DNA from: Anaerolineae bacterium
GTDB lineage: Bacteria; Chloroflexota; Anaerolineae; JACIWP01
Assembly: GCA_028275445.1 (NCBI GenBank)
Contig: JAPWUQ010000003.1
Location: forward strand, 1-43,660
Reading direction: 5' to 3'
Length of the DNA stretch: 43,660 nt
The notes below the pieces were generated by a model that worked only from the letters and a program-made list of their open reading frames with translations, ran no database searches and had not been told where the DNA came from. The first letter of the stretch is position 1. Each line of letters begins with the position of its first letter. The translations under genes were made by a program, and so were the position numbers. Positions 1-43,660 of the stretch are shown in pieces.

Positions 1-202
1 CGCGGGCACGTTCCGCCGGCGAAGGCTTGGCAGTGCCGATATCCATATGCCGGTAAATCAGCCGCGAGTCGGCGGAGATGATGGCGCCGTGAAAGCGCTC
101 CGCCAGGCGCAGGGCCAGGGCGCTCTTCCCCACGGCGGTCGGCCCAACAATGGCCAACAAGTGAACAGGCATCGAGGACGCAGTGCTCGTTCCAGTGCTC
201 AC
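1..202 (-). CDS. miaA: tRNA dimethylallyltransferase, 5' part (runs off window start)
   Basis: Manual translation: [50 protein letters not shown], with the MiaA P-loop and [12 protein letters not shown] motif. Start is GTG 202 (overlapping the upstream TGA) or ATG 172. Not in the ORF track. Confidence 0.93.
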
Positions 203-1356
203 GGCAGTCGTTCTCCGGTGCAGGCATCGAAGAGCCGGGCATCTGCCGGCGCGCAGGCCAGCCGTATGATCTGCCGGCGCGGCACGCCGGCGGAGAGGGG
301 CAGTTTCGCCACGGCCGGATAGCCGGCTGTCCGGCCGTGCACCAGCAGGGCATGCTCTGAAGGATGTGGTTCGACCACCTCGACCTCCAGTTGGATGGGG
401 CCGGCGTCATCCGGATGGAGGTGCTCCGGTCGGATGCCGAACAGGATGGGCGTGCCGGCGCGCGGCGGCCGGCGGAGAAGCGGCATAGGAAGCCGCAGCG
501 GCCCGATCAGCACAGAATCAACATCCGCCTGCGCCGGCCAGATGTTCATCGGCGGCGAGCCGAGAAAGCCTGCCACGAAGGCGGTGGCCGGCCAATCATA
601 CAGCTCCCCGAAGGTGCCCACCTGTTCGATGCGGCCGGCGCGCATCACGGCAATGCGGTCCCCCATCGCCACGGCCTCGCTCTGGTCATGGGTGACGTAG
701 AGGCAGGTGCAGTGGAAGCGCCGCAGGAGGCGCTTGATCTCGGCGCGGGTCTTCACCCGCAGTTTGGCGTCCAGGTTCGAAAGCGGTTCGTCGAACAGGA
801 AAACGCTCGGCTCGCGAGCGATACAACGAGCGATTGCCACGCGCTGGCGCTCCCCCTCGGAAAGCTGGGGCGGCTTGCGGTCCAGGAGCAGGTCGAAACC
901 GACCCCCATAATTTGGGAAACGGTCCGCACCCGCTCCGGGATTTCCTCCTCGCGATGGTGGATGCGGAAGAAAAAGGCGATGTTCTCGCGGCTCTCCATA
1001 TGCGGGTACAGGGCGTAGTTCTGAAAGACCATGCCGATGCGGCGTTCGGCCGGGCTCAGGTCCGTGACATCCTGGTCGTTGAAGTAGACCCGGCCGGCAT
1101 CCGGCGGCACCAGCCCCGCAATCACCCGCAGGAGCGTGGTCTTGCCACAGCCCGATGGCCCGAGGACAGCCATGGTCTCGCCGGCGCGCACCAGCAGGTT
1201 CACGCCATCCAGCGCCAGGCCAGGCGGTGCCAGGAACTCGGGCTCCTGCATGCGGTCATAATATGTAGTAGGAGGACGCTCCGGGGTTTCCGCCGGCATT
1301 TCCGGGCCGGCGGCCCCGAAACGCTTGGAAACTCCCTCCAGCCGGATCAACGTCAC
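199..1356 (-). CDS. Carbohydrate-type ABC transporter ATP-binding protein (MalK/MsmX/UgpC family)
   Basis: Walker [22 protein letters not shown], signature LSEGERQR, Walker [19 protein letters not shown]-terminal GIRPEH TOBE region. Confidence 0.92.
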
Positions 1357-1359
1357 CGC

Positions 1360-1728
1360 CTATTCCTCCACCGCACTGCGGATCAGGCGACAGCGGAGCG
1401 GCTGACCATCCCTCGAAAGGTCCACGGCCACCAGGTCAATGCGCCAGGGACCGTCCCAATCCCATTCGGCGACCAGGTATCCGCCGCACTGCATCAGGCG
1501 TTCCCCCTTTATGCTGGTGATGGTCTCCTCCGGGGTGCTGAAGGCATTGTTCTGCCGGCGCGCCCGCACCTCCACCAGCACCAGCGCCTCCCCCTCTCGG
1601 GCGATGATGTCCACCTCGCCGGCCGGACAGTGCCAGTTGCGCGCCAGGATGGCATAGCCCAGGCCTTCCAGATAGCGCGCCGCGTGTTCCTCCGCCAGGC
1701 GCCCGCGGCGGTAGCTCGGCCGGCCCAT
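1360..1728 (-). CDS. yraN: YraN family (UPF0102) putative endonuclease
   Basis: G..AE..A..YL, RNWHCPAGEVDIIA, LVEVRAR, RIDLVAV motifs; ATG 1728 overlaps the rnhB stop; usual rnhB-yraN synteny. Confidence 0.9.
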   Translation of the reverse strand: MGRPSYRRGRLAEEHAARYLEGLGYAILARNWHCPAGEVDIIAREGEALVLVEVRARRQNNAFSTPEETITSIKGERLMQCGGYLVAEWDWDGPWRIDLVAVDLSRDGQPLRCRLIRSAVEE

Positions 1729-2381
1729 CAGTCCCCCTCCTCCGGGCATGCGGAGATGTTCCCCTGCACCAGTTGGGCCACCGGCGCATATGAGAAGCGG
1801 TGAATGGGGGATGGGCCATGGCGGAGCAGTGCCGCCCGATGTTCCTCGGTACCGTACCCCTTGTGGCGGGCGAAGCCGTAGGCCGGCAGCCATTGATGGG
1901 CGGCGGCCATCCAGTTGTCGCGGGTGACTTTGGCGATGATGGAGGCGGCGGCGATGGAGAAACAGCACTGGTCCCCTTTGATGATCGCCTCCTGGGGGCA
2001 GGAGACCTGCGGCAGGTGCAGTGCGTCGATCAGCAGGGCATCCGGCCGGCAGGTGAGCGATGCGAGCGCCAGCTCCATGGCTTTGCGGGTGGCCGGCAGG
2101 ATGCCGATGCGGTCAATCTCCTGCGCCGGCACGATGCCCACCCCCCAGGCGAGGGCACGGCGGATAATGGCGTGGTACAGCTCCTGCCGGCAGGAGGGGG
2201 AGAGGCATTTGGAATCATCCACCCCGGCCAGTTCCGCCGGCAGGTCCTCCAGCGGCGGCAGGATGACCGCGGCGGCCACGACCGGGCCGGCCCACGCGCC
2301 GCGTCCCGCCTCGTCCAGGCCGGCGACCCGCAGTGTGCCGGCATGCCACAGCCTTGCTTCTCGTTCCAGCGACGGCGGCAT
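1728..2381 (-). CDS. rnhB: Ribonuclease HII
   Basis: AGLDEAGRGAWAGPVVAAAV, DDSK, LLIDA, KGD, IAAASIIAKVTRD, HKGYGT motifs; probable start ATG 2381. Confidence 0.96.
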   Translation of the reverse strand: MPPSLEREARLWHAGTLRVAGLDEAGRGAWAGPVVAAAVILPPLEDLPAELAGVDDSKCLSPSCRQELYHAIIRRALAWGVGIVPAQEIDRIGILPATRKAMELALASLTCRPDALLIDALHLPQVSCPQEAIIKGDQCCFSIAAASIIAKVTRDNWMAAAHQWLPAYGFARHKGYGTEEHRAALLRHGPSPIHRFSYAPVAQLVQGNISACPEEGD

Positions 2382-2430
2382 TTGGCCAATCCTCCAGGCC
2401 CCAGGGGATCTTCCCGCTATATTGTACACG

Positions 2431-2463
2431 AAAACACGAAACCGGGGTACTGAAGACCCCGGC
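2431..2463 (-). terminator. Probable intrinsic terminator/hairpin after rplS
   Basis: CCGGGGT(2442-2448)/ACCCCGG(2456-2462) stem followed by a T-rich tract on the minus strand. Confidence 0.5.
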
Positions 2464-2503
2464 CTCGCCATACTGCCGTTTCCAAGGAGGGAGAATGTAG
2501 GAA

Positions 2504-2857
2504 CTAGCGCTCTTCCTTCAATCGGGCCGCCTTGCCCTTGAGGTCGCGCAGGAAATACAGCTTGGAGCGCCGCACCTTGGCACGCCGCACCACCTCTACC
2601 TTTTCAACGCGAGGGGAATGCAGGGGGAAGGTGCGCTCGACGCCGATGCCGCCGGCGGCAATGCGGCGCACGGTGAAATTGGCATTGGCCCCGCCGCCCT
2701 TGCGGATGCGGATCACGACGCCCTGGAAGACCTGGATGCGTTCGCGGTTGCCCTCCACAATGCGCGCATGCACCCGGACGGTGTCGCCTGGATGGAGCTC
2801 AGGGATATTCGGATTGGGTTCGACCGCTTCCACGGACTGCAGTAATGCGTTGTTCAT
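2504..2857 (-). CDS. rplS: 50S ribosomal protein L19
   Basis: [47 protein letters not shown]. Confidence 0.98.
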
Positions 2858-2873
2858 CTCGCCACCCCTTCAT

Positions 2874-2944
2874 CACAAGTAAAGAGCCCTGTTCGCCTTC
2901 CCTGCGCCAGAAGATACCGCCTCGCTGGGAACAGGGCCCTTGTG
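2874..2944 (-). ncRNA. Structured 5' leader of rplS (candidate L19 autoregulatory leader)
   Basis: Minus-strand pairings CACAAG/CUUGUG and GGGCCCUGUUC/GAACAGGGCUC between the promoter and the RBS. Confidence 0.4.
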
Positions 2945-2964
2945 TTCGGCTGTTACAGCCGGCC

Positions 2965-2993
2965 ATTATAACATAAGGTGTGGGGATATGCAA
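2965..2993 (-). promoter_or_regulatory. sigma70-type promoter of rplS
   Basis: TTGCAT-17 bp-TATAAT with extended -10 TG on the minus strand. Confidence 0.75.
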
Positions 2994-2998
2994 AAAAT

Positions 2999-4429
2999 TC
3001 AGCCCCCCTTGCCGGCCAGGCGCCGGCTGGCCCAGCGCTGGATGTCCTCCACAATACGGCCGGGCAGGGCCGGCTCATGGGCGGCCAGGATTTCCTCCAC
3101 CCGCGCATGGGCGCGCGCCAGCAGGGATTCCTCCGGCCGGCCGGTGCCGTGTTCACCCAGCCGGTCGAAGAGACTGCCGCTGAAGAACTCCGGCGAGCGG
3201 AGCATCTTCAGGGTAAGCGGGTCTTCCAGGAAATGGCCGCCGGGGCCGGCCCGCAGGATGGAATCGAAGCCCAGCATCTCCTCGGACGTGTCAATGCCCT
3301 CGGCCAGGCGCATGAGCAGGCCGGCGAGTTCCGCCTGAATGACGATCATCTCCGGGGACATGCCGACGGCGTTGTAACAGGAGCCCAGGCCGCCCATCAT
3401 ATTCTGCCCGAGGATGATGGAGGGGAACATCAGCAGAGCGCTTTCCATGCCGCACTGCATGTCGTGCCGGCCCACCAGGGAGCCCCCTGTCTCGCCGGTG
3501 ATGGGCAGGCCGTAGAACTTCCCCATCTGGATGAGAGCCGTTTTCCAGAGCATTTTGTCAGGGCTGTAGTAGATATCGTAGCCACTGCGCAGGTCGGTGA
3601 GGGAGGGGCCGGCGCCGTACAATATGGGCGCGCCCTCCCGCAGTAGCTGGCTGAGGGTGATGAGGAAGAGGTTTTCGGCGTTGGAGACCAGCAGGGTGCC
3701 GGCAAAGGTCAAGGGGGAGGTCGTGCCGGCCATCGGACAGACGACGGGGATGGTGGCCATGCCGCGCCGCACGCCCTCTTTCAGGATCCAGGCGTTGACA
3801 TCGGTGAGCATCAGCGGGCTGGTGACGGCGACGCCGAAGGAGAGCACCCGCCGGCGGCCCAGCGGCTGTCCATCGGCGTACATTTCGGCGACTTCCAGCC
3901 AATCGCGGGCCGACTCGACCGAGGCCGGCAGGGCCACGAGGTGTTTGGTGGTGTTGGTGGCGAAGGCCTCCAGGCTTTTGACATAGGCGGCGTCCGGCGG
4001 CAGGTCCGCGGGCGGCATATCCATGCGGTGAATATCGTCCACGATGGGGAGCGCGTCCCCCAGCCGGGTGTGGCGGACGATGTCATTCAGGACGGGCCGG
4101 CGCGGCTGGAGGGTCGCATAATCAATGATCCAGGGGTCAGTGACCAGGGAGCCGAAAACCCGATGCTCGCCCCCCACCAGGATGGGCCGGCCGTCCTGAT
4201 GGTGGATCTCGAACATGGGAGGCGCCAGCCGGCGCGCTTCTTCCACCAACTGGCGCGGGATGCGGACGATATTGCTGGCCTCGTCGACCCGCGCGCCGGC
4301 GGCGGCCAACACCTGCCGGCATTCGGCATCCAGGACCCGTACGCCGGCCTGCTCCAGCACATCCAGCGAGCGCTGATGGATGCGCTCAATCTCACCTTCA
4401 CTGAGCACGCGCAGTAAGAGCTTCCCCAT
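2999..4429 (-). CDS. Trimethylamine methyltransferase (MttB) family corrinoid methyltransferase, non-pyrrolysine
   Basis: LS..EIERIH..SL.VLE..GV N-terminus, SPL, PMAGTTSPLTFAGTL, YGLP, GPGGHFL; no in-frame TAG. Confidence 0.88.
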   Translation of the reverse strand: MGKLLLRVLSEGEIERIHQRSLDVLEQAGVRVLDAECRQVLAAAGARVDEASNIVRIPRQLVEEARRLAPPMFEIHHQDGRPILVGGEHRVFGSLVTDPWIIDYATLQPRRPVLNDIVRHTRLGDALPIVDDIHRMDMPPADLPPDAAYVKSLEAFATNTTKHLVALPASVESARDWLEVAEMYADGQPLGRRRVLSFGVAVTSPLMLTDVNAWILKEGVRRGMATIPVVCPMAGTTSPLTFAGTLLVSNAENLFLITLSQLLREGAPILYGAGPSLTDLRSGYDIYYSPDKMLWKTALIQMGKFYGLPITGETGGSLVGRHDMQCGMESALLMFPSIILGQNMMGGLGSCYNAVGMSPEMIVIQAELAGLLMRLAEGIDTSEEMLGFDSILRAGPGGHFLEDPLTLKMLRSPEFFSGSLFDRLGEHGTGRPEESLLARAHARVEEILAAHEPALPGRIVEDIQRWASRRLAGKGG

Positions 4430-4489
4430 TTTTCCCTCCTTCTTACGCTGGCTGTATTGGTCTTTTGTTCATGCCATCAGACCAGATTC

Positions 4490-4518
4490 AATATACCACG
4501 GCTTCGGCCGGCTGTCAA
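4490..4518 (-). promoter_or_regulatory. sigma70-type promoter of the MttB-family gene
   Basis: TTGACA-17 bp-TATATT with extended -10 TG. Confidence 0.7.
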
Positions 4519-4538
4519 GGCTTTCCTGCGAAGGGCGG

Positions 4539-4567
4539 TTGCACATTTGTGTATTTTCACTTATAAT
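4539..4567 (+). promoter_or_regulatory. sigma70-type promoter of the Fe-ADH/kinase/AOR cluster
   Basis: TTGCAC-17 bp-TATAAT. Confidence 0.72.
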
Positions 4568-4622
4568 GGGAGTATCAAACGGTGAGCCAAATTATGGCGG
4601 CCAGAATTGCGGCTATCATCCG

Positions 4623-5783
4623 ATGCAAAAGCTGGTGCGTTTCTCACTCCCCGAGGTTATCTTCGGCGACGGGGCTCGCTTTGGCGCTGTCCATGCACTG
4701 AAAGCGCTTGCGGTCGAACGTCCCCTCCTGGTCACCGATGCCGGCCTGATCGCCGCCGGCTGGGTGGAGGAACTCTCGCAGTATCTCCAGCATCACGGCG
4801 TCCCCGTGACCATCTGGAGCGCAGTCACTCCCAACCCGAAGGATCATGAGGTGATGGCCGGCGCTCGCCAGTACCTGCTCGAAGATTGCGATGGGCTGAT
4901 CGCCCTGGGGGGCGGCAGTGTCATTGACGCCGCCAAGGGCATCGGCCTGCTGGCCTCCCACGGCGGTGACCTGCACGATTACGTCGGCATTGGCCGAACG
5001 CGCGAGCCGCTCCCGCCGCTGATCGCCATCCCCACCACCGCCGGCAGTGGCGCCGATATCTCCCAGTACTGCGTCATCACCGACACGTCCGCACGCTGTA
5101 AGATGGTCATGGCGGACAAGAACCTGATCCCTGATATGTCCCTCATTGACCCGGAGACACTGCGCACCCTCTCGCCGGCCCAGGCCGCGCAGTCCGGCTT
5201 CGACGTCATCACCCACGCCGTCGAGGCATATCTCTCCATCGGGGCGAACGCGCTCACTGATTCACCGGCGCTGGAAGCGCTGGAGCTGGCGAATGCGCAC
5301 CTGGAACGCTTTGCCCAGGACCCGACCGATACAGAGGCCGGCCGGGGAATGGCCCTGGCCTGTCTGAAGGCCGCCGTGGCCTTCTCCAACGCCGGCCTGG
5401 GGCTGGCGCACGCGCTGGCCCACCAGATCGGCGGCGCCACCGACCTGCCGCATGGGTGCGTGATCATCCGGCTCCTCCCTTCCCTGCTCCGCCGCTATGC
5501 AGTGGCCGCGCCGGAGCGAACGGAACGGGTCGCGCGGGCCTTGGCTCCCTCCGACGCCGGCGACCGCGCGGTGGAGGGCGCGGTGCGCCGGCTGGAGGCC
5601 CTGCGCGCCGCCCTGGACTGCTTGACCCCAACCGATGTTCCCCAGCCGGAGCTGGAGACCCTGCGGCGCTGGGCAGAAGGCGCCCGGCATGACGTCTGCT
5701 TCCTTACCTCCCCCTGGAAACCGAACGCGGAGGAACTGGTGGCCCTTTTGCAGGAGTGTTGGAGCTGTGTCGGAGATCAATAA
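4623..5783 (+). CDS. Iron-containing alcohol dehydrogenase, ErcA-like
   Basis: F..PEVIFG.G, NPKDHEV, GGGSVIDAAKGI, PTTAGSGADISQ, and the metal-ligand motifs DVITH and AHALAHQIGG..DLPHG; start ATG 4623. Confidence 0.9.
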   Translation: MQKLVRFSLPEVIFGDGARFGAVHALKALAVERPLLVTDAGLIAAGWVEELSQYLQHHGVPVTIWSAVTPNPKDHEVMAGARQYLLEDCDGLIALGGGSVIDAAKGIGLLASHGGDLHDYVGIGRTREPLPPLIAIPTTAGSGADISQYCVITDTSARCKMVMADKNLIPDMSLIDPETLRTLSPAQAAQSGFDVITHAVEAYLSIGANALTDSPALEALELANAHLERFAQDPTDTEAGRGMALACLKAAVAFSNAGLGLAHALAHQIGGATDLPHGCVIIRLLPSLLRRYAVAAPERTERVARALAPSDAGDRAVEGAVRRLEALRAALDCLTPTDVPQPELETLRRWAEGARHDVCFLTSPWKPNAEELVALLQECWSCVGDQ

Positions 5784-8301
5784 GCCATTGAACCCTCCTC
5801 CCCAGGAACTGGAACAGGAACTGGACCGCCTCATCGGCCTCGGAACCATGAAGAGGCGGCATTACGCGGCGTTGAAGCGCGCCATGCGCGAGCTGGAGGA
5901 GCGGGCGGCGGCCCTGCGCCGGCGCAGTGAGGAGCTGGCCCTCATGGAACTGCGCTACCGCGCCCTCTTCGATAACATGCGCTCCCCCGTCGCGGTGTAC
6001 CAGGCGGTGAACGATGGGGAGGATTTCATCATCGTGGACTTCAACCGCGCCGCCGAAAAAACGGAGAAGGTCCAGCGGGAAAAGATCGTCGGCCACAGCG
6101 TGCGGGAGATATTTCCCGGCGTGATGGATTTCGGGCTGTTCGCCGTGTTCCAGCGGGTATACCGCACGGGCCGGCCGGAATCCCACGGCGCGGCGTTTTA
6201 TCAGGATGGGCGCATCGCCGGCTGGCGGGAGAACTACGTTTACAAGCTCCCCACCGGGGAAGTTGTGGCCGCCTACGAGGACCTGACCGAGCGCAAACAG
6301 GCGGAGCGGGCCTGGCGGGAAGCGGAACAGCGCCTGCGTCTGCTCATTGACCAGGTGCCCGTTACCATCTGGAGCGCCGATCGCGACCTGCGCGTCACCT
6401 ATCACACTGACCCCCTGTCCCCGGAGATGCGGCGCCTGGCGGCCGCCGGCCGCATCCTCGGCCGAACCCTCTATGAGATCGGCCAGGAGCTGTACGGCGA
6501 GAACTGGCCCACCATCGCCGCCGCCCGGCGCGCCCTGGCCGGCGAGACCGTACAGTTCGAGCATCGCACCTCGGACGGCCGCGTGCTGTTTTCCACCGCC
6601 TCGCCACTGCGGGACGAGGCCGGCCAGGTCATCGGCGTCGTCGGCGTCGCCATGGATATCACGGAACGCGTCGAAACCCAGCGCGCCCTGGTCGCCAGCG
6701 AGGAACGCCTGCGGCTCGTCGCCCGGCAGGCGCTGGTCAACATCTGGACGACCGACCGGGACCTGCGCATCACCTATCACTCTGGACCCATTACTGAGGA
6801 AATGCGCAGGATCGCCAACACGAAGGGGCTGGTGGGGCGCACGCTGTACGAGATCCATGCCGAGCTGTATGGGCAGGGGGAGCGTTCGCCGGGGCTGGAA
6901 GCCTCCCTGCGCGCCCTGGCCGGCGAAACAGTGCAGTATGAGCGCCACACGCCCGATGACCGCTATATCATCAACACGGTTTCCCCTCTGTACGATGACG
7001 AGGGCAACATCGCGGGGACCATTGGCATTGCCATTGACGTGACGGAGCGCCGCCGGCTGGAGCAACAGCTTCAACAGGCCCAGCGTCTGGAAGCGGTGGG
7101 TCAGCTCGCCGCCGGCGTCGCCCACGACTTCAACAACATCCTCACCGCCATCTTGGGCAATGCCAACCTGGCGCGCCTGACCGCGCCGGCATCCATCCAG
7201 CCCCTGCTGGCCGAGATCGAGCGCGGGGCCCGCCGCGCCGCCCAGCTCACCAAGCAACTGCTGGCCTTCGCCCAGCGTTCTGCCATCTATATGGCCCCGG
7301 TGGACGTGAACGCGGTGGTGCGCGAGGTAGTTTCCTTCCTCCGGGAGACCATTGACCGGCGCATTGACCTGGTGACGGAGCTGTCCGACGGCCTGCCGGC
7401 CGTTCAGGCCGATGCGACCCAGCTCCACCAGGTGTTGGTCAACCTGATCCTCAACGCGCGCGATGCCCTTTTGCCCCTGCTGGAGGAGGCCCACCCCAGG
7501 GAAACGGTCGGCCGGCCCTTGATCATCTCCGTCACGACCGATTTCGTCCATGTCGAACAGGTACCGCCCCACAGCCTGCTGAACGCCTCCCCAGGCGATT
7601 ACGTGCGCATCACCGTGCACGATACCGGCATCGGCATGGACAAAGGGACTCTGGAGCATATTTTCGAGCCCTTCTTCAGCACCAAGGGGCCAGGTAAGGG
7701 CACCGGCCTGGGGCTGGCCACCGTGTACGGCATCATCGCCCAGCATAAGGGATGGATCAACGTCTACAGCGAGCCGGGCACGGGCACGGCTTTCCGCATC
7801 TATCTGCCGGCCGCGCCGGCCACAGCCACCATACCAGCGCCGGCACCTGCCGCCACCGAAGAGCGGCCCACCGGCAGGGAGACCATCCTGGTGGTGGACG
7901 ATGAAGACTCCATCCTCTCCCTGCTCCAGCGCAGTCTGCCGGCCTACGGCTACCGCATCCTGACGGCCCAGGACGGCGCGGAGGCGCTGGAGATATACCG
8001 CCGGCAGGGGAACGAGATCGACCTGGTCCTGCTGGACCTCTCCATGCCGGGCATGTCCGGCCGAGAGGTCCTGGCTCAGCTCCTGGAGATCGCCCCGCAG
8101 GCACGCGTGCTCATCGCCAGCGGCTATGTCGCCGGCCATCAGGCGGTGCAAGGCCTGCTGGAGGCCGGCGCCCGCGGCTACGTCTCCAAACCCTATCAGC
8201 TTGACGAGCTTCTGCGCGCCATCCGCCAAACGCTGGATGCCGGCTCTTATCCCCCCAACGGGTCGCGGGCCTCGAACGCTTCGGCTGATGCCGGGGAGTG
8301 A
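5767..8301 (+). CDS. Cytoplasmic hybrid sensor histidine kinase (coiled coil, 3 PAS, HisKA, HATPase, REC), ErcS-like
   Basis: H-box GVAHDFNNIL, NLILNARDA, DTGIGM, FEPFFSTK, GTGLGL, receiver LVVDDE..LLDLSMPGMSG..SKPY; no TM helix; GTG 5767 after GGAG overlaps the ADH stop. Confidence 0.93.
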   Translation: MSEINKPLNPPPQELEQELDRLIGLGTMKRRHYAALKRAMRELEERAAALRRRSEELALMELRYRALFDNMRSPVAVYQAVNDGEDFIIVDFNRAAEKTEKVQREKIVGHSVREIFPGVMDFGLFAVFQRVYRTGRPESHGAAFYQDGRIAGWRENYVYKLPTGEVVAAYEDLTERKQAERAWREAEQRLRLLIDQVPVTIWSADRDLRVTYHTDPLSPEMRRLAAAGRILGRTLYEIGQELYGENWPTIAAARRALAGETVQFEHRTSDGRVLFSTASPLRDEAGQVIGVVGVAMDITERVETQRALVASEERLRLVARQALVNIWTTDRDLRITYHSGPITEEMRRIANTKGLVGRTLYEIHAELYGQGERSPGLEASLRALAGETVQYERHTPDDRYIINTVSPLYDDEGNIAGTIGIAIDVTERRRLEQQLQQAQRLEAVGQLAAGVAHDFNNILTAILGNANLARLTAPASIQPLLAEIERGARRAAQLTKQLLAFAQRSAIYMAPVDVNAVVREVVSFLRETIDRRIDLVTELSDGLPAVQADATQLHQVLVNLILNARDALLPLLEEAHPRETVGRPLIISVTTDFVHVEQVPPHSLLNASPGDYVRITVHDTGIGMDKGTLEHIFEPFFSTKGPGKGTGLGLATVYGIIAQHKGWINVYSEPGTGTAFRIYLPAAPATATIPAPAPAATEERPTGRETILVVDDEDSILSLLQRSLPAYGYRILTAQDGAEALEIYRRQGNEIDLVLLDLSMPGMSGREVLAQLLEIAPQARVLIASGYVAGHQAVQGLLEAGARGYVSKPYQLDELLRAIRQTLDAGSYPPNGSRASNASADAGE

Positions 8302-8308
8302 AACGCCA

Positions 8309-8542
8309 ATGGAAGAGACCGAAAAACTGCGCATCCTCATCCCTCACTGGATCGAGCACAACGCGGAACACGCGGCGGAGTTTGAGCGCTGGGCCCGCTC
8401 CGGCTGTCCCGGCTGTGAGCACATCCTGGAAGCCGCCCATTACATGGAAGCCGCGAACCAGGCCCTGCAGGCCGCGCTGGAGGAACTGGGCGGAGCGGCG
8501 GAAGGGCATGCCGGCCATTCCCATCCTCATCCACACGCCTGA
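8309..8542 (+). CDS. Small His-rich helical protein, putative metal-binding
   Basis: MEETEKLRILIPHWIEHNAEHAAEFERWA, CPGC, tail HAGHSHPHPH; GGGGAG RBS; fills the gap between kinase and AOR. Confidence 0.75.
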   Translation: MEETEKLRILIPHWIEHNAEHAAEFERWARSGCPGCEHILEAAHYMEAANQALQAALEELGGAAEGHAGHSHPHPHA

Positions 8543-8602
8543 GCCGGCCCATCCCTCCACAGGGGAAAGACCTGGCCCGATCCCGGGCATCGGAGGTGTA
8601 GC

Positions 8603-10483
8603 ATGCCTTACGGCTTTTTCGGCCGCGTCCTGCGCGTGAACCTGAGCGCCGGCACCACGGAGGTCCTGCCGTTGGACGAGGCCTGGTTCCGCGCCTACCT
8701 GGGCGGCTGGGGCCTGGTGGCCTACGTCCTGCTGACGGAAGTGCCGGCGGATTGCGATCCGCTCGGCCCGGAGAACAGGCTGATCATCGCTGCCGGCCTG
8801 ATGACCGGCGCGCCGCTGGGAGGCGCCGGCCGCAACATCGTCGGCGCCAAATCCCCCCTCACCGGCGGATTCGGCGCGTCCGAGGTCGGCGGCTTCTTCG
8901 GCGCCGAACTGCGCCGCGCCGGCTGGGACGGCATCATCGTCGAGGGCCAGGCGGAACGCCCGGTCTACCTGTGGATCCGCGACGACCAGGTGGAACTGCG
9001 CGATGCCGCCCATCTGTGGGGCCGGCCCACCGCCGAGGTGGAAGAGGCGCTTAAGGCGGAGCTGGGGGATGAGCGGGTGCGGGTATGCCAGATCGGGCCG
9101 GCCGGCGAGCGGCTCTGTCTGAACGCCTGCGTCTTGAACGATGTCCATCATGCCGCCGGCCGCTGCGGCCTGGGCGCGGTGATGGGGGCCAAAAAACTGC
9201 GCGCCGTCGCGGTGCGCGGCACCGGCACACTGCCGCTGGCCAACCCCGACGTGATCCGCAAATGGGCGCGCTGGCAGGCAGACCTGCTGGCCGCCGGCGA
9301 CCCGGTCATCAAACTGCGCTATGACTACGGCACGCCGGGCTTTCTGCCCATTTTGCAGGCCAGCGGCGGCCTCCCCACGCGCAATTTCCGCGAAGGCGTC
9401 TTCGAGGGCGCTGAGCGCATTGACGGCCAGCACATGGCCGCCACCATCCTCAAGGGCGGCGGCACCTGCTTCGCCTGCCCGGTGCGCTGTAAGCGCATTG
9501 TCGAGACCCATGACGAGTGGCAGGTTCAGCCGGCCTACGGCGGGCCGGAGTACGAGACCATCGCCGCTTTCGGCTCGCTGTGCGGGGTGGACGACCTGCC
9601 GGCCATCGCCAAGGCCAATGAGCTGTGCAACGCCTATGGGCTGGACACCATCAGCGCCGGCGCCACCATCGCCTGGGCCATGGAATGCTTCGAGCGCGGT
9701 CTCCTGACCACGGCCGACACGGACGGCATCCCGTTGAACTTCGGGAATGCCCGGGCCGTAGTGCAGATGCTGGAGAAGATCATCCAGCGGGAAGGGTTCG
9801 GCGACATCCTGGCGCAGGGCGCCTATCGCGCCGCACAAATCATTGGGCGCGGCACGGAGCAGTACGTCCTGCAGGTCAAGAAGCAGGAAGTGCCCATGCA
9901 CGACCCGCGCATCAAGTTCGCCCTGGACCTCGGCTATGCCACCTCCCCCACCGGCGCGGACCATGTGCACAACCTGCATGACAACGCCTTTCAGACGCCG
10001 GAGAATATCGCCGGCCTGCGCCCGCTGGGCATCCACCGCCCCCTGCGTTTCGACGATCTCTCGCCGGCCAAGGTGCGCATGGCCCGCCGCTGGATCACCT
10101 ACCGCACCTTCCAGAACTGCCTGGGCATGTGCATCTTCATGAGCTACTCCATCGAGGCTCAGCAGGAAATTGTGCGTGCGCTGACCGGCTGGGATTTCTC
10201 GATCTTTGAAATGCTCGAGGTCGGAGAACGGGTGCTCGCCATGGCGAGGGTTTTTAACGCCCGCTGCGGCCTGCGCGCCGCGGATGACGCGCCGCCGGCC
10301 CGCTTCTTCGAACCGCTGGGGAACGGGCCGCTCGCCGGCTCATTCATCCCGCCGGACGCCATGCGCGCCGCCCTACAGACCTACTACCAGATGATGGGCT
10401 GGGACCCGCATACCGGCGCCCCGCTCCCCTGGAAGCTCCACGAGCTGGACCTGGGCTGGCTGCCCGAGGCCGGCGCCCGATGA
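8603..10483 (+). CDS. aor: Aldehyde:ferredoxin oxidoreductase (tungsten/molybdenum AOR family)
   Basis: KSPLTGG, GPAGE, AAGRCGLGAVMGAKKL, CFACPVRC, GPEYET, GLDTIS, HDPR, GMC. Confidence 0.93.
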   Translation: MPYGFFGRVLRVNLSAGTTEVLPLDEAWFRAYLGGWGLVAYVLLTEVPADCDPLGPENRLIIAAGLMTGAPLGGAGRNIVGAKSPLTGGFGASEVGGFFGAELRRAGWDGIIVEGQAERPVYLWIRDDQVELRDAAHLWGRPTAEVEEALKAELGDERVRVCQIGPAGERLCLNACVLNDVHHAAGRCGLGAVMGAKKLRAVAVRGTGTLPLANPDVIRKWARWQADLLAAGDPVIKLRYDYGTPGFLPILQASGGLPTRNFREGVFEGAERIDGQHMAATILKGGGTCFACPVRCKRIVETHDEWQVQPAYGGPEYETIAAFGSLCGVDDLPAIAKANELCNAYGLDTISAGATIAWAMECFERGLLTTADTDGIPLNFGNARAVVQMLEKIIQREGFGDILAQGAYRAAQIIGRGTEQYVLQVKKQEVPMHDPRIKFALDLGYATSPTGADHVHNLHDNAFQTPENIAGLRPLGIHRPLRFDDLSPAKVRMARRWITYRTFQNCLGMCIFMSYSIEAQQEIVRALTGWDFSIFEMLEVGERVLAMARVFNARCGLRAADDAPPARFFEPLGNGPLAGSFIPPDAMRAALQTYYQMMGWDPHTGAPLPWKLHELDLGWLPEAGAR

Positions 10484-11316
10484 GGACCGTCATGACCAAG
10501 CCGCCCGCACCGTACGACGAGATCCGCACCATTATCTATCAGGATGAGCTGTGGACCCTGCGGGAGTATCACCCGGCGCTGGCCGACTTTCTGCAGGCGC
10601 GGGACCGTCTGCTGGTACTGCGGCACGGCCGGCCGCCCTATGCCGTTCTCCTGGGCGTCCCGCACCACGCCGAGGTGCGGGAGGATTACATCTGCGAGCG
10701 CCGGCTGGATGCCGAAGGCCGGCCGGCGCCGCGCGACGCCGACAAAAACGCCGCCTCCTACGCGCTGGTGGCGTTCACCGCCCTGCGCGATCGCGGAGTG
10801 CCCTGCAAGCTGGTCATCATGGCCCATCCCACCACCCATGACCCCAATAAGGACCTCGCAAGCCCGTACAGCAGGGAGTTGTTCGCAGAGCCGGCCCGCT
10901 TTCTGCTGGAATGCCACGGGAGCGGGCCGCACCGCCGGCTGGCGCTGGAGCTGAGCGCCGGCCATAATCATCTGGCCGACGCGCTCCGCTTCGCCCAACT
11001 GCTGGATGCCGCGCTGGGCCGGCGCTACACCTGGGGCGTCCAGAAAGCACCCGGCAGCCGCGATGCCTGGATTTTCCATGGGGATGGGCACGAGGAAGAG
11101 GAAGCCCTGGAGCTATCGGCCCTGCAGACGGTGACCTTGATAGAGGCGGAGCGCAGAGGCATGCCGGCGCTCCATCTGGAGGCCAAGCCGGCCTTCTGCA
11201 AGCCGGCGGACGATGTCAACGCCGTATCGCCCGACGGCCTCCTGCTGGGCCGCGCCCTGGCCCAGGCCCTCCTGCATTACCTGGGATGGAGGGACCGCGC
11301 ACAAGGCCCAGGATGA
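10480..11316 (+). CDS. Hypothetical protein, possible N-formylglutamate amidohydrolase/Zn-exopeptidase-like fold
   Basis: ATGA overlap with aor; motifs LLGVPHHA, HDPNKD, FLLECHG, ALHLEA are spaced like FGase-family motifs. Confidence 0.6.
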   Translation: MRTVMTKPPAPYDEIRTIIYQDELWTLREYHPALADFLQARDRLLVLRHGRPPYAVLLGVPHHAEVREDYICERRLDAEGRPAPRDADKNAASYALVAFTALRDRGVPCKLVIMAHPTTHDPNKDLASPYSRELFAEPARFLLECHGSGPHRRLALELSAGHNHLADALRFAQLLDAALGRRYTWGVQKAPGSRDAWIFHGDGHEEEEALELSALQTVTLIEAERRGMPALHLEAKPAFCKPADDVNAVSPDGLLLGRALAQALLHYLGWRDRAQGPG

Positions 11317-11776
11317 TCCCGCGGGAGCGGGCGCGCCGGCGCGCCACCAGCACCGCCCACAGCGTCACCAGCACCTCGAACAGCCACACGCCGACCGAAT
11401 AGAGCTGAAAGCTGGTCCAGATGGGATGCCGGCGGATGTCCACTTTCGTCAGCGGCCACAGCGCATATCCTCCGCTGGTATCCTCCCCGACCATTTGATC
11501 CACCACCAGGTCGCTGAGGACATGCACCAGATAGCCGGCCGCCCAGCCCACCACGGCCTGCCGCCGGCGCGTCAGCAGTGCCACCGCCGCCGTGGTGAGC
11601 GCGCCGGTCAGCAGGGAATGCGCCGGCACCCTGCCGCTGGGGGACCAGCGCAGGATATACCGCCCGGTCTTGTCCACCAGGTCGGGGAACACGGCGGCCA
11701 GCATGGTGGTGCGCTGGTCGGTATGCAGATAATGCGAGGCGAGGTACCCCGCGCTCACGTGTCCTGGGAATATCAT
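11216..11776 (-). CDS. Membrane-bound metal-dependent hydrolase (YdjM/YbcI-like)
   Basis: GH near the N-terminus, FPDLVDK, AHSL, HVLSD, LWP and hydrophobic segments; start ATG 11776. Confidence 0.8.
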   Translation of the reverse strand: MIFPGHVSAGYLASHYLHTDQRTTMLAAVFPDLVDKTGRYILRWSPSGRVPAHSLLTGALTTAAVALLTRRRQAVVGWAAGYLVHVLSDLVVDQMVGEDTSGGYALWPLTKVDIRRHPIWTSFQLYSVGVWLFEVLVTLWAVLVARRRARSRGIILGLVRGPSIPGNAGGPGPGRGPAGGRRAIRR

Positions 11777-11818
11777 GGCGCCATTATGGCATAGAACCTG
11801 AGCGCCGGCAAACGGCTC

Positions 11819-11863
11819 AAAAAAAAACAAGGTGACAGCCATCTGGGGATGACTGTCACCTTG
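11819..11863 (-). terminator. REP-like palindrome acting as intrinsic terminator of the SPFH gene
   Basis: CAAGGTGACAG-CCATC-TGGG-GATGA-CTGTCACCTTG with a poly-A run on its left (U tract on minus strand). Confidence 0.75.
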
Positions 11864-11879
11864 AGATACCGCTTACCCC

Positions 11880-12818
11880 TTACTTACCCGCCGGAACGCT
11901 CCGCTCGGAAGGCTGTGAGAGGCCTATCTCGGAAGAGGCGGCACCGTGACCGTTGCCATTGCCCGATGGGACGTACCAGCCAGGCAAAGCTCCCATATGC
12001 AGGGTCACATGATTGCGGCCGGCCAGCGCATCCGCCAATGCCAGCTCGCGCATCCGCTCGGCCTCCTCTTTCAGCTCCGCCATGCCCTCCTGGCGCAGGA
12101 GCCTCAGCGCTGTGCTCCAGCTCTCCGCCGTCACCGCCCGCCGGTGGGCCTCCTGATAGAACTGGCGCACCGGCTGTGCCGGCGCCAGCCAGAACACCTG
12201 CACATCCTGCACCGCAAGGCCGGTGCCGGCTGTTTTGACATTGACCGCCTCTAGCAACCGGCGGGGCAGGGCATGCCGGCCGGCAATCGTTGTCCACTCC
12301 TCGGACGGCCGCTGTGCCAGCACCAACTGCAACTGCTCCAGGAGGATGCCGCGCAGGTAATTCCCCCACAGCCGCATGTCATCATGCAGGGTGTCTAGAA
12401 GGCTCTGCCGCCATTCCCTCCGCATCTCGCGCGGGTCCATCACGTACAGCACCTTGAGCTGTACCTCCATCTCGACGCAGTACGCGTCCAGCGTCACGAC
12501 ATCGTCCAGCATCAGGGCCTGCCAGCACAGGCTGAACGATTCGCTCAGCCGCTCCAGCGGCGGGATCACGATGTGCTCGCCCGGCCCCAGCACGCGCACC
12601 ACGCGGCCCATCTCGTCCCGCACCACCCGGGCGGTGCTGGGAGGGACAACCACGAACATCGCGGCGACCATTATGGGTGGGATCACCACTGCCGCCACCA
12701 TTCCCACAGCGACCGCCATGACAAACTGGGGGAACATGGCGGCAACCGCCACACACATGCTCACGCCGATGACGACACTGCACGCCGTCACCACCCATTT
12801 CATGCGGCTGGTTATCAT
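11880..12818 (-). CDS. SPFH/band-7 domain membrane protein (divergent)
   Basis: Two N-terminal TM helices, then FVVVPP..ARVV..MGR..RVLGPG.H.VIP, VVTLD...MEV, GL.VQDVQV; AGGAGG RBS before ATG 12818. Confidence 0.75.
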   Translation of the reverse strand: MITSRMKWVVTACSVVIGVSMCVAVAAMFPQFVMAVAVGMVAAVVIPPIMVAAMFVVVPPSTARVVRDEMGRVVRVLGPGEHIVIPPLERLSESFSLCWQALMLDDVVTLDAYCVEMEVQLKVLYVMDPREMRREWRQSLLDTLHDDMRLWGNYLRGILLEQLQLVLAQRPSEEWTTIAGRHALPRRLLEAVNVKTAGTGLAVQDVQVFWLAPAQPVRQFYQEAHRRAVTAESWSTALRLLRQEGMAELKEEAERMRELALADALAGRNHVTLHMGALPGWYVPSGNGNGHGAASSEIGLSQPSERSVPAGK

Positions 12819-12933
12819 TGCCCGCCTCCTTTCTAGGCCGGCTGGCCCCCAACCACCTGCCTGGCGCTCCACCAGCGGGCAAACCAACAGCCACCAGCGA
12901 CCCTCCCCCTGTGGGTCTTCCTCTCACCTACAA

Positions 12934-12962
12934 TGATAAACGATAGAGGGACGCCTGACTAT
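12934..12962 (-). promoter_or_regulatory. Putative promoter of the SPFH gene
   Basis: TAGTCA-17 bp-TATCAT on the minus strand; weak -35 would fit activator dependence. Confidence 0.45.
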
Positions 12963-13002
12963 CCTCTATTCGCGAAACGTTGACGGATTTTTCGTGAAGG
13001 GA

Positions 13003-13077
13003 AACGCGTACCGCGGCAGAGGAAGGTTCTATACTGCCGCCCAGGAGGCTTACACGAACGCGTACGGGGAGTACGCG
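13003..13077. promoter_or_regulatory. Candidate response-regulator binding sites (AACGCGTAC twice; CGCGTAC-N5-GTACGCG)
   Basis: Direct repeat at 13003-13011 and 13057-13065; perfect 7-bp inverted repeat 13059-13077. Confidence 0.5.
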
Positions 13078-13102
13078 CCGGCAAATAGGGGAAATGCGCG
13101 CC

Positions 13103-13768
13103 CTAGCGTGGACGTTCGATCCAACCGTTCTCGAGGGCCAGGCGGATCAGCTCCTGCCGGCCGGAGACCCCGAGCTTATCCTGCATATTGCTGAAGTGGG
13201 CGCGCACCGAACCCTCAGCGATGTGCAACTGCCGGCCGATCTCTTGATTGGTATAGCCGCGGGCCGCCCATGTCAGCACCTCAAGCTGACGCTCCGTGAG
13301 CGGACACTCCTTTTTCTCGGGGTGAATCAGGAAGCCGCTGAACCAATCGCCAAAGTCTTCGCGCGGCCCGAGCACCATCAGGCCGTGATGGACAAGCTGA
13401 ATGGCCATGATGATATCGCGCATGCTGGGGGAACGGCCCAGCAGTCCGTCGGCGCCGGCCTGGAGGGCCTGGCCGGCGACGGGCGCGCCAATGTACGTGG
13501 TGATAGCCATCAGCTTGGTCGGAAGGCCCCGTTCCTTCACCCGGCGGATCAGCTCCACCCCGTCGTACTCGCTGTGCTCGAGCACCAGGTCCACCAGCGC
13601 CACGTCGGGAAGCTCCCGGAGGATAAGCTCCAGGCCCTCCGGGCCGTTGATGGCATGCCCTACAAATTCGATCTCCGGCGCCGCCTCTAAGGCCGCCTGA
13701 TAGGTCTCGGCGATAGACCGGTGATCCTCCACCAGCACCACACGGATTTTACTGCGTTCGCGGGCCAT
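13103..13768 (-). CDS. NarL/FixJ (LuxR HTH) family response regulator
   Basis: VVLVEDH, PDVALVDL receiver; LTERQLEVL..AARGYTNQEIG..L.IAEGSVRAH....DKLGV HTH. Confidence 0.95.
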   Translation of the reverse strand: MARERSKIRVVLVEDHRSIAETYQAALEAAPEIEFVGHAINGPEGLELILRELPDVALVDLVLEHSEYDGVELIRRVKERGLPTKLMAITTYIGAPVAGQALQAGADGLLGRSPSMRDIIMAIQLVHHGLMVLGPREDFGDWFSGFLIHPEKKECPLTERQLEVLTWAARGYTNQEIGRQLHIAEGSVRAHFSNMQDKLGVSGRQELIRLALENGWIERPR

Positions 13769-13790
13769 CGCTCTCTCCTCCTGGTCTGAC

Positions 13791-16616
13791 TTACGAAGCC
13801 AGGTGTTCATCCCGGATCTGCGCGGGGATACGCACCACGATGCAGGTGCCCCGGCCATCGGCTCCGGCCTTAAAGTCCGTCTCTCCACCCAGACAGGCCG
13901 CCTGCCGCCAGATGTTCTTCAGCCCCCAATGTCCTTCCTGCGACCAGATATCCTCAGGCAGGCCTTTGCCGGCGTCCTCGATCTCCAGGCGGATCATCTC
14001 GCCGTCCCGATGACAGCGCAGTACAGCCCGCCTGGCGCCCGAATGCCGGCAGGCGTTGCTCAGCCCCTCGCTGGCGATGCCGACCAGGATGCGCTGGGTG
14101 AGGTTGCGGAGCTCCGGCAGGGCCGGGTCCACGTCCAGTTCCACCTCAAACTCATACAGATCGCGGAAGAAGCGCCGCAGGCGCTGCAGTTCGCTCACCA
14201 GATTGGTCCGTGCGGAGCGGTCGCTGACCAGGTCGCGCATCATGCGCGCCATGCGCGTCTGCAGTTCCTGAGCCAGCCGGATGACGCGATCGAAGCGCTC
14301 TTCCAGTTCGAGCAGGCCGGCCCGCGCCACCTCGTCGGCCATCAGCTCGAGGCGTTTCGCCAGTTCGTCCAGAGTGTGGCTGAACTGATCATGGAGCAGG
14401 ATAGACTGCTGTTCCCGGAAGCTCGAAAGGGCGGCGTGCGCACGCTCCTCCATGTTCTCATGCAGGCTGAAGCCCAGCGCGGCCAGGTTGGCGAACAATC
14501 TCATGGCGCGCTGTTCGTTAGGGCCCAGCGTCCGGCGCTGACGAAAGTTGAGGCAGATGACGCCGTACGGGTGATTGCCCACATACATGGGGAGGCCGGC
14601 GAAGGAGCGGATCCCCTGCCGCATCGAGAAGCTCACCACATGCTCATCTATCCCGCCTCTGGCGCGCATCAACAGGGGCTCGTCGTGGACATTGGGCACG
14701 AACCAGCCCTGCTTCTCCTCCAAAACGCGCTGGAGGAGAGGGGCATCCGATGGCATATTGCGGAGCGTCTTATTTTTGTTGTGGAATTTGCCGGCCAGGT
14801 TGAGGAAATGAAATTGGCGGGTCCCCGGGTTGTAGCCATAAATCAACACCAGGTCCGCCCCAAACAGGCGCTGGGCATACTCGGCGATGTTCTCGGAGAG
14901 CATGTCCGGGTCGGGTTCCATGCCGGCGGCCAGCAGTGCCGCCGTCATCTCGTTCAACAGCTCCACCCGCTGGACCTCGGCCTGCCACTGCTCCTGCATC
15001 TGCAGGGTGCGCAGTACCGCGGCACAAGCCTGATAAATCGGCACCAGGCTGTCCAGCTCCTCCATAGTGGGCACGTTCCCTGAGCCGGGCGAACTGCTCC
15101 CGAAGATCACCAGCCCGACAGGCTCCCGCTCCGTCCCGCCGTGCACCTTCACCCAGAGCGGCACAAAGGCCTGGATGACGGTATAATCCCGCTCATGGGG
15201 ATGGGTTGTCCTGTGCTGCACCGCGCCCCACACGCGGGAATCGAAAGTGGGGTGCCAGCCCTCATATATGCGGCGTTGCTGGGAGCGGAGTGCCTCGAGA
15301 TACGCATTGTCTGCATCGCTGGAGAAGCGGATGTCCTTCAGCCACTTGGGGGATGGGACACATTTTCGGAGTACGAGAGTATCGCTCTGTCGGTCATACA
15401 CCCAGACCTGGGCAAACTCGTACCCCAATTTGACCGTGAAGGTATCCAGGATGGCGTCAAAGACCTCCTCCTGGCCGGCGGAAAACTCCTGAAGATGCCG
15501 GGCCATGCCAAAGATGCGCGCTTGCGCCGCGCGCTCTTCCTGCCGCGCCTGGGCGCCGGCCAGCAGTTCCGCAAAGGCCTGGCTCTGGCGCGCCATTTGG
15601 TCCAGTTCCTCGGGGTAAATCACCGGCAGGCGGCGGTACTCCAGGCTGATGGCGGCCGGCTCCTGGCCGGCGGCAAACGGAACGCACAGCTCCATTTTCA
15701 GCGCCGACCAGCTCAGGCTGGGTTGGTCGGCAAAGATCACCTCCTGCGCTCCCTGCAGGCTGACACGCCGGCGCTCCGGGATATAGCACGCCGGCGTATG
15801 ATTCTGCCAGGCAATGGGCGGTGGGGACTGCCCCGATTCACACCGCACCGCCTCCGCCACCCCGCTCTGGGACACGCGTATCCCGGTCCAAACCTCTTCA
15901 CCTTCCCCTTTGGACCACAGCACGGCGAAATCCGCCTGGAGCAAATCGCAGAACAGCCGGCCTACATTGACCGGCCATTCCCGGTCCCGCACACCGGAGC
16001 CGGCGAGACACCGGATGTGCTCTTCCACATCGGTGCGCAGTCTTTCCAGGGTCGCGCTGGAGATGCGCTCGCGGGAAACCACGTGATACAGTACCCCGCC
16101 GATAAACCCCAGCCACAGCCAGTGCACCAGCCACGCCGGCACCATTCCTATCAGGGTATTCCGTTCGATGAGCAATAACGCCAGCCCGACACCCAGCCAG
16201 TTGCCGGCCAGCGCCAGCAAATTGACCTGCGCGGCGATTGCCATCGGCACGAGGAACAGCAACCACAGCAGAGGGTTAACGGACAGGCCCCGGGTGACCA
16301 GGAGCGAAAGGGTGACCACAGCCAGCACCGCCGCGGCGTATATCCCCTGCGTTCGCGGGGCATAAAAGCGGTGCTCAAAGGGGGAGAACGGGAAAAGGGG
16401 GATAATCAGATACGGGGCGAGAAACAGCGCGATCAGCATCGGCAGCCAGAGCGGCCCGCTCGCCAGGCCCATCAGCGCCATCAAGACGCCCCCCATCAGC
16501 GCCATCACCCACCGCCAGCTCATGGTGGTACTGCGCAAGCGGGACTTGACCAGCGCGCCCGGTGTCGGGAACACGCGCAGCCGGTGCCACAGCCGTCTGC
16601 TTTCACCCCGGTTCAT
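13791..16616 (-). CDS. Membrane-anchored multi-GAF sensor histidine kinase (HisKA_3 type)
   Basis: N-terminal multi-TM region, GAF-like segments (..SFAGLPM..G...GVICLN), H-box LLHDQFSH, EGLSNACRHSGA, IEDAGKG, GHWGL, GT.I; start uncertain (16616-16643). Confidence 0.88.
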   Translation of the reverse strand: MNRGESRRLWHRLRVFPTPGALVKSRLRSTTMSWRWVMALMGGVLMALMGLASGPLWLPMLIALFLAPYLIIPLFPFSPFEHRFYAPRTQGIYAAAVLAVVTLSLLVTRGLSVNPLLWLLFLVPMAIAAQVNLLALAGNWLGVGLALLLIERNTLIGMVPAWLVHWLWLGFIGGVLYHVVSRERISSATLERLRTDVEEHIRCLAGSGVRDREWPVNVGRLFCDLLQADFAVLWSKGEGEEVWTGIRVSQSGVAEAVRCESGQSPPPIAWQNHTPACYIPERRRVSLQGAQEVIFADQPSLSWSALKMELCVPFAAGQEPAAISLEYRRLPVIYPEELDQMARQSQAFAELLAGAQARQEERAAQARIFGMARHLQEFSAGQEEVFDAILDTFTVKLGYEFAQVWVYDRQSDTLVLRKCVPSPKWLKDIRFSSDADNAYLEALRSQQRRIYEGWHPTFDSRVWGAVQHRTTHPHERDYTVIQAFVPLWVKVHGGTEREPVGLVIFGSSSPGSGNVPTMEELDSLVPIYQACAAVLRTLQMQEQWQAEVQRVELLNEMTAALLAAGMEPDPDMLSENIAEYAQRLFGADLVLIYGYNPGTRQFHFLNLAGKFHNKNKTLRNMPSDAPLLQRVLEEKQGWFVPNVHDEPLLMRARGGIDEHVVSFSMRQGIRSFAGLPMYVGNHPYGVICLNFRQRRTLGPNEQRAMRLFANLAALGFSLHENMEERAHAALSSFREQQSILLHDQFSHTLDELAKRLELMADEVARAGLLELEERFDRVIRLAQELQTRMARMMRDLVSDRSARTNLVSELQRLRRFFRDLYEFEVELDVDPALPELRNLTQRILVGIASEGLSNACRHSGARRAVLRCHRDGEMIRLEIEDAGKGLPEDIWSQEGHWGLKNIWRQAACLGGETDFKAGADGRGTCIVVRIPAQIRDEHLAS

Positions 16617-16693
16617 CACATTTGCACAACGCCTCCATGACAAGTAGTAGTGCTGGTACTGCCATTATACACTAGATGTGGCCGGCGCGGCTA

Positions 16694-16804
16694 TACGCAC
16701 GGCGCGATTTCGTGCGTAGATTTCCCGTATCCAGCGCGCACGCCGCGCGTACGCAGGATACGCGCGCGGTATACGCCCCTCGTATATCGGGGGTGCTGGA
16801 TACG
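16694..16804. promoter_or_regulatory. Array of TACG/CGTA motifs with nested inverted repeats in the divergent kinase/MFS intergenic region
   Basis: TACGCACG-N9-CGTGCGTA (16694-16718); CGTATCCAGC (16726-16735) / GCTGGATACG (16795-16804); about 8 TACG/CGTA cores. Confidence 0.55.
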
Positions 16805-16868
16805 TCTCGAATTTTTGCCTCTCCCGTGTTCACGGTATAATGGCCGGCGTGCCAAGGAGCGATTGCCA

Positions 16869-18113
16869 ATGGGACTTGCGCTTCGCCGACGCCTGACAAC
16901 CTGGCAGTTCTATCTCATCGCGGCATGGATCGCCCAGTTCTTCGCCATCGCCGGCTTCAGCGCCGTCTTCCCCTTCCTGCCCTTCTACATCCGTGAGCTG
17001 GGCGTCACCGACCCGGAACAAGTCACCCTGTGGGCCGGCATGCTCACCTCCTCCAGCGCCATCGCCATGGCCCTCATCGCGCCCTTCTGGGGCTGGATCG
17101 CCGACCGCCGCGGACGCAAGCTCATGGTAGTCCGTGCGACCTTCGGCGGCTCCATCGTCATGAGCGCCATGGCGCTGGTCGCCAACGTCCAACAGCTTTT
17201 TATACTGCGCCTGCTCCAGGGCCTGCTGACCGGCACCATCTCCGCCTTTATGGCGTTGGTCACCTCGTTCGTGCCGGAATCGGAGGCCGGCTTCGCCCTG
17301 GGCATGATGCAGATGGCGGTCTACGCCGGCAATACCCTCGGCCCGCTCATCGGCGGGCTGGCCGCCGACCATCTGGGATATCGCGGCACTTTTGTGCTGA
17401 CGGGCGCCTTCCTGTTCCTGGCCGGCGTCCTGACCGTGCTCGGCATCAAAGAGTCCACACGGCCGGGCCGGACCCCTTCTTCCCAGGGCACCCTCATCAG
17501 CCAGGCGTCCGCTATCATCCATCAGCCGCAAATTATGGCGGTTATGCTCATCATCGGCGGGTTCTATATCGCCAGCGCGGTCACCGTGCCCACCTTGCCC
17601 CTGTTCATCGAAAGCATGCTGGGTTCCGCCGCGCTGGTGAACACCAGCACCGGCACCATCTACGGATTGCGCGCGCTGACCAGCGCCCTGGCCGCCGGCT
17701 TCATCGGCCGGCTGGCAGACCGCCTGGGCTCCCGGCCGCTGATGATCATCAGCTTGGCCGGCGCCGCGGTTGCCCTGGCCGGCCATGCCCTGGCCCCCAA
17801 CTATGCTGTGCTGATCCTCTCCAGCCTGGCCGCCGGCATCTTCATCGGCGGACTGCTTCCCAGCGCCAATGCCATCCTGGCGCGCCTGTCATCCCCGGAC
17901 CAGCGCGGCATGGTCTTCGGCTTCAGCAGTTCCATCAACGCCTTCGGCAACGCCATTGGCCCCATGCTGGGCGCTTCGGTCGCCAGCGCGTGGGGACTGC
18001 GGGCCTCGTTCTGGCTGGCCGCCGGCCTGTTAGGAGCACTCTCGGCATGGGCCGGCGCCGTGGTCCGCCAGGTGGACCCTCCCCTATCGCGGCTCCTCCG
18101 GCGAACGCGCTAA
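16869..18113 (+). CDS. MFS transporter, DHA1/MdtG-like efflux family
   Basis: PFLPFYIRELG, motif A WGWIADRRGRK, LRLLQG, GPLIGG, about 12 TM; AAGGAG RBS; TATAAT at 16836. Confidence 0.92.
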   Translation: MGLALRRRLTTWQFYLIAAWIAQFFAIAGFSAVFPFLPFYIRELGVTDPEQVTLWAGMLTSSSAIAMALIAPFWGWIADRRGRKLMVVRATFGGSIVMSAMALVANVQQLFILRLLQGLLTGTISAFMALVTSFVPESEAGFALGMMQMAVYAGNTLGPLIGGLAADHLGYRGTFVLTGAFLFLAGVLTVLGIKESTRPGRTPSSQGTLISQASAIIHQPQIMAVMLIIGGFYIASAVTVPTLPLFIESMLGSAALVNTSTGTIYGLRALTSALAAGFIGRLADRLGSRPLMIISLAGAAVALAGHALAPNYAVLILSSLAAGIFIGGLLPSANAILARLSSPDQRGMVFGFSSSINAFGNAIGPMLGASVASAWGLRASFWLAAGLLGALSAWAGAVVRQVDPPLSRLLRRTR

Positions 18114-18398
18114 CAGCCCCACCAGCCCGCCCAGCGCCGTGGAACCCAGCGCAATAAGGCTGTCGGGCGCCGGTTTGCCGGCGGCCGCCAGGGCAATCCC
18201 CCCGATGATGGCCGCCAGCACCACCACACCCAACGTGGCGATGACCCCAACGTAGATCCACCCCAACATCTGCGGCGGGACATCCTCCAGCCCCCGAAGC
18301 ACTGCCTCAGGGTTCTGCATCAGGCGCTCCCGGAACTCCTGGTCCTCCTGCACCTTGGACAGCAAATCCTTTACCGTGCGCACCCGCTCCCCGTTCAT
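18084..18398 (-). CDS. Small membrane protein (helical N-terminus plus two TM helices)
   Basis: GGAGG RBS, upstream TGcTATAAT; hydrophobic WIYVGVIATLGVVVLAAIIGGIALAA and LIALGSTALGGLVGLLA. Confidence 0.75.
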   Translation of the reverse strand: MNGERVRTVKDLLSKVQEDQEFRERLMQNPEAVLRGLEDVPPQMLGWIYVGVIATLGVVVLAAIIGGIALAAAGKPAPDSLIALGSTALGGLVGLLARSPEEPR

Positions 18399-18546
18399 GC
18401 CCCAAACCTCCTGTTCAACCTCGATGGGACAAGACCTGACCGTCTCCGTCTATTATAGCAGAATTCCTATCGGCGCGCCCCGCCGCGTTTCAGGCGGCGT
18501 TCATCTCGGGAGAAACTGGCGCCAGGAACCTGAACCCCGCCGCCTT

Positions 18547-18575
18547 TTGACAAGCCCCGTCCTTTGCAGTAGACT
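18547..18575 (+). promoter_or_regulatory. sigma70-type promoter of the DUF72 gene
   Basis: TTGACA-17 bp-TAGACT. Confidence 0.6.
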
Positions 18576-18606
18576 CTTCGGTGCATGCAGGGAAAGGGGT
18601 GGCATC

Positions 18607-19521
18607 ATGCCCGGACGCATCCGCGTGGGCTTAAGTTCCTGGACCGATAAGAGCCTCATCGAGAGCGGGGAATTTTACCCGCCGCATGTGCGGGATGCCG
18701 CCGGCCGGCTGAGCTACTATGTCCAGCACTTCCCCGACCTGGTGGAGGTGAACAGCACCTATTACGGCCTGCCGTCGGAGCGCTCGGCCCTGCTCTGGCA
18801 TCAGCGCACGCCGGCCGATTTCGTCTTCGACATCAAAATCTTCAGCCTCTTCACCTTCCACCCCACCCCGCCGGCCAGCCTGCCCAAAGACCTCCGGCAG
18901 GAGCTTCCTGCCGAGCTTCTCGAAAAAGAAATGCTCTACTTCGACCAGGTGCCGGCGGAAATCGCCGAGGAAACCCTGCGCCGCTTCCTCGGGGGCCTGC
19001 GCCCCCTGCAGAGCGCCGGCAAGGTGGGCGCCATTCTCGTCCAGTTTCCCCACTGGTTCTACCCCAAACCCGAGAGCTTCGACCACATCCTCTGGCTGGC
19101 AGAACGGCTACAGCCTCTCCAGGTGGCGGTGGAGTTCCGCCAGCGCGCCTGGCTGGATGCTTCCCATCGCGCCGGCGTGCTCCAGTTCCTGACCGAGCAC
19201 TCCCTCACCTATGTCTGCGTGGACGAGCCGGCCGGCCTGCGCTCCAGCGTGCCCCCGCTGGCATTCGCCACCAACCCGCGGCTGTCCTATGTGCGCTTCC
19301 ACGGCCGGCGCGCCGAGACCTGGGAGCAGAGCGGCGTCAGCGTGCATGAGCGCACCCAATACCTTTATAAGCCGGAAGAGCTTCAGGAATGGGTGCCGAA
19401 GATCCGCCGGCTGGCCGAAGAGACCCAGGAAGTGCACGTGCTCATGAACACCAACTACCGCGACTATGCGGTGCGCAATGCCAAACAGCTCATGCTCCTG
19501 CTGGAACAGCACCGCGAATGA
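18607..19521 (+). CDS. DUF72 (UPF0759/YecE) family protein
   Basis: IRVG.SSW, VEVNSTYY..P, LVQFP.WF, AVEFR, VCVDEP, YVRFHGR, YLY..EEL.EW. Confidence 0.92.
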   Translation: MPGRIRVGLSSWTDKSLIESGEFYPPHVRDAAGRLSYYVQHFPDLVEVNSTYYGLPSERSALLWHQRTPADFVFDIKIFSLFTFHPTPPASLPKDLRQELPAELLEKEMLYFDQVPAEIAEETLRRFLGGLRPLQSAGKVGAILVQFPHWFYPKPESFDHILWLAERLQPLQVAVEFRQRAWLDASHRAGVLQFLTEHSLTYVCVDEPAGLRSSVPPLAFATNPRLSYVRFHGRRAETWEQSGVSVHERTQYLYKPEELQEWVPKIRRLAEETQEVHVLMNTNYRDYAVRNAKQLMLLLEQHRE

Positions 19522-19542
19522 CCGGTTCGCCGGAGGTGCGCT

Positions 19543-19941
19543 ATGCGAGGCATATGGTGGATGGTGCTGATTGGGCTACTGCTGTGGTCGCTGGCCGGCT
19601 GTACGGGGACGCCAGCCGCCTCCCCCGTGACGGCGAAGCAGATACTGGCATCGGCGGCGCGCTACCAGGACCAGCTCATCACCCTGCGCGGCTACGGCCT
19701 CATCACGGCCACCCTCCCCCTGTGTAAGGGCTACATCGGCCTGGATACCCGCACCCAATTTGTGGACGCCGAGAATAACCTCATCACCGCAGTGGACCAG
19801 GTCGGCTCGGGAAAGGCCATTAAAGGAGACGCACTGCGGACATTCCACGCCTATGTGCGCGTTTTCGACGGGGAGCTTGGGTGTCCTGGCCAGACCCGCC
19901 GCGAGCGCATCGTCTATCTGGAAATCGTCGGCGTGGAATAG
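19543..19941 (+). CDS. Lipoprotein of unknown function (possible OB-fold)
   Basis: Signal peptide with lipobox LAGC; GGAGG RBS. Confidence 0.75.
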   Translation: MRGIWWMVLIGLLLWSLAGCTGTPAASPVTAKQILASAARYQDQLITLRGYGLITATLPLCKGYIGLDTRTQFVDAENNLITAVDQVGSGKAIKGDALRTFHAYVRVFDGELGCPGQTRRERIVYLEIVGVE

Positions 19942-19971
19942 ACCGCCATCCCCACATGCGGGAGCACCGTT

Positions 19972-21174
19972 ATGTCTACTTCGAAGCCGCTGACCGAACG
20001 CCGGCGCGTCCTGCAGGTGTTACAGCGTCAACCGACTGACCTCCTGCCCTGGCTGGTGGACCTGGAGACATGGTACACCGCCCGCCGGCGCACCAACACC
20101 CTGCCCCGCCCGCTGGCCGACCTGGAGCTGAACGAGATCCACCGCCTGCTGGCCGCCGGCCGGCTGGCGGCGGCTCCCGTCACCCGGTTTCGGCTCCATG
20201 GGGTGGAGGTGCACATCACGCACAACGAACAGACGATCTTCCGGGACTCGGAGCCGGCCCTGCCGTTCCCCCTCCCTATCACGCTGTTGCCATCCGACCG
20301 GCCGGGGCAGAGCATCATCACGTATAAGACGCCGGCCGGCAGGGCGGAGATCGTCTGCCAGATGGACGAAGCCCAGGCACGCGCCGCGGCCGGCCCCACC
20401 CTCCTCCGCCGCATCCTCGAGTACGATGAGGATCTCCCCGTCGTCAAATGGATATTGAATCACGCCGAGGCAGTGCCGGATTTCGAGAGGTTCCGCCAGA
20501 ACGAGGAAGCCGTTGGGGAAAATGGGTTTACCATCCCCCTGCTCGGCCGCATCCCCTTCCAGCAGTTACTGCTGGATTACATGCCGCCGGCGCGCGCCGA
20601 CCAGGCGGCCCGGGATGAGGAACGGGCCTTCCTCTACCTTCTCGATGCCCTGCGCGAGCACAGCCGGCACATCGTCGAGCTGGCCCTGGATTTGCCGGAC
20701 GCTCCCCTGCTGGCCTTCGACGACCATCTGGACGGCGCCCTGACCAAGCCGGCCCTCTTCCAGCGCTACTGCATGCCCTTCCTGCAGGAGATATCCGCCC
20801 GCCTGCATCTGGCCGGCCGGCGGTTGGGCAGTGCCATGGACGGCAATCTGAAGCCCCTCCTCCCACTTATCCCCCAGGCCGGCGTGGACGTGGTGCTGTC
20901 CTTCATGCCGGCCCCATCCAGCCCGCTCCCCTTCGCAGAGGCCTGGCATGCCTGGCACGAGGAGCTGATCATCTGGGGCGGCATCCCGCCGGCACTGCTG
21001 GAAGCGGGATTCCCGGAGGATGACTTCTACACCTGGATGGAGGACATGCTGACCTGCATCGAGCGGGAAGGGGGATTCATCATCCTGGGGGTCGGCGGGC
21101 AGATAAGCGGTTCCGCCGATATTCAGCGCCTGGCGCGCATCAGCGAGCGGCTGGGCCGCCGGCCGGAGCTATAA
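19972..21174 (+). CDS. Uroporphyrinogen decarboxylase-like (URO-D/MtaA-CmuA superfamily) protein
   Basis: R..Y.TP.G, F.RYCMPF, MDGNLK.LL, IIWGGIP..LL, FIILG.G TIM-barrel pattern. Confidence 0.72.
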   Translation: MSTSKPLTERRRVLQVLQRQPTDLLPWLVDLETWYTARRRTNTLPRPLADLELNEIHRLLAAGRLAAAPVTRFRLHGVEVHITHNEQTIFRDSEPALPFPLPITLLPSDRPGQSIITYKTPAGRAEIVCQMDEAQARAAAGPTLLRRILEYDEDLPVVKWILNHAEAVPDFERFRQNEEAVGENGFTIPLLGRIPFQQLLLDYMPPARADQAARDEERAFLYLLDALREHSRHIVELALDLPDAPLLAFDDHLDGALTKPALFQRYCMPFLQEISARLHLAGRRLGSAMDGNLKPLLPLIPQAGVDVVLSFMPAPSSPLPFAEAWHAWHEELIIWGGIPPALLEAGFPEDDFYTWMEDMLTCIEREGGFIILGVGGQISGSADIQRLARISERLGRRPEL

Positions 21175-21936
21175 CCCCCGCGCCAGCAGTACCACCAGGA
21201 GAACCACTGTACCGCCGGCCAATGCCAGGGCATCGGCACGGCGCATGCGGAGCTGGCGCCGGCTGGTGCGCCGGCTGGCCGCGCCGTAGCCCCGCGCCGC
21301 CAGCGCCATGGCGAGATGATCCACCGTCCGCAGAGCCGTGATGATAAGGGGGATCAGCACGGGGAGATAAGCACGCGCCGCCCGCAGGGGATTGCGCGGG
21401 ATGACCAGTCCGCGCGATTCCTGGGCCTCCATAATCTCACCGAAAATGCGCCCAAAGGTCGGGACAAACTGCATGGACATCGCCAGGGTCAGGCTGGCAG
21501 AATGCGGCAGGCCCAGCCGCGTCAGGCCGGCCACCAGCTCCCCCTGCTCCGTCGTCCACAGCAGGAGCGAAAAGGCGAAGGCCAGCGCATCCACGCGCAG
21601 GGCCATCGTCACGGCCTGCAGGACGCTGGCCGGCCCCACCGAGACCTGCCCCCACCGCCACCATACAGACGCCGCGCCGGCGCCCCAGGTAAAACTGCCC
21701 AATACCAGGATAACCAGGGTGATCGGCCACAGCGGCCGCCAAGCCGCCAGCAAACGCGCCGGCGGCACCCGGCTGGAGAGCGGCAGGATATGGAGCAGTG
21801 CCAGCAGTGCAAACATCGCCAGAGGATTTCGGATGAGCGCGGCCGCGACCACGAACAGCAGGGTCAGGCCGAACTTGGTGCGCGGGTCGAAACGGTGGTA
21901 CCAGGCATCTGCGCGGACATACAGGTCCAGCATCAT
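21169..21936 (-). CDS. ecfT: ECF transporter transmembrane T component
   Basis: DPRTK, FVP, AQESRG and ALAARGY (two XRX motifs). Confidence 0.92.
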   Translation of the reverse strand: MMLDLYVRADAWYHRFDPRTKFGLTLLFVVAAALIRNPLAMFALLALLHILPLSSRVPPARLLAAWRPLWPITLVILVLGSFTWGAGAASVWWRWGQVSVGPASVLQAVTMALRVDALAFAFSLLLWTTEQGELVAGLTRLGLPHSASLTLAMSMQFVPTFGRIFGEIMEAQESRGLVIPRNPLRAARAYLPVLIPLIITALRTVDHLAMALAARGYGAASRRTSRRQLRMRRADALALAGGTVVLLVVLLARGL

Positions 21937-22787
21937 TGCCCGACCTCCCCTCCGCCGGCCGCCGCCCTCACATACGCTTCGGCGAACTCCTCCGGCAGGA
22001 GCAGGTCCGCCGGCAGGCCGGCCAGGCCGGCTTCTCGCAGTGCATGCGCGGTGTGGGTCACCGGCAGGGGCTCCAGGCCGGCCTTGCGCAGAAGGGCCGC
22101 GTCGCCCAGCACGGCGCGCGCCGGCCCATCCGCCGCGATCTCGCCGGCCTGCATCAGCACGGCGCGGCCGGCGTACTGCGCCGCCAGCTCCAGATCATGG
22201 GTGATGAGCACCACCGCCGTGCCCTGGCGGTGCCTCTGCGCAACCACCTCGAGGAAATCCCGGGCACTGCCGGCATCCAGCCCGTTGGTCGGCTCGTCCA
22301 GGATGAGCAGGGCCGGCTCCTGCGCCAGCACGGCCGCCAGGGCCACCTTACGGCGCAGGCCGTAGCCTAACGCCGCTGGCGGTACATCGGCCGCATCCCG
22401 CAGTCCCAGTGCCTCCAGCGCGGCATTCACGCGCCTCTCCAGCTCCGCCCCCGAGACCCCCTGGAGCCGCGGGGCAAAAGCCACCTCCTCCCACACGCTG
22501 GCGGAAAAGATAATGCGGTCCGGATGCTGGGGGAGATAGGCGATCAGGCGCGCCCATTCCCCCACCTGCCGGCGGCGCGTGTCCACCCCCTCCACCAGCA
22601 CGCGCCCGCGCCAGGGCTTCAGCAGGCCGTTGAAATGCTTCACCAGGGTGCTCTTGCCGGAGCCGTTGCATCCCAGGACGGCCACCCATTCCCCGCGCCT
22701 GATCTCCAGCGAGACGCCGCGCAGGGCCGGCGGCCCGTCATCGTAGCGGAACCACAGCTCCTGGACGGAAACCAGCGGGGGCGTCAT
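21933..22787 (-). CDS. ecfA2: ECF transporter ATPase (A')
   Basis: GCNGSGKST, NGLLKP, LILDEPTNGLD, ITHD; ATGA overlap with the upstream ATPase. Confidence 0.9.
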   Translation of the reverse strand: MTPPLVSVQELWFRYDDGPPALRGVSLEIRRGEWVAVLGCNGSGKSTLVKHFNGLLKPWRGRVLVEGVDTRRRQVGEWARLIAYLPQHPDRIIFSASVWEEVAFAPRLQGVSGAELERRVNAALEALGLRDAADVPPAALGYGLRRKVALAAVLAQEPALLILDEPTNGLDAGSARDFLEVVAQRHRQGTAVVLITHDLELAAQYAGRAVLMQAGEIAADGPARAVLGDAALLRKAGLEPLPVTHTAHALREAGLAGLPADLLLPEEFAEAYVRAAAGGGEVGQ

Positions 22788-23686
22788 GGGCAAGCTCCAG
22801 CATGCGGGAGGGGACTGGAAGGAGCCTGCGACGGCATCGGGGCTAATGCCTGGATGGCCTCTTCCGGCGTGAGGAAGTCCCACCGCCGGCCCAGGCGCTC
22901 GTTCAACAGGCGCGCCGCACGCGCCATCTGGGGGACATACACCATGGAACGCTGGCCGGCCGCCAGGCGCCCATATACCTCGCGCGGCGTGCCGTCATCC
23001 ACGATTCGGCCTTCATCCAAGAGGATCACCCGGTCGGCGAAGCGGGCGGCCATCTCCGCATCCTGCGTCGCCATGATGACGGTAGCAGTGCGTTCCTTCG
23101 CCAGCCGGCTGATAACCTGCATGACCTCCTGCCGGCCCCGGGGGTCGAGGCCGGCAGTCGGTTCGTCCAGCACCAGGATATTGGGCGCCATCGCCAGGAC
23201 GGTGGCGATCGCCAGGCGCTTCTGCTCCCCACCGGAAAGCCCCCGCGGATTGCGCCGGCGCATGCCCTGCAGTCCCACTGCCTCCAGCGCCCAGTCAATG
23301 CGTTCCTCGATGGCCGGCGGCTCCCAGCCCAGCTCTTCCAGCCCGAAGGCGATCTCATCTTCCACGCTGGAGTTGAAGAGCTGGACCTCGGCCTCTTCGA
23401 ACACCATACCGACATGGCGCGCCAGTTCCGCCACACTGCGTTCGCTGGTGCGCATGCCCATGACTTCCACCGCGCCGGCGAATTCCCCGCCGGTCATGCT
23501 GGGGACGATGCCGTTCAGGCACAGGCAGAGCGTGGTCTTGCCGGCGCCCACCGCTCCGATGAGCGCGACGAACGAGCCGCTCTCGATCTCCAGGGAAACA
23601 TGCTGGAGGGCCGGCACCGGCCCATGTCCGGGCAGGGGCGAGGGGTAGGCGAAAGAGACATCAGTGATGCGAACGATGCTCGACAC
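22784..23686 (-). CDS. ecfA1: ECF transporter ATPase (A)
   Basis: GAVGAGKTT, VEDEIAFGLE, LSGGEQKRLAIA, LDEPTAGLDP; GTG start at 23686. Confidence 0.9.
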   Translation of the reverse strand: MSSIVRITDVSFAYPSPLPGHGPVPALQHVSLEIESGSFVALIGAVGAGKTTLCLCLNGIVPSMTGGEFAGAVEVMGMRTSERSVAELARHVGMVFEEAEVQLFNSSVEDEIAFGLEELGWEPPAIEERIDWALEAVGLQGMRRRNPRGLSGGEQKRLAIATVLAMAPNILVLDEPTAGLDPRGRQEVMQVISRLAKERTATVIMATQDAEMAARFADRVILLDEGRIVDDGTPREVYGRLAAGQRSMVYVPQMARAARLLNERLGRRWDFLTPEEAIQALAPMPSQAPSSPLPHAGACP

Positions 23687-24203
23687 GGCCCCTTCCGTAT
23701 TCCAGAACCGCCGGATAAGCCCGCGCGACCAGATACAGCAGGGGCATGCCCAGCAGGCCAAAGGCGCCCTGGACCGAGTTGCCGGGCAGTTCGGTCAGCG
23801 CCGGCCCCAGCCCGTACAGCGGGATCTCGACGAGGAAGTAGCCCAGCACAACCACTACCTCTCCCAGGAAAGCGCCTAACAGCATGGCGCCGGGGCGGTG
23901 CCGGCCCAGCCGGGCGACATAGCCGGCGAGAAAGCCCTGCAGGCCGTGGATAATCAGGGTCAGCGGTGCCCAGTGCGGGTATCCGCCGACCAGGTCAGCC
24001 AGAGCGGTCCCGCCGCCGGCGATGACAAACCCCAGCCAGGGACCGAACGCCAGCGCCGAAAAGGTTGCCGCCACATCCCCCAGGTGTATATAGCCCCGCG
24101 TGGGAGCCATGGGGATGCGCACCAGCAGTGTGAAGACGCAGGTCACGGCCACCATCACCGCCACGAGGGCGATCAGACGCACATCGGTTTTGCGCGACAC
24201 CAT
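23661..24203 (-). CDS. ECF transporter S component (HmpT/PdxU2-like; vitamin or precursor substrate inferred)
   Basis: GYIHLGD, FGP, ALADLVGGY..WAP.T.IIHG; about 6 TM; AAGGAGG RBS. Confidence 0.88.
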   Translation of the reverse strand: MVSRKTDVRLIALVAVMVAVTCVFTLLVRIPMAPTRGYIHLGDVAATFSALAFGPWLGFVIAGGGTALADLVGGYPHWAPLTLIIHGLQGFLAGYVARLGRHRPGAMLLGAFLGEVVVVLGYFLVEIPLYGLGPALTELPGNSVQGAFGLLGMPLLYLVARAYPAVLEYGRGRVEHRSHH

Positions 24204-24265
24204 CGCGGTCTCCTCCTTCTTCGTAAATATCGTAATCGGGCCTTACCCTCCCGCCGGCGCCGAAC

Positions 24266-24330
24266 AGTATACACCTGGCCCTCAGGGCGTCAAATACTGC
24301 AGATCATATTTTGGTCTGACCATCAGTCAA
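24266..24330 (-). promoter_or_regulatory. Tandem promoters of the ECF operon with a FadR/GntR-type operator TGGTCTGACCA
   Basis: TTGACT-16-TATGAT and TTGACG-16-TATACT on the minus strand; palindrome TGGTCTGACCA at 24312-24322 lies in the distal spacer. Confidence 0.6.
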
Positions 24331-24364
24331 GTTTGCGGCTATTATATTCCCGGCGGCGTGAAAG

Positions 24365-25507
24365 TCAAATTTCCAGGGGCTCGCCCACACACAAGGTCGA
24401 GCAGTGATGCAGGACCTTCCACCCCTGCGCCGCCAGCGCCGGCTGGGGCATGGAAGCCTCATCCGGTTTGTCCGACAGGCCGAAGATGAGAGCGCCCTGC
24501 CGGCGCAGATAGAGGGCGGCCTGGCGCACCTCCTGGGTGATCAGGATGCGCTCCTGCAGGAGCTTCTCCAGGGGGATGCCCTCCGCCGGCGAGGGATCAT
24601 AGCGCGCCGCAGTCAGCTCGTACTCGCGATAGCGGAAGGCCTTGAACGGGGTGGGATCGCCGGCATCCCAGGCCGACAGCACCTCCTGATGCAGGTCCAG
24701 CAGGCCGGCGGCCTTCAGCTCCTCGCGCCGGCCGTCCACCAGATGGATGAAGGCATCGAACGATGGGATGCGCCCGGACTGATAGCCTTCCAGCACCTCC
24801 TCCAGCGTATACAGCCCGGCCCCGATGACGAGGCACAGGTAGGCCAGCAAATCCTGGTTATCCTGGGTGAACGGATGATAGACCTGCTGGTTCAAGGTGT
24901 CGTAGGCGCGCTGGAAGGCCGCATGGTCGAACTGTTCGCCCAGCGCCGAGGCCACGGTATCCTTCACCGCCTGCACCCGCACCAGGTCGATAATTTTGTC
25001 GTTGCGGCCGCGCGCCCCCACCAGCGTCTTATCCATGTCAATCACCACCGCCAGGTGCTCGTCGAACGCGAAGCCCTGCCGGCGGGCATATTCCAGGAAC
25101 TCCGCCAGGCCGGCCCAGCGGTTGGACAAGAAGACGCGCCCCTCGACGCGCCACTGCGGCGGCTCTGCCGGCCTGTCCGCGCCGATAAAGGCCAGCCCCT
25201 CCCAGCCGCCGGCGGCACATAGGTTGGCGAAGGCGTTGCCGTCGTTCATGTAAGTGTCGCCCAGGAACATCAGGCGCTTCAGCCGCGTCTGCGGCGCATC
25301 CAGCCGGCGTGCCGCCTCCAGGACCCGCGCCACCACCAGCGCATACTCCGGCTCCGCCTTGCGCGGGATGCGGTAGGCCGGCCAGCCCAATTCCTTCCAC
25401 AACTGCTCCAGCCCCGGCAGTCGGGGGTCAGACGGCTCCAGCCGGCGGTACACGATGAAATCGCCGAACAATTCTGCCATGCTGGCAGATCCGAAGATGT
25501 GCAGCAT
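24365..25507 (-). CDS. HAD-superfamily hydrolase-like protein, apparently circularly permuted
   Basis: Motifs in the order RKAEPEY (III), FLGDTYMND (IV), VIDMDKTL (I), helical cap, GLSDK (II); GGAGG RBS before ATG 25507. Confidence 0.7.
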   Translation of the reverse strand: MLHIFGSASMAELFGDFIVYRRLEPSDPRLPGLEQLWKELGWPAYRIPRKAEPEYALVVARVLEAARRLDAPQTRLKRLMFLGDTYMNDGNAFANLCAAGGWEGLAFIGADRPAEPPQWRVEGRVFLSNRWAGLAEFLEYARRQGFAFDEHLAVVIDMDKTLVGARGRNDKIIDLVRVQAVKDTVASALGEQFDHAAFQRAYDTLNQQVYHPFTQDNQDLLAYLCLVIGAGLYTLEEVLEGYQSGRIPSFDAFIHLVDGRREELKAAGLLDLHQEVLSAWDAGDPTPFKAFRYREYELTAARYDPSPAEGIPLEKLLQERILITQEVRQAALYLRRQGALIFGLSDKPDEASMPQPALAAQGWKVLHHCSTLCVGEPLEI

Positions 25508-25547
25508 AGTGTCCTCCATGGTGAGCATATCGCAAGCAGAGATTATG

Positions 25548-26957
25548 CTATAACCCGCCGGCCATGTCCAATCCCAGCTCGGCGTGAATATAGCGTACGG
25601 TGTCGTCTACATCCGCCTCCGGCACCACGAACGAGATGTTGTACTCGCTGGCCGACTGGGCGACGGAAATGACCCGCGTGCCGCGCCGGCCCAGCGCGGC
25701 GAAGGCACGCGGCACCGTTTGCGCCGGCTGGGCGCTGGTGCGCCCGACCACCGAAATCGTGCCGACCTCCTCGCGCACGCCGATGTGCGAGATGATGCCC
25801 CGCTGTAATTCCCCCGAGAGGGCACGCTCCAGCACGCGCACACAGTGCCGCTGGTCCTGCCGGCGCACCACCAGGTGCAGACTGCGCTCCGAAAGCGGCT
25901 GGGTGAAGAGCAGGATATCCACGCCGGCATCCGCCAGGCTCTCCAGCACGCGCGCCCCTACCAGCGGCCCCCATTCCTGGCTGTTGCCGGCGATGCCGAT
26001 GAGGCTCAGCCCTTTGGTAGAGATAATGGCCGGCATGGCCCGGCGGTTCGGCGAGGGCGAGCTGGTGATCAGCGTGCCAGGGTGCGATGGGTTGAAGCTG
26101 TTGAGGATGCGCAGGGGGATGCCGGCCTGATGCACCGGCGCGACGGTCTTGGGATGGAGCACATCCGCGCCGTAATAGGCCAGCTCCTCCGCCTCCTCAT
26201 AGCTCAGCTCGTCCAGCGTGTGCGCCTCCGGCACGATATTCGGATCCGCCGTCAGGATGCCGTCCACATCGGTCCATATCTGCACCTCTTCCGCCCCCAG
26301 ACAGGCGCCGAGGATGGCGGCCGAGTAGTCGCTTCCACCCCGCCCCAGCACGGTGGTCACTCCCTCTTTCGTCGCCCCGACGTAGCCGGTCACCACCGGC
26401 ACGATGCCGCGCTCCAGCAGGGGCGGGATCAAGGCCTGCACGCGCTCCCGGGTGAGGTCCATGATGGGGCGCGCCGCGCCGAAATGGTCATCGGTGATGA
26501 TGAGCTGTGTGGCGACGATATCGCGCGCCCGAATGCCGCGCGCCGAGAGCGCCGCCGCCAGGATGCGCGCCGAGAGCTGTTCGCCGATGGAAGAGACGGC
26601 ATCATAGCCGCGCGGGGTGATTTCCCCGAGCACGGCGATGCTCCGGCAGAGCAGTTCAAAATCGTGCAGGCGGTCCTCAATGAGGCCGGCCACCTCCACC
26701 CGCTCCACACTGCGCGCCAGAAGCTGGTCCACCGCCTGCAGATGCCGCTCCAGAAGCGTCGCCTTGGCCTCGCGATAGACCCTGTCCTCACCGCGGCTGG
26801 CCGCACGCGCCGCCTCGATCAGCAGATTGGTCACCCCGCTCATGGCAGAGACGACGATGACCGGCTCGCGCGACAGATGCGACTCGATGATATCCATGAC
26901 GGCGGACATTCGCTCCGCGTCACCTACCGAAGTCCCCCCAAACTTCATCACGATCAT
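25548..26957 (-). CDS. lysC: Aspartate kinase with two ACT domains
   Basis: MKFGGTSVG, VVSAMSGVT, SIGEQLSA, LGRGGSDYSA, WTDVDGILTADP, VLHP. Confidence 0.95.
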   Translation of the reverse strand: MIVMKFGGTSVGDAERMSAVMDIIESHLSREPVIVVSAMSGVTNLLIEAARAASRGEDRVYREAKATLLERHLQAVDQLLARSVERVEVAGLIEDRLHDFELLCRSIAVLGEITPRGYDAVSSIGEQLSARILAAALSARGIRARDIVATQLIITDDHFGAARPIMDLTRERVQALIPPLLERGIVPVVTGYVGATKEGVTTVLGRGGSDYSAAILGACLGAEEVQIWTDVDGILTADPNIVPEAHTLDELSYEEAEELAYYGADVLHPKTVAPVHQAGIPLRILNSFNPSHPGTLITSSPSPNRRAMPAIISTKGLSLIGIAGNSQEWGPLVGARVLESLADAGVDILLFTQPLSERSLHLVVRRQDQRHCVRVLERALSGELQRGIISHIGVREEVGTISVVGRTSAQPAQTVPRAFAALGRRGTRVISVAQSASEYNISFVVPEADVDDTVRYIHAELGLDMAGGL

Positions 26958-26982
26958 GTTCCCACCTCCTCGCGCCGGCCCC

Positions 26983-28200
26983 TCACAGGATGGAATCCAG
27001 CGCCTGCTGTAAATCGGCGATCAGGTCGTCCGCATCCTCGATGCCCAGGGCATAGCGCACCAGCTCATCCTTGATGCCCATGCGCTCGCGCTCCTGCTTG
27101 TCCAGCGCGAAATGGGACATCAGCGCCGGCTGTTCGATGATGGACTCCACACCGCCCAGGCTGGGCCCGACGTACGGGATCTTCAACGCATCGATAAAGC
27201 GCATGGTGCGCTCCATATCCCCTTCGATCTCGAAGCTGACCACCCCGCCGAAGCCGGCCATCAGCTTTTTGGCGATGGCATGGTCCGGATGCGAAGGGAG
27301 ACCGGGGTAAAAGACCCGCCGCACCGCCGGGTGGGATTCCAGGAACTCCGCCACCCGCTGGCCGTTCTCGTTGTGGCGCTGTATGCGCAGGGAAAGGGTC
27401 TTCATGCCGCGCAGGAGCAAATAGGCGGCGTGCGGGTCAATGGTCGGCCCCAGCATGTTTTGGGCGTCCTTGAGCTTGTGGATGATCTCCGCCGGCCCCG
27501 CCACCGAGCCGGCCAGCAGGTCGTTGTGCCCGCCCAGGTACTTGGTGCCGCTGTGGATCACCAGATCGGCGCCGAATTCCGCCGGCCGGATGTTGAAGGG
27601 CGTGGCGAAGGTGCTGTCCACTGCCAGCAGACAGCCGTGCCGGCGGGCGATCTCCACCAGCCGCGGCAGGTCCACTACCCGCAGGTACGGGTTCGTCGGC
27701 AGTTCCGTAAAAATGAGGCGCGTGCGCGGCGTGACGGCGGCTTCCAGCGCCTCCAGGTCCTCCACCGGCACGAAGGTGACCTCGATGCCCAGCCGGCGCA
27801 GGAACGCCAGGGCGAACTCCCGCGTCTTGCGGTAGCAGTCCTCGGTGATGATGAGGTGGTCGCCGGCGGAGAGCAGGGTCAGGAAGACGGTGGTGATGGC
27901 CGCCATGCCCGAGGCCACCAGCATGGCCTCCTCGCACCCATCCAGCTCGGCCAGCTTGCGCTCCACCGTCTCGCGGGTGGGGTTGGTGTAGCGGCCGTAT
28001 TCCCCGCGCTGGAGGGGCAGTTCGGCCATCTTCCTCTGCATGTGGGCGATGACGGCCTGGCTGTTCTCGAAGGTATAGGTGGATGTCTGGATGATCGGCG
28101 TGGTCAGCGAGCCGTAAGGCTTCTGACGGGATTCGCCGGCGTGCACCGCACGGGTGGAAAAACCGCGGGGGGCGGCCGGCCGGGTGTTCTCTTCTGCCAT
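26983..28200 (-). CDS. metB: Cystathionine gamma-synthase (plant-type), Cys/Met PLP enzyme
   Basis: [36 protein letters not shown] (PLP Lys), SLGGVES; lies behind a SAM riboswitch. Confidence 0.85.
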
Positions 28201-28282
28201 CGCAACCTCCTTAGCAAATAAAAATATCCTCGCCGCCTTATCCGAGAAGCACCGCCGGCCCGAGGAGTCCGTTTCAGGACAT

Positions 28283-28328
28283 AAAAAGCTGCTGCCCCAG
28301 GGATTCGTCGGTATGAGAAGGCAGCAGC
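28283..28328 (-). terminator. Riboswitch expression-platform terminator
   Basis: GCTGCTGCC...GGCAGCAGC-TTTTT on the minus strand; the 5' arm and loop can alternatively pair with the 3' strand of P1 (antiterminator). Confidence 0.8.
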
Positions 28329-28342
28329 ATCTTCGCCATACC

Positions 28343-28475
<133 letters not shown>

Positions 28476-28506
28476 AGCAACCAAAAACCTATGCAATTTT
28501 GTCAGG

Positions 28507-28573
28507 TTTATACCACAGCCGCTGAAATCGCGCAAATCGGGGATTGCGCTCCTTTCCGGCCCCATGCTATAAT
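28507..28573. promoter_or_regulatory. Divergent sigma70-type promoters
   Basis: Minus: TTGCGC-17-TATAAA with TG (28507-28535). Plus: TTGCGC-18-TATAAT with TG (28544-28573). Confidence 0.65.
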
Positions 28574-28607
28574 TGGCCCAGCACTGCAGGCTCGACGGAG
28601 GATGACG

Positions 28608-28805
28608 ATGGAGTGCAAACAGGAGCGCAACCTGAAGCGCTGTAACTGCACCTGGGAGCCCTGCCCGCGCAAAGGGCTGTGCTGTGAGTGCCTGGCCTAT
28701 CACCTGGCGCACCAGGAACTGCCGGCCTGCGCCTTCCCTCCCGAAGTGGAGCGCACCTACGACCGCTCCTTCCAGCGCTTCATCCAGGTATACTCGAAAA
28801 GGTGA
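28608..28805 (+). CDS. Small Cys-rich protein (DUF6485-like)
   Basis: MECK...N...CNCT.EPCPRKG.CCEC..YH....ELPAC.F....ERTYDRS; GGAGG RBS. Confidence 0.8.
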   Translation: MECKQERNLKRCNCTWEPCPRKGLCCECLAYHLAHQELPACAFPPEVERTYDRSFQRFIQVYSKR

Positions 28806-28835
28806 GAGCGCGCGGCCGGCGAAGGAGAAAACGCG

Positions 28836-29522
28836 GTGCGGCGGAAAGGCGGTATCCTGGCATTGGTAGCAGGGCTGTGCATCATGCTCGCAGCCGGCTG
28901 TGCGGCCGCGCCGACCCCTGCCCCCGCGACGGCGGAAGCGGAAGAGGTCATCACCCTGCCGGCGCCGCGCCAGAAGGGTCCGCTCTCTCTTGAAGAGGCG
29001 TTGGCCCGCCGGCGCTCCGTGCGCGAATACGCACCGCGCTCCCTGACGTGGGAGGAAATCGGCCAGCTCCTCTGGGCGGCGCAGGGCATCACCTCGCCGC
29101 AGGGCTTCCGCACCGCCCCATCCGCCGGCGCCCTCTACCCGCTGGAAGTATACGTCGTCCTGCCCGAGGGCGTGTACCACTATCTGCCCCACCCGCATGC
29201 ACTGCGGCGCACCGCCGCCGGCGACCGCCGCTCTGCCCTGGGGGACGCGGCCGTGCGTCAGCGCCCTGTGTACGAGGCGCCGGCGGTCTTCGTCATCGCC
29301 GGCGTATATGAGCGCACGGCCGCCAAATACGGCCAGCGCGCCCAGCGCTATGTGCACCTGGAGGCCGGCCATGCCGCCCAGAACCTGCTCCTGCAGGCGG
29401 CCGCCCTGGGTCTGGGGGCAGTGCCGATCGGCGCCTTTCATGACGATCAGGTGCGCGCCGTGCTGGGGCTGGGCGCGGATGAAACGCCGCTCTACCTGAT
29501 CCCGGTGGGAGCGCCCCGCTGA
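28836..29522 (+). CDS. SagB/ThcOx-like nitroreductase with lipoprotein signal
   Basis: RRRSVREY, LLWAAQG, RTAPSAGALYPLE, LEAGHAAQN, IGAF.D; N-terminal lipobox AAGC. Confidence 0.88.
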   Translation: MRRKGGILALVAGLCIMLAAGCAAAPTPAPATAEAEEVITLPAPRQKGPLSLEEALARRRSVREYAPRSLTWEEIGQLLWAAQGITSPQGFRTAPSAGALYPLEVYVVLPEGVYHYLPHPHALRRTAAGDRRSALGDAAVRQRPVYEAPAVFVIAGVYERTAAKYGQRAQRYVHLEAGHAAQNLLLQAAALGLGAVPIGAFHDDQVRAVLGLGADETPLYLIPVGAPR

Positions 29523-29538
29523 ACCTGGAGGCACAGTC

Positions 29539-31350
29539 ATGAACGTGGGCATTCATTTTTCGAACCGCTACTGGGAACCGCCGGCGGAGGAGCACTTTGC
29601 CATCTTGAAGCTGGCGCGCCCCGAGACCATCAAAACGCTGGTCTTTCCGGCGCCGCGCTTCGACCAGGTGGCGGTGCACCGCCGTCTGCGGCAGGAGCAT
29701 CCGGATGCCCTCATCGTGGCGCGCCTCTTTGCCGATATGAACGGCGGAGCGTGGAGCCCGGCGGAATTCGTCGAGCACTTCGCCCCCCGCATTGAGGAAC
29801 TACAGCCCTACGTGACCTGGTTCGAGGTGCACAACGAGCCGAACCTCGACCCGCAGGCCGCCGGCTACAGCGAGGGCTTCGGCTCTTCCGACGCCGATAT
29901 CGACCGCTTCATCGCCTGGGCCGAGGAAGTGCTGGCCGCTCTGCGCCGGCGTTTCCCCTGGGCGCGGTGGGTTTTTCCCGGCCAGGCCCCGCACCGCTAC
30001 ACCGAATTCTGGAACCGCGCCCTGCCCACCATCCTGAAGTTTGACGCCTGGGGCGTGCACTGTTACTGGCAGGGGGACCAGCACCTGCACCCCTATTACG
30101 GCAAGTGCTACACCTACGCCCATTATCTGGCGCCGCAGATGCCCATCATCATCACGGAGTTCGGCGATGCGACCCCCGGCCGCTCGCCGGCGGAGAAAAT
30201 CCCCATCTACCTGGAATGGCTCCGCGAGCTGGAGAAACATGACTACGTCATGGGCAGCGCGCTCTATATCCTCGGCGGGACGGAGGATTGGAGCGGCGCC
30301 GGCGGTCGGCCCAACTTCGAGGTGACGCGCGAGATGGCCGAGGCCATTGGCCGGCTGGGCCGGCGCCCCCGCCAGCCGCAGGTCGCCGACGGCTTCGACT
30401 TCCCGGTGGGCAAGCCGGACGGCGTGGGGTATTACGTCGCCGCCGGCCTGGCCGAGGAAAGCTATTACCAGCGCTTCGGCGCCTGGCACACCGGCGAGGA
30501 TTGGAACGGCGTGGGCGGCGGCGACACCGACGAGGGCGACCCGGTCTACGCCGCGGCGCACGGACGCGTGCTGGAGCTGGGGCGTTATCCCAGTTGGGGC
30601 AATATCGTGCTCCTCGAGCACCGCCTGCGGGACGGCCGGCGCATCTGGACCCAATACGCCCATCTGAAGGACATCCTGGTGAAAAAGGGCGACCTGGTGC
30701 GCAGAGGCGACCAGATCGGCACCATCGGCCATATGATTGACAAGGACGGCAATCCCAAAGGGCCGGCGCACCTGCACTTCGAGGTGCGCGCCCACCTGAT
30801 GCCGCCCGACCAGTGGAACCTGCCGCGGGAGGATGTCCTGCGCTTCTACCTGCACCCCACCGATTTCATCCGCAGTCACCGCCCGAACTACGAGAGCCTG
30901 GTCGTGGCGGTGGATGATGTCGGCGCCGGCTTCTCCCGCTCCGACTCCCGCTTCTGGTTCGAGGGGGACGCCGGCTATGACGGCCACTGCTACTGGACGT
31001 GGACCGTCTCCGAGGAACAGGGCGAGGACTGCTGGGCCATCTGGAAGCCGGTCATCCCCAAGACCGGCCTGTACGAGGTCTTCGCCTTCATCCCCAGCCG
31101 CAACGCCACCACCCGCCGCGCCCGCTACAAAATCGTCCACCGGCGGGGAGAGGCCGTGGTGGAAGTCAATCAATCCGAATACAACGATGAATGGGTCTCG
31201 CTGGGGGTTTATGCCTTCTCCACGGTCCAGCCGGCCTATGTCCGGTTGAGCGACGTGACCGGCGAACCGTACACCCGCGAGCGCTCCCGCCGCCGGCAGA
31301 TCGCTTTCGACGCCGTGATGTGGGTGCTGGTGCGCGCCGGCGAATCCTAA
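29539..31350 (+). CDS. Multidomain putative cell-wall hydrolase: clan-A glycoside-hydrolase-like barrel, M23 peptidase, C-terminal beta-sandwich (golvesin/CBM-like)
   Basis: EVHNEPN and IIITEFG (GH-A Glu pair); HTGEDWN, YAHL, HLHFE (M23 Zn motifs); G.YEVFAFIP...AT..A.Y...WVSLG.Y.F..IAFDAV. Confidence 0.8.
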   Translation: MNVGIHFSNRYWEPPAEEHFAILKLARPETIKTLVFPAPRFDQVAVHRRLRQEHPDALIVARLFADMNGGAWSPAEFVEHFAPRIEELQPYVTWFEVHNEPNLDPQAAGYSEGFGSSDADIDRFIAWAEEVLAALRRRFPWARWVFPGQAPHRYTEFWNRALPTILKFDAWGVHCYWQGDQHLHPYYGKCYTYAHYLAPQMPIIITEFGDATPGRSPAEKIPIYLEWLRELEKHDYVMGSALYILGGTEDWSGAGGRPNFEVTREMAEAIGRLGRRPRQPQVADGFDFPVGKPDGVGYYVAAGLAEESYYQRFGAWHTGEDWNGVGGGDTDEGDPVYAAAHGRVLELGRYPSWGNIVLLEHRLRDGRRIWTQYAHLKDILVKKGDLVRRGDQIGTIGHMIDKDGNPKGPAHLHFEVRAHLMPPDQWNLPREDVLRFYLHPTDFIRSHRPNYESLVVAVDDVGAGFSRSDSRFWFEGDAGYDGHCYWTWTVSEEQGEDCWAIWKPVIPKTGLYEVFAFIPSRNATTRRARYKIVHRRGEAVVEVNQSEYNDEWVSLGVYAFSTVQPAYVRLSDVTGEPYTRERSRRRQIAFDAVMWVLVRAGES

Positions 31351-31378
31351 ACGGAATCATTTCACAGGAGCTTCAACG

Positions 31379-32593
31379 ATGCCGCGGACACCCTTCGGAA
31401 CCGACACCCTTCCCCCGCCCCTGATGACCTCCGATCCTGGCTCGTTCGCCGAGGACACCTTTCGCAACCGCCTGCCGGCCTTCCTGGACGAATTATGCCG
31501 GCTCAATCCTTTCCCGCCCGAGATTCGCGCCGCCCTCATGAGCCTGAAGCGCGAGATCACGCACGGACTGCCGGTGCGCCGGCTGGCCGAGATGACCCCG
31601 GACCGCGCGGCATGGGACGAGGTCTGGTCGCGCTTCATCGGCCGAAACTGGTTCCAGCTCCACTGGTACCCGGCGGAGGCGTACTTTTACCGCCGCGTCC
31701 TGGAAGCCACACGCTATTTCCAGCCCGGCCCCTGGCAGGGCCGGGACCCTTTCGCACCGTACAAGGAGCAGGAGCTGGGGCCTCGCAGTCAGAGCTGGGC
31801 AAGCTTCGAGCGCGCCCTCGGCCGGCTCCCGACGGAGCACCTGCCGCGCCTGAACGAACTGCTCCTGCTGGACCTGTGGGGCAACCGCGCCGACCTGAGC
31901 ATCAAGGAAGTGGCGGAATCGGCCCACGCCGGCCTGGCCGATGAAACCAATGAACGCCTCCTGATCGACCACCGCCCGCAGGTACTGGAGCGCTTCACCC
32001 GCAACCACCGCGTCCGACGGGTGGACTTCATCCTGGACAACGCCGGCCTGGAACTGCTCTTCGACCTGGCGCTGGCCGACCACCTGCTGACCATCTGGCA
32101 TCTGGAGCGCATTGTCTTCCACCTGAAGCCCCAGCCGTTCTTTGTGTCGGATGCCATGCCGCAGGACGTCATGCAAGCCCTGGAGGCCATGATGAACCGG
32201 CCGAGGTTGGCCCCCCTGGCCAGCCGGCTGATGAACGCCATCTCGCACGACCGCCTACAGTTGGTGACCCATCCTTTCTGGGTCAGCGCGTACAGCTTCG
32301 CCTATATGCCGGACGACCTGCGCCGGCAGTTGGCGGAGGCCGACCTGGTCCTCCTGAAAGGGGATGCCAATTACCGCCGGCTCCTGGACGACCGCCGCTG
32401 GCCGCCCACCGATTCGCTGGAGGAGCGCACGCGCTATTTCCCCGCCCCCTTCGTCACCCTGCGCACCGCCAAAGCCGAGGTCATCGTGGATCTGACGGAG
32501 GAGCGCGTGGCAGAGCTGGATGCCAAGGACCCCCGCTGGCGCATCAACGGCCAGTACGGCCTTATCCGCTTCTGCGCCGGCGCCCGGAGGTAG
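31379..32593 (+). CDS. Damage-control phosphatase, ARMT1/DUF89 family
   Basis: E.YFYRR, DPF..K, LWGNRADLS, LDNAG.EL..D, PFFVSD, KGDANYRRL, LRT.K. Confidence 0.9.
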   Translation: MPRTPFGTDTLPPPLMTSDPGSFAEDTFRNRLPAFLDELCRLNPFPPEIRAALMSLKREITHGLPVRRLAEMTPDRAAWDEVWSRFIGRNWFQLHWYPAEAYFYRRVLEATRYFQPGPWQGRDPFAPYKEQELGPRSQSWASFERALGRLPTEHLPRLNELLLLDLWGNRADLSIKEVAESAHAGLADETNERLLIDHRPQVLERFTRNHRVRRVDFILDNAGLELLFDLALADHLLTIWHLERIVFHLKPQPFFVSDAMPQDVMQALEAMMNRPRLAPLASRLMNAISHDRLQLVTHPFWVSAYSFAYMPDDLRRQLAEADLVLLKGDANYRRLLDDRRWPPTDSLEERTRYFPAPFVTLRTAKAEVIVDLTEERVAELDAKDPRWRINGQYGLIRFCAGARR

Positions 32594-32596
32594 TCA

Positions 32597-32650
32597 GAGA
32601 AAAAATACGCCGGTGACAGTCACCTCGGAGGTGACTTCACCGGCGTCTCT
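32597..32650 (-). terminator. REP-like palindrome/terminator between convergent genes
   Basis: ACGCCGGTGA-C-AGTCACCTC-G-GAGGTGACT-TCACCGGCGT with an A-run on its left. Confidence 0.75.
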
Positions 32651-32661
32651 GGTGCATCCCA

Positions 32662-32997
32662 TCAGAACGTGAAGGGTGTTTCCATCACGGAAAAGGTCCG
32701 CTCTTCCTCCCCCTCCGCGCCGTAGAACAGCCGGCCGCGCGCCAGGTACGGCCGGCGCTCCCCTTCCGGCGCCGGCGGGCGAACGTGCACCGTCAGCCGC
32801 GTCTCCGGCTCCATCACCCCCATCACCAGCATGCTCCCGACTTCCTGACCATCGGGGTCCAGCACGCTCAGCTCCAGATAGGGGAACGGCGGCTCCAGCC
32901 CGTCCGCTTCGACCATGAAGTGCACCCGCCGGCGGTCCGGCGCCGGCTGGACCTCCAGCCGGACGATGGAGGGCATTTCCTCGGTTGCCTGGGACAT
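32662..32997 (-). CDS. Hypothetical protein (111 aa, beta-rich)
   Basis: GGGGG RBS just after the korB stop; plausible globular sequence ending at the terminator. Confidence 0.65.
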   Translation of the reverse strand: MSQATEEMPSIVRLEVQPAPDRRRVHFMVEADGLEPPFPYLELSVLDPDGQEVGSMLVMGVMEPETRLTVHVRPPAPEGERRPYLARGRLFYGAEGEEERTFSVMETPFTF

Positions 32998-33005
32998 CGT
33001 ACCCC

Positions 33006-33881
33006 CTACATGAACTCCCGCTTGAGGCGCTCCAGCTCCGCCGTATCCCGATGCACGCCCAGCTCGACGAGAGAATGTTCCTGGATGGCCGGCAGATGAT
33101 CCTCGTAGGTCGGACGCTCCACCTGGTACAGGATGCCGATGGGGATACGGTCCCCCCACTCCTGCGCCTTCTCCAGCGCCGCGGCAAAGTCCGTCGGGTC
33201 ATAGCCGCCCGGCTGTTCCTCGACCTTGTACACCCGCTCCGAGTACCAGTCGTACGTATTGACGCGGTTGAAGGTCACGCAGGGTTGCAACACGTCGATC
33301 AGGGCGTAGCCGCGGTGCATGAGCGCCTTGCCGATGATGTCCGCCAGGTAGCGCGGGTCCTTGGCAAAGCCGCGCGCGACGAAGGTCGCGCCGGCGATGA
33401 GGGCCAGCGCCAGCGGCCGCACCGGCTGTTCGATCGCGCCGGCCGGCGGCGGAGAGGTCTTGGTCACCGTGCCCGTCTCGCTGGTCGGCGAATACTGCCC
33501 CTTGGTCAGACCGTACACCTGGTTGTTCTGCACCACAGAGGTGATGTTGATGTTGCGGCGCGCCGCATGCAGGAGATGGCTCAACCCCATGCCGTAGGTA
33601 TTCCCATCTCCTGAAACGGTCATCACATACAGCTTGTGATTGGCCAGTTTGGCGCCGGTGGCGATGGGGATATCGCGGCCGTGCAGGGTGTGCAGGCCGT
33701 TGACCCACATGTACTGCGGCAGTTTGCTCCCACAGCCGATGCCGGTCACGATGAGGAGCTGATGCGGCTCGATGTTGTAATTCACCATGGCGAGCTTGAC
33801 CGCGTTCAGCACGCCGTGATCGCCGCACCCCGGGCACCAGGTCGGGCGATCGCGCCCCTGTAAATCTTTCATGCTAGGCAT
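33006..33881 (-). CDS. korB: 2-oxoacid:ferredoxin oxidoreductase beta subunit
   Basis: WCPGCGD, GIGC, LHGR, GDG...G, NNQVYGLTKGQYSPT, QPCVTFN. Confidence 0.95.
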   Translation of the reverse strand: MPSMKDLQGRDRPTWCPGCGDHGVLNAVKLAMVNYNIEPHQLLIVTGIGCGSKLPQYMWVNGLHTLHGRDIPIATGAKLANHKLYVMTVSGDGNTYGMGLSHLLHAARRNINITSVVQNNQVYGLTKGQYSPTSETGTVTKTSPPPAGAIEQPVRPLALALIAGATFVARGFAKDPRYLADIIGKALMHRGYALIDVLQPCVTFNRVNTYDWYSERVYKVEEQPGGYDPTDFAAALEKAQEWGDRIPIGILYQVERPTYEDHLPAIQEHSLVELGVHRDTAELERLKREFM

Positions 33882-35637
33882 GGAGCACCTCCCTGACGCC
33901 GCGCACGATGTACTCCGGAGAGAAGGGCCGGCCGTCGTATTTGCTGATAAAGTGTTCCAGGCGGATGCCGGTTTCCTGTCGGATCAACCGCGCCATCTGT
34001 CCCAAGGCGTTGTTCTCCACCGCAATGGTCACGCGAGCCTCCCCCAGCGCCTGCGCCACGGCCTCGGCCGGGAACGGCCACACGTCAGTAATGTGCAGGT
34101 ATTGGGCGGTCGGGCGCTCCGCGTTGAGGATGCGCAGGGCCTCCAGCGCCGGCATCACCGTGGAACCCCATCCCACCAGCATCACCGGCGCTTCCGCCGG
34201 CCCGTAGCGCTTCGGCGGGCGCATGCTCTGACGCGCGGTCTCCAGCTTCCGCAGTCGCTTGGCATTCAGCGCCACCCGGTCCTCGATCTCCTCGGCAATG
34301 CGGCCCTGGTAGTCGTGCTCGTTGCCCTCGCCCACATACACCGCCTTGGGATGGCCGGGCACGGCGCGCGGGGAAACCCCGTCCTCGGTGATCGCATAGC
34401 GGTAGTACTCCCCTTCCAGCGCATCCAGCTCCGCCGGCGAGAGCAGTTTGCCGCGCTCCACCTTCACCGCGGAAAGGTCCAGCGCCTCTGGCTCCAGGGT
34501 GCGGGAGGAAGTCGCTAGGAAATGATCCCCCAGCACAATGACGGGAGTCTGATAGGTCTCCGCCAGGTTGAAGGAGCGCCAGCCGGCCTCGAACGCCTCT
34601 TCATGCGTGCCGGGCGCCAGCACCACCCGCAGGAACTCGCCCTGCGACGCCCACAGGCTGAAAAGCAGGTCCCCCTGCTCCTGGCGGGTCGGCAGGCCGG
34701 TGGATGGGCCGGGGCGCTGCGCGTTGTAAATGACCACCGGCGTCTCGGACATGCCGGCAAAGCCCAGCGCCTCCACCATCAGGGAAAAGCCGCCGCCCGA
34801 GGTCGGGACCAGCGCACGCGCCCCCACATGGCCGGCGCCCACCGCCATGCAGATGGCCGCGATCTCGTCCTCGGTGTGCTTGACCACCAGGCCGTATTGA
34901 TTGGCATGGCCGGCCAGCCACTCCAGCACCGGCGAACCCGGCGTCATAGGGTAGCCGGCGGCGAAGCGGCATCCGCCGGCCACCGCGCCAAAGGCGAACG
35001 CCTCGTTGCCGTTCAACAGCATCCTGGACGGCGCGCCCGGGATCGGCTCGATCGTGTGGTCAAAGCCGGCGGCGTAATGCTCCAGGGCATAGCGGTAGGC
35101 GGCATCCGCCACCTTCAGGTTGGCGCTGACCATGGCTTCGCCCCGCTTGCCGAAGTTGACGCGGATGATCTCCTCGATGTACGAGAAGGGGAATTGGGTG
35201 ACGCCGGCGGCCGCGGCGGTGGCGGCGGTATTCATCATCACCGCCGCGCCGCCGATCTCCTCAGCGATTTTGCGGAGCGGCACGGGGAAGCGCTGGATAC
35301 CCCTGGCCTGCACCGCTTCCCAGATGGCGTCCTCCACCGGCATGGCTTCGTCGTAGAGGATGGCGCCGCCGGCGGGAATCTGGGGATAATGCCGGCGCAC
35401 CGCCTCCTCGGTCATGGCCAGCAGTACGTGCACGGTCTCCCGATGGGAGGTGACGGGCTCCGCGCTCACCCGGATCTGGGCGAAGTTATGCCCGCCGCGG
35501 ATGCGGGAGCGGTAATCGCGCAGGTCGAAGATGTGGAGGCCGGCGTGCGCAATCGCTTTGGCAAAGCCGGTGGCGCTGGACTCGATGCCCTGGCCGGCCT
35601 CGCCGCCCAGCAGAAAGGTCAGGTCATTTTTCGGCAT
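33874..35637 (-). CDS. korA: 2-oxoacid:ferredoxin oxidoreductase alpha subunit (gamma-alpha fusion)
   Basis: GGEAGQGI, SRIRGGHN, GNEA, YPMTP, EDEIAA, TSGGGFSLM.E, QRPGPSTGLPT. Confidence 0.95.
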   Translation of the reverse strand: MPKNDLTFLLGGEAGQGIESSATGFAKAIAHAGLHIFDLRDYRSRIRGGHNFAQIRVSAEPVTSHRETVHVLLAMTEEAVRRHYPQIPAGGAILYDEAMPVEDAIWEAVQARGIQRFPVPLRKIAEEIGGAAVMMNTAATAAAAGVTQFPFSYIEEIIRVNFGKRGEAMVSANLKVADAAYRYALEHYAAGFDHTIEPIPGAPSRMLLNGNEAFAFGAVAGGCRFAAGYPMTPGSPVLEWLAGHANQYGLVVKHTEDEIAAICMAVGAGHVGARALVPTSGGGFSLMVEALGFAGMSETPVVIYNAQRPGPSTGLPTRQEQGDLLFSLWASQGEFLRVVLAPGTHEEAFEAGWRSFNLAETYQTPVIVLGDHFLATSSRTLEPEALDLSAVKVERGKLLSPAELDALEGEYYRYAITEDGVSPRAVPGHPKAVYVGEGNEHDYQGRIAEEIEDRVALNAKRLRKLETARQSMRPPKRYGPAEAPVMLVGWGSTVMPALEALRILNAERPTAQYLHITDVWPFPAEAVAQALGEARVTIAVENNALGQMARLIRQETGIRLEHFISKYDGRPFSPEYIVRGVREVLHA

Positions 35638-35733
35638 GCGGAACCTCCATCCATAATAGTTCGCGGCGATATAACCTAATTATCGCCGATGCCGCCGGCG
35701 CTTCCGTAACATATCTTACCTTCTGCACCCGGT

Positions 35734-37128
35734 CTATTTCGCCGGCACATGCAGGGCGCGGCCCTGGGCGGCCAGCGCCGCCTCCACAATAGCCTCTCCC
35801 AGCGTCGGGTGGGCGTGAATGGTGGTATCAATCTCCTCCAGCGTGGCCTCCAGGTTGATGGCCAGGGTGCCCTCGAGGATCAGGTCGCTGGCATGCGGCC
35901 CGACGATGTGCAGGCCCAGTATCTCGCCGAAGCGCCGGTCGGCCACGATCTTAATGAAGCCGTTGAACTCGCCGGCGGCCACGGCCTTGCCGTTGTTCAC
36001 CAGGGCGAATTTGCCGATCATCACGTCATGGCCGGCCTGGCGCGCCTGCTCCTCGCTCATTCCCACCGTCGCCGCCTCCGGGATGGTGAAGATGCATGCC
36101 GGCACCGCTTTGTAATTGATAAAGCTCTCTTTGCCGCAGGCATTCTCGGCCGCCACCACACCCTGCCGCATCGCCACATGCGCCAGCATCGAACCGCCAA
36201 CGACATCCCCAATGGCGTAAATCCCCGGCACGTTGGTCTCCATGCGGTTGTTGACCGCGATGCCTTTGGCCGAATAATGGACGCCGGCCACGTCCAGCGC
36301 CAGGCCCTCGACGTTCGGCTTCCGCCCCACCGCCAGCAGGACATTGTCCACGGTGACATCAAACGTGCCCTGCGGCCCCTCCACGGTGCAGGTCACCGCG
36401 CCGCCCGCCGGCGCGATGCGGGTCACCCGCGAGCCGGTGTGCACGGCGATGCCCTGCTGGCCTAACGTCCAGGCCAGCGCCTCGCCGATGTCATGATCCA
36501 CGGTGGGCACCAGCCGCGGCAGAAGCTCCACCAGGGTCACCTCCACGCCGCAGATGCCGAAGAGCGCGGCGAACTCCACGCCGATCGCTCCGCCGCCGAT
36601 GATGAGGAGCCGGCGCGGCAGTTCCTGCAGGGACAGCGCCTCCGTACTGCCGATGACCTGCGGCAGGTCAATGCCCGGGATAGGCAGGCTCATGGGGCTG
36701 GAACCGGTAGCGATGATGATGCGGGTGGGCCGCAGTACCTCCACGCCCTGTGGGGTGTTGACATGCAGTTTCCACGGCTCGCTGAAACGCGCTTCGCCCT
36801 TGATGATCTCGACGCCGGCCTTTTGCAGGAGCACCTCCACCCCTCCCACCAGTTGGGCTACCACCTGGTCCTTGCGCTCCTGTGCTTTCTTCCAATCCAG
36901 CTCCACCGCGCCGGTCTTCACCCCGAACTTCTCCGCCTCGCGCGCCGTATGCAGTACCTCCGCGGTGCGGAGAAGCGCCTTGGTGGGGATACATCCCCAG
37001 TTCAAACACACTCCGCCGACGCGCTCCCGCTCGATCAGGGTCACGCGGGCGCCAAGCTGACGGGCCCGCAAAGCGGCCACATAGCCGCCCGGCCCGGCTC
37101 CGATAACAGCGATGTGCAGGTTGTCCAT
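35734..37128 (-). CDS. lpdA: Dihydrolipoyl dehydrogenase (E3)
   Basis: GAGPGGYVAA, GGVCLNWGCIPTK redox disulfide, GGGAIGVE, HAHPTLGE. Confidence 0.96.
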   Translation of the reverse strand: MDNLHIAVIGAGPGGYVAALRARQLGARVTLIERERVGGVCLNWGCIPTKALLRTAEVLHTAREAEKFGVKTGAVELDWKKAQERKDQVVAQLVGGVEVLLQKAGVEIIKGEARFSEPWKLHVNTPQGVEVLRPTRIIIATGSSPMSLPIPGIDLPQVIGSTEALSLQELPRRLLIIGGGAIGVEFAALFGICGVEVTLVELLPRLVPTVDHDIGEALAWTLGQQGIAVHTGSRVTRIAPAGGAVTCTVEGPQGTFDVTVDNVLLAVGRKPNVEGLALDVAGVHYSAKGIAVNNRMETNVPGIYAIGDVVGGSMLAHVAMRQGVVAAENACGKESFINYKAVPACIFTIPEAATVGMSEEQARQAGHDVMIGKFALVNNGKAVAAGEFNGFIKIVADRRFGEILGLHIVGPHASDLILEGTLAINLEATLEEIDTTIHAHPTLGEAIVEAALAAQGRALHVPAK

Positions 37129-37167
37129 GGTATCTATCTCCTTGCGCACAGGAATGATGGCACACGT

Positions 37168-38268
37168 TCAGGCGCGGCCGGCCGCGGCCCCCGTCCGCTG
37201 GCCGCGCAGATACTGCGAGAGTGAGACCGCCTGCCCGCCGCGGTACACCTTCACGATTTCCGCCAGGATGGAGAGAGCGATCTCCGCCGGCGTCTTGGCG
37301 CCGATATCCAACCCGATGGGGGCGTGCACCCGCTCCAAAAGCTGGCGCGGGATGCCCTCCTCCTGCTCCAGCAGTTCGAAAACGCCGCGCACCCGCCGGC
37401 GACTGCCAATCATGCCGATATAGCCGGCCGGCGAACGGATAACCGCCCGCAGGCAGGTCACGTCGTGCTGATGCCCACGGGTGATGATGACGATGTAGGT
37501 ATCGGGGTCAATGGACAGCGAGCGCAGTGCCTTGTCAAAGTGATCGCAGATGAGCTGGTCGGCCGTCGGGAAGCGAGCCGGATTGACGAAGGTAGGGCGG
37601 TCGTCAATGACGATGACGCGAAAGTCCAGCATCTTCGCCATCTGCGCCAGGGGCACGGCGATGTGGCCGGCGCCGGCGATGACCACCGTCGGACGAGCGC
37701 GGTGCACATCCACAAACCATGTCTCGCCGCTGTCGAGGAGAGTCACCAGGCCCGAACGCCGCTCTGCCAGCAGGCGCTCGACGGCCCTGCCAAAGGCGTG
37801 CGAACGTTCCTGTATGGCATCCAGTTCGTCGGGGGTAATCAGCAAATGCTGGACGGGGGCAGGCGGCAGTCGCGTCGCCAGCGCCCACGGGCCGGCCGCT
37901 TCCCCGCCCGCCAGCCGCTCCAGCAGTGGCCTCCAGTGCGCTGGCTCCTCATCGGCCGGCGGCCAGGGCTCCACCAGCACCTCCATCACTCCGCCGCAGA
38001 TACCGTCGCTTTCCAGCGATATTTCCCCGGTCAGGTCCACGCGCACAATCGCCGCCTGCCGGCTGGCGATGACATCCAGGGCCTGACGCAGGACCTCCGC
38101 CTCGCCGCATCCGCCGCCCACGGTGCCGGCATGCCGGCCTTCGGGATGGATCATCATTTTGGCCCCGACCTCGCGCGGGGTCGAGCCGGCGGTGCGGATA
38201 ATGGTCGCCAGCGCGACCGTCTGTCCCGTGTCAACGGCCTCCTTCAGAGCGGCGAAGACCTCTTCCAT
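37168..38268 (-). CDS. xdhC: XdhC/CoxF family molybdenum-hydroxylase maturation factor
   Basis: GSTPR..GAKM, GTVGGGCGE, ICGG, GAGH, DDR, TRGH..D, YIGMIGS, APIGLDIGAKTPAEIA. Confidence 0.92.
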   Translation of the reverse strand: MEEVFAALKEAVDTGQTVALATIIRTAGSTPREVGAKMMIHPEGRHAGTVGGGCGEAEVLRQALDVIASRQAAIVRVDLTGEISLESDGICGGVMEVLVEPWPPADEEPAHWRPLLERLAGGEAAGPWALATRLPPAPVQHLLITPDELDAIQERSHAFGRAVERLLAERRSGLVTLLDSGETWFVDVHRARPTVVIAGAGHIAVPLAQMAKMLDFRVIVIDDRPTFVNPARFPTADQLICDHFDKALRSLSIDPDTYIVIITRGHQHDVTCLRAVIRSPAGYIGMIGSRRRVRGVFELLEQEEGIPRQLLERVHAPIGLDIGAKTPAEIALSILAEIVKVYRGGQAVSLSQYLRGQRTGAAAGRA

Positions 38269-38285
38269 CCGTCCGTCCTCCGCCC

Positions 38286-39098
38286 TCAGCACTGGCGTTC
38301 CAGCCGGCGGGCCAGGATAAGCAGAGCGTGCAGGGTAGATGTGGCGATGGCGCGCGCTTTATCGGAGATGGTGTAGCACGCCTGGACATCCAGGCGCGGG
38401 TCCACATCGCCGATTTTGATGCCCGCCGGCACCTCCGTGCCCTCGCGGATCGCGCCGCGCAGTACGCCATCAAAGGGCGCCAGCACGGGCTGGCCGGCCA
38501 CCTCTCCCAGCACCTGGCCGGCGCGCACGATACTGCAGATGTCACATTCCCAATGCACCCGGCCGGCGGCCGGCGCGCGCAGGACGCGGTCCTCGGCATG
38601 CCCTTCCACCGGCGCCGGCACCCCCGTGTCCGGCTGGGCAGACCCCTCCCAGATAATACGGGCCAGGTAATGGCCGCGATTGGTCTCGATGACCGCATGG
38701 ACATCGCGGCCGGCGGCGAACCCCGGCCCCAGCCCGATGACGATGGGAGCCATATCCATGCGCGTGCCCACGTTAGCCTTGGCCATGATGGCGTCAATCA
38801 CCGCCAGCGGCGCCAACTCCAGGGCCTGTGAGAGGTCCGGATCCACCATCAGGGCAATATCGCCGGCGGCAAGGACAGCGTCCACATCCTCCACACTGCC
38901 GGCCAGCCGGGCCGTGACACCCTCGACCTGGGCGCGGCCGTCATACACCGCGTCGCAGAAAGCGACGGTGCGGCGCACGGCCATTGGGACGGGCACCTCG
39001 GTAATGACCACGCGAAAACCGACGGTATGCAGGCACCAGGCGACCGCACTGCCCAGGTCGCCGGCGCCGCGCACAATCACAAGCTCTGGTGGAATCAT
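38286..39098 (-). CDS. yqeB: Selenium-dependent molybdenum hydroxylase system protein, YqeB family
   Basis: VRGAGDLGS, VRRTVAF, IDAIMAK.N.GT, IGLGPGF.AG, ETNRGH.L, KIGDVDPR, ISDKA. Confidence 0.92.
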   Translation of the reverse strand: MIPPELVIVRGAGDLGSAVAWCLHTVGFRVVITEVPVPMAVRRTVAFCDAVYDGRAQVEGVTARLAGSVEDVDAVLAAGDIALMVDPDLSQALELAPLAVIDAIMAKANVGTRMDMAPIVIGLGPGFAAGRDVHAVIETNRGHYLARIIWEGSAQPDTGVPAPVEGHAEDRVLRAPAAGRVHWECDICSIVRAGQVLGEVAGQPVLAPFDGVLRGAIREGTEVPAGIKIGDVDPRLDVQACYTISDKARAIATSTLHALLILARRLERQC

Positions 39099-39132
39099 GC
39101 TGGCTACCTCGATGGCTTCAGATAGGTATCCC

Positions 39133-39960
39133 TCACGCGCCGGCGGCCTCCCATGTCGCGCGGATGAACGCCGCGGCGCGCCGCACTCCCTCCACGCCCA
39201 GCCGGCTGTTCTCCTCCATGCAGATCCAGCCGGCAAAACCGTGCCGCTTCAGGAAAGCGAAAATATCGGCGAACGGCACCAGGCCGGTGCCCAACAGCAC
39301 ATGGTTCAGCGCGCCGCGCGTGCTGGTATCGGCGGCGTGAATGCTGACCACCTGATCGATCACCTGCTCCAGGATGGGCAGGGGATCATCCCCATAGGCG
39401 ATGGGGTTAGCGGTGTCGAAATTGATGCCGATGGTAGTGCCGCGAATGCCCCTGGCCAGCTCCAGGAAGATATGGGTGGGCTGGTCAAAATCCGTGTACT
39501 GCCAACAGCCTGGTTTCCCGTGGTTTTCCAGCACCAGGCGCACGCCGGCCTCTTTGCCGGCATCCTCGCAGGCCAGCAGTCCCTCCAGCGCCCAGCGGAT
39601 GCCGTCCCGCTCATCCAGGCCGGGATGCGCCTGGCCGGCGGTGACGCGTATCAGCTCCGCCCCCAGCAGGCCGGCGGCGCGGATATAGGCCCGCTCCTGC
39701 TCAATCTGGCGCCGGCGCTCGGCCGGGTCCGGATGGGTGAAATCGGGGTAAGAAGTGACCATCACCAGCCGCATGCCGGCCTCTTCGATAGAACGCCGCA
39801 CATCAGCCAGGTAGGCCGGCTCCAGGCTCCTCAGAAAGAGCACAGAGATATCAATGCCGTCCAGCCCGACCTCAGCACCGATGCGCGCCCATTCGCCGAT
39901 GGACATGCGCCCTTCAATAATGTCCTGGAAGAATGAGACCGGTAGACAGCTCAAGCGCAT
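39133..39960 (-). CDS. Sugar-phosphate isomerase/epimerase (xylose isomerase-like TIM barrel)
   Basis: LENHGK, NFDTAN, IHAAD, G.G.VPF, ICME; own AAGGGAGG RBS before ATG 39960. Confidence 0.88.
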   Translation of the reverse strand: MRLSCLPVSFFQDIIEGRMSIGEWARIGAEVGLDGIDISVLFLRSLEPAYLADVRRSIEEAGMRLVMVTSYPDFTHPDPAERRRQIEQERAYIRAAGLLGAELIRVTAGQAHPGLDERDGIRWALEGLLACEDAGKEAGVRLVLENHGKPGCWQYTDFDQPTHIFLELARGIRGTTIGINFDTANPIAYGDDPLPILEQVIDQVVSIHAADTSTRGALNHVLLGTGLVPFADIFAFLKRHGFAGWICMEENSRLGVEGVRRAAAFIRATWEAAGA

Positions 39961-40362
39961 GGCGGGTCCTCCCTTGGATGCACTGCTGGTAGTGCCGATG
40001 CTCTCCGCCGCCTGACGGATGATGCGGGAGGGGTGCCGGCGGAGCATCTCGCGCGCGGCGGCCTTTTCCGGGCTGTCCGGAAGCCGGCGCAGGCTTTCCA
40101 CCACCGCCAGCCCCTGCACCACATCATGAGGGTATGCCAGGGCGCATTCGGCCAGCGGGAGCGCGGCGCCGGCCTCCCCGCGGTTCCCCAGGGTAATGAT
40201 GGCCGACATGCGCGCCTCCGGGTTCGGGTGCCGCAGGGCGTGGATGAGGCGCTCAGTGAACGTATGGCTTTGTTCCCATGCGGCGATGTCGACCCCACAA
40301 GCAGGACAGCGGACGGCATCGCGCTCCACCGGGGCAAAACATGCCGGGCAGTAGTACTGCAT
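39961..40362 (-). CDS. Zn-ribbon plus HEAT/PBS-lyase repeat domain; no stop codon, in frame with the downstream isomerase
   Basis: MQYYCPAC...RCPACG, RLIHALRHP..EAR..A...LG.RG; own TGgTATACT promoter element at about 40400-40408. Confidence 0.75.
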
Positions 40363-40515
40363 GGCCTTCCGTTGACGCCTTTGGCGAGTGTTCGCTCCCA
40401 GTATACCATAAGTTCGCCCATCGCGCACGCGCGCCGGCCTTCTTTCGCTCTTTTCCGCCCCGCGCCGGCTGTGGTACAATATGGGCGCCAGGAAACGCCC
40501 GGCACAGGAGGACCC

Positions 40516-42270
40516 ATGCCCATCCGCATTCTGCCCCCGGAAGTGGCCAGCCGCATCGCCGCCGGCGAAGTAGTGGAGCGGCCGGCCTCGGTGGTCAAAG
40601 AACTGCTGGAAAACGCCATTGACGCCGGCGCGCGGGACATCCAGATCGAGGTGGAAGAGGGAGGCCTGCGCCTGATCCGCGTCTCCGACGACGGATGCGG
40701 CATCCCCGCCGGCGAGGTGGAGCTGGCCTTCGCCCGCCACGCCACCAGCAAGCTCTCCGACGTGGAGGACCTGAACCGCATCGTCACCCTCGGGTTTCGC
40801 GGCGAGGCGCTGGCCAGCATCGCCGCCGTCTCCCGGGTCGAGATGTCCACCCGCTCCGCGGACGAGGAGGTCGGCACACAGCTTTCCCTGGAAGCCGGCG
40901 AGATTGTGCGCCGGCGCCCGGTGGGCCGGCCGCCCGGCACCAGCATCACGGTCGAGAACCTGTTCTTCAACGTGCCGGCGCGGCGCAAGTTTCTGCGCTC
41001 CCCGCTGACCGAGGCCGGCCACATCCAGGAGATCGTCACCTATTACGCCATGGCCTACCCGGCGCGCCGCATCTCCCTGACCCATAACGGCCGGCCCATC
41101 TTCCGCTCCCCCGGCACGGGCAACCTGCTGGATGTGCTCCTGGAGATACACGGGCCGGAGACCGCCGGCGCCCTGCTCCCCATCCAGACCACCGCGGAGG
41201 AACCTTCTCCGGTCATGGTATCGGGGTACGTCAGCCCGCCGGCGCTCCATCGCGCCGACCGCCGACACATGGTGTTCTTCGTCAACGGCCGCTGGGTGCG
41301 GGATAAGGCGCTGGCCTATGCCGTCCTGCAGGCCTATCACACCCTCCTGCCGGCCAACCGCTTCCCCATCGCCGTCGTGCAAATTCACCTCGACCCGGCG
41401 GAGGTGGATGTGAACGTGCACCCCACCAAGACCGAGGTGCGCTTCCGCGCCGCCGGCGAGGTCTTCCGCGCCGTCCAGCGCCAGGTGCGCGCTGCCCTGG
41501 TCCAGCAGGCGCCGGCCGCCCCCCAGTTCCACGTCCCTGGCTGGGGAGAGCGGCCCAGCCCATCCGCGGAAATCGTCGCCCGCCAGCAGATGCTGATGAG
41601 CGCCGGCCGGAGCGCGGTCGAACATGCCCTGCGCCTCATCCCGCCGGCCGAAGAGCCTGCCCCCGAGCCGGCCGGCACTCCCCCATCCCGGCTCCCCATC
41701 CTGCGCGTCGTCGGCCAGGTGCGGCAGATGTACATCATCGCCGAGGGCCCCGACGGGCTGTACCTCATTGACCAGCACGCGGCGCACGAGCGCGTCCTGT
41801 ACGAGCAGATGCTCTCCCAGGCGACCGCCGGCGTGCCCCTCTCCCAGGCCCTGCTGGAGCCGCAGGTGGTGCCGGTGGACCTGCGTCAGCAGGATGTCAT
41901 ACGCACGTATGACGAGGAACTGCGCTGGGTCGGCTTCGAGCTGGAGCCGTTCGGCGAAGGTGCGTTCCTCCTGCGGGCTGTGCCGGCGGTGCTGGCCGGC
42001 CGGCAGGACCCCCGCACCGCGCTCTATGAGGTGCTGGAAGAGCTGGAGCGCGGGGAAACCCCGCTGGCGCGCCGCAAAGATGCCGCTGTCATGGCCGCGG
42101 TGTGCAAGCGCGGCGCGGTGAAGGCCGGCCAAACCCTCAGCCACGAGGAAATGACGGAGCTGGTGCGCCGGTTGGAAGCCACATCCTCCCCGCAAACCTG
42201 CCCCCACGGCCGGCCGACCATGATTCATCTCAGCGCGGAAGCCCTGGCGCGCCAGTTCCTGCGCTCCTGA
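40516..42270 (+). CDS. mutL: DNA mismatch repair endonuclease MutL
   Basis: [64 protein letters not shown]. Confidence 0.98.
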
Positions 42271-42326
42271 AGGACGGGAACCGGGGAAAGGGACACCGCA
42301 GTGCCACACCCTCTTTCCAGCCGCAA

Positions 42327-42356
42327 TTGTACCGGGCAGGCGTTCTGTGGTATAAT
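42327..42356 (+). promoter_or_regulatory. sigma70-type promoter of DUF151/dnaB
   Basis: TTGTAC-18-TATAAT with extended -10 TG. Confidence 0.65.
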
Positions 42357-42407
42357 GATGTCAGCCGGCGGGACCACGCCGGCAGGCAGCGCATGAGGAG
42401 GCATGAA

Positions 42408-42917
42408 ATGATCCGAGTGGTGGTGGACAGCATCCGGGTGAGCCTGATGTCCCAACACCGCGTCGTCGTGCTGCGCGAAGTAGACGGAGACCGCTACCTG
42501 CCCATCTGGATCGGGCCGTTCGAGGCGGATTCCATAACCATCGAGCTCCAGGGCGTGCCGATGGCGCGGCCCCTGACCCACGACCTGCTCAAGTCCATCC
42601 TGGAAGAGCTGGGGGCGGAGGTGCAGTACGTCATCGTCAATGACCTGCGGGACGACACCTTCTACGCCCGCATCATCCTGGATGTCAACGGCGAGCGCCA
42701 CGAGATTGACTCCCGCCCCAGCGACGCCATCGCGTTGGCCGTGCGGGTCAAGGCGCCCATTTATGTGGCTCCCCATGTCATGGATGAGGCCGGCATCCTC
42801 TCCGAATCCGCCGAACAGGCCCCCGAACTCTCCGAGGAAGAGGAAGAGAACCTCTCCATCTTCGAGGAGTTCCTGGAGAACCTGGACCTGGGCGACGAAG
42901 AGGAGGACAAGAAGTAG
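42408..42917 (+). CDS. Bifunctional nuclease (DUF151) family protein
   Basis: [32 protein letters not shown]. Confidence 0.93.
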
Positions 42918-42977
42918 CGCCGGCCGGCGAGACGAACCAGCACTGCCCATCCACACCAGGCTGGACGAGGGAATGGG

Positions 42978-43660
42978 ATGATGGAAACGCGCGTGGAAGG
43001 GGATCACCTCCCGCCGCAGAACATCGAAGCCGAGGAAGCAGTCCTCGGCTCATTGTTAATTGACCCGGACGCGGTCATCAAGGTCGCGCCCATCCTGCGC
43101 GCCGACGATTTCTACCGCGTCAAAAACGGCTGGATCTACCAGGCCATTCTGGACCTGCATCAGCGCAACGAGCCGATAGATTTCCTCAGCGTCAGCGCGG
43201 AGCTGGAGCGCCGCGGGCAGTTGGATGAAGTGGGCGGCCGGTCGTATCTGGCCTCGCTCTATAACACGACGCCGACCAGCCTGCATGTGGAGCACTACGC
43301 CCGCATCGTGGAGCGCACGGCTGTCCTGCGCCGGCTCATCTCCGCCGCCGGCCAGATCGTGCAGATGGTCTACGAGGCCGGCGGGGACGTGGACAACATC
43401 ATTGACCGCGCCGAACAGCTCATCTTCGGCGTCTCGGAACGCCGCCTGCGCCGCGACCTGGTCCCCCTGCGCCAGCTCATGGAGGAATATTTCGAGCGGC
43501 TGGACTATCTGTACCGACACCAGGGGGAAATCATCGGCATCCCCACTGGCTTCCATCAACTGGACAAGCTCCTGGGCGGGCTTCAGCGTTCCGACCTCAT
43601 CATCGTCGCTGGCCGGCCCGGCACCGGCAAGACCAGCTTCGCCCTCAGCATCGCGCGCAA
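42978..43660 (+). CDS. dnaB: Replicative DNA helicase, 5' part (runs off window end)
   Basis: Manual translation: LPPQNIEAEEAVLGSLLID..., GIPTGFHQLDKLLGGLQRSDLIIVAGRPGTGKTSFAL (Walker A); not in the ORF track. Confidence 0.96.
   Translation, partial: MMETRVEGDHLPPQNIEAEEAVLGSLLIDPDAVIKVAPILRADDFYRVKNGWIYQAILDLHQRNEPIDFLSVSAELERRGQLDEVGGRSYLASLYNTTPTSLHVEHYARIVERTAVLRRLISAAGQIVQMVYEAGGDVDNIIDRAEQLIFGVSERRLRRDLVPLRQLMEEYFERLDYLYRHQGEIIGIPTGFHQLDKLLGGLQRSDLIIVAGRPGTGKTSFALSIAR

Follow-up and report, generated by a model that had tools for sequence, protein, structure and literature searches.

A putative remote relative of the ErcA/ErcS alcohol sensor encoded together with an aldehyde:ferredoxin oxidoreductase in an Anaerolineae bacterium

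Organization of the gene cluster

The window, a stretch of 43,660 nucleotides that forms positions 1 to 43,660 of contig JAPWUQ010000003.1 (assembly GCA_028275445.1), carries on its + strand a run of five genes encoding an iron-dependent alcohol dehydrogenase-like protein (Fe-ADH), a hybrid histidine kinase, a 77-residue His-rich product, an aldehyde:ferredoxin oxidoreductase (AOR) and a 278-residue product that resembles N-formylglutamate amidohydrolases (FGase-like) (Table 1). An earlier description made from the letters alone, here called the sequence-only reading, had listed the same five genes, and open reading frames together with Pfam matches locate all of them where it had put them on that strand. 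It had also described the run as tight, and this is borne out by overlaps of 17 nt between the ADH and kinase genes and of 4 nt (ATGA) between the AOR gene and the 278-residue ORF, and by gaps of 7 nt from the kinase gene to the small ORF and of 60 nt from the small ORF to the AOR gene. Between the kinase and AOR genes, a sequence scan detected nothing that resembles a terminator. The promoter proposed ahead of the run corresponds to a sigma-70-like site recognized by consensus match only; scanning positions 4300-11900 gave six sites of this type, against 0.7 expected from shuffled sequences. Contigs assembled from the sequencing runs of other studies bridge both the ADH/kinase junction (X2, X3 and X5) and the stretch from the kinase through the small ORF to the AOR (X3 and X4). 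Hence, the arrangement of the cluster is not an assembly artefact.

Table 1. Features of the cluster and its surroundings (positions in the window)
Feature	Position	Strand	Basis
Sigma-70-like promoter site, TGCACA-16-TATAAT	4540..4567	+	Upstream of ADH gene; 10/12 consensus matches
Fe-dependent alcohol dehydrogenase-like protein, ErcA/YiaY clade, 386 aa	4623..5783	+	Pfam, NCBIfam, tree
ADH N-terminal signature RFSLPE ([RK]F..PE), residues 6-11	4638..4655	+	Row comparison of ADHs
Soluble hybrid histidine kinase, 844 aa, GTG start (most likely)	5767..8301	+	ORF, orthologue, domain matches
Kinase N-terminal motif of ~40 residues, residues 11-51, common to ErcS/YiaZ	5797..5919	+	Alignment A1, profile, regex
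Three PAS domains, residues ~63-427	5953..7047	+	Pfam PAS_8, PAS_4, PAS_9
HisKA + HATPase_c kinase core, residues 444-683	7096..7815	+	Most like CckA/PRK13557 models
Receiver (REC) domain, residues 707-820	7885..8226	+	Pfam
77-aa ORF, CPGC and His-rich tail, ends GHAGHSHPHPHA; DUF8180-like, lead only	8309..8542	+	Atlas feature score 0.94 to DUF8180 clusters
Aldehyde:ferredoxin oxidoreductase family protein, 626 aa	8603..10483	+	AFOR_N 257.2 bits, AFOR_C 415.4 bits
278-aa ORF, N-formylglutamate-amidohydrolase-like, lead only	10480..11316	+	Atlas feature score 0.93
LuxR-type response regulator, with its own GAF kinase	13106-13918	minus	2.6 kb beyond cluster

Both AOR domains exceed the Pfam gathering score, which places the protein in the AOR family. 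Neither the 77-residue nor the 278-residue ORF has a Pfam match or a paralogue in the genome. The operon contains no response regulator or Hpt gene. The sequence-only reading had stated that no DNA-binding regulator is present in the cluster, which is true of the operon as such; a LuxR-type regulator is, however, encoded at a distance of 2.6 kb, and the genome has three Hpt genes, on the other contigs C48, C169 and C54.

The alcohol dehydrogenase-like protein

The first protein of the run matches the Pfam Fe-ADH and ADH_Fe_C families with 160.8 and 130.7 bits. Its best NCBIfam model is that of ErcA (NF041833), with 365.6 bits, followed by lactaldehyde reductase with 256.4; the former score lies below the equivalog cut-off of 550 bits, which is exceeded by the ErcA proteins of four Pseudomonas genomes (601.6-609.2 bits), and identity to ErcA is 37%. 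In the ADH tree the protein falls within a clade of 41 rows that contains ErcA (27 paired ADHs and 14 of unknown context; 99% SH-aLRT) and leaves out all 30 unpaired Fe-ADHs, DhaT among them. The protein is thus set apart from the catabolic DhaT branch and the other unpaired Fe-ADHs, in agreement with the sequence-only reading. The tree was obtained by a quick IQ-TREE search, and the stem of the window group is so long, at 1.89 changes per site, that this placement could suffer from long-branch effects. The members of the clade share an N-terminal signature, [RK]F..PE, that occurs in 27/27 paired ADHs and in 14/14 clade members of unknown context, and in none of the 30 unpaired ones. The stretch of YiaY that is set against YiaZ in the P. 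putida paper (PMC12551699) includes this signature.

The residues of the NAD and metal sites and the catalytic residues are retained (D39, GGGS96-99, D194, H198, H263 and H277), H277 being the histidine of the DLPHG sequence and the equivalent of YiaY H281. Moreover, the best matches of solved structure are active enzymes, the NAD-dependent methanol dehydrogenase 8zrl (274.7 bits) and the 1,3-propanediol oxidoreductase 3bfj. These features would suit a plain catabolic operon, with ADH and AOR as the two enzymes of an alcohol-aldehyde-acid route that can run forwards or backwards. The kinase would then be an ordinary PAS sensor encoded between them by chance, carrying at its N terminus no more than an inherited dimerization or signalling helix. 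The catabolic reading is also suited by contig C33 of this genome, where a Fe-ADH gene is followed directly by an AOR gene without a kinase, and by msmeg_6239, the M. smegmatis Fe-ADH gene beside mnoS/mnoR, whose product is regarded as a 1,3-propanediol dehydrogenase under regulation (PMC11303327). However, the roles of enzyme and sensor are compatible, since signalling in P. putida is described as needing both the ADH and its catalytic histidine (PMC12551699).

The genome encodes a second ErcA-like ADH (497.6 bits) on contig C177, which stops within that gene. A tblastn search of plasmids with this ADH retrieved DhaT and generic Fe-ADHs at 49-51% identity and no ErcA; a protein search retrieved at least 120 relatives, none named ErcA among the matches listed. 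The whole assembly holds no second copy of the N-terminal kinase motif described below.

The hybrid kinase

The start of the kinase is most likely the GTG codon at 5767, because the orthologue of the same genus shows the same 17-nt overlap and lacks the internal Met, and the corresponding database protein cluster also has 844 residues. The peptide that the sequence-only reading quoted as the beginning of the protein would therefore start at residue 20, not at residue 1. The protein had also been called soluble, and no membrane-like segment was detected in it (maximum 19-residue Kyte-Doolittle mean of 1.22). Its three PAS domains could sense on their own.

The C-terminal kinase-receiver part scores 76.1 bits with the NahK/ErcS family model (NCBIfam NF041832), whose cut-off is 400, and P. 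paraeruginosa ErcS reaches 409.6 bits. With the MadS model (NF047786) the N terminus gives no match up to E 10, and MadS is not in the best 25 of 158 families for the whole kinase. A metagenome scan with the complete protein gave 80 loci encoding generic PAS hybrid kinases at 29-45% identity, with no orthologue among them; as a negative control, the N-terminal motif occurs in 0 of these 80 loci, whose kinases most resemble the window kinase core. A word-based protein search with residues 1-100 returned 14 proteins among 400 candidates, of which four, the window's own cluster included, cover the first 45 residues; ErcS was missed because it has too few exact words in common with the query.

The N-terminal segment and its distribution

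The sequence-only reading had pointed to an ErcS-type segment at the N terminus of the kinase. This segment does exist in real ErcS and is common to the window kinase (alignment A1). The ErcS N terminus in four Pseudomonas genomes reads ...LLGLGSHSARKSHYPELLARLEELE, against LIGLGTMKRRHYAALKRAMRELE in the window kinase, and the product of the gene behind ercA (four Pseudomonas genomes) starts MARPSERQQEALAGLLGLGSHSARKSHYPELLARLEELE, where the window kinase has QELDRLIGLGTMKRRHYAALKRAMRELE, with identical spacing from HY to ELE. The motif can be written as L-x2-L-(I/L)-G-(L/V/I)-x5-7-(H/Y)-Y-x2-L-x5-(E/D)-L-E within the first ~60 residues. The window kinase obeys this rule, retains the invariant L, G and Y, and is the only match to the regular expression in its genome. 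A profile of 148 segments from which the window's family had been removed detects the kinase with E 2.1e-6 and finds no other match up to E 10 among the 43,877 six-frame ORFs of the genome. With 28.5 bits in that profile, and without the common S-x-RKSYYPEL wording, the window motif is a weak member of the family. In the AF2 model it forms a helix (residues 12-23), a break at the invariant G24 and a second helix (25-82).

The distribution of the motif was followed in 401 genomes of each of three phyla. Profile A1 matches 16 of the Pseudomonadota genomes (15 outside the training set) and four of the Actinomycetota genomes, with a Fe-ADH gene just upstream in 16/16 and 4/4 cases, that is, in 20 of 20 matches, 19 of them outside the training set. 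The Chloroflexota genomes gave seven strong matches (65-74 bits), all behind ADH genes, five of which are training rows and two near-copies of training rows; at four weak matches near 19 bits the ADH gene is absent. Conversely, a motif kinase lies directly downstream of 6/6 Chloroflexota ADH loci that reach 485-503 bits with the ErcA model, and of 0 of the 23 inspected loci that reach 350-400 bits. A regular expression demanding G-x-G missed the Chloroflexota motif kinases, which were found among the ORFs downstream of ADHs.

On the kinase side at least 218 protein clusters, defined at 50% identity, bear the segment, ahead of outputs as different as HisKA, HisKA_3 and HWE kinases, hybrid kinases, and GGDEF-EAL, HD and SpoIIE proteins; the ~19-bit Chloroflexota matches apart, an ErcA-clade ADH gene lies upstream wherever the context is readable. 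A motif that stays constant beside such an ADH while the rest of the protein varies is the pattern expected from selection on the pairing itself. Both this constancy and the 20 upstream ADH genes speak against the plain catabolic operon. As far as sequences can tell, the short first segment of the kinase is a signature of ADH-transducer pairs in several bacterial phyla.

Proposed mechanism and alternatives

The order of the genes, the homology of the hallmark segments of both partners and the strict adjacency of the motif to ErcA-clade ADH genes in three phyla indicate that the window ADH and kinase are probably a two-protein alcohol sensor of the ErcA/ErcS (YiaY/YiaZ) type, although a remote one, encoded in one gene run with the AOR. 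In this organism the two proteins would bind each other, respond to a ligand and act through an output regulator, with the AOR as a controlled target. A short alcohol or aldehyde is the most likely ligand or substrate of the ADH-like protein, whose NAD and metal sites are kept. Docking of this protein on the kinase most likely involves the N-terminal segments of both partners, RFSLPE in the ADH and the LIGLG-x5-HY-x8-ELE helix-kink-helix in the kinase, and would set the kinase activity. Prediction of the complex of the ADH with kinase residues 1-75, run from unpaired alignments and without controls, gave scores of 0.27 and 0.21, where the mark is 0.32, and speaks neither for nor against docking. 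The kinase would then hand on the phosphoryl group through its receiver domain, first to an Hpt protein and next to a response regulator, both encoded elsewhere. The transcript of the sensor pair would also yield the AOR and the two small proteins, His-rich and amidohydrolase-like, and the unit would therefore couple the sensing of alcohol or aldehyde to the ferredoxin-linked oxidation of aldehydes or reduction of acids in this anaerobic hot-spring Anaerolineae.

The part of this scheme that concerns the AOR has a competitor. The ADH and kinase could be a true co-sensor and the AOR a passenger, the signal going to distant genes via an Hpt protein and a regulator encoded elsewhere, just as ErcS in Pseudomonas acts on the distant exa/ped genes. 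Such a reading would account for an operon devoid of a regulator and for Hpt genes on other contigs; it also fits with the neighbours of ADH-kinase pairs, which vary between lineages (pqq and aldehyde dehydrogenase genes, SDR, GGDEF proteins), and with the abundance of AOR-family matches in this genome (15 in 2.9 Mb). Nevertheless, the AOR gene lies on the same strand behind the kinase gene, with only the 77-residue ORF and no terminator-like site in between. The whole cluster, small ORFs included, is kept in both other species of the genus (3/3 species; AOR identity 89-96%), and a further, unrelated AOR (35% identity) adjoins an ADH-kinase-regulator triad in another Chloroflexota family. The sequence-only reading had counted on a conserved linkage of the pair to aor, and these neighbourhoods, from all three species of one genus plus one of another family, agree with it. 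The idea that the pair may control the AOR draws on operon membership in the three species, together with the AOR of the other family; the passenger reading appears the less likely of the two. The plain catabolic operon, despite the intact active site of the ADH, its enzyme relatives and the kinase-less pair on contig C33, is still less probable in view of the constant motif, the ADH upstream of it and the need of P. putida signalling for the ADH and its catalytic histidine.

Beyond the two-protein sensor proposed for the window, it may be, although here we would put the chances somewhat short of even, that the ~40-residue segment works as a portable module on which ErcA-type ADH sensors dock, one that makes any output an alcohol or aldehyde sensor, is ancient enough to be found in at least three phyla and here governs a W/Mo AOR. 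If the docking-module reading is true, the window would provide the first case in which a sensor of this kind is coupled to the ferredoxin-linked aldehyde metabolism of an anaerobe, and the design would be spread over at least three phyla, whereas close YiaY/YiaZ homologues are said in the P. putida paper to occur only in 20 pseudomonad genomes (PMC12551699). According to the same 2025 paper on the non-canonical complex, no other kinase-ADH interaction had been reported (PMC12551699); both hallmark N-terminal segments of the only studied ADH-kinase co-sensor are now seen in a Chloroflexi anaerobe. The motif provides a sequence rule for spotting alcohol and aldehyde sensors in genomes, candidate biosensor parts with other specificities and from thermophile sources, and an explanation, open to testing, for the way in which the state of an enzyme reaches a kinase. 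By extension, Fe-ADH genes beside kinases may encode sensors even where annotation calls them propanediol or alcohol dehydrogenases.

Comparison with known systems

The closest comparison is with ErcA/ErcS of P. aeruginosa (PA1991/PA1992) and YiaY/YiaZ of P. putida (PP_2682/PP_2683). A study of 2025 demonstrated that the latter two associate via their N termini; as described there, both proteins are needed in cis and cosediment, and signalling is abolished when YiaY lacks its first 14 residues or carries H281A (PMC12551699). As in these pairs, the Fe-ADH-like gene of the window overlaps a downstream soluble hybrid kinase gene, and the overlap measures 17 nt here as well as in the examined P. 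paraeruginosa pair; the kinase bears the N-terminal motif of ErcS, and the ADH belongs to the clade of ErcA, with [RK]F..PE and the DLPHG histidine. In contrast, the window pair comes from the Chloroflexota and adjoins an AOR and two small ORFs instead of pqq/exa/ped genes. Its kinase has three PAS domains, where ErcS has one, a linker longer by 14 residues, a motif without the 2-residue insert of pseudomonads and a core that is CckA/PRK13557-like, not NahK/ErcS-like. The resemblance claimed by the sequence-only reading hence stands for the motif, the ADH clade and the gene overlap, but does not extend to the scores of the kinase core (76 against 400 bits) and of the ADH (365.6 against 550 bits). 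With the kinase core outside the NahK/ErcS family and the ADH under the ErcA cut-off, the pair is, by these family comparisons, a remote variant of ErcA/ErcS and not an orthologue.

The MnoS/MnoR system of M. smegmatis, compared from its description, resembles the window in that a Fe-ADH gene, msmeg_6239, adjoins a soluble kinase gene, and in Actinomycetota the motif kinases are also encoded directly behind Fe-ADH genes. The mycobacterial Fe-ADH beside mnoS, judged from that description, may thus be a candidate sensor. Chloroflexota motif kinases score 218-341 bits on the MadS model, whose positions 1-42 cover the motif. However, MnoS/MnoR and MadS/MadR (NF047786/NF047785) comprise GAF-HisKA_3 kinases with an adjoining LuxR-type regulator, whereas the window kinase is a PAS hybrid in an operon without a regulator.

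In NosP/NahK-type pairs, a soluble hybrid kinase has its activity set by a separate cofactor-binding sensor, whose gene lies immediately upstream of the kinase gene. The names NosP and NahK occur in NCBIfam NF041831 and in a table of PMC12997753. Unlike in those pairs, the putative sensor of the window has an enzyme fold, that of a Fe-ADH, and is not a haem protein, and the coupling element would be a short N-terminal segment of the kinase.

Finally, the AOR-ADH route serves anaerobes for the reduction of carboxylic acids or the oxidation of alcohols. The window likewise encodes a ferredoxin-dependent AOR together with an alcohol dehydrogenase, but here a kinase gene with the ErcS motif separates the two, and the ADH is one of the regulatory ErcA clade.

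The ADH-kinase gene cluster

Behind a sigma-70-like site the window carries a run of five genes encoding an Fe-dependent alcohol dehydrogenase (ADH), a hybrid histidine kinase, a small protein, an aldehyde:ferredoxin oxidoreductase (AOR) and a protein of 278 amino acids (ORF278), exactly the cluster that the sequence-only reading had described. The run lies between a divergent methyltransferase gene and convergent YdjM and SPFH genes. The window is contig C153 of an assembly of 2.9 Mb (318 contigs, 92.6% complete, about 66% G+C), and the gene order is not an assembly artefact, since Logan contigs from the sequencing runs of other studies span both the ADH/kinase junction (X2, X3 and X5) and the stretch from kinase to small ORF and AOR (X3 and X4). 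DNA near-identical to positions 4500-11400 (at least half of the sampled words) occurs in 13 runs, 10 of them labelled hot springs metagenome, 2 sediment and 1 a coded organism.

Features of the window
Feature	Positions	Strand	Remark
Non-Pyl MttB-family methyltransferase gene	2999-4429	-	divergent, upstream of the cluster
Sigma-70-like site	4540-4567	+	ahead of the ADH gene
Fe-dependent ADH	4623-5783	+	386 aa
Hybrid histidine kinase	5767-8301	+	probable GTG start
77-aa ORF	8309-8542	+	CPGC and His-rich tail
AOR	8603-10483	+	
ORF278	10480-11316	+	278 aa
YdjM gene	11216-11842	-	convergent, downstream of the cluster
LuxR-type response regulator	13106-13918	-	REC and GerE
GAF kinase	13794-16664	-	957 aa, beside the LuxR-type regulator
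2-oxoacid:ferredoxin oxidoreductase genes	33009-35679	-	alpha/gamma and beta subunits

The His-rich small protein resembles a DUF8180 protein (atlas score 0.94) and ORF278 a relative of N-formylglutamate amidohydrolase (0.93); neither has a Pfam match or a paralogue in its own genome. With the gene calls used here, the 3' ends of ORF278 and YdjM share about 100 nt, and one stop or start may be miscalled. The 2-oxoacid:ferredoxin oxidoreductase and MttB-family genes fit an anaerobic lifestyle.

The ADH and the kinase

Translation of the kinase most likely starts at the GTG, because the orthologue from the same genus has an equal overlap with Tyr replacing the internal Met, and the database cluster measures 844 aa. 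The overlap with the ADH gene noticed earlier is thus of 17 nt. The protein contains three PAS domains, HisKA, HATPase_c and REC and, being devoid of membrane-like segments, is soluble as had been proposed. Its close homologues carry the names of Anaerolineae MAGs. In the predicted structure of residues 1-95 (AF2, mean pLDDT 77.6) a helix at 12-23 breaks at an invariant Gly and is followed by a long helix at 25-82.

The best NCBIfam model for the ADH is ErcA, the Fe-ADH-like protein of Pseudomonas aeruginosa, at 365.6 bits (cut-off 550; next model 256.4). Its sequence identity is 37% to ErcA and 41-46% to Chloroflexota ADHs paired with a kinase, and only four close relatives are found in the protein database (98, 80, 74 and 74%). 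Phylogeny, suggested earlier as a check, placed it with ErcA: in a quick IQ-TREE search over 71 rows, 27 paired ADHs and 14 of unknown context form one clade (99% SH-aLRT) that contains the window ADH, on a very long stem (1.89 changes per site in this quick tree), and leaves out 30/30 unpaired rows, among them DhaT and three further ADH paralogues from the same genome. All 27 paired and all 14 unknown-context rows have [RK]F..PE near the N terminus, against 0/30 unpaired ones. All the cofactor and metal residues are retained (D39, GGGS, D194, H198, H263 and H277), and the best solved structural relatives are working enzymes. A fourth paralogue, on contig C177 (3-1118, minus strand), falls inside the clade as an unknown-context row and is nearer to ErcA (497.6 bits). 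That contig ends 11 nt past the ADH match, before any partner kinase could appear; a divergent gene for a 717-aa membrane kinase lies upstream.

An N-terminal segment shared with ErcS

The resemblance of the kinase N terminus to that of ErcS, the P. aeruginosa hybrid kinase, had been proposed, and was borne out in Pseudomonas genomes themselves. Among five such genomes, located by a 16S primer scan, four encode ErcA over the NCBIfam cut-off (601.6-609.2 bits), and in all four a hybrid kinase gene lies directly behind ercA and overlaps its end, by 17 nt in P. paraeruginosa, the same length as in the window. On the model of the NahK/ErcS family the P. paraeruginosa kinase reaches 409.6 bits. These kinases begin with MARPSERQQEALAGLLGLGSHSARKSHYPELLARLEELEAERNRY or close variants, and the corresponding segment of the window kinase (residues 11-51) is QELEQELDRLIGLGTMKRRHYAALKRAMRELEERAAAL. 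HY and ELE are equally far apart in both, whereas from GLG to HY two extra residues occur in the pseudomonads only. A PAS survey table places the PAS domain of ErcS at 41-157, thus behind the motif (PMC8694187, in the part available).

The association was analyzed in both directions. In the forward one, 44 of 401 Chloroflexota genomes matched the ErcA model at E <= 1e-100, 0 above its cut-off. From 29 loci inspected, the six with an ADH at 485-503 bits all have a kinase directly downstream with EHLLESLIGVSASRRTYYSEYRE or LLAVLTGINASKLGHYGELKKKIRELE in its N-terminal part, and a motif kinase was found downstream at 0/23 loci with an ADH at 350-400 bits. In reverse, a profile of 41 positions built from ten motif segments (A1) gave seven strong matches in the 401 Chloroflexota genomes (65-74 bits; five training rows and two near-copies of these), all behind ADH genes, and, below a gap, four matches near 19 bits without an ADH. 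In Pseudomonadota 16/401 genomes matched, 15 outside the training set, and in each an Fe-ADH gene (53-100% identity to ErcA) ends just upstream; in Actinomycetota there were 4/401, with an upstream ADH in all 4.

A loose regular expression for the motif matched once in 5.8 million six-frame residues of the window's own genome, where a 148-segment profile without the window family recovered the window kinase at E 2.1e-6 (43,877 ORFs) and no second match up to E 10. The motif is absent at 80/80 metagenome loci whose kinases are most similar in core to that of the window. A search of 1.84 billion representative proteins with the profile gave 218 clusters at E <= 0.001; among the matches listed, the window's own left out, the motif lies inside the first 60 residues in 145/149, and two of the other four are ORFs in which the motif continues the C terminus of an Fe-ADH. 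No Pfam model spans the segment, and NCBIfam covers it solely with the first 42 positions of its full-length 'MadS' kinase model.

What follows the segment varies: PAS-HisKA-HATPase-REC in ErcS, HisKA-HATPase-REC without PAS in P. taiwanensis, GAF-HisKA_3-HATPase followed by a LuxR-type regulator in Chloroflexota (MadS/MadR-like), and PAS-GGDEF-EAL. Over 72 motif proteins of at least 350 aa, HATPase_c was found in 57, HisKA in 45, HisKA_3 in 8 and HWE/HisKA_2 in 3; REC in 27, PAS in about 40 and GAF in 13; and GGDEF with EAL in 2, HD in 2, SpoIIE in 1 and Hpt in 1. A constant place behind an ErcA-type ADH gene despite this varying body is what would be expected if the segment serves pairing. 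In the P. taiwanensis ErcS orthologue (locus L140, 4334-5668, minus strand) the motif joins HisKA through a coiled stretch, and the PAS domain is therefore dispensable for the connection between motif and kinase. The PAS-GGDEF-EAL protein is encoded behind an ErcA-clade ADH gene at locus L300 (genome G461, 6093-7880, minus strand) and also at L195, an arrangement that suggests alcohol sensing feeding c-di-GMP turnover.

The AOR link and the output of the pair

Both sister species in the genus have the complete cluster (MttB, ADH, kinase, small ORF, AOR, ORF278, YdjM and SPFH), in each case on two contigs, with AOR identities of 89% and 96%. The linkage to AOR is thus conserved in all three species of the genus. 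Beyond the genus no orthologue was available, and of 40 other genomes from relatives that were searched only 3 gave an ADH match at E <= 1e-60. A triad of ADH, kinase and LuxR regulator in another Chloroflexota family is adjoined, on the opposite strand, by an AOR gene with 35% identity to that of the window; a second extended locus has no AOR gene. The link must be taken with caution because the AOR C-terminal domain is matched 15 times in the genome (2.9 Mb), unusually often for its size, and on contig C33 an Fe-ADH gene outside the ErcA clade is followed directly by AOR, without a kinase between. The pair may control AOR.

The cluster had been said to lack a DNA-binding regulator, which is true of the operon, but a LuxR-type one is encoded 2.6 kb beyond it. 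Its identity to the MadR-like regulator at locus L299 is as low as 26%, and regular expression and profile searches of the genome found no N-terminal motif in the neighbouring GAF kinase. The genome has three Hpt genes at other places.

Relation to known systems

The ErcA/ErcS-like interpretation is largely right: the shared motif, the ADH clade and the gene overlap uphold it, but the pair is no orthologue of ErcA/ErcS, since its scores lie below two family cut-offs. It shares the features by which ErcA/ErcS appears to work. More interesting than the single pair, and directly testable, is the segment itself, which in three phyla or more marks ADH-coupled transducers.

According to the available portions of the published reports, ErcA and ErcS belong to the ethanol-oxidation network of P. 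aeruginosa and have YiaY and YiaZ as their P. putida homologues (PMC12997753, PMC5812489). In Mycobacterium smegmatis, mnoS and mnoR have the Fe-ADH gene msmeg_6239 as a neighbour, whose product the text available treats as a regulated enzyme (PMC11303327). The accessible text of Menasalvas et al. 2025 (PMC12551699) describes yiaY and yiaZ as overlapping and both required, in cis; it says that no further kinase-ADH interaction is on record and states close homologues for 20 pseudomonad genomes only, a confinement contradicted by the multi-phylum spread of the motif. No description of the kinase-side motif was found in the literature searches made, and supplementary figures S4 and S5 of that article may show part of it. 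In the same text YiaY and YiaZ cosediment, an AlphaFold3 model sets YiaY residues 1-14 against the YiaZ N terminus, and signalling is abolished by loss of those residues or by H281A, the His of DLPHG that equals H277 in the window ADH. Both N-terminal segments to which that account points are those conserved here across phyla.

What the first reader, a model, noticed from the sequence alone, without database searches (positions are those of the whole stretch)
24365..25507. Circularly permuted HAD phosphatase/phosphotransferase
Canonical HAD order is motif I (DxDxT), cap, II (S/T), III (K), IV (GDxxxD). Here the order is III (PRKAEPEYA, like KPxPxxY), IV (LMFLGDTYMND), then I (VVIDMDKTL), a long helical cap, and II (LRRQGALIFGLSDK) near the C-terminus. 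All catalytic residue types appear present, so this looks like an intact enzyme in a permuted topology that standard HAD profiles may miss.
Basis: partly seen in the sequence, partly recalled or inferred. Interest (0 to 1): 0.75.

Follow-up and report, generated by a model that had tools for sequence, protein, structure and literature searches.

The report
Permuted HAD enzyme replacing homoserine kinase
This gene encodes a large, unnamed family of Chloroflexota enzymes that carry the catalytic motifs of HAD phosphotransferases in a rearranged order and most likely make O-phosphohomoserine for threonine and methionine synthesis in bacteria that lack the usual homoserine kinase.

Summary
Window 24365-25507 (-) encodes a 380-aa protein whose HAD-type motifs run III (PRK57), IV (G90-D91-T..D96), I (D164-x-D166-x-T168), helical cap, II (S352). 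These residues are kept in 186-191 of 191 family members.

No Pfam, NCBIfam or PDB sequence profile recognises it. AlphaFold (pLDDT 95) places each motif at the strand or helix end expected in HAD enzymes. A profile comparison with HAD_2 covers all four motifs only after the chain is permuted: 85.9%, E 5e-6, against 13-56% in native order and 3.7% or less for reversed or shuffled controls.

Context gives a function. The gene sits in AK-Asd-X-ThrC operons or in SAM-riboswitch operons CGS-like-AK-(Asd)-X, and it is fused to aspartate kinase in 7 protein clusters. Among 201 genomes of the class, 93 have X without thrB, 67 have thrB without X, and 1 has both.

Best reading: a circularly permuted HAD phosphotransferase that forms O-phosphohomoserine, a new non-orthologous substitute for homoserine kinase. 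The phosphate donor is unknown. No publication was found.

The parts
24365..25507 (-). CDS of protein X (380 aa from ATG 25507; an upstream in-frame ATG at 25528 would give 387 aa). Residue numbers in this report count from 25528.
   Evidence: ORF. SD GGAGGA at 25517-25512. Homologue N-termini. Family.
25358..25366 (-). P55-R56-K57: HAD motif III lysine, just before helix 60-77
   Evidence: Invariant. K in 188 of 191. Aligned to the K of KPxP in the HAD_2 profile. DSSP.
25241..25261 (-). G90-D91-T92-x-x-N95-D96: HAD motif IV at the end of strand 85-90 (S4)
   Evidence: Aligned to GDt..D of HAD_2.
25025..25039 (-). D164-M-D166-K-T168: HAD motif I (nucleophile Asp and Asp+2) at the end of strand 159-164 (S1)
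   Evidence: Aligned to DlDGT of HAD_2 and of PF12710-type HADs.
24500..25015 (-). All-helical cap domain (residues 172-343), inserted right after motif I at the C1 position. It carries many invariant polar residues: R173, R175, N176, D177, R184, T221, D223, N224, Q225, D226, H280, D291, K296, R299, E302, T331, E333.
   Evidence: DSSP. Conservation. No convincing structural match.
24467..24475 (-). S352-D353-K354: HAD motif II serine after strand 347-351 (S2). Strand 378-382 (S3) ends the protein.
   Evidence: S352 aligned to the motif II Thr of HAD_2.
25548..26957 (-). Aspartate kinase (AA_kinase + ACT), stop 19-40 nt upstream of X. Same operon.
   Evidence: Pfam. NCBIfam TIGR00657 391.7 bits.
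26983..28200 (-). Cys/Met-metabolism PLP enzyme (cystathionine gamma-synthase / sulfhydrylase family). Likely start ATG 28200; the open frame runs on to 28362.
   Evidence: PF01053 at 1.1e-138. NCBIfam best hits all below equivalog cut-offs. Start inferred from the translation.
28343..28475 (-). SAM-I riboswitch leading the PLP-AK-X operon
   Evidence: RF00162 at 84.9 bits (gathering 44.4). The same element lies upstream of the PLP gene in 9 of 11 related loci tested.

Best explanation
X is a circularly permuted member of the HAD (haloacid dehalogenase-like) phosphotransferase superfamily. It serves as the homoserine-phosphorylating enzyme of the aspartate pathway in Anaerolineae and some other Chloroflexota. 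The canonical HAD chain order is S1(I)-cap-S2(II)-S3-K helix(III)-S4(IV)-S5. In X the last third has moved to the front, giving K helix(III)-S4(IV)-S5-linker-S1(I)-cap-S2(II)-S3. Inferred mechanism: D164 accepts a phosphoryl group from a donor, with Mg2+ held by D164, D166, D91 and D96 and with the transferred phosphate held by S352 and K57. D166 then acts as general base, and the group passes to the gamma-hydroxyl of L-homoserine bound under the large helical cap, giving O-phospho-L-homoserine. Threonine synthase uses that product in AK-Asd-X-ThrC operons. In lineages like this window's, which lack MetA and MetX, the cystathionine-gamma-synthase-like PLP enzyme of the SAM-riboswitch operon would use it too. 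Shown here: motif conservation, predicted topology, profile similarity to HAD only after permutation, operon context, AK fusions, and complementary distribution with thrB. Inferred: the reaction itself, the roles of individual residues, and the use of O-phosphohomoserine for methionine. The donor is unknown; my estimate is ATP about 35%, L-aspartyl-4-phosphate about 25%, phosphoserine or another phosphoester about 25%, other about 15%.

For: CONTEXT. In 80 genome loci, same-strand neighbours are AK in 52, archaeal-type Asd immediately upstream in 47, ThrC immediately downstream in 47 (40 on the same strand), and the CGS-like PLP enzyme in 15. Among 53 loci with enough flank: AK-Asd-X-ThrC 21, PLP-AK-Asd-X 8, AK-X-ThrC 8, PLP-AK-X 3, none of these 3, and 10 with other partial combinations. 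A SAM riboswitch precedes the PLP gene in 9 of 11 loci tested, and the other two lack upstream sequence. One MAG carries both a Met-type locus (L011) and a locus scored AK...X-ThrC, with AK about 4.6 kb upstream (L027). In complete genome G068, AK, Asd and X are contiguous and Asd and X overlap by 4 nt. Seven 90%-identity clusters are AK+ACT+X fusions of 841-896 aa, and one representative is X fused to a Prok-JAB domain.

PHYLETIC PATTERN, 201 genomes of the class at >=90% completeness. X is in 94, thrB over cut-off in 68, both in 1 (G181), neither in 40. Hom is in 182, including 89 of the X+ genomes. Families f14, f9 and f49 contain both types in different genomes. In f14 the one genome of 7 without thrB is the one with X. 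The own genus (G000, G037, G076) has no thrB, thrB_alt or ThrH. Complete genomes G068 and G130 have none of thrB, thrB_alt, ThrH or TIGR02535. In another class, family f65 has X in 14 of 14 genomes, and 5 of 5 tested have no thrB over cut-off (best 38 bits), with Asd-X adjacent in the one f65 locus annotated. MetA is in 0 of 94 X+ genomes. 38 X+ genomes, including the own genus, have neither MetA nor MetX.
Confidence: 0.62

Rival explanations
1. X is a permuted HAD phosphatase rather than a kinase-like phosphotransferase. It might be the missing phosphoserine phosphatase (a SerB analogue), or a hydrolase that trims O-phosphohomoserine or aspartyl phosphate as a control or damage-control step in the aspartate pathway.
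For: Most HAD enzymes with DxD are phosphatases (established knowledge). D166 at the Asp+2 position fits phosphatases as well as mutases and transferases. SerB-like subfamily-IB HADs at E<=1e-15 occur in only 20 of 94 X+ genomes, against 39 of 68 thrB+ genomes. serB is one of the commonest annotation gaps (GapMind 2026 preprint, passages read).
Against: X lies between Asd and ThrC or next to AK in the conserved neighbour clusters, with no serA or serC cluster among those I annotated. The near-exclusive pattern is with thrB (1 overlap among 161 carriers), while the SerB-like pattern is only a trend. X+ genomes with Hom and ThrC would still lack any homoserine kinase. A phosphatase for O-phosphohomoserine or aspartyl phosphate inside the biosynthetic operon, or fused to AK, would be futile. 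A ThrH-like dual activity (phosphoserine as donor) would merge this rival with the main reading.
Confidence: 0.15
2. X is not homologous to HAD enzymes. It is an independent flavodoxin-like or receiver-like (2-1-3-4-5) alpha/beta domain with a helical insert that arrived at a similar acid-rich phosphate site by convergence. Its role in the pathway may be the same.
Against: All four HAD motifs are present with HAD-specific details: hhhhDxDxT, a cap inserted directly after S1, K-P-x-P-like PRKxEP, and GDxxxxD. They align collinearly to a HAD_2 profile after permutation (85.9-95%), while a receiver profile gives 0.3-0.6%. Permuting a 3-2-1-4-5 HAD sheet at the S3/S4 junction yields exactly a 2-1-3-4-5 order, so the generic matches are what a permuted HAD would give.
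Confidence: 0.1
3. X catalyses a different step that touches aspartyl phosphate or aspartate semialdehyde, such as a bypass or an editing reaction. Homoserine would then be phosphorylated by yet another unrecognised enzyme.
For: The tightest partners are AK (fusions) and Asd (immediately upstream in 47 of 80 loci; overlapping in G068 and in the one f65 locus annotated), not Hom. 30 Hom+ genomes have neither X nor thrB, so other unknown homoserine kinases must exist in this class.
Against: No chemically sensible HAD reaction on aspartate semialdehyde is known. The pathway has no other gap, since Hom is present in 89 of 94 X+ genomes. The complementarity is with thrB specifically. Both downstream partners (ThrC, CGS-like) are O-phosphohomoserine users or potential users.
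Confidence: 0.08

Closest known systems
ThrH of Pseudomonas aeruginosa (phosphoserine:homoserine phosphotransferase / phosphoserine phosphatase; NCBIfam TIGR02137 HSK-PSP)
   Same: It is a HAD-superfamily enzyme that makes O-phosphohomoserine by phosphoryl transfer through an Asp nucleophile and can stand in for ThrB. It is cited in the GapMind 2026 preprint, Appendix 3 (passage read); structural details are recalled. It is the best functional analogy for X.
   Different: ThrH has the canonical motif order I-II-III-IV and a small subfamily-IB cap. X is not matched by TIGR02137 or any NCBIfam model. X has the order III-IV-I-II and a 170-residue cap with no clear structural relative. ThrH is an accessory enzyme, whereas X appears to be the main one in its genomes.
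Canonical HAD phosphatases and mutases with C1 caps (Pfam HAD_2 PF13419, e.g. beta-phosphoglucomutase or phosphoglycolate phosphatase type)
   Same: All four catalytic motifs are shared, at equivalent strand and helix ends, with the cap inserted after S1. The profile-profile match covers motifs I-IV at 85.9%, E 5e-6.
   Different: The chain is circularly permuted, with the new termini between S3 and the motif III helix. Motif IV is one residue longer (GDTxxND). Motif I has Lys where Gly is usual (DxDKT). Pfam models do not detect X.
ThrB (GHMP homoserine kinase, TIGR00191), ThrB_alt (TIGR00938) and HomK/ThrB2 (TIGR02535, iPGM-like)
   Same: The proposed product and pathway position are the same. 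As reported for ThrB2/HomK (Ashniev 2022, PMC9026213, and the GapMind 2026 preprint; passages read), X shows complementary occurrence with thrB and co-localises with thrC and asd.
   Different: The folds are unrelated. X+ genomes of the own genus and the complete genomes G068 and G130 have none of these over cut-off.
CheY-like receiver domains
   Same: The order of functional strands along the chain matches: acidic pair, then phospho-Asp, then S/T. The phospho-Asp chemistry also matches. The HAD/CheY active-site similarity is noted in PMC10400377.
   Different: There is no profile similarity (0.3-0.6%). X has DxDxT, a cap insertion, and its Lys before rather than after the sheet.

Membership tests
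HAD superfamily | Motif I hhhhDxDx(T/V) at the C-terminal end of strand S1 | tested here: met
   VVID164-M-D166-K-T168. D164 is the last residue of strand 159-164. Counts of 191: D164 190, D166 190, T168 186. Aligned to the HAD_2 and PF12710-type motif I.
HAD superfamily | Motif II: S/T at the end of strand S2 | tested here: met
   S352 directly follows strand 347-351. S in 190 and T in 1 of 191. Aligned to the motif II Thr of HAD_2.
HAD superfamily | Motif III: Lys at the start of the helix preceding S4 | tested here: met
   K57 precedes helix 60-77, which leads into strand 85-90. K in 188 and R in 3 of 191. Aligned to the K of KPxP.
HAD superfamily | Motif IV: (G)DxxxD or DD at the end of S4 | tested here: met
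   G90-D91-T-x-x-N-D96. D91 follows strand 85-90. Counts of 191: G 191, D91 189, D96 190. The spacing is one residue longer than GDxxxD.
HAD superfamily | Motifs in the order I-II-III-IV along the chain | tested here: not met
   The order is III-IV-I-II. A collinear profile alignment appears only after permutation. This is the feature that makes X a permuted variant rather than a standard member.
HAD superfamily | Detectable sequence homology to HAD families | tested here: inconclusive
   Pfam, NCBIfam and PDB profiles give no hit. hhalign on the permuted chain gives 85.9-95%, with controls at 3.7% or less.
HAD superfamily | Rossmannoid core with squiggle and flap after S1, superposable on solved HAD structures | tested here: inconclusive
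HAD superfamily | Mg2+-dependent phosphoryl transfer via an aspartyl-phosphate intermediate | not testable with these tools
   Needs an enzyme assay and a D164 mutant.
Homoserine kinase function (EC 2.7.1.39 or a ThrH/HomK-like phosphotransferase) | Forms O-phospho-L-homoserine | not testable with these tools
   Needs complementation of a thrB deletion and an in-vitro assay.
Homoserine kinase function (EC 2.7.1.39 or a ThrH/HomK-like phosphotransferase) | Co-localised with aspartate-pathway and thr/met genes | tested here: met
   50 of 53 well-flanked loci have AK, Asd, ThrC or the CGS-like gene within 6 kb.
Homoserine kinase function (EC 2.7.1.39 or a ThrH/HomK-like phosphotransferase) | Complementary occurrence with known homoserine kinases in genomes that keep Hom and ThrC | tested here: met
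   93 X only, 67 thrB only, 1 both, 40 neither, of 201 genomes. Exceptions are listed in the Against line.
ThrB / ThrB_alt / HomK / ThrH protein families | Match to the family model over its cut-off | tested here: not met
   The NCBIfam scan of X returns only a chance 11.8-bit hit to an unrelated model. X is an analogue of these families, not a member.
CheY-like receiver | Profile similarity to PF00072-type domains | tested here: not met
   hhalign gives 0.3-0.6% against a 30-sequence receiver profile.

The most novel reading that the evidence does not exclude
X is an L-aspartyl-4-phosphate:L-homoserine phosphotransferase. It would take the phosphoryl group from the product of aspartate kinase onto its own Asp164, an acyl phosphate of the same chemistry, and pass it to homoserine. 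Aspartate kinase would then be the only ATP-using enzyme for both phosphorylations of the threonine/methionine pathway. This would explain why X is welded to AK and Asd (AK-Asd-X operons across two classes, overlapping Asd/X genes, seven AK-X fusion clusters) rather than to Hom. X would also be the first natural HAD enzyme with the strand order of a CheY-like receiver, a living intermediate between the two phospho-aspartate folds.
Probability: 0.2. Interest if true: 0.9.

Novelty: new variant of a known kind. Interest (0 to 1): 0.8.

Why it matters
Homoserine kinase is one of four steps that account for most remaining unexplained gaps in amino-acid biosynthesis of prototrophic prokaryotes. It is missing in 16 of 208 genomes in the GapMind 2026 preprint (passage read). 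This family would close that gap for much of the Anaerolineae (94 of 201 genomes sampled) and for a second Chloroflexota lineage. That would prevent false auxotrophy calls in a phylum known mostly from metagenomes.

Structurally, I found no report of a circularly permuted member of the HAD superfamily, one of the best-studied enzyme superfamilies. The permutation explains why thousands of sequences carry no domain annotation. A Pfam/NCBIfam model built on this family would annotate them at once. The permuted order equals that of CheY-like receivers, which bears on the old question of how the two phospho-aspartate folds are related.

Where MetA and MetX are absent, the SAM-riboswitch operon CGS-like-AK-X points to a plant-like, O-phosphohomoserine-dependent route to methionine in bacteria.

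Tried and rejected
(1) Homoserine dehydrogenase replacement. The own genome has no PF00742 hit, which first suggested that X replaces Hom. I rejected this because Hom is in 182 of 201 class genomes, including both same-genus genomes and 89 X+ genomes. The own-genome absence is best read as an assembly gap (92.6% complete, 318 contigs).

(2) The iPGM-like TIGR02535 hit in the own genome (220 bits, cut-off 446) as the real homoserine kinase. Similar sub-cut-off hits occur in 143 of 201 genomes regardless of X or thrB, so it is probably ApgM.

(3) Foldseek against PDB. For the whole model the only hit at E<=1e-3 is LSD1 with TM 0.13, which is spurious. For the 153-387 fragment nothing beats E 0.39.

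(5) A profile search of PDB sequences returned only chance helical hits to retroviral capsids, best E 0.0018.

(6) A Pfam scan of all 37 members at E<=10 found no HAD family.

(7) Receiver-domain homology gave 0.3-0.6% in hhalign.

(8) A complex prediction of AK with X gave no verdict: score 0.00 against a mark of 0.32, and the controls were not run. This says nothing for or against binding.

(9) SerB replacement shows only a trend, 20 of 94 against 39 of 68, and is kept as a rival.

(11) Literature. Seven full-text searches found no paper on a permuted HAD or a HAD-like homoserine kinase in Chloroflexota. The search of earlier findings returned nothing.

Full report
THE OBSERVATION. The minus strand carries an open frame at 24365..25528. 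A GGAGGA box lies at 25517-25512, and homologues begin at the corresponding Met. Residue numbers here count from 25528. They are not chance look-alikes. In an alignment of 37 homologues at 51-95% identity, P55, R56, K57, G90, D91, T92, D96, D164, D166, K167, T168, S352, D353 and K354 are invariant. In 191 full-length members at 28-95% identity, the counts of 191 are K57 188, G90 191, D91 189, D96 190, D164 190, D166 190, T168 186 and S352 190. The family is large and unnamed. One search found 350 clusters at 50% identity. Pfam and NCBIfam give nothing for the protein. None of the 37 members hits a HAD family even at E<=10. A family profile finds no HAD among PDB sequences.

FOLD. AlphaFold2 with the 37-sequence alignment gives pLDDT 95.2 and pTM 0.91. 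The elements in order are:
- strand 10-15;
- K57, then helix 60-77;
- strand 85-90, then D91;
- helix 93-107, which starts near D96;
- strand 110-116;
- a hairpin at 126-135;
- helix 140-150;
- strand 159-164, ending in D164;
- an all-helical block at 172-343;
- strand 347-351, then S352;
- helix 363-367;
- strand 378-382.

PROFILE TEST OF THE PERMUTATION. I built a 191-sequence profile of X. I also built a 15-sequence HAD_2 profile from HAD_2 genes found in relatives' genomes, and compared the two with hhalign.
- Native order, full length: 13.2%.
- Native order, cap removed: 55.6%, aligning motif I only.
- Permuted order (153-172 + 330-387 + 40-152): 85.9%, E 5.2e-6, 136 columns.

The permuted alignment pairs avviDlDKT with avlFDlDGT, the S2 strand and S352 with the motif II Thr, PRK57-x-E-P with KPxP, and yiGDT..nD with VGDt..D. 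When five structural blocks were tried in all 120 orders, the eight best printed (92-95%, E 4e-8 to 6e-7) all place S1 before S2 before K-S4. The three worst printed (about 28%) begin with K-S4, and the native order scores 55.6%.

Controls behaved as expected. A reversed template or query gave 0.3-0.4%. Twenty column shuffles gave at most 3.7%. X against a 30-sequence receiver-domain profile gave 0.3-0.6%. X against a PF12710-type HAD profile gave 62.6%. HAD_2 against PF12710 gave 97.6%, and HAD_2 against the receiver gave 1.3%. The protein-language-model atlas lists only HAD_2/Hydrolase clusters as the nearest annotated neighbours (0.76-0.77), which is a lead only. I put the permuted-HAD reading at about 0.85.

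GENOMIC CONTEXT. In the window, a SAM-I riboswitch (28343-28475, 84.9 bits) leads three genes. These are a Cys/Met-metabolism PLP enzyme (26983-28200), aspartate kinase (25548-26957) and X. An ECF transporter module follows after a 161-nt spacer that contains three promoter-like sites.

I clustered the ORFs within 6 kb of X in 80 loci from named Chloroflexota MAGs. One representative of each cluster was annotated. The conserved same-strand neighbours are aspartate kinase (52 loci), archaeal-type aspartate-semialdehyde dehydrogenase immediately upstream (47), and threonine synthase immediately downstream (47, of which 40 on the same strand; TIGR00260 at 222.6 bits). The CGS-like PLP enzyme is present in 15.

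Among the 53 loci with at least 3 kb upstream and 1.5 kb downstream, the patterns are AK-Asd-X-ThrC 21, PLP-AK-Asd-X 8, AK-X-ThrC 8, PLP-AK-X 3 and none of these genes 3. The other 10 show other partial combinations. Nine of 11 PLP-type loci tested carry a SAM riboswitch upstream of the PLP gene, and the other two lack the upstream sequence. One MAG has a Met-type locus (L011) and a second locus (L027) scored AK...X-ThrC, with AK about 4.6 kb upstream. In the complete genome G068, AK, Asd and X are contiguous and Asd and X overlap. In a second class, the one family-f65 locus annotated has Asd and X adjacent and overlapping.

Seven protein clusters of 841-896 aa are AK+ACT+X fusions. One representative is X fused to a Prok-JAB domain. 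JAB domains accompany sulfur-carrier proteins (my recollection). The GapMind preprint describes a thiocarboxylate route from O-phosphohomoserine to homocysteine.

So X is shared by a threonine operon type and a SAM-regulated methionine operon type. Between aspartate semialdehyde on one side and ThrC or a gamma-synthase on the other, the shared intermediates are homoserine and O-phosphohomoserine.

PHYLETIC PATTERN. The own genome (92.6% complete) has no MetA, no real MetX, no thrB and no Hom. It has an iPGM-like protein well under the HomK cut-off, and two thrC genes. I then searched 201 genomes of the class at >=90% completeness.
- X is in 94.
- Hom is in 182, including both same-genus genomes, so X does not replace Hom.
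- thrB over cut-off is in 68.
- The overlap of X and thrB is a single genome (G181). That leaves 93 X only, 67 thrB only and 40 with neither, 10 of which also lack Hom.

Fisher's p is 1e-23, but the genomes are kin, so that number overstates the case. More telling are families that contain both types in different genomes. In f14, six genomes have thrB and the seventh has X. Families f9 and f49 are also mixed.

The sub-cut-off iPGM-like protein occurs in 143 genomes regardless of X or thrB. The own genus has no thrB_alt or ThrH. The complete genomes G068 and G130 have none of the four known types. In a phylum-wide sample, X appears in 18 of 201 genomes, including all 14 of family f65 in another class. 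Five of five f65 genomes tested lack thrB, with a best score of 38 bits.

There are counter-examples. Three g32 genomes have a ThrH-like protein as well as X, G140 has a HomK over cut-off as well as X, and G181 has both thrB and X.

On the methionine side, MetA occurs in 7 of 201 genomes and in no X+ genome. MetX-like genes occur in 83, including 56 X+ genomes. 38 X+ genomes, including the own genus, have neither. In those genomes the CGS-like enzyme would have to use O-phosphohomoserine, as in plants (established knowledge). This is an inference.

MECHANISM. By analogy with HAD chemistry (established knowledge), D164 would be phosphorylated and D166 would act as acid/base. S352 and K57 would hold the phosphate. 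D91, D96 and the D164/D166 backbone would hold Mg2+. The 170-residue cap has some 17 nearly invariant polar residues and would close over the donor and homoserine.

The donor is open. ATP would make X a true kinase. Phosphoserine would make it ThrH-like, and the lower frequency of SerB-like HADs in X+ genomes (20 of 94 against 39 of 68) is a weak hint in that direction. Aspartyl-4-phosphate would explain the unusually tight coupling to AK and Asd and the AK-X fusions. None of these donors was tested.

COMPARISON WITH THE KNOWN. The closest functional analogue is ThrH, a canonical HAD with phosphoserine:homoserine phosphotransferase activity. HomK/ThrB2 is a second non-orthologous replacement, identified by the same kind of evidence and since confirmed by complementation (PMC9026213 and the GapMind 2026 preprint; passages read). 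X belongs to none of these families. The preprint states that thrB is still missing in 16 of 208 prototrophs, and it speculates that unknown families fill such gaps.

Seven full-text searches found no report of a permuted HAD or of this family. I read only listings and the passages cited. Subscription-only literature is not covered, and I did not open the supplements of either paper. The non-sequential HAD/CheY active-site similarity is on record (PMC10400377, citing Ridder and Dijkstra 1999). X has HAD motifs in the CheY-like strand order.

VERDICT. The added finding is the probable function: formation of O-phosphohomoserine in place of ThrB. My estimates are about 0.85 for the permuted-HAD reading, about 0.7 for the homoserine-phosphorylating role, and about 0.62 for both together.

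Noticed in passing
window 21169-24203 (-): A complete ECF transporter module lies directly downstream of X: S component at 23661-24203 (PF07155 ECF-ribofla_trS family), two EcfA ATPases at 22784-23761 and 21933-22883, and EcfT at 21169-21936. It is separated from X by a 161-nt AT-rich spacer with three sigma-70-like sites (24368-24266). The nearest relative (L008, 92% identity) has the same arrangement. The substrate is unknown. Placement after a SAM-riboswitch operon suggests a methionine-related or vitamin substrate.
   Followed up: partly
own genome G000 (whole): No homoserine dehydrogenase (PF00742) is detectable in the own assembly, although both same-genus genomes have one. This is probably an assembly gap in a 318-contig MAG, not biology.
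   Followed up: yes
proteins P0210, P0229, P0236, P0244, P0249 (576-620 aa) and P0224 (816 aa): These are distant family members (30-35% identity) with N-terminal extensions of 200-430 residues that have no Pfam match. In the two sequences I read (P0210, P0224), motif I varies (DLDQT, DMDRT) and motif II reads SDRP. They may use other substrates or be regulated.
   Followed up: partly
protein P0132 (528 aa): X is fused at its C-terminus to a Prok-JAB (JAMM) domain. This hints at a link to sulfur-carrier (thiocarboxylate) dependent homocysteine synthesis from O-phosphohomoserine.
   Followed up: no
genomes G031, G102, G132 (genus g32): These complete genomes carry a ThrH-like HSK-PSP protein (209-232 bits, cut-off 223.4) as well as X. 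The two could be redundant, or could serve different donors or branches.
   Followed up: no
class sample, 30 genomes: Thirty genomes with Hom have neither X nor thrB, for example families f23 and f24 and genus g73. At least one further unrecognised homoserine kinase type may exist in this class.
   Followed up: no
L159:6758-8062 (-), family f65: In the one f65 locus annotated (another class), X is followed on the same strand by a gene with weak alpha/beta-hydrolase matches (PGAP1-like, DUF7379), not by thrC.
   Followed up: no
window 31379-32593 (+): An ARMT1-like damage-control phosphatase gene (PF01937, 8.8e-62) lies 3 kb from the operon on the other strand. It is probably unrelated.
   Followed up: no
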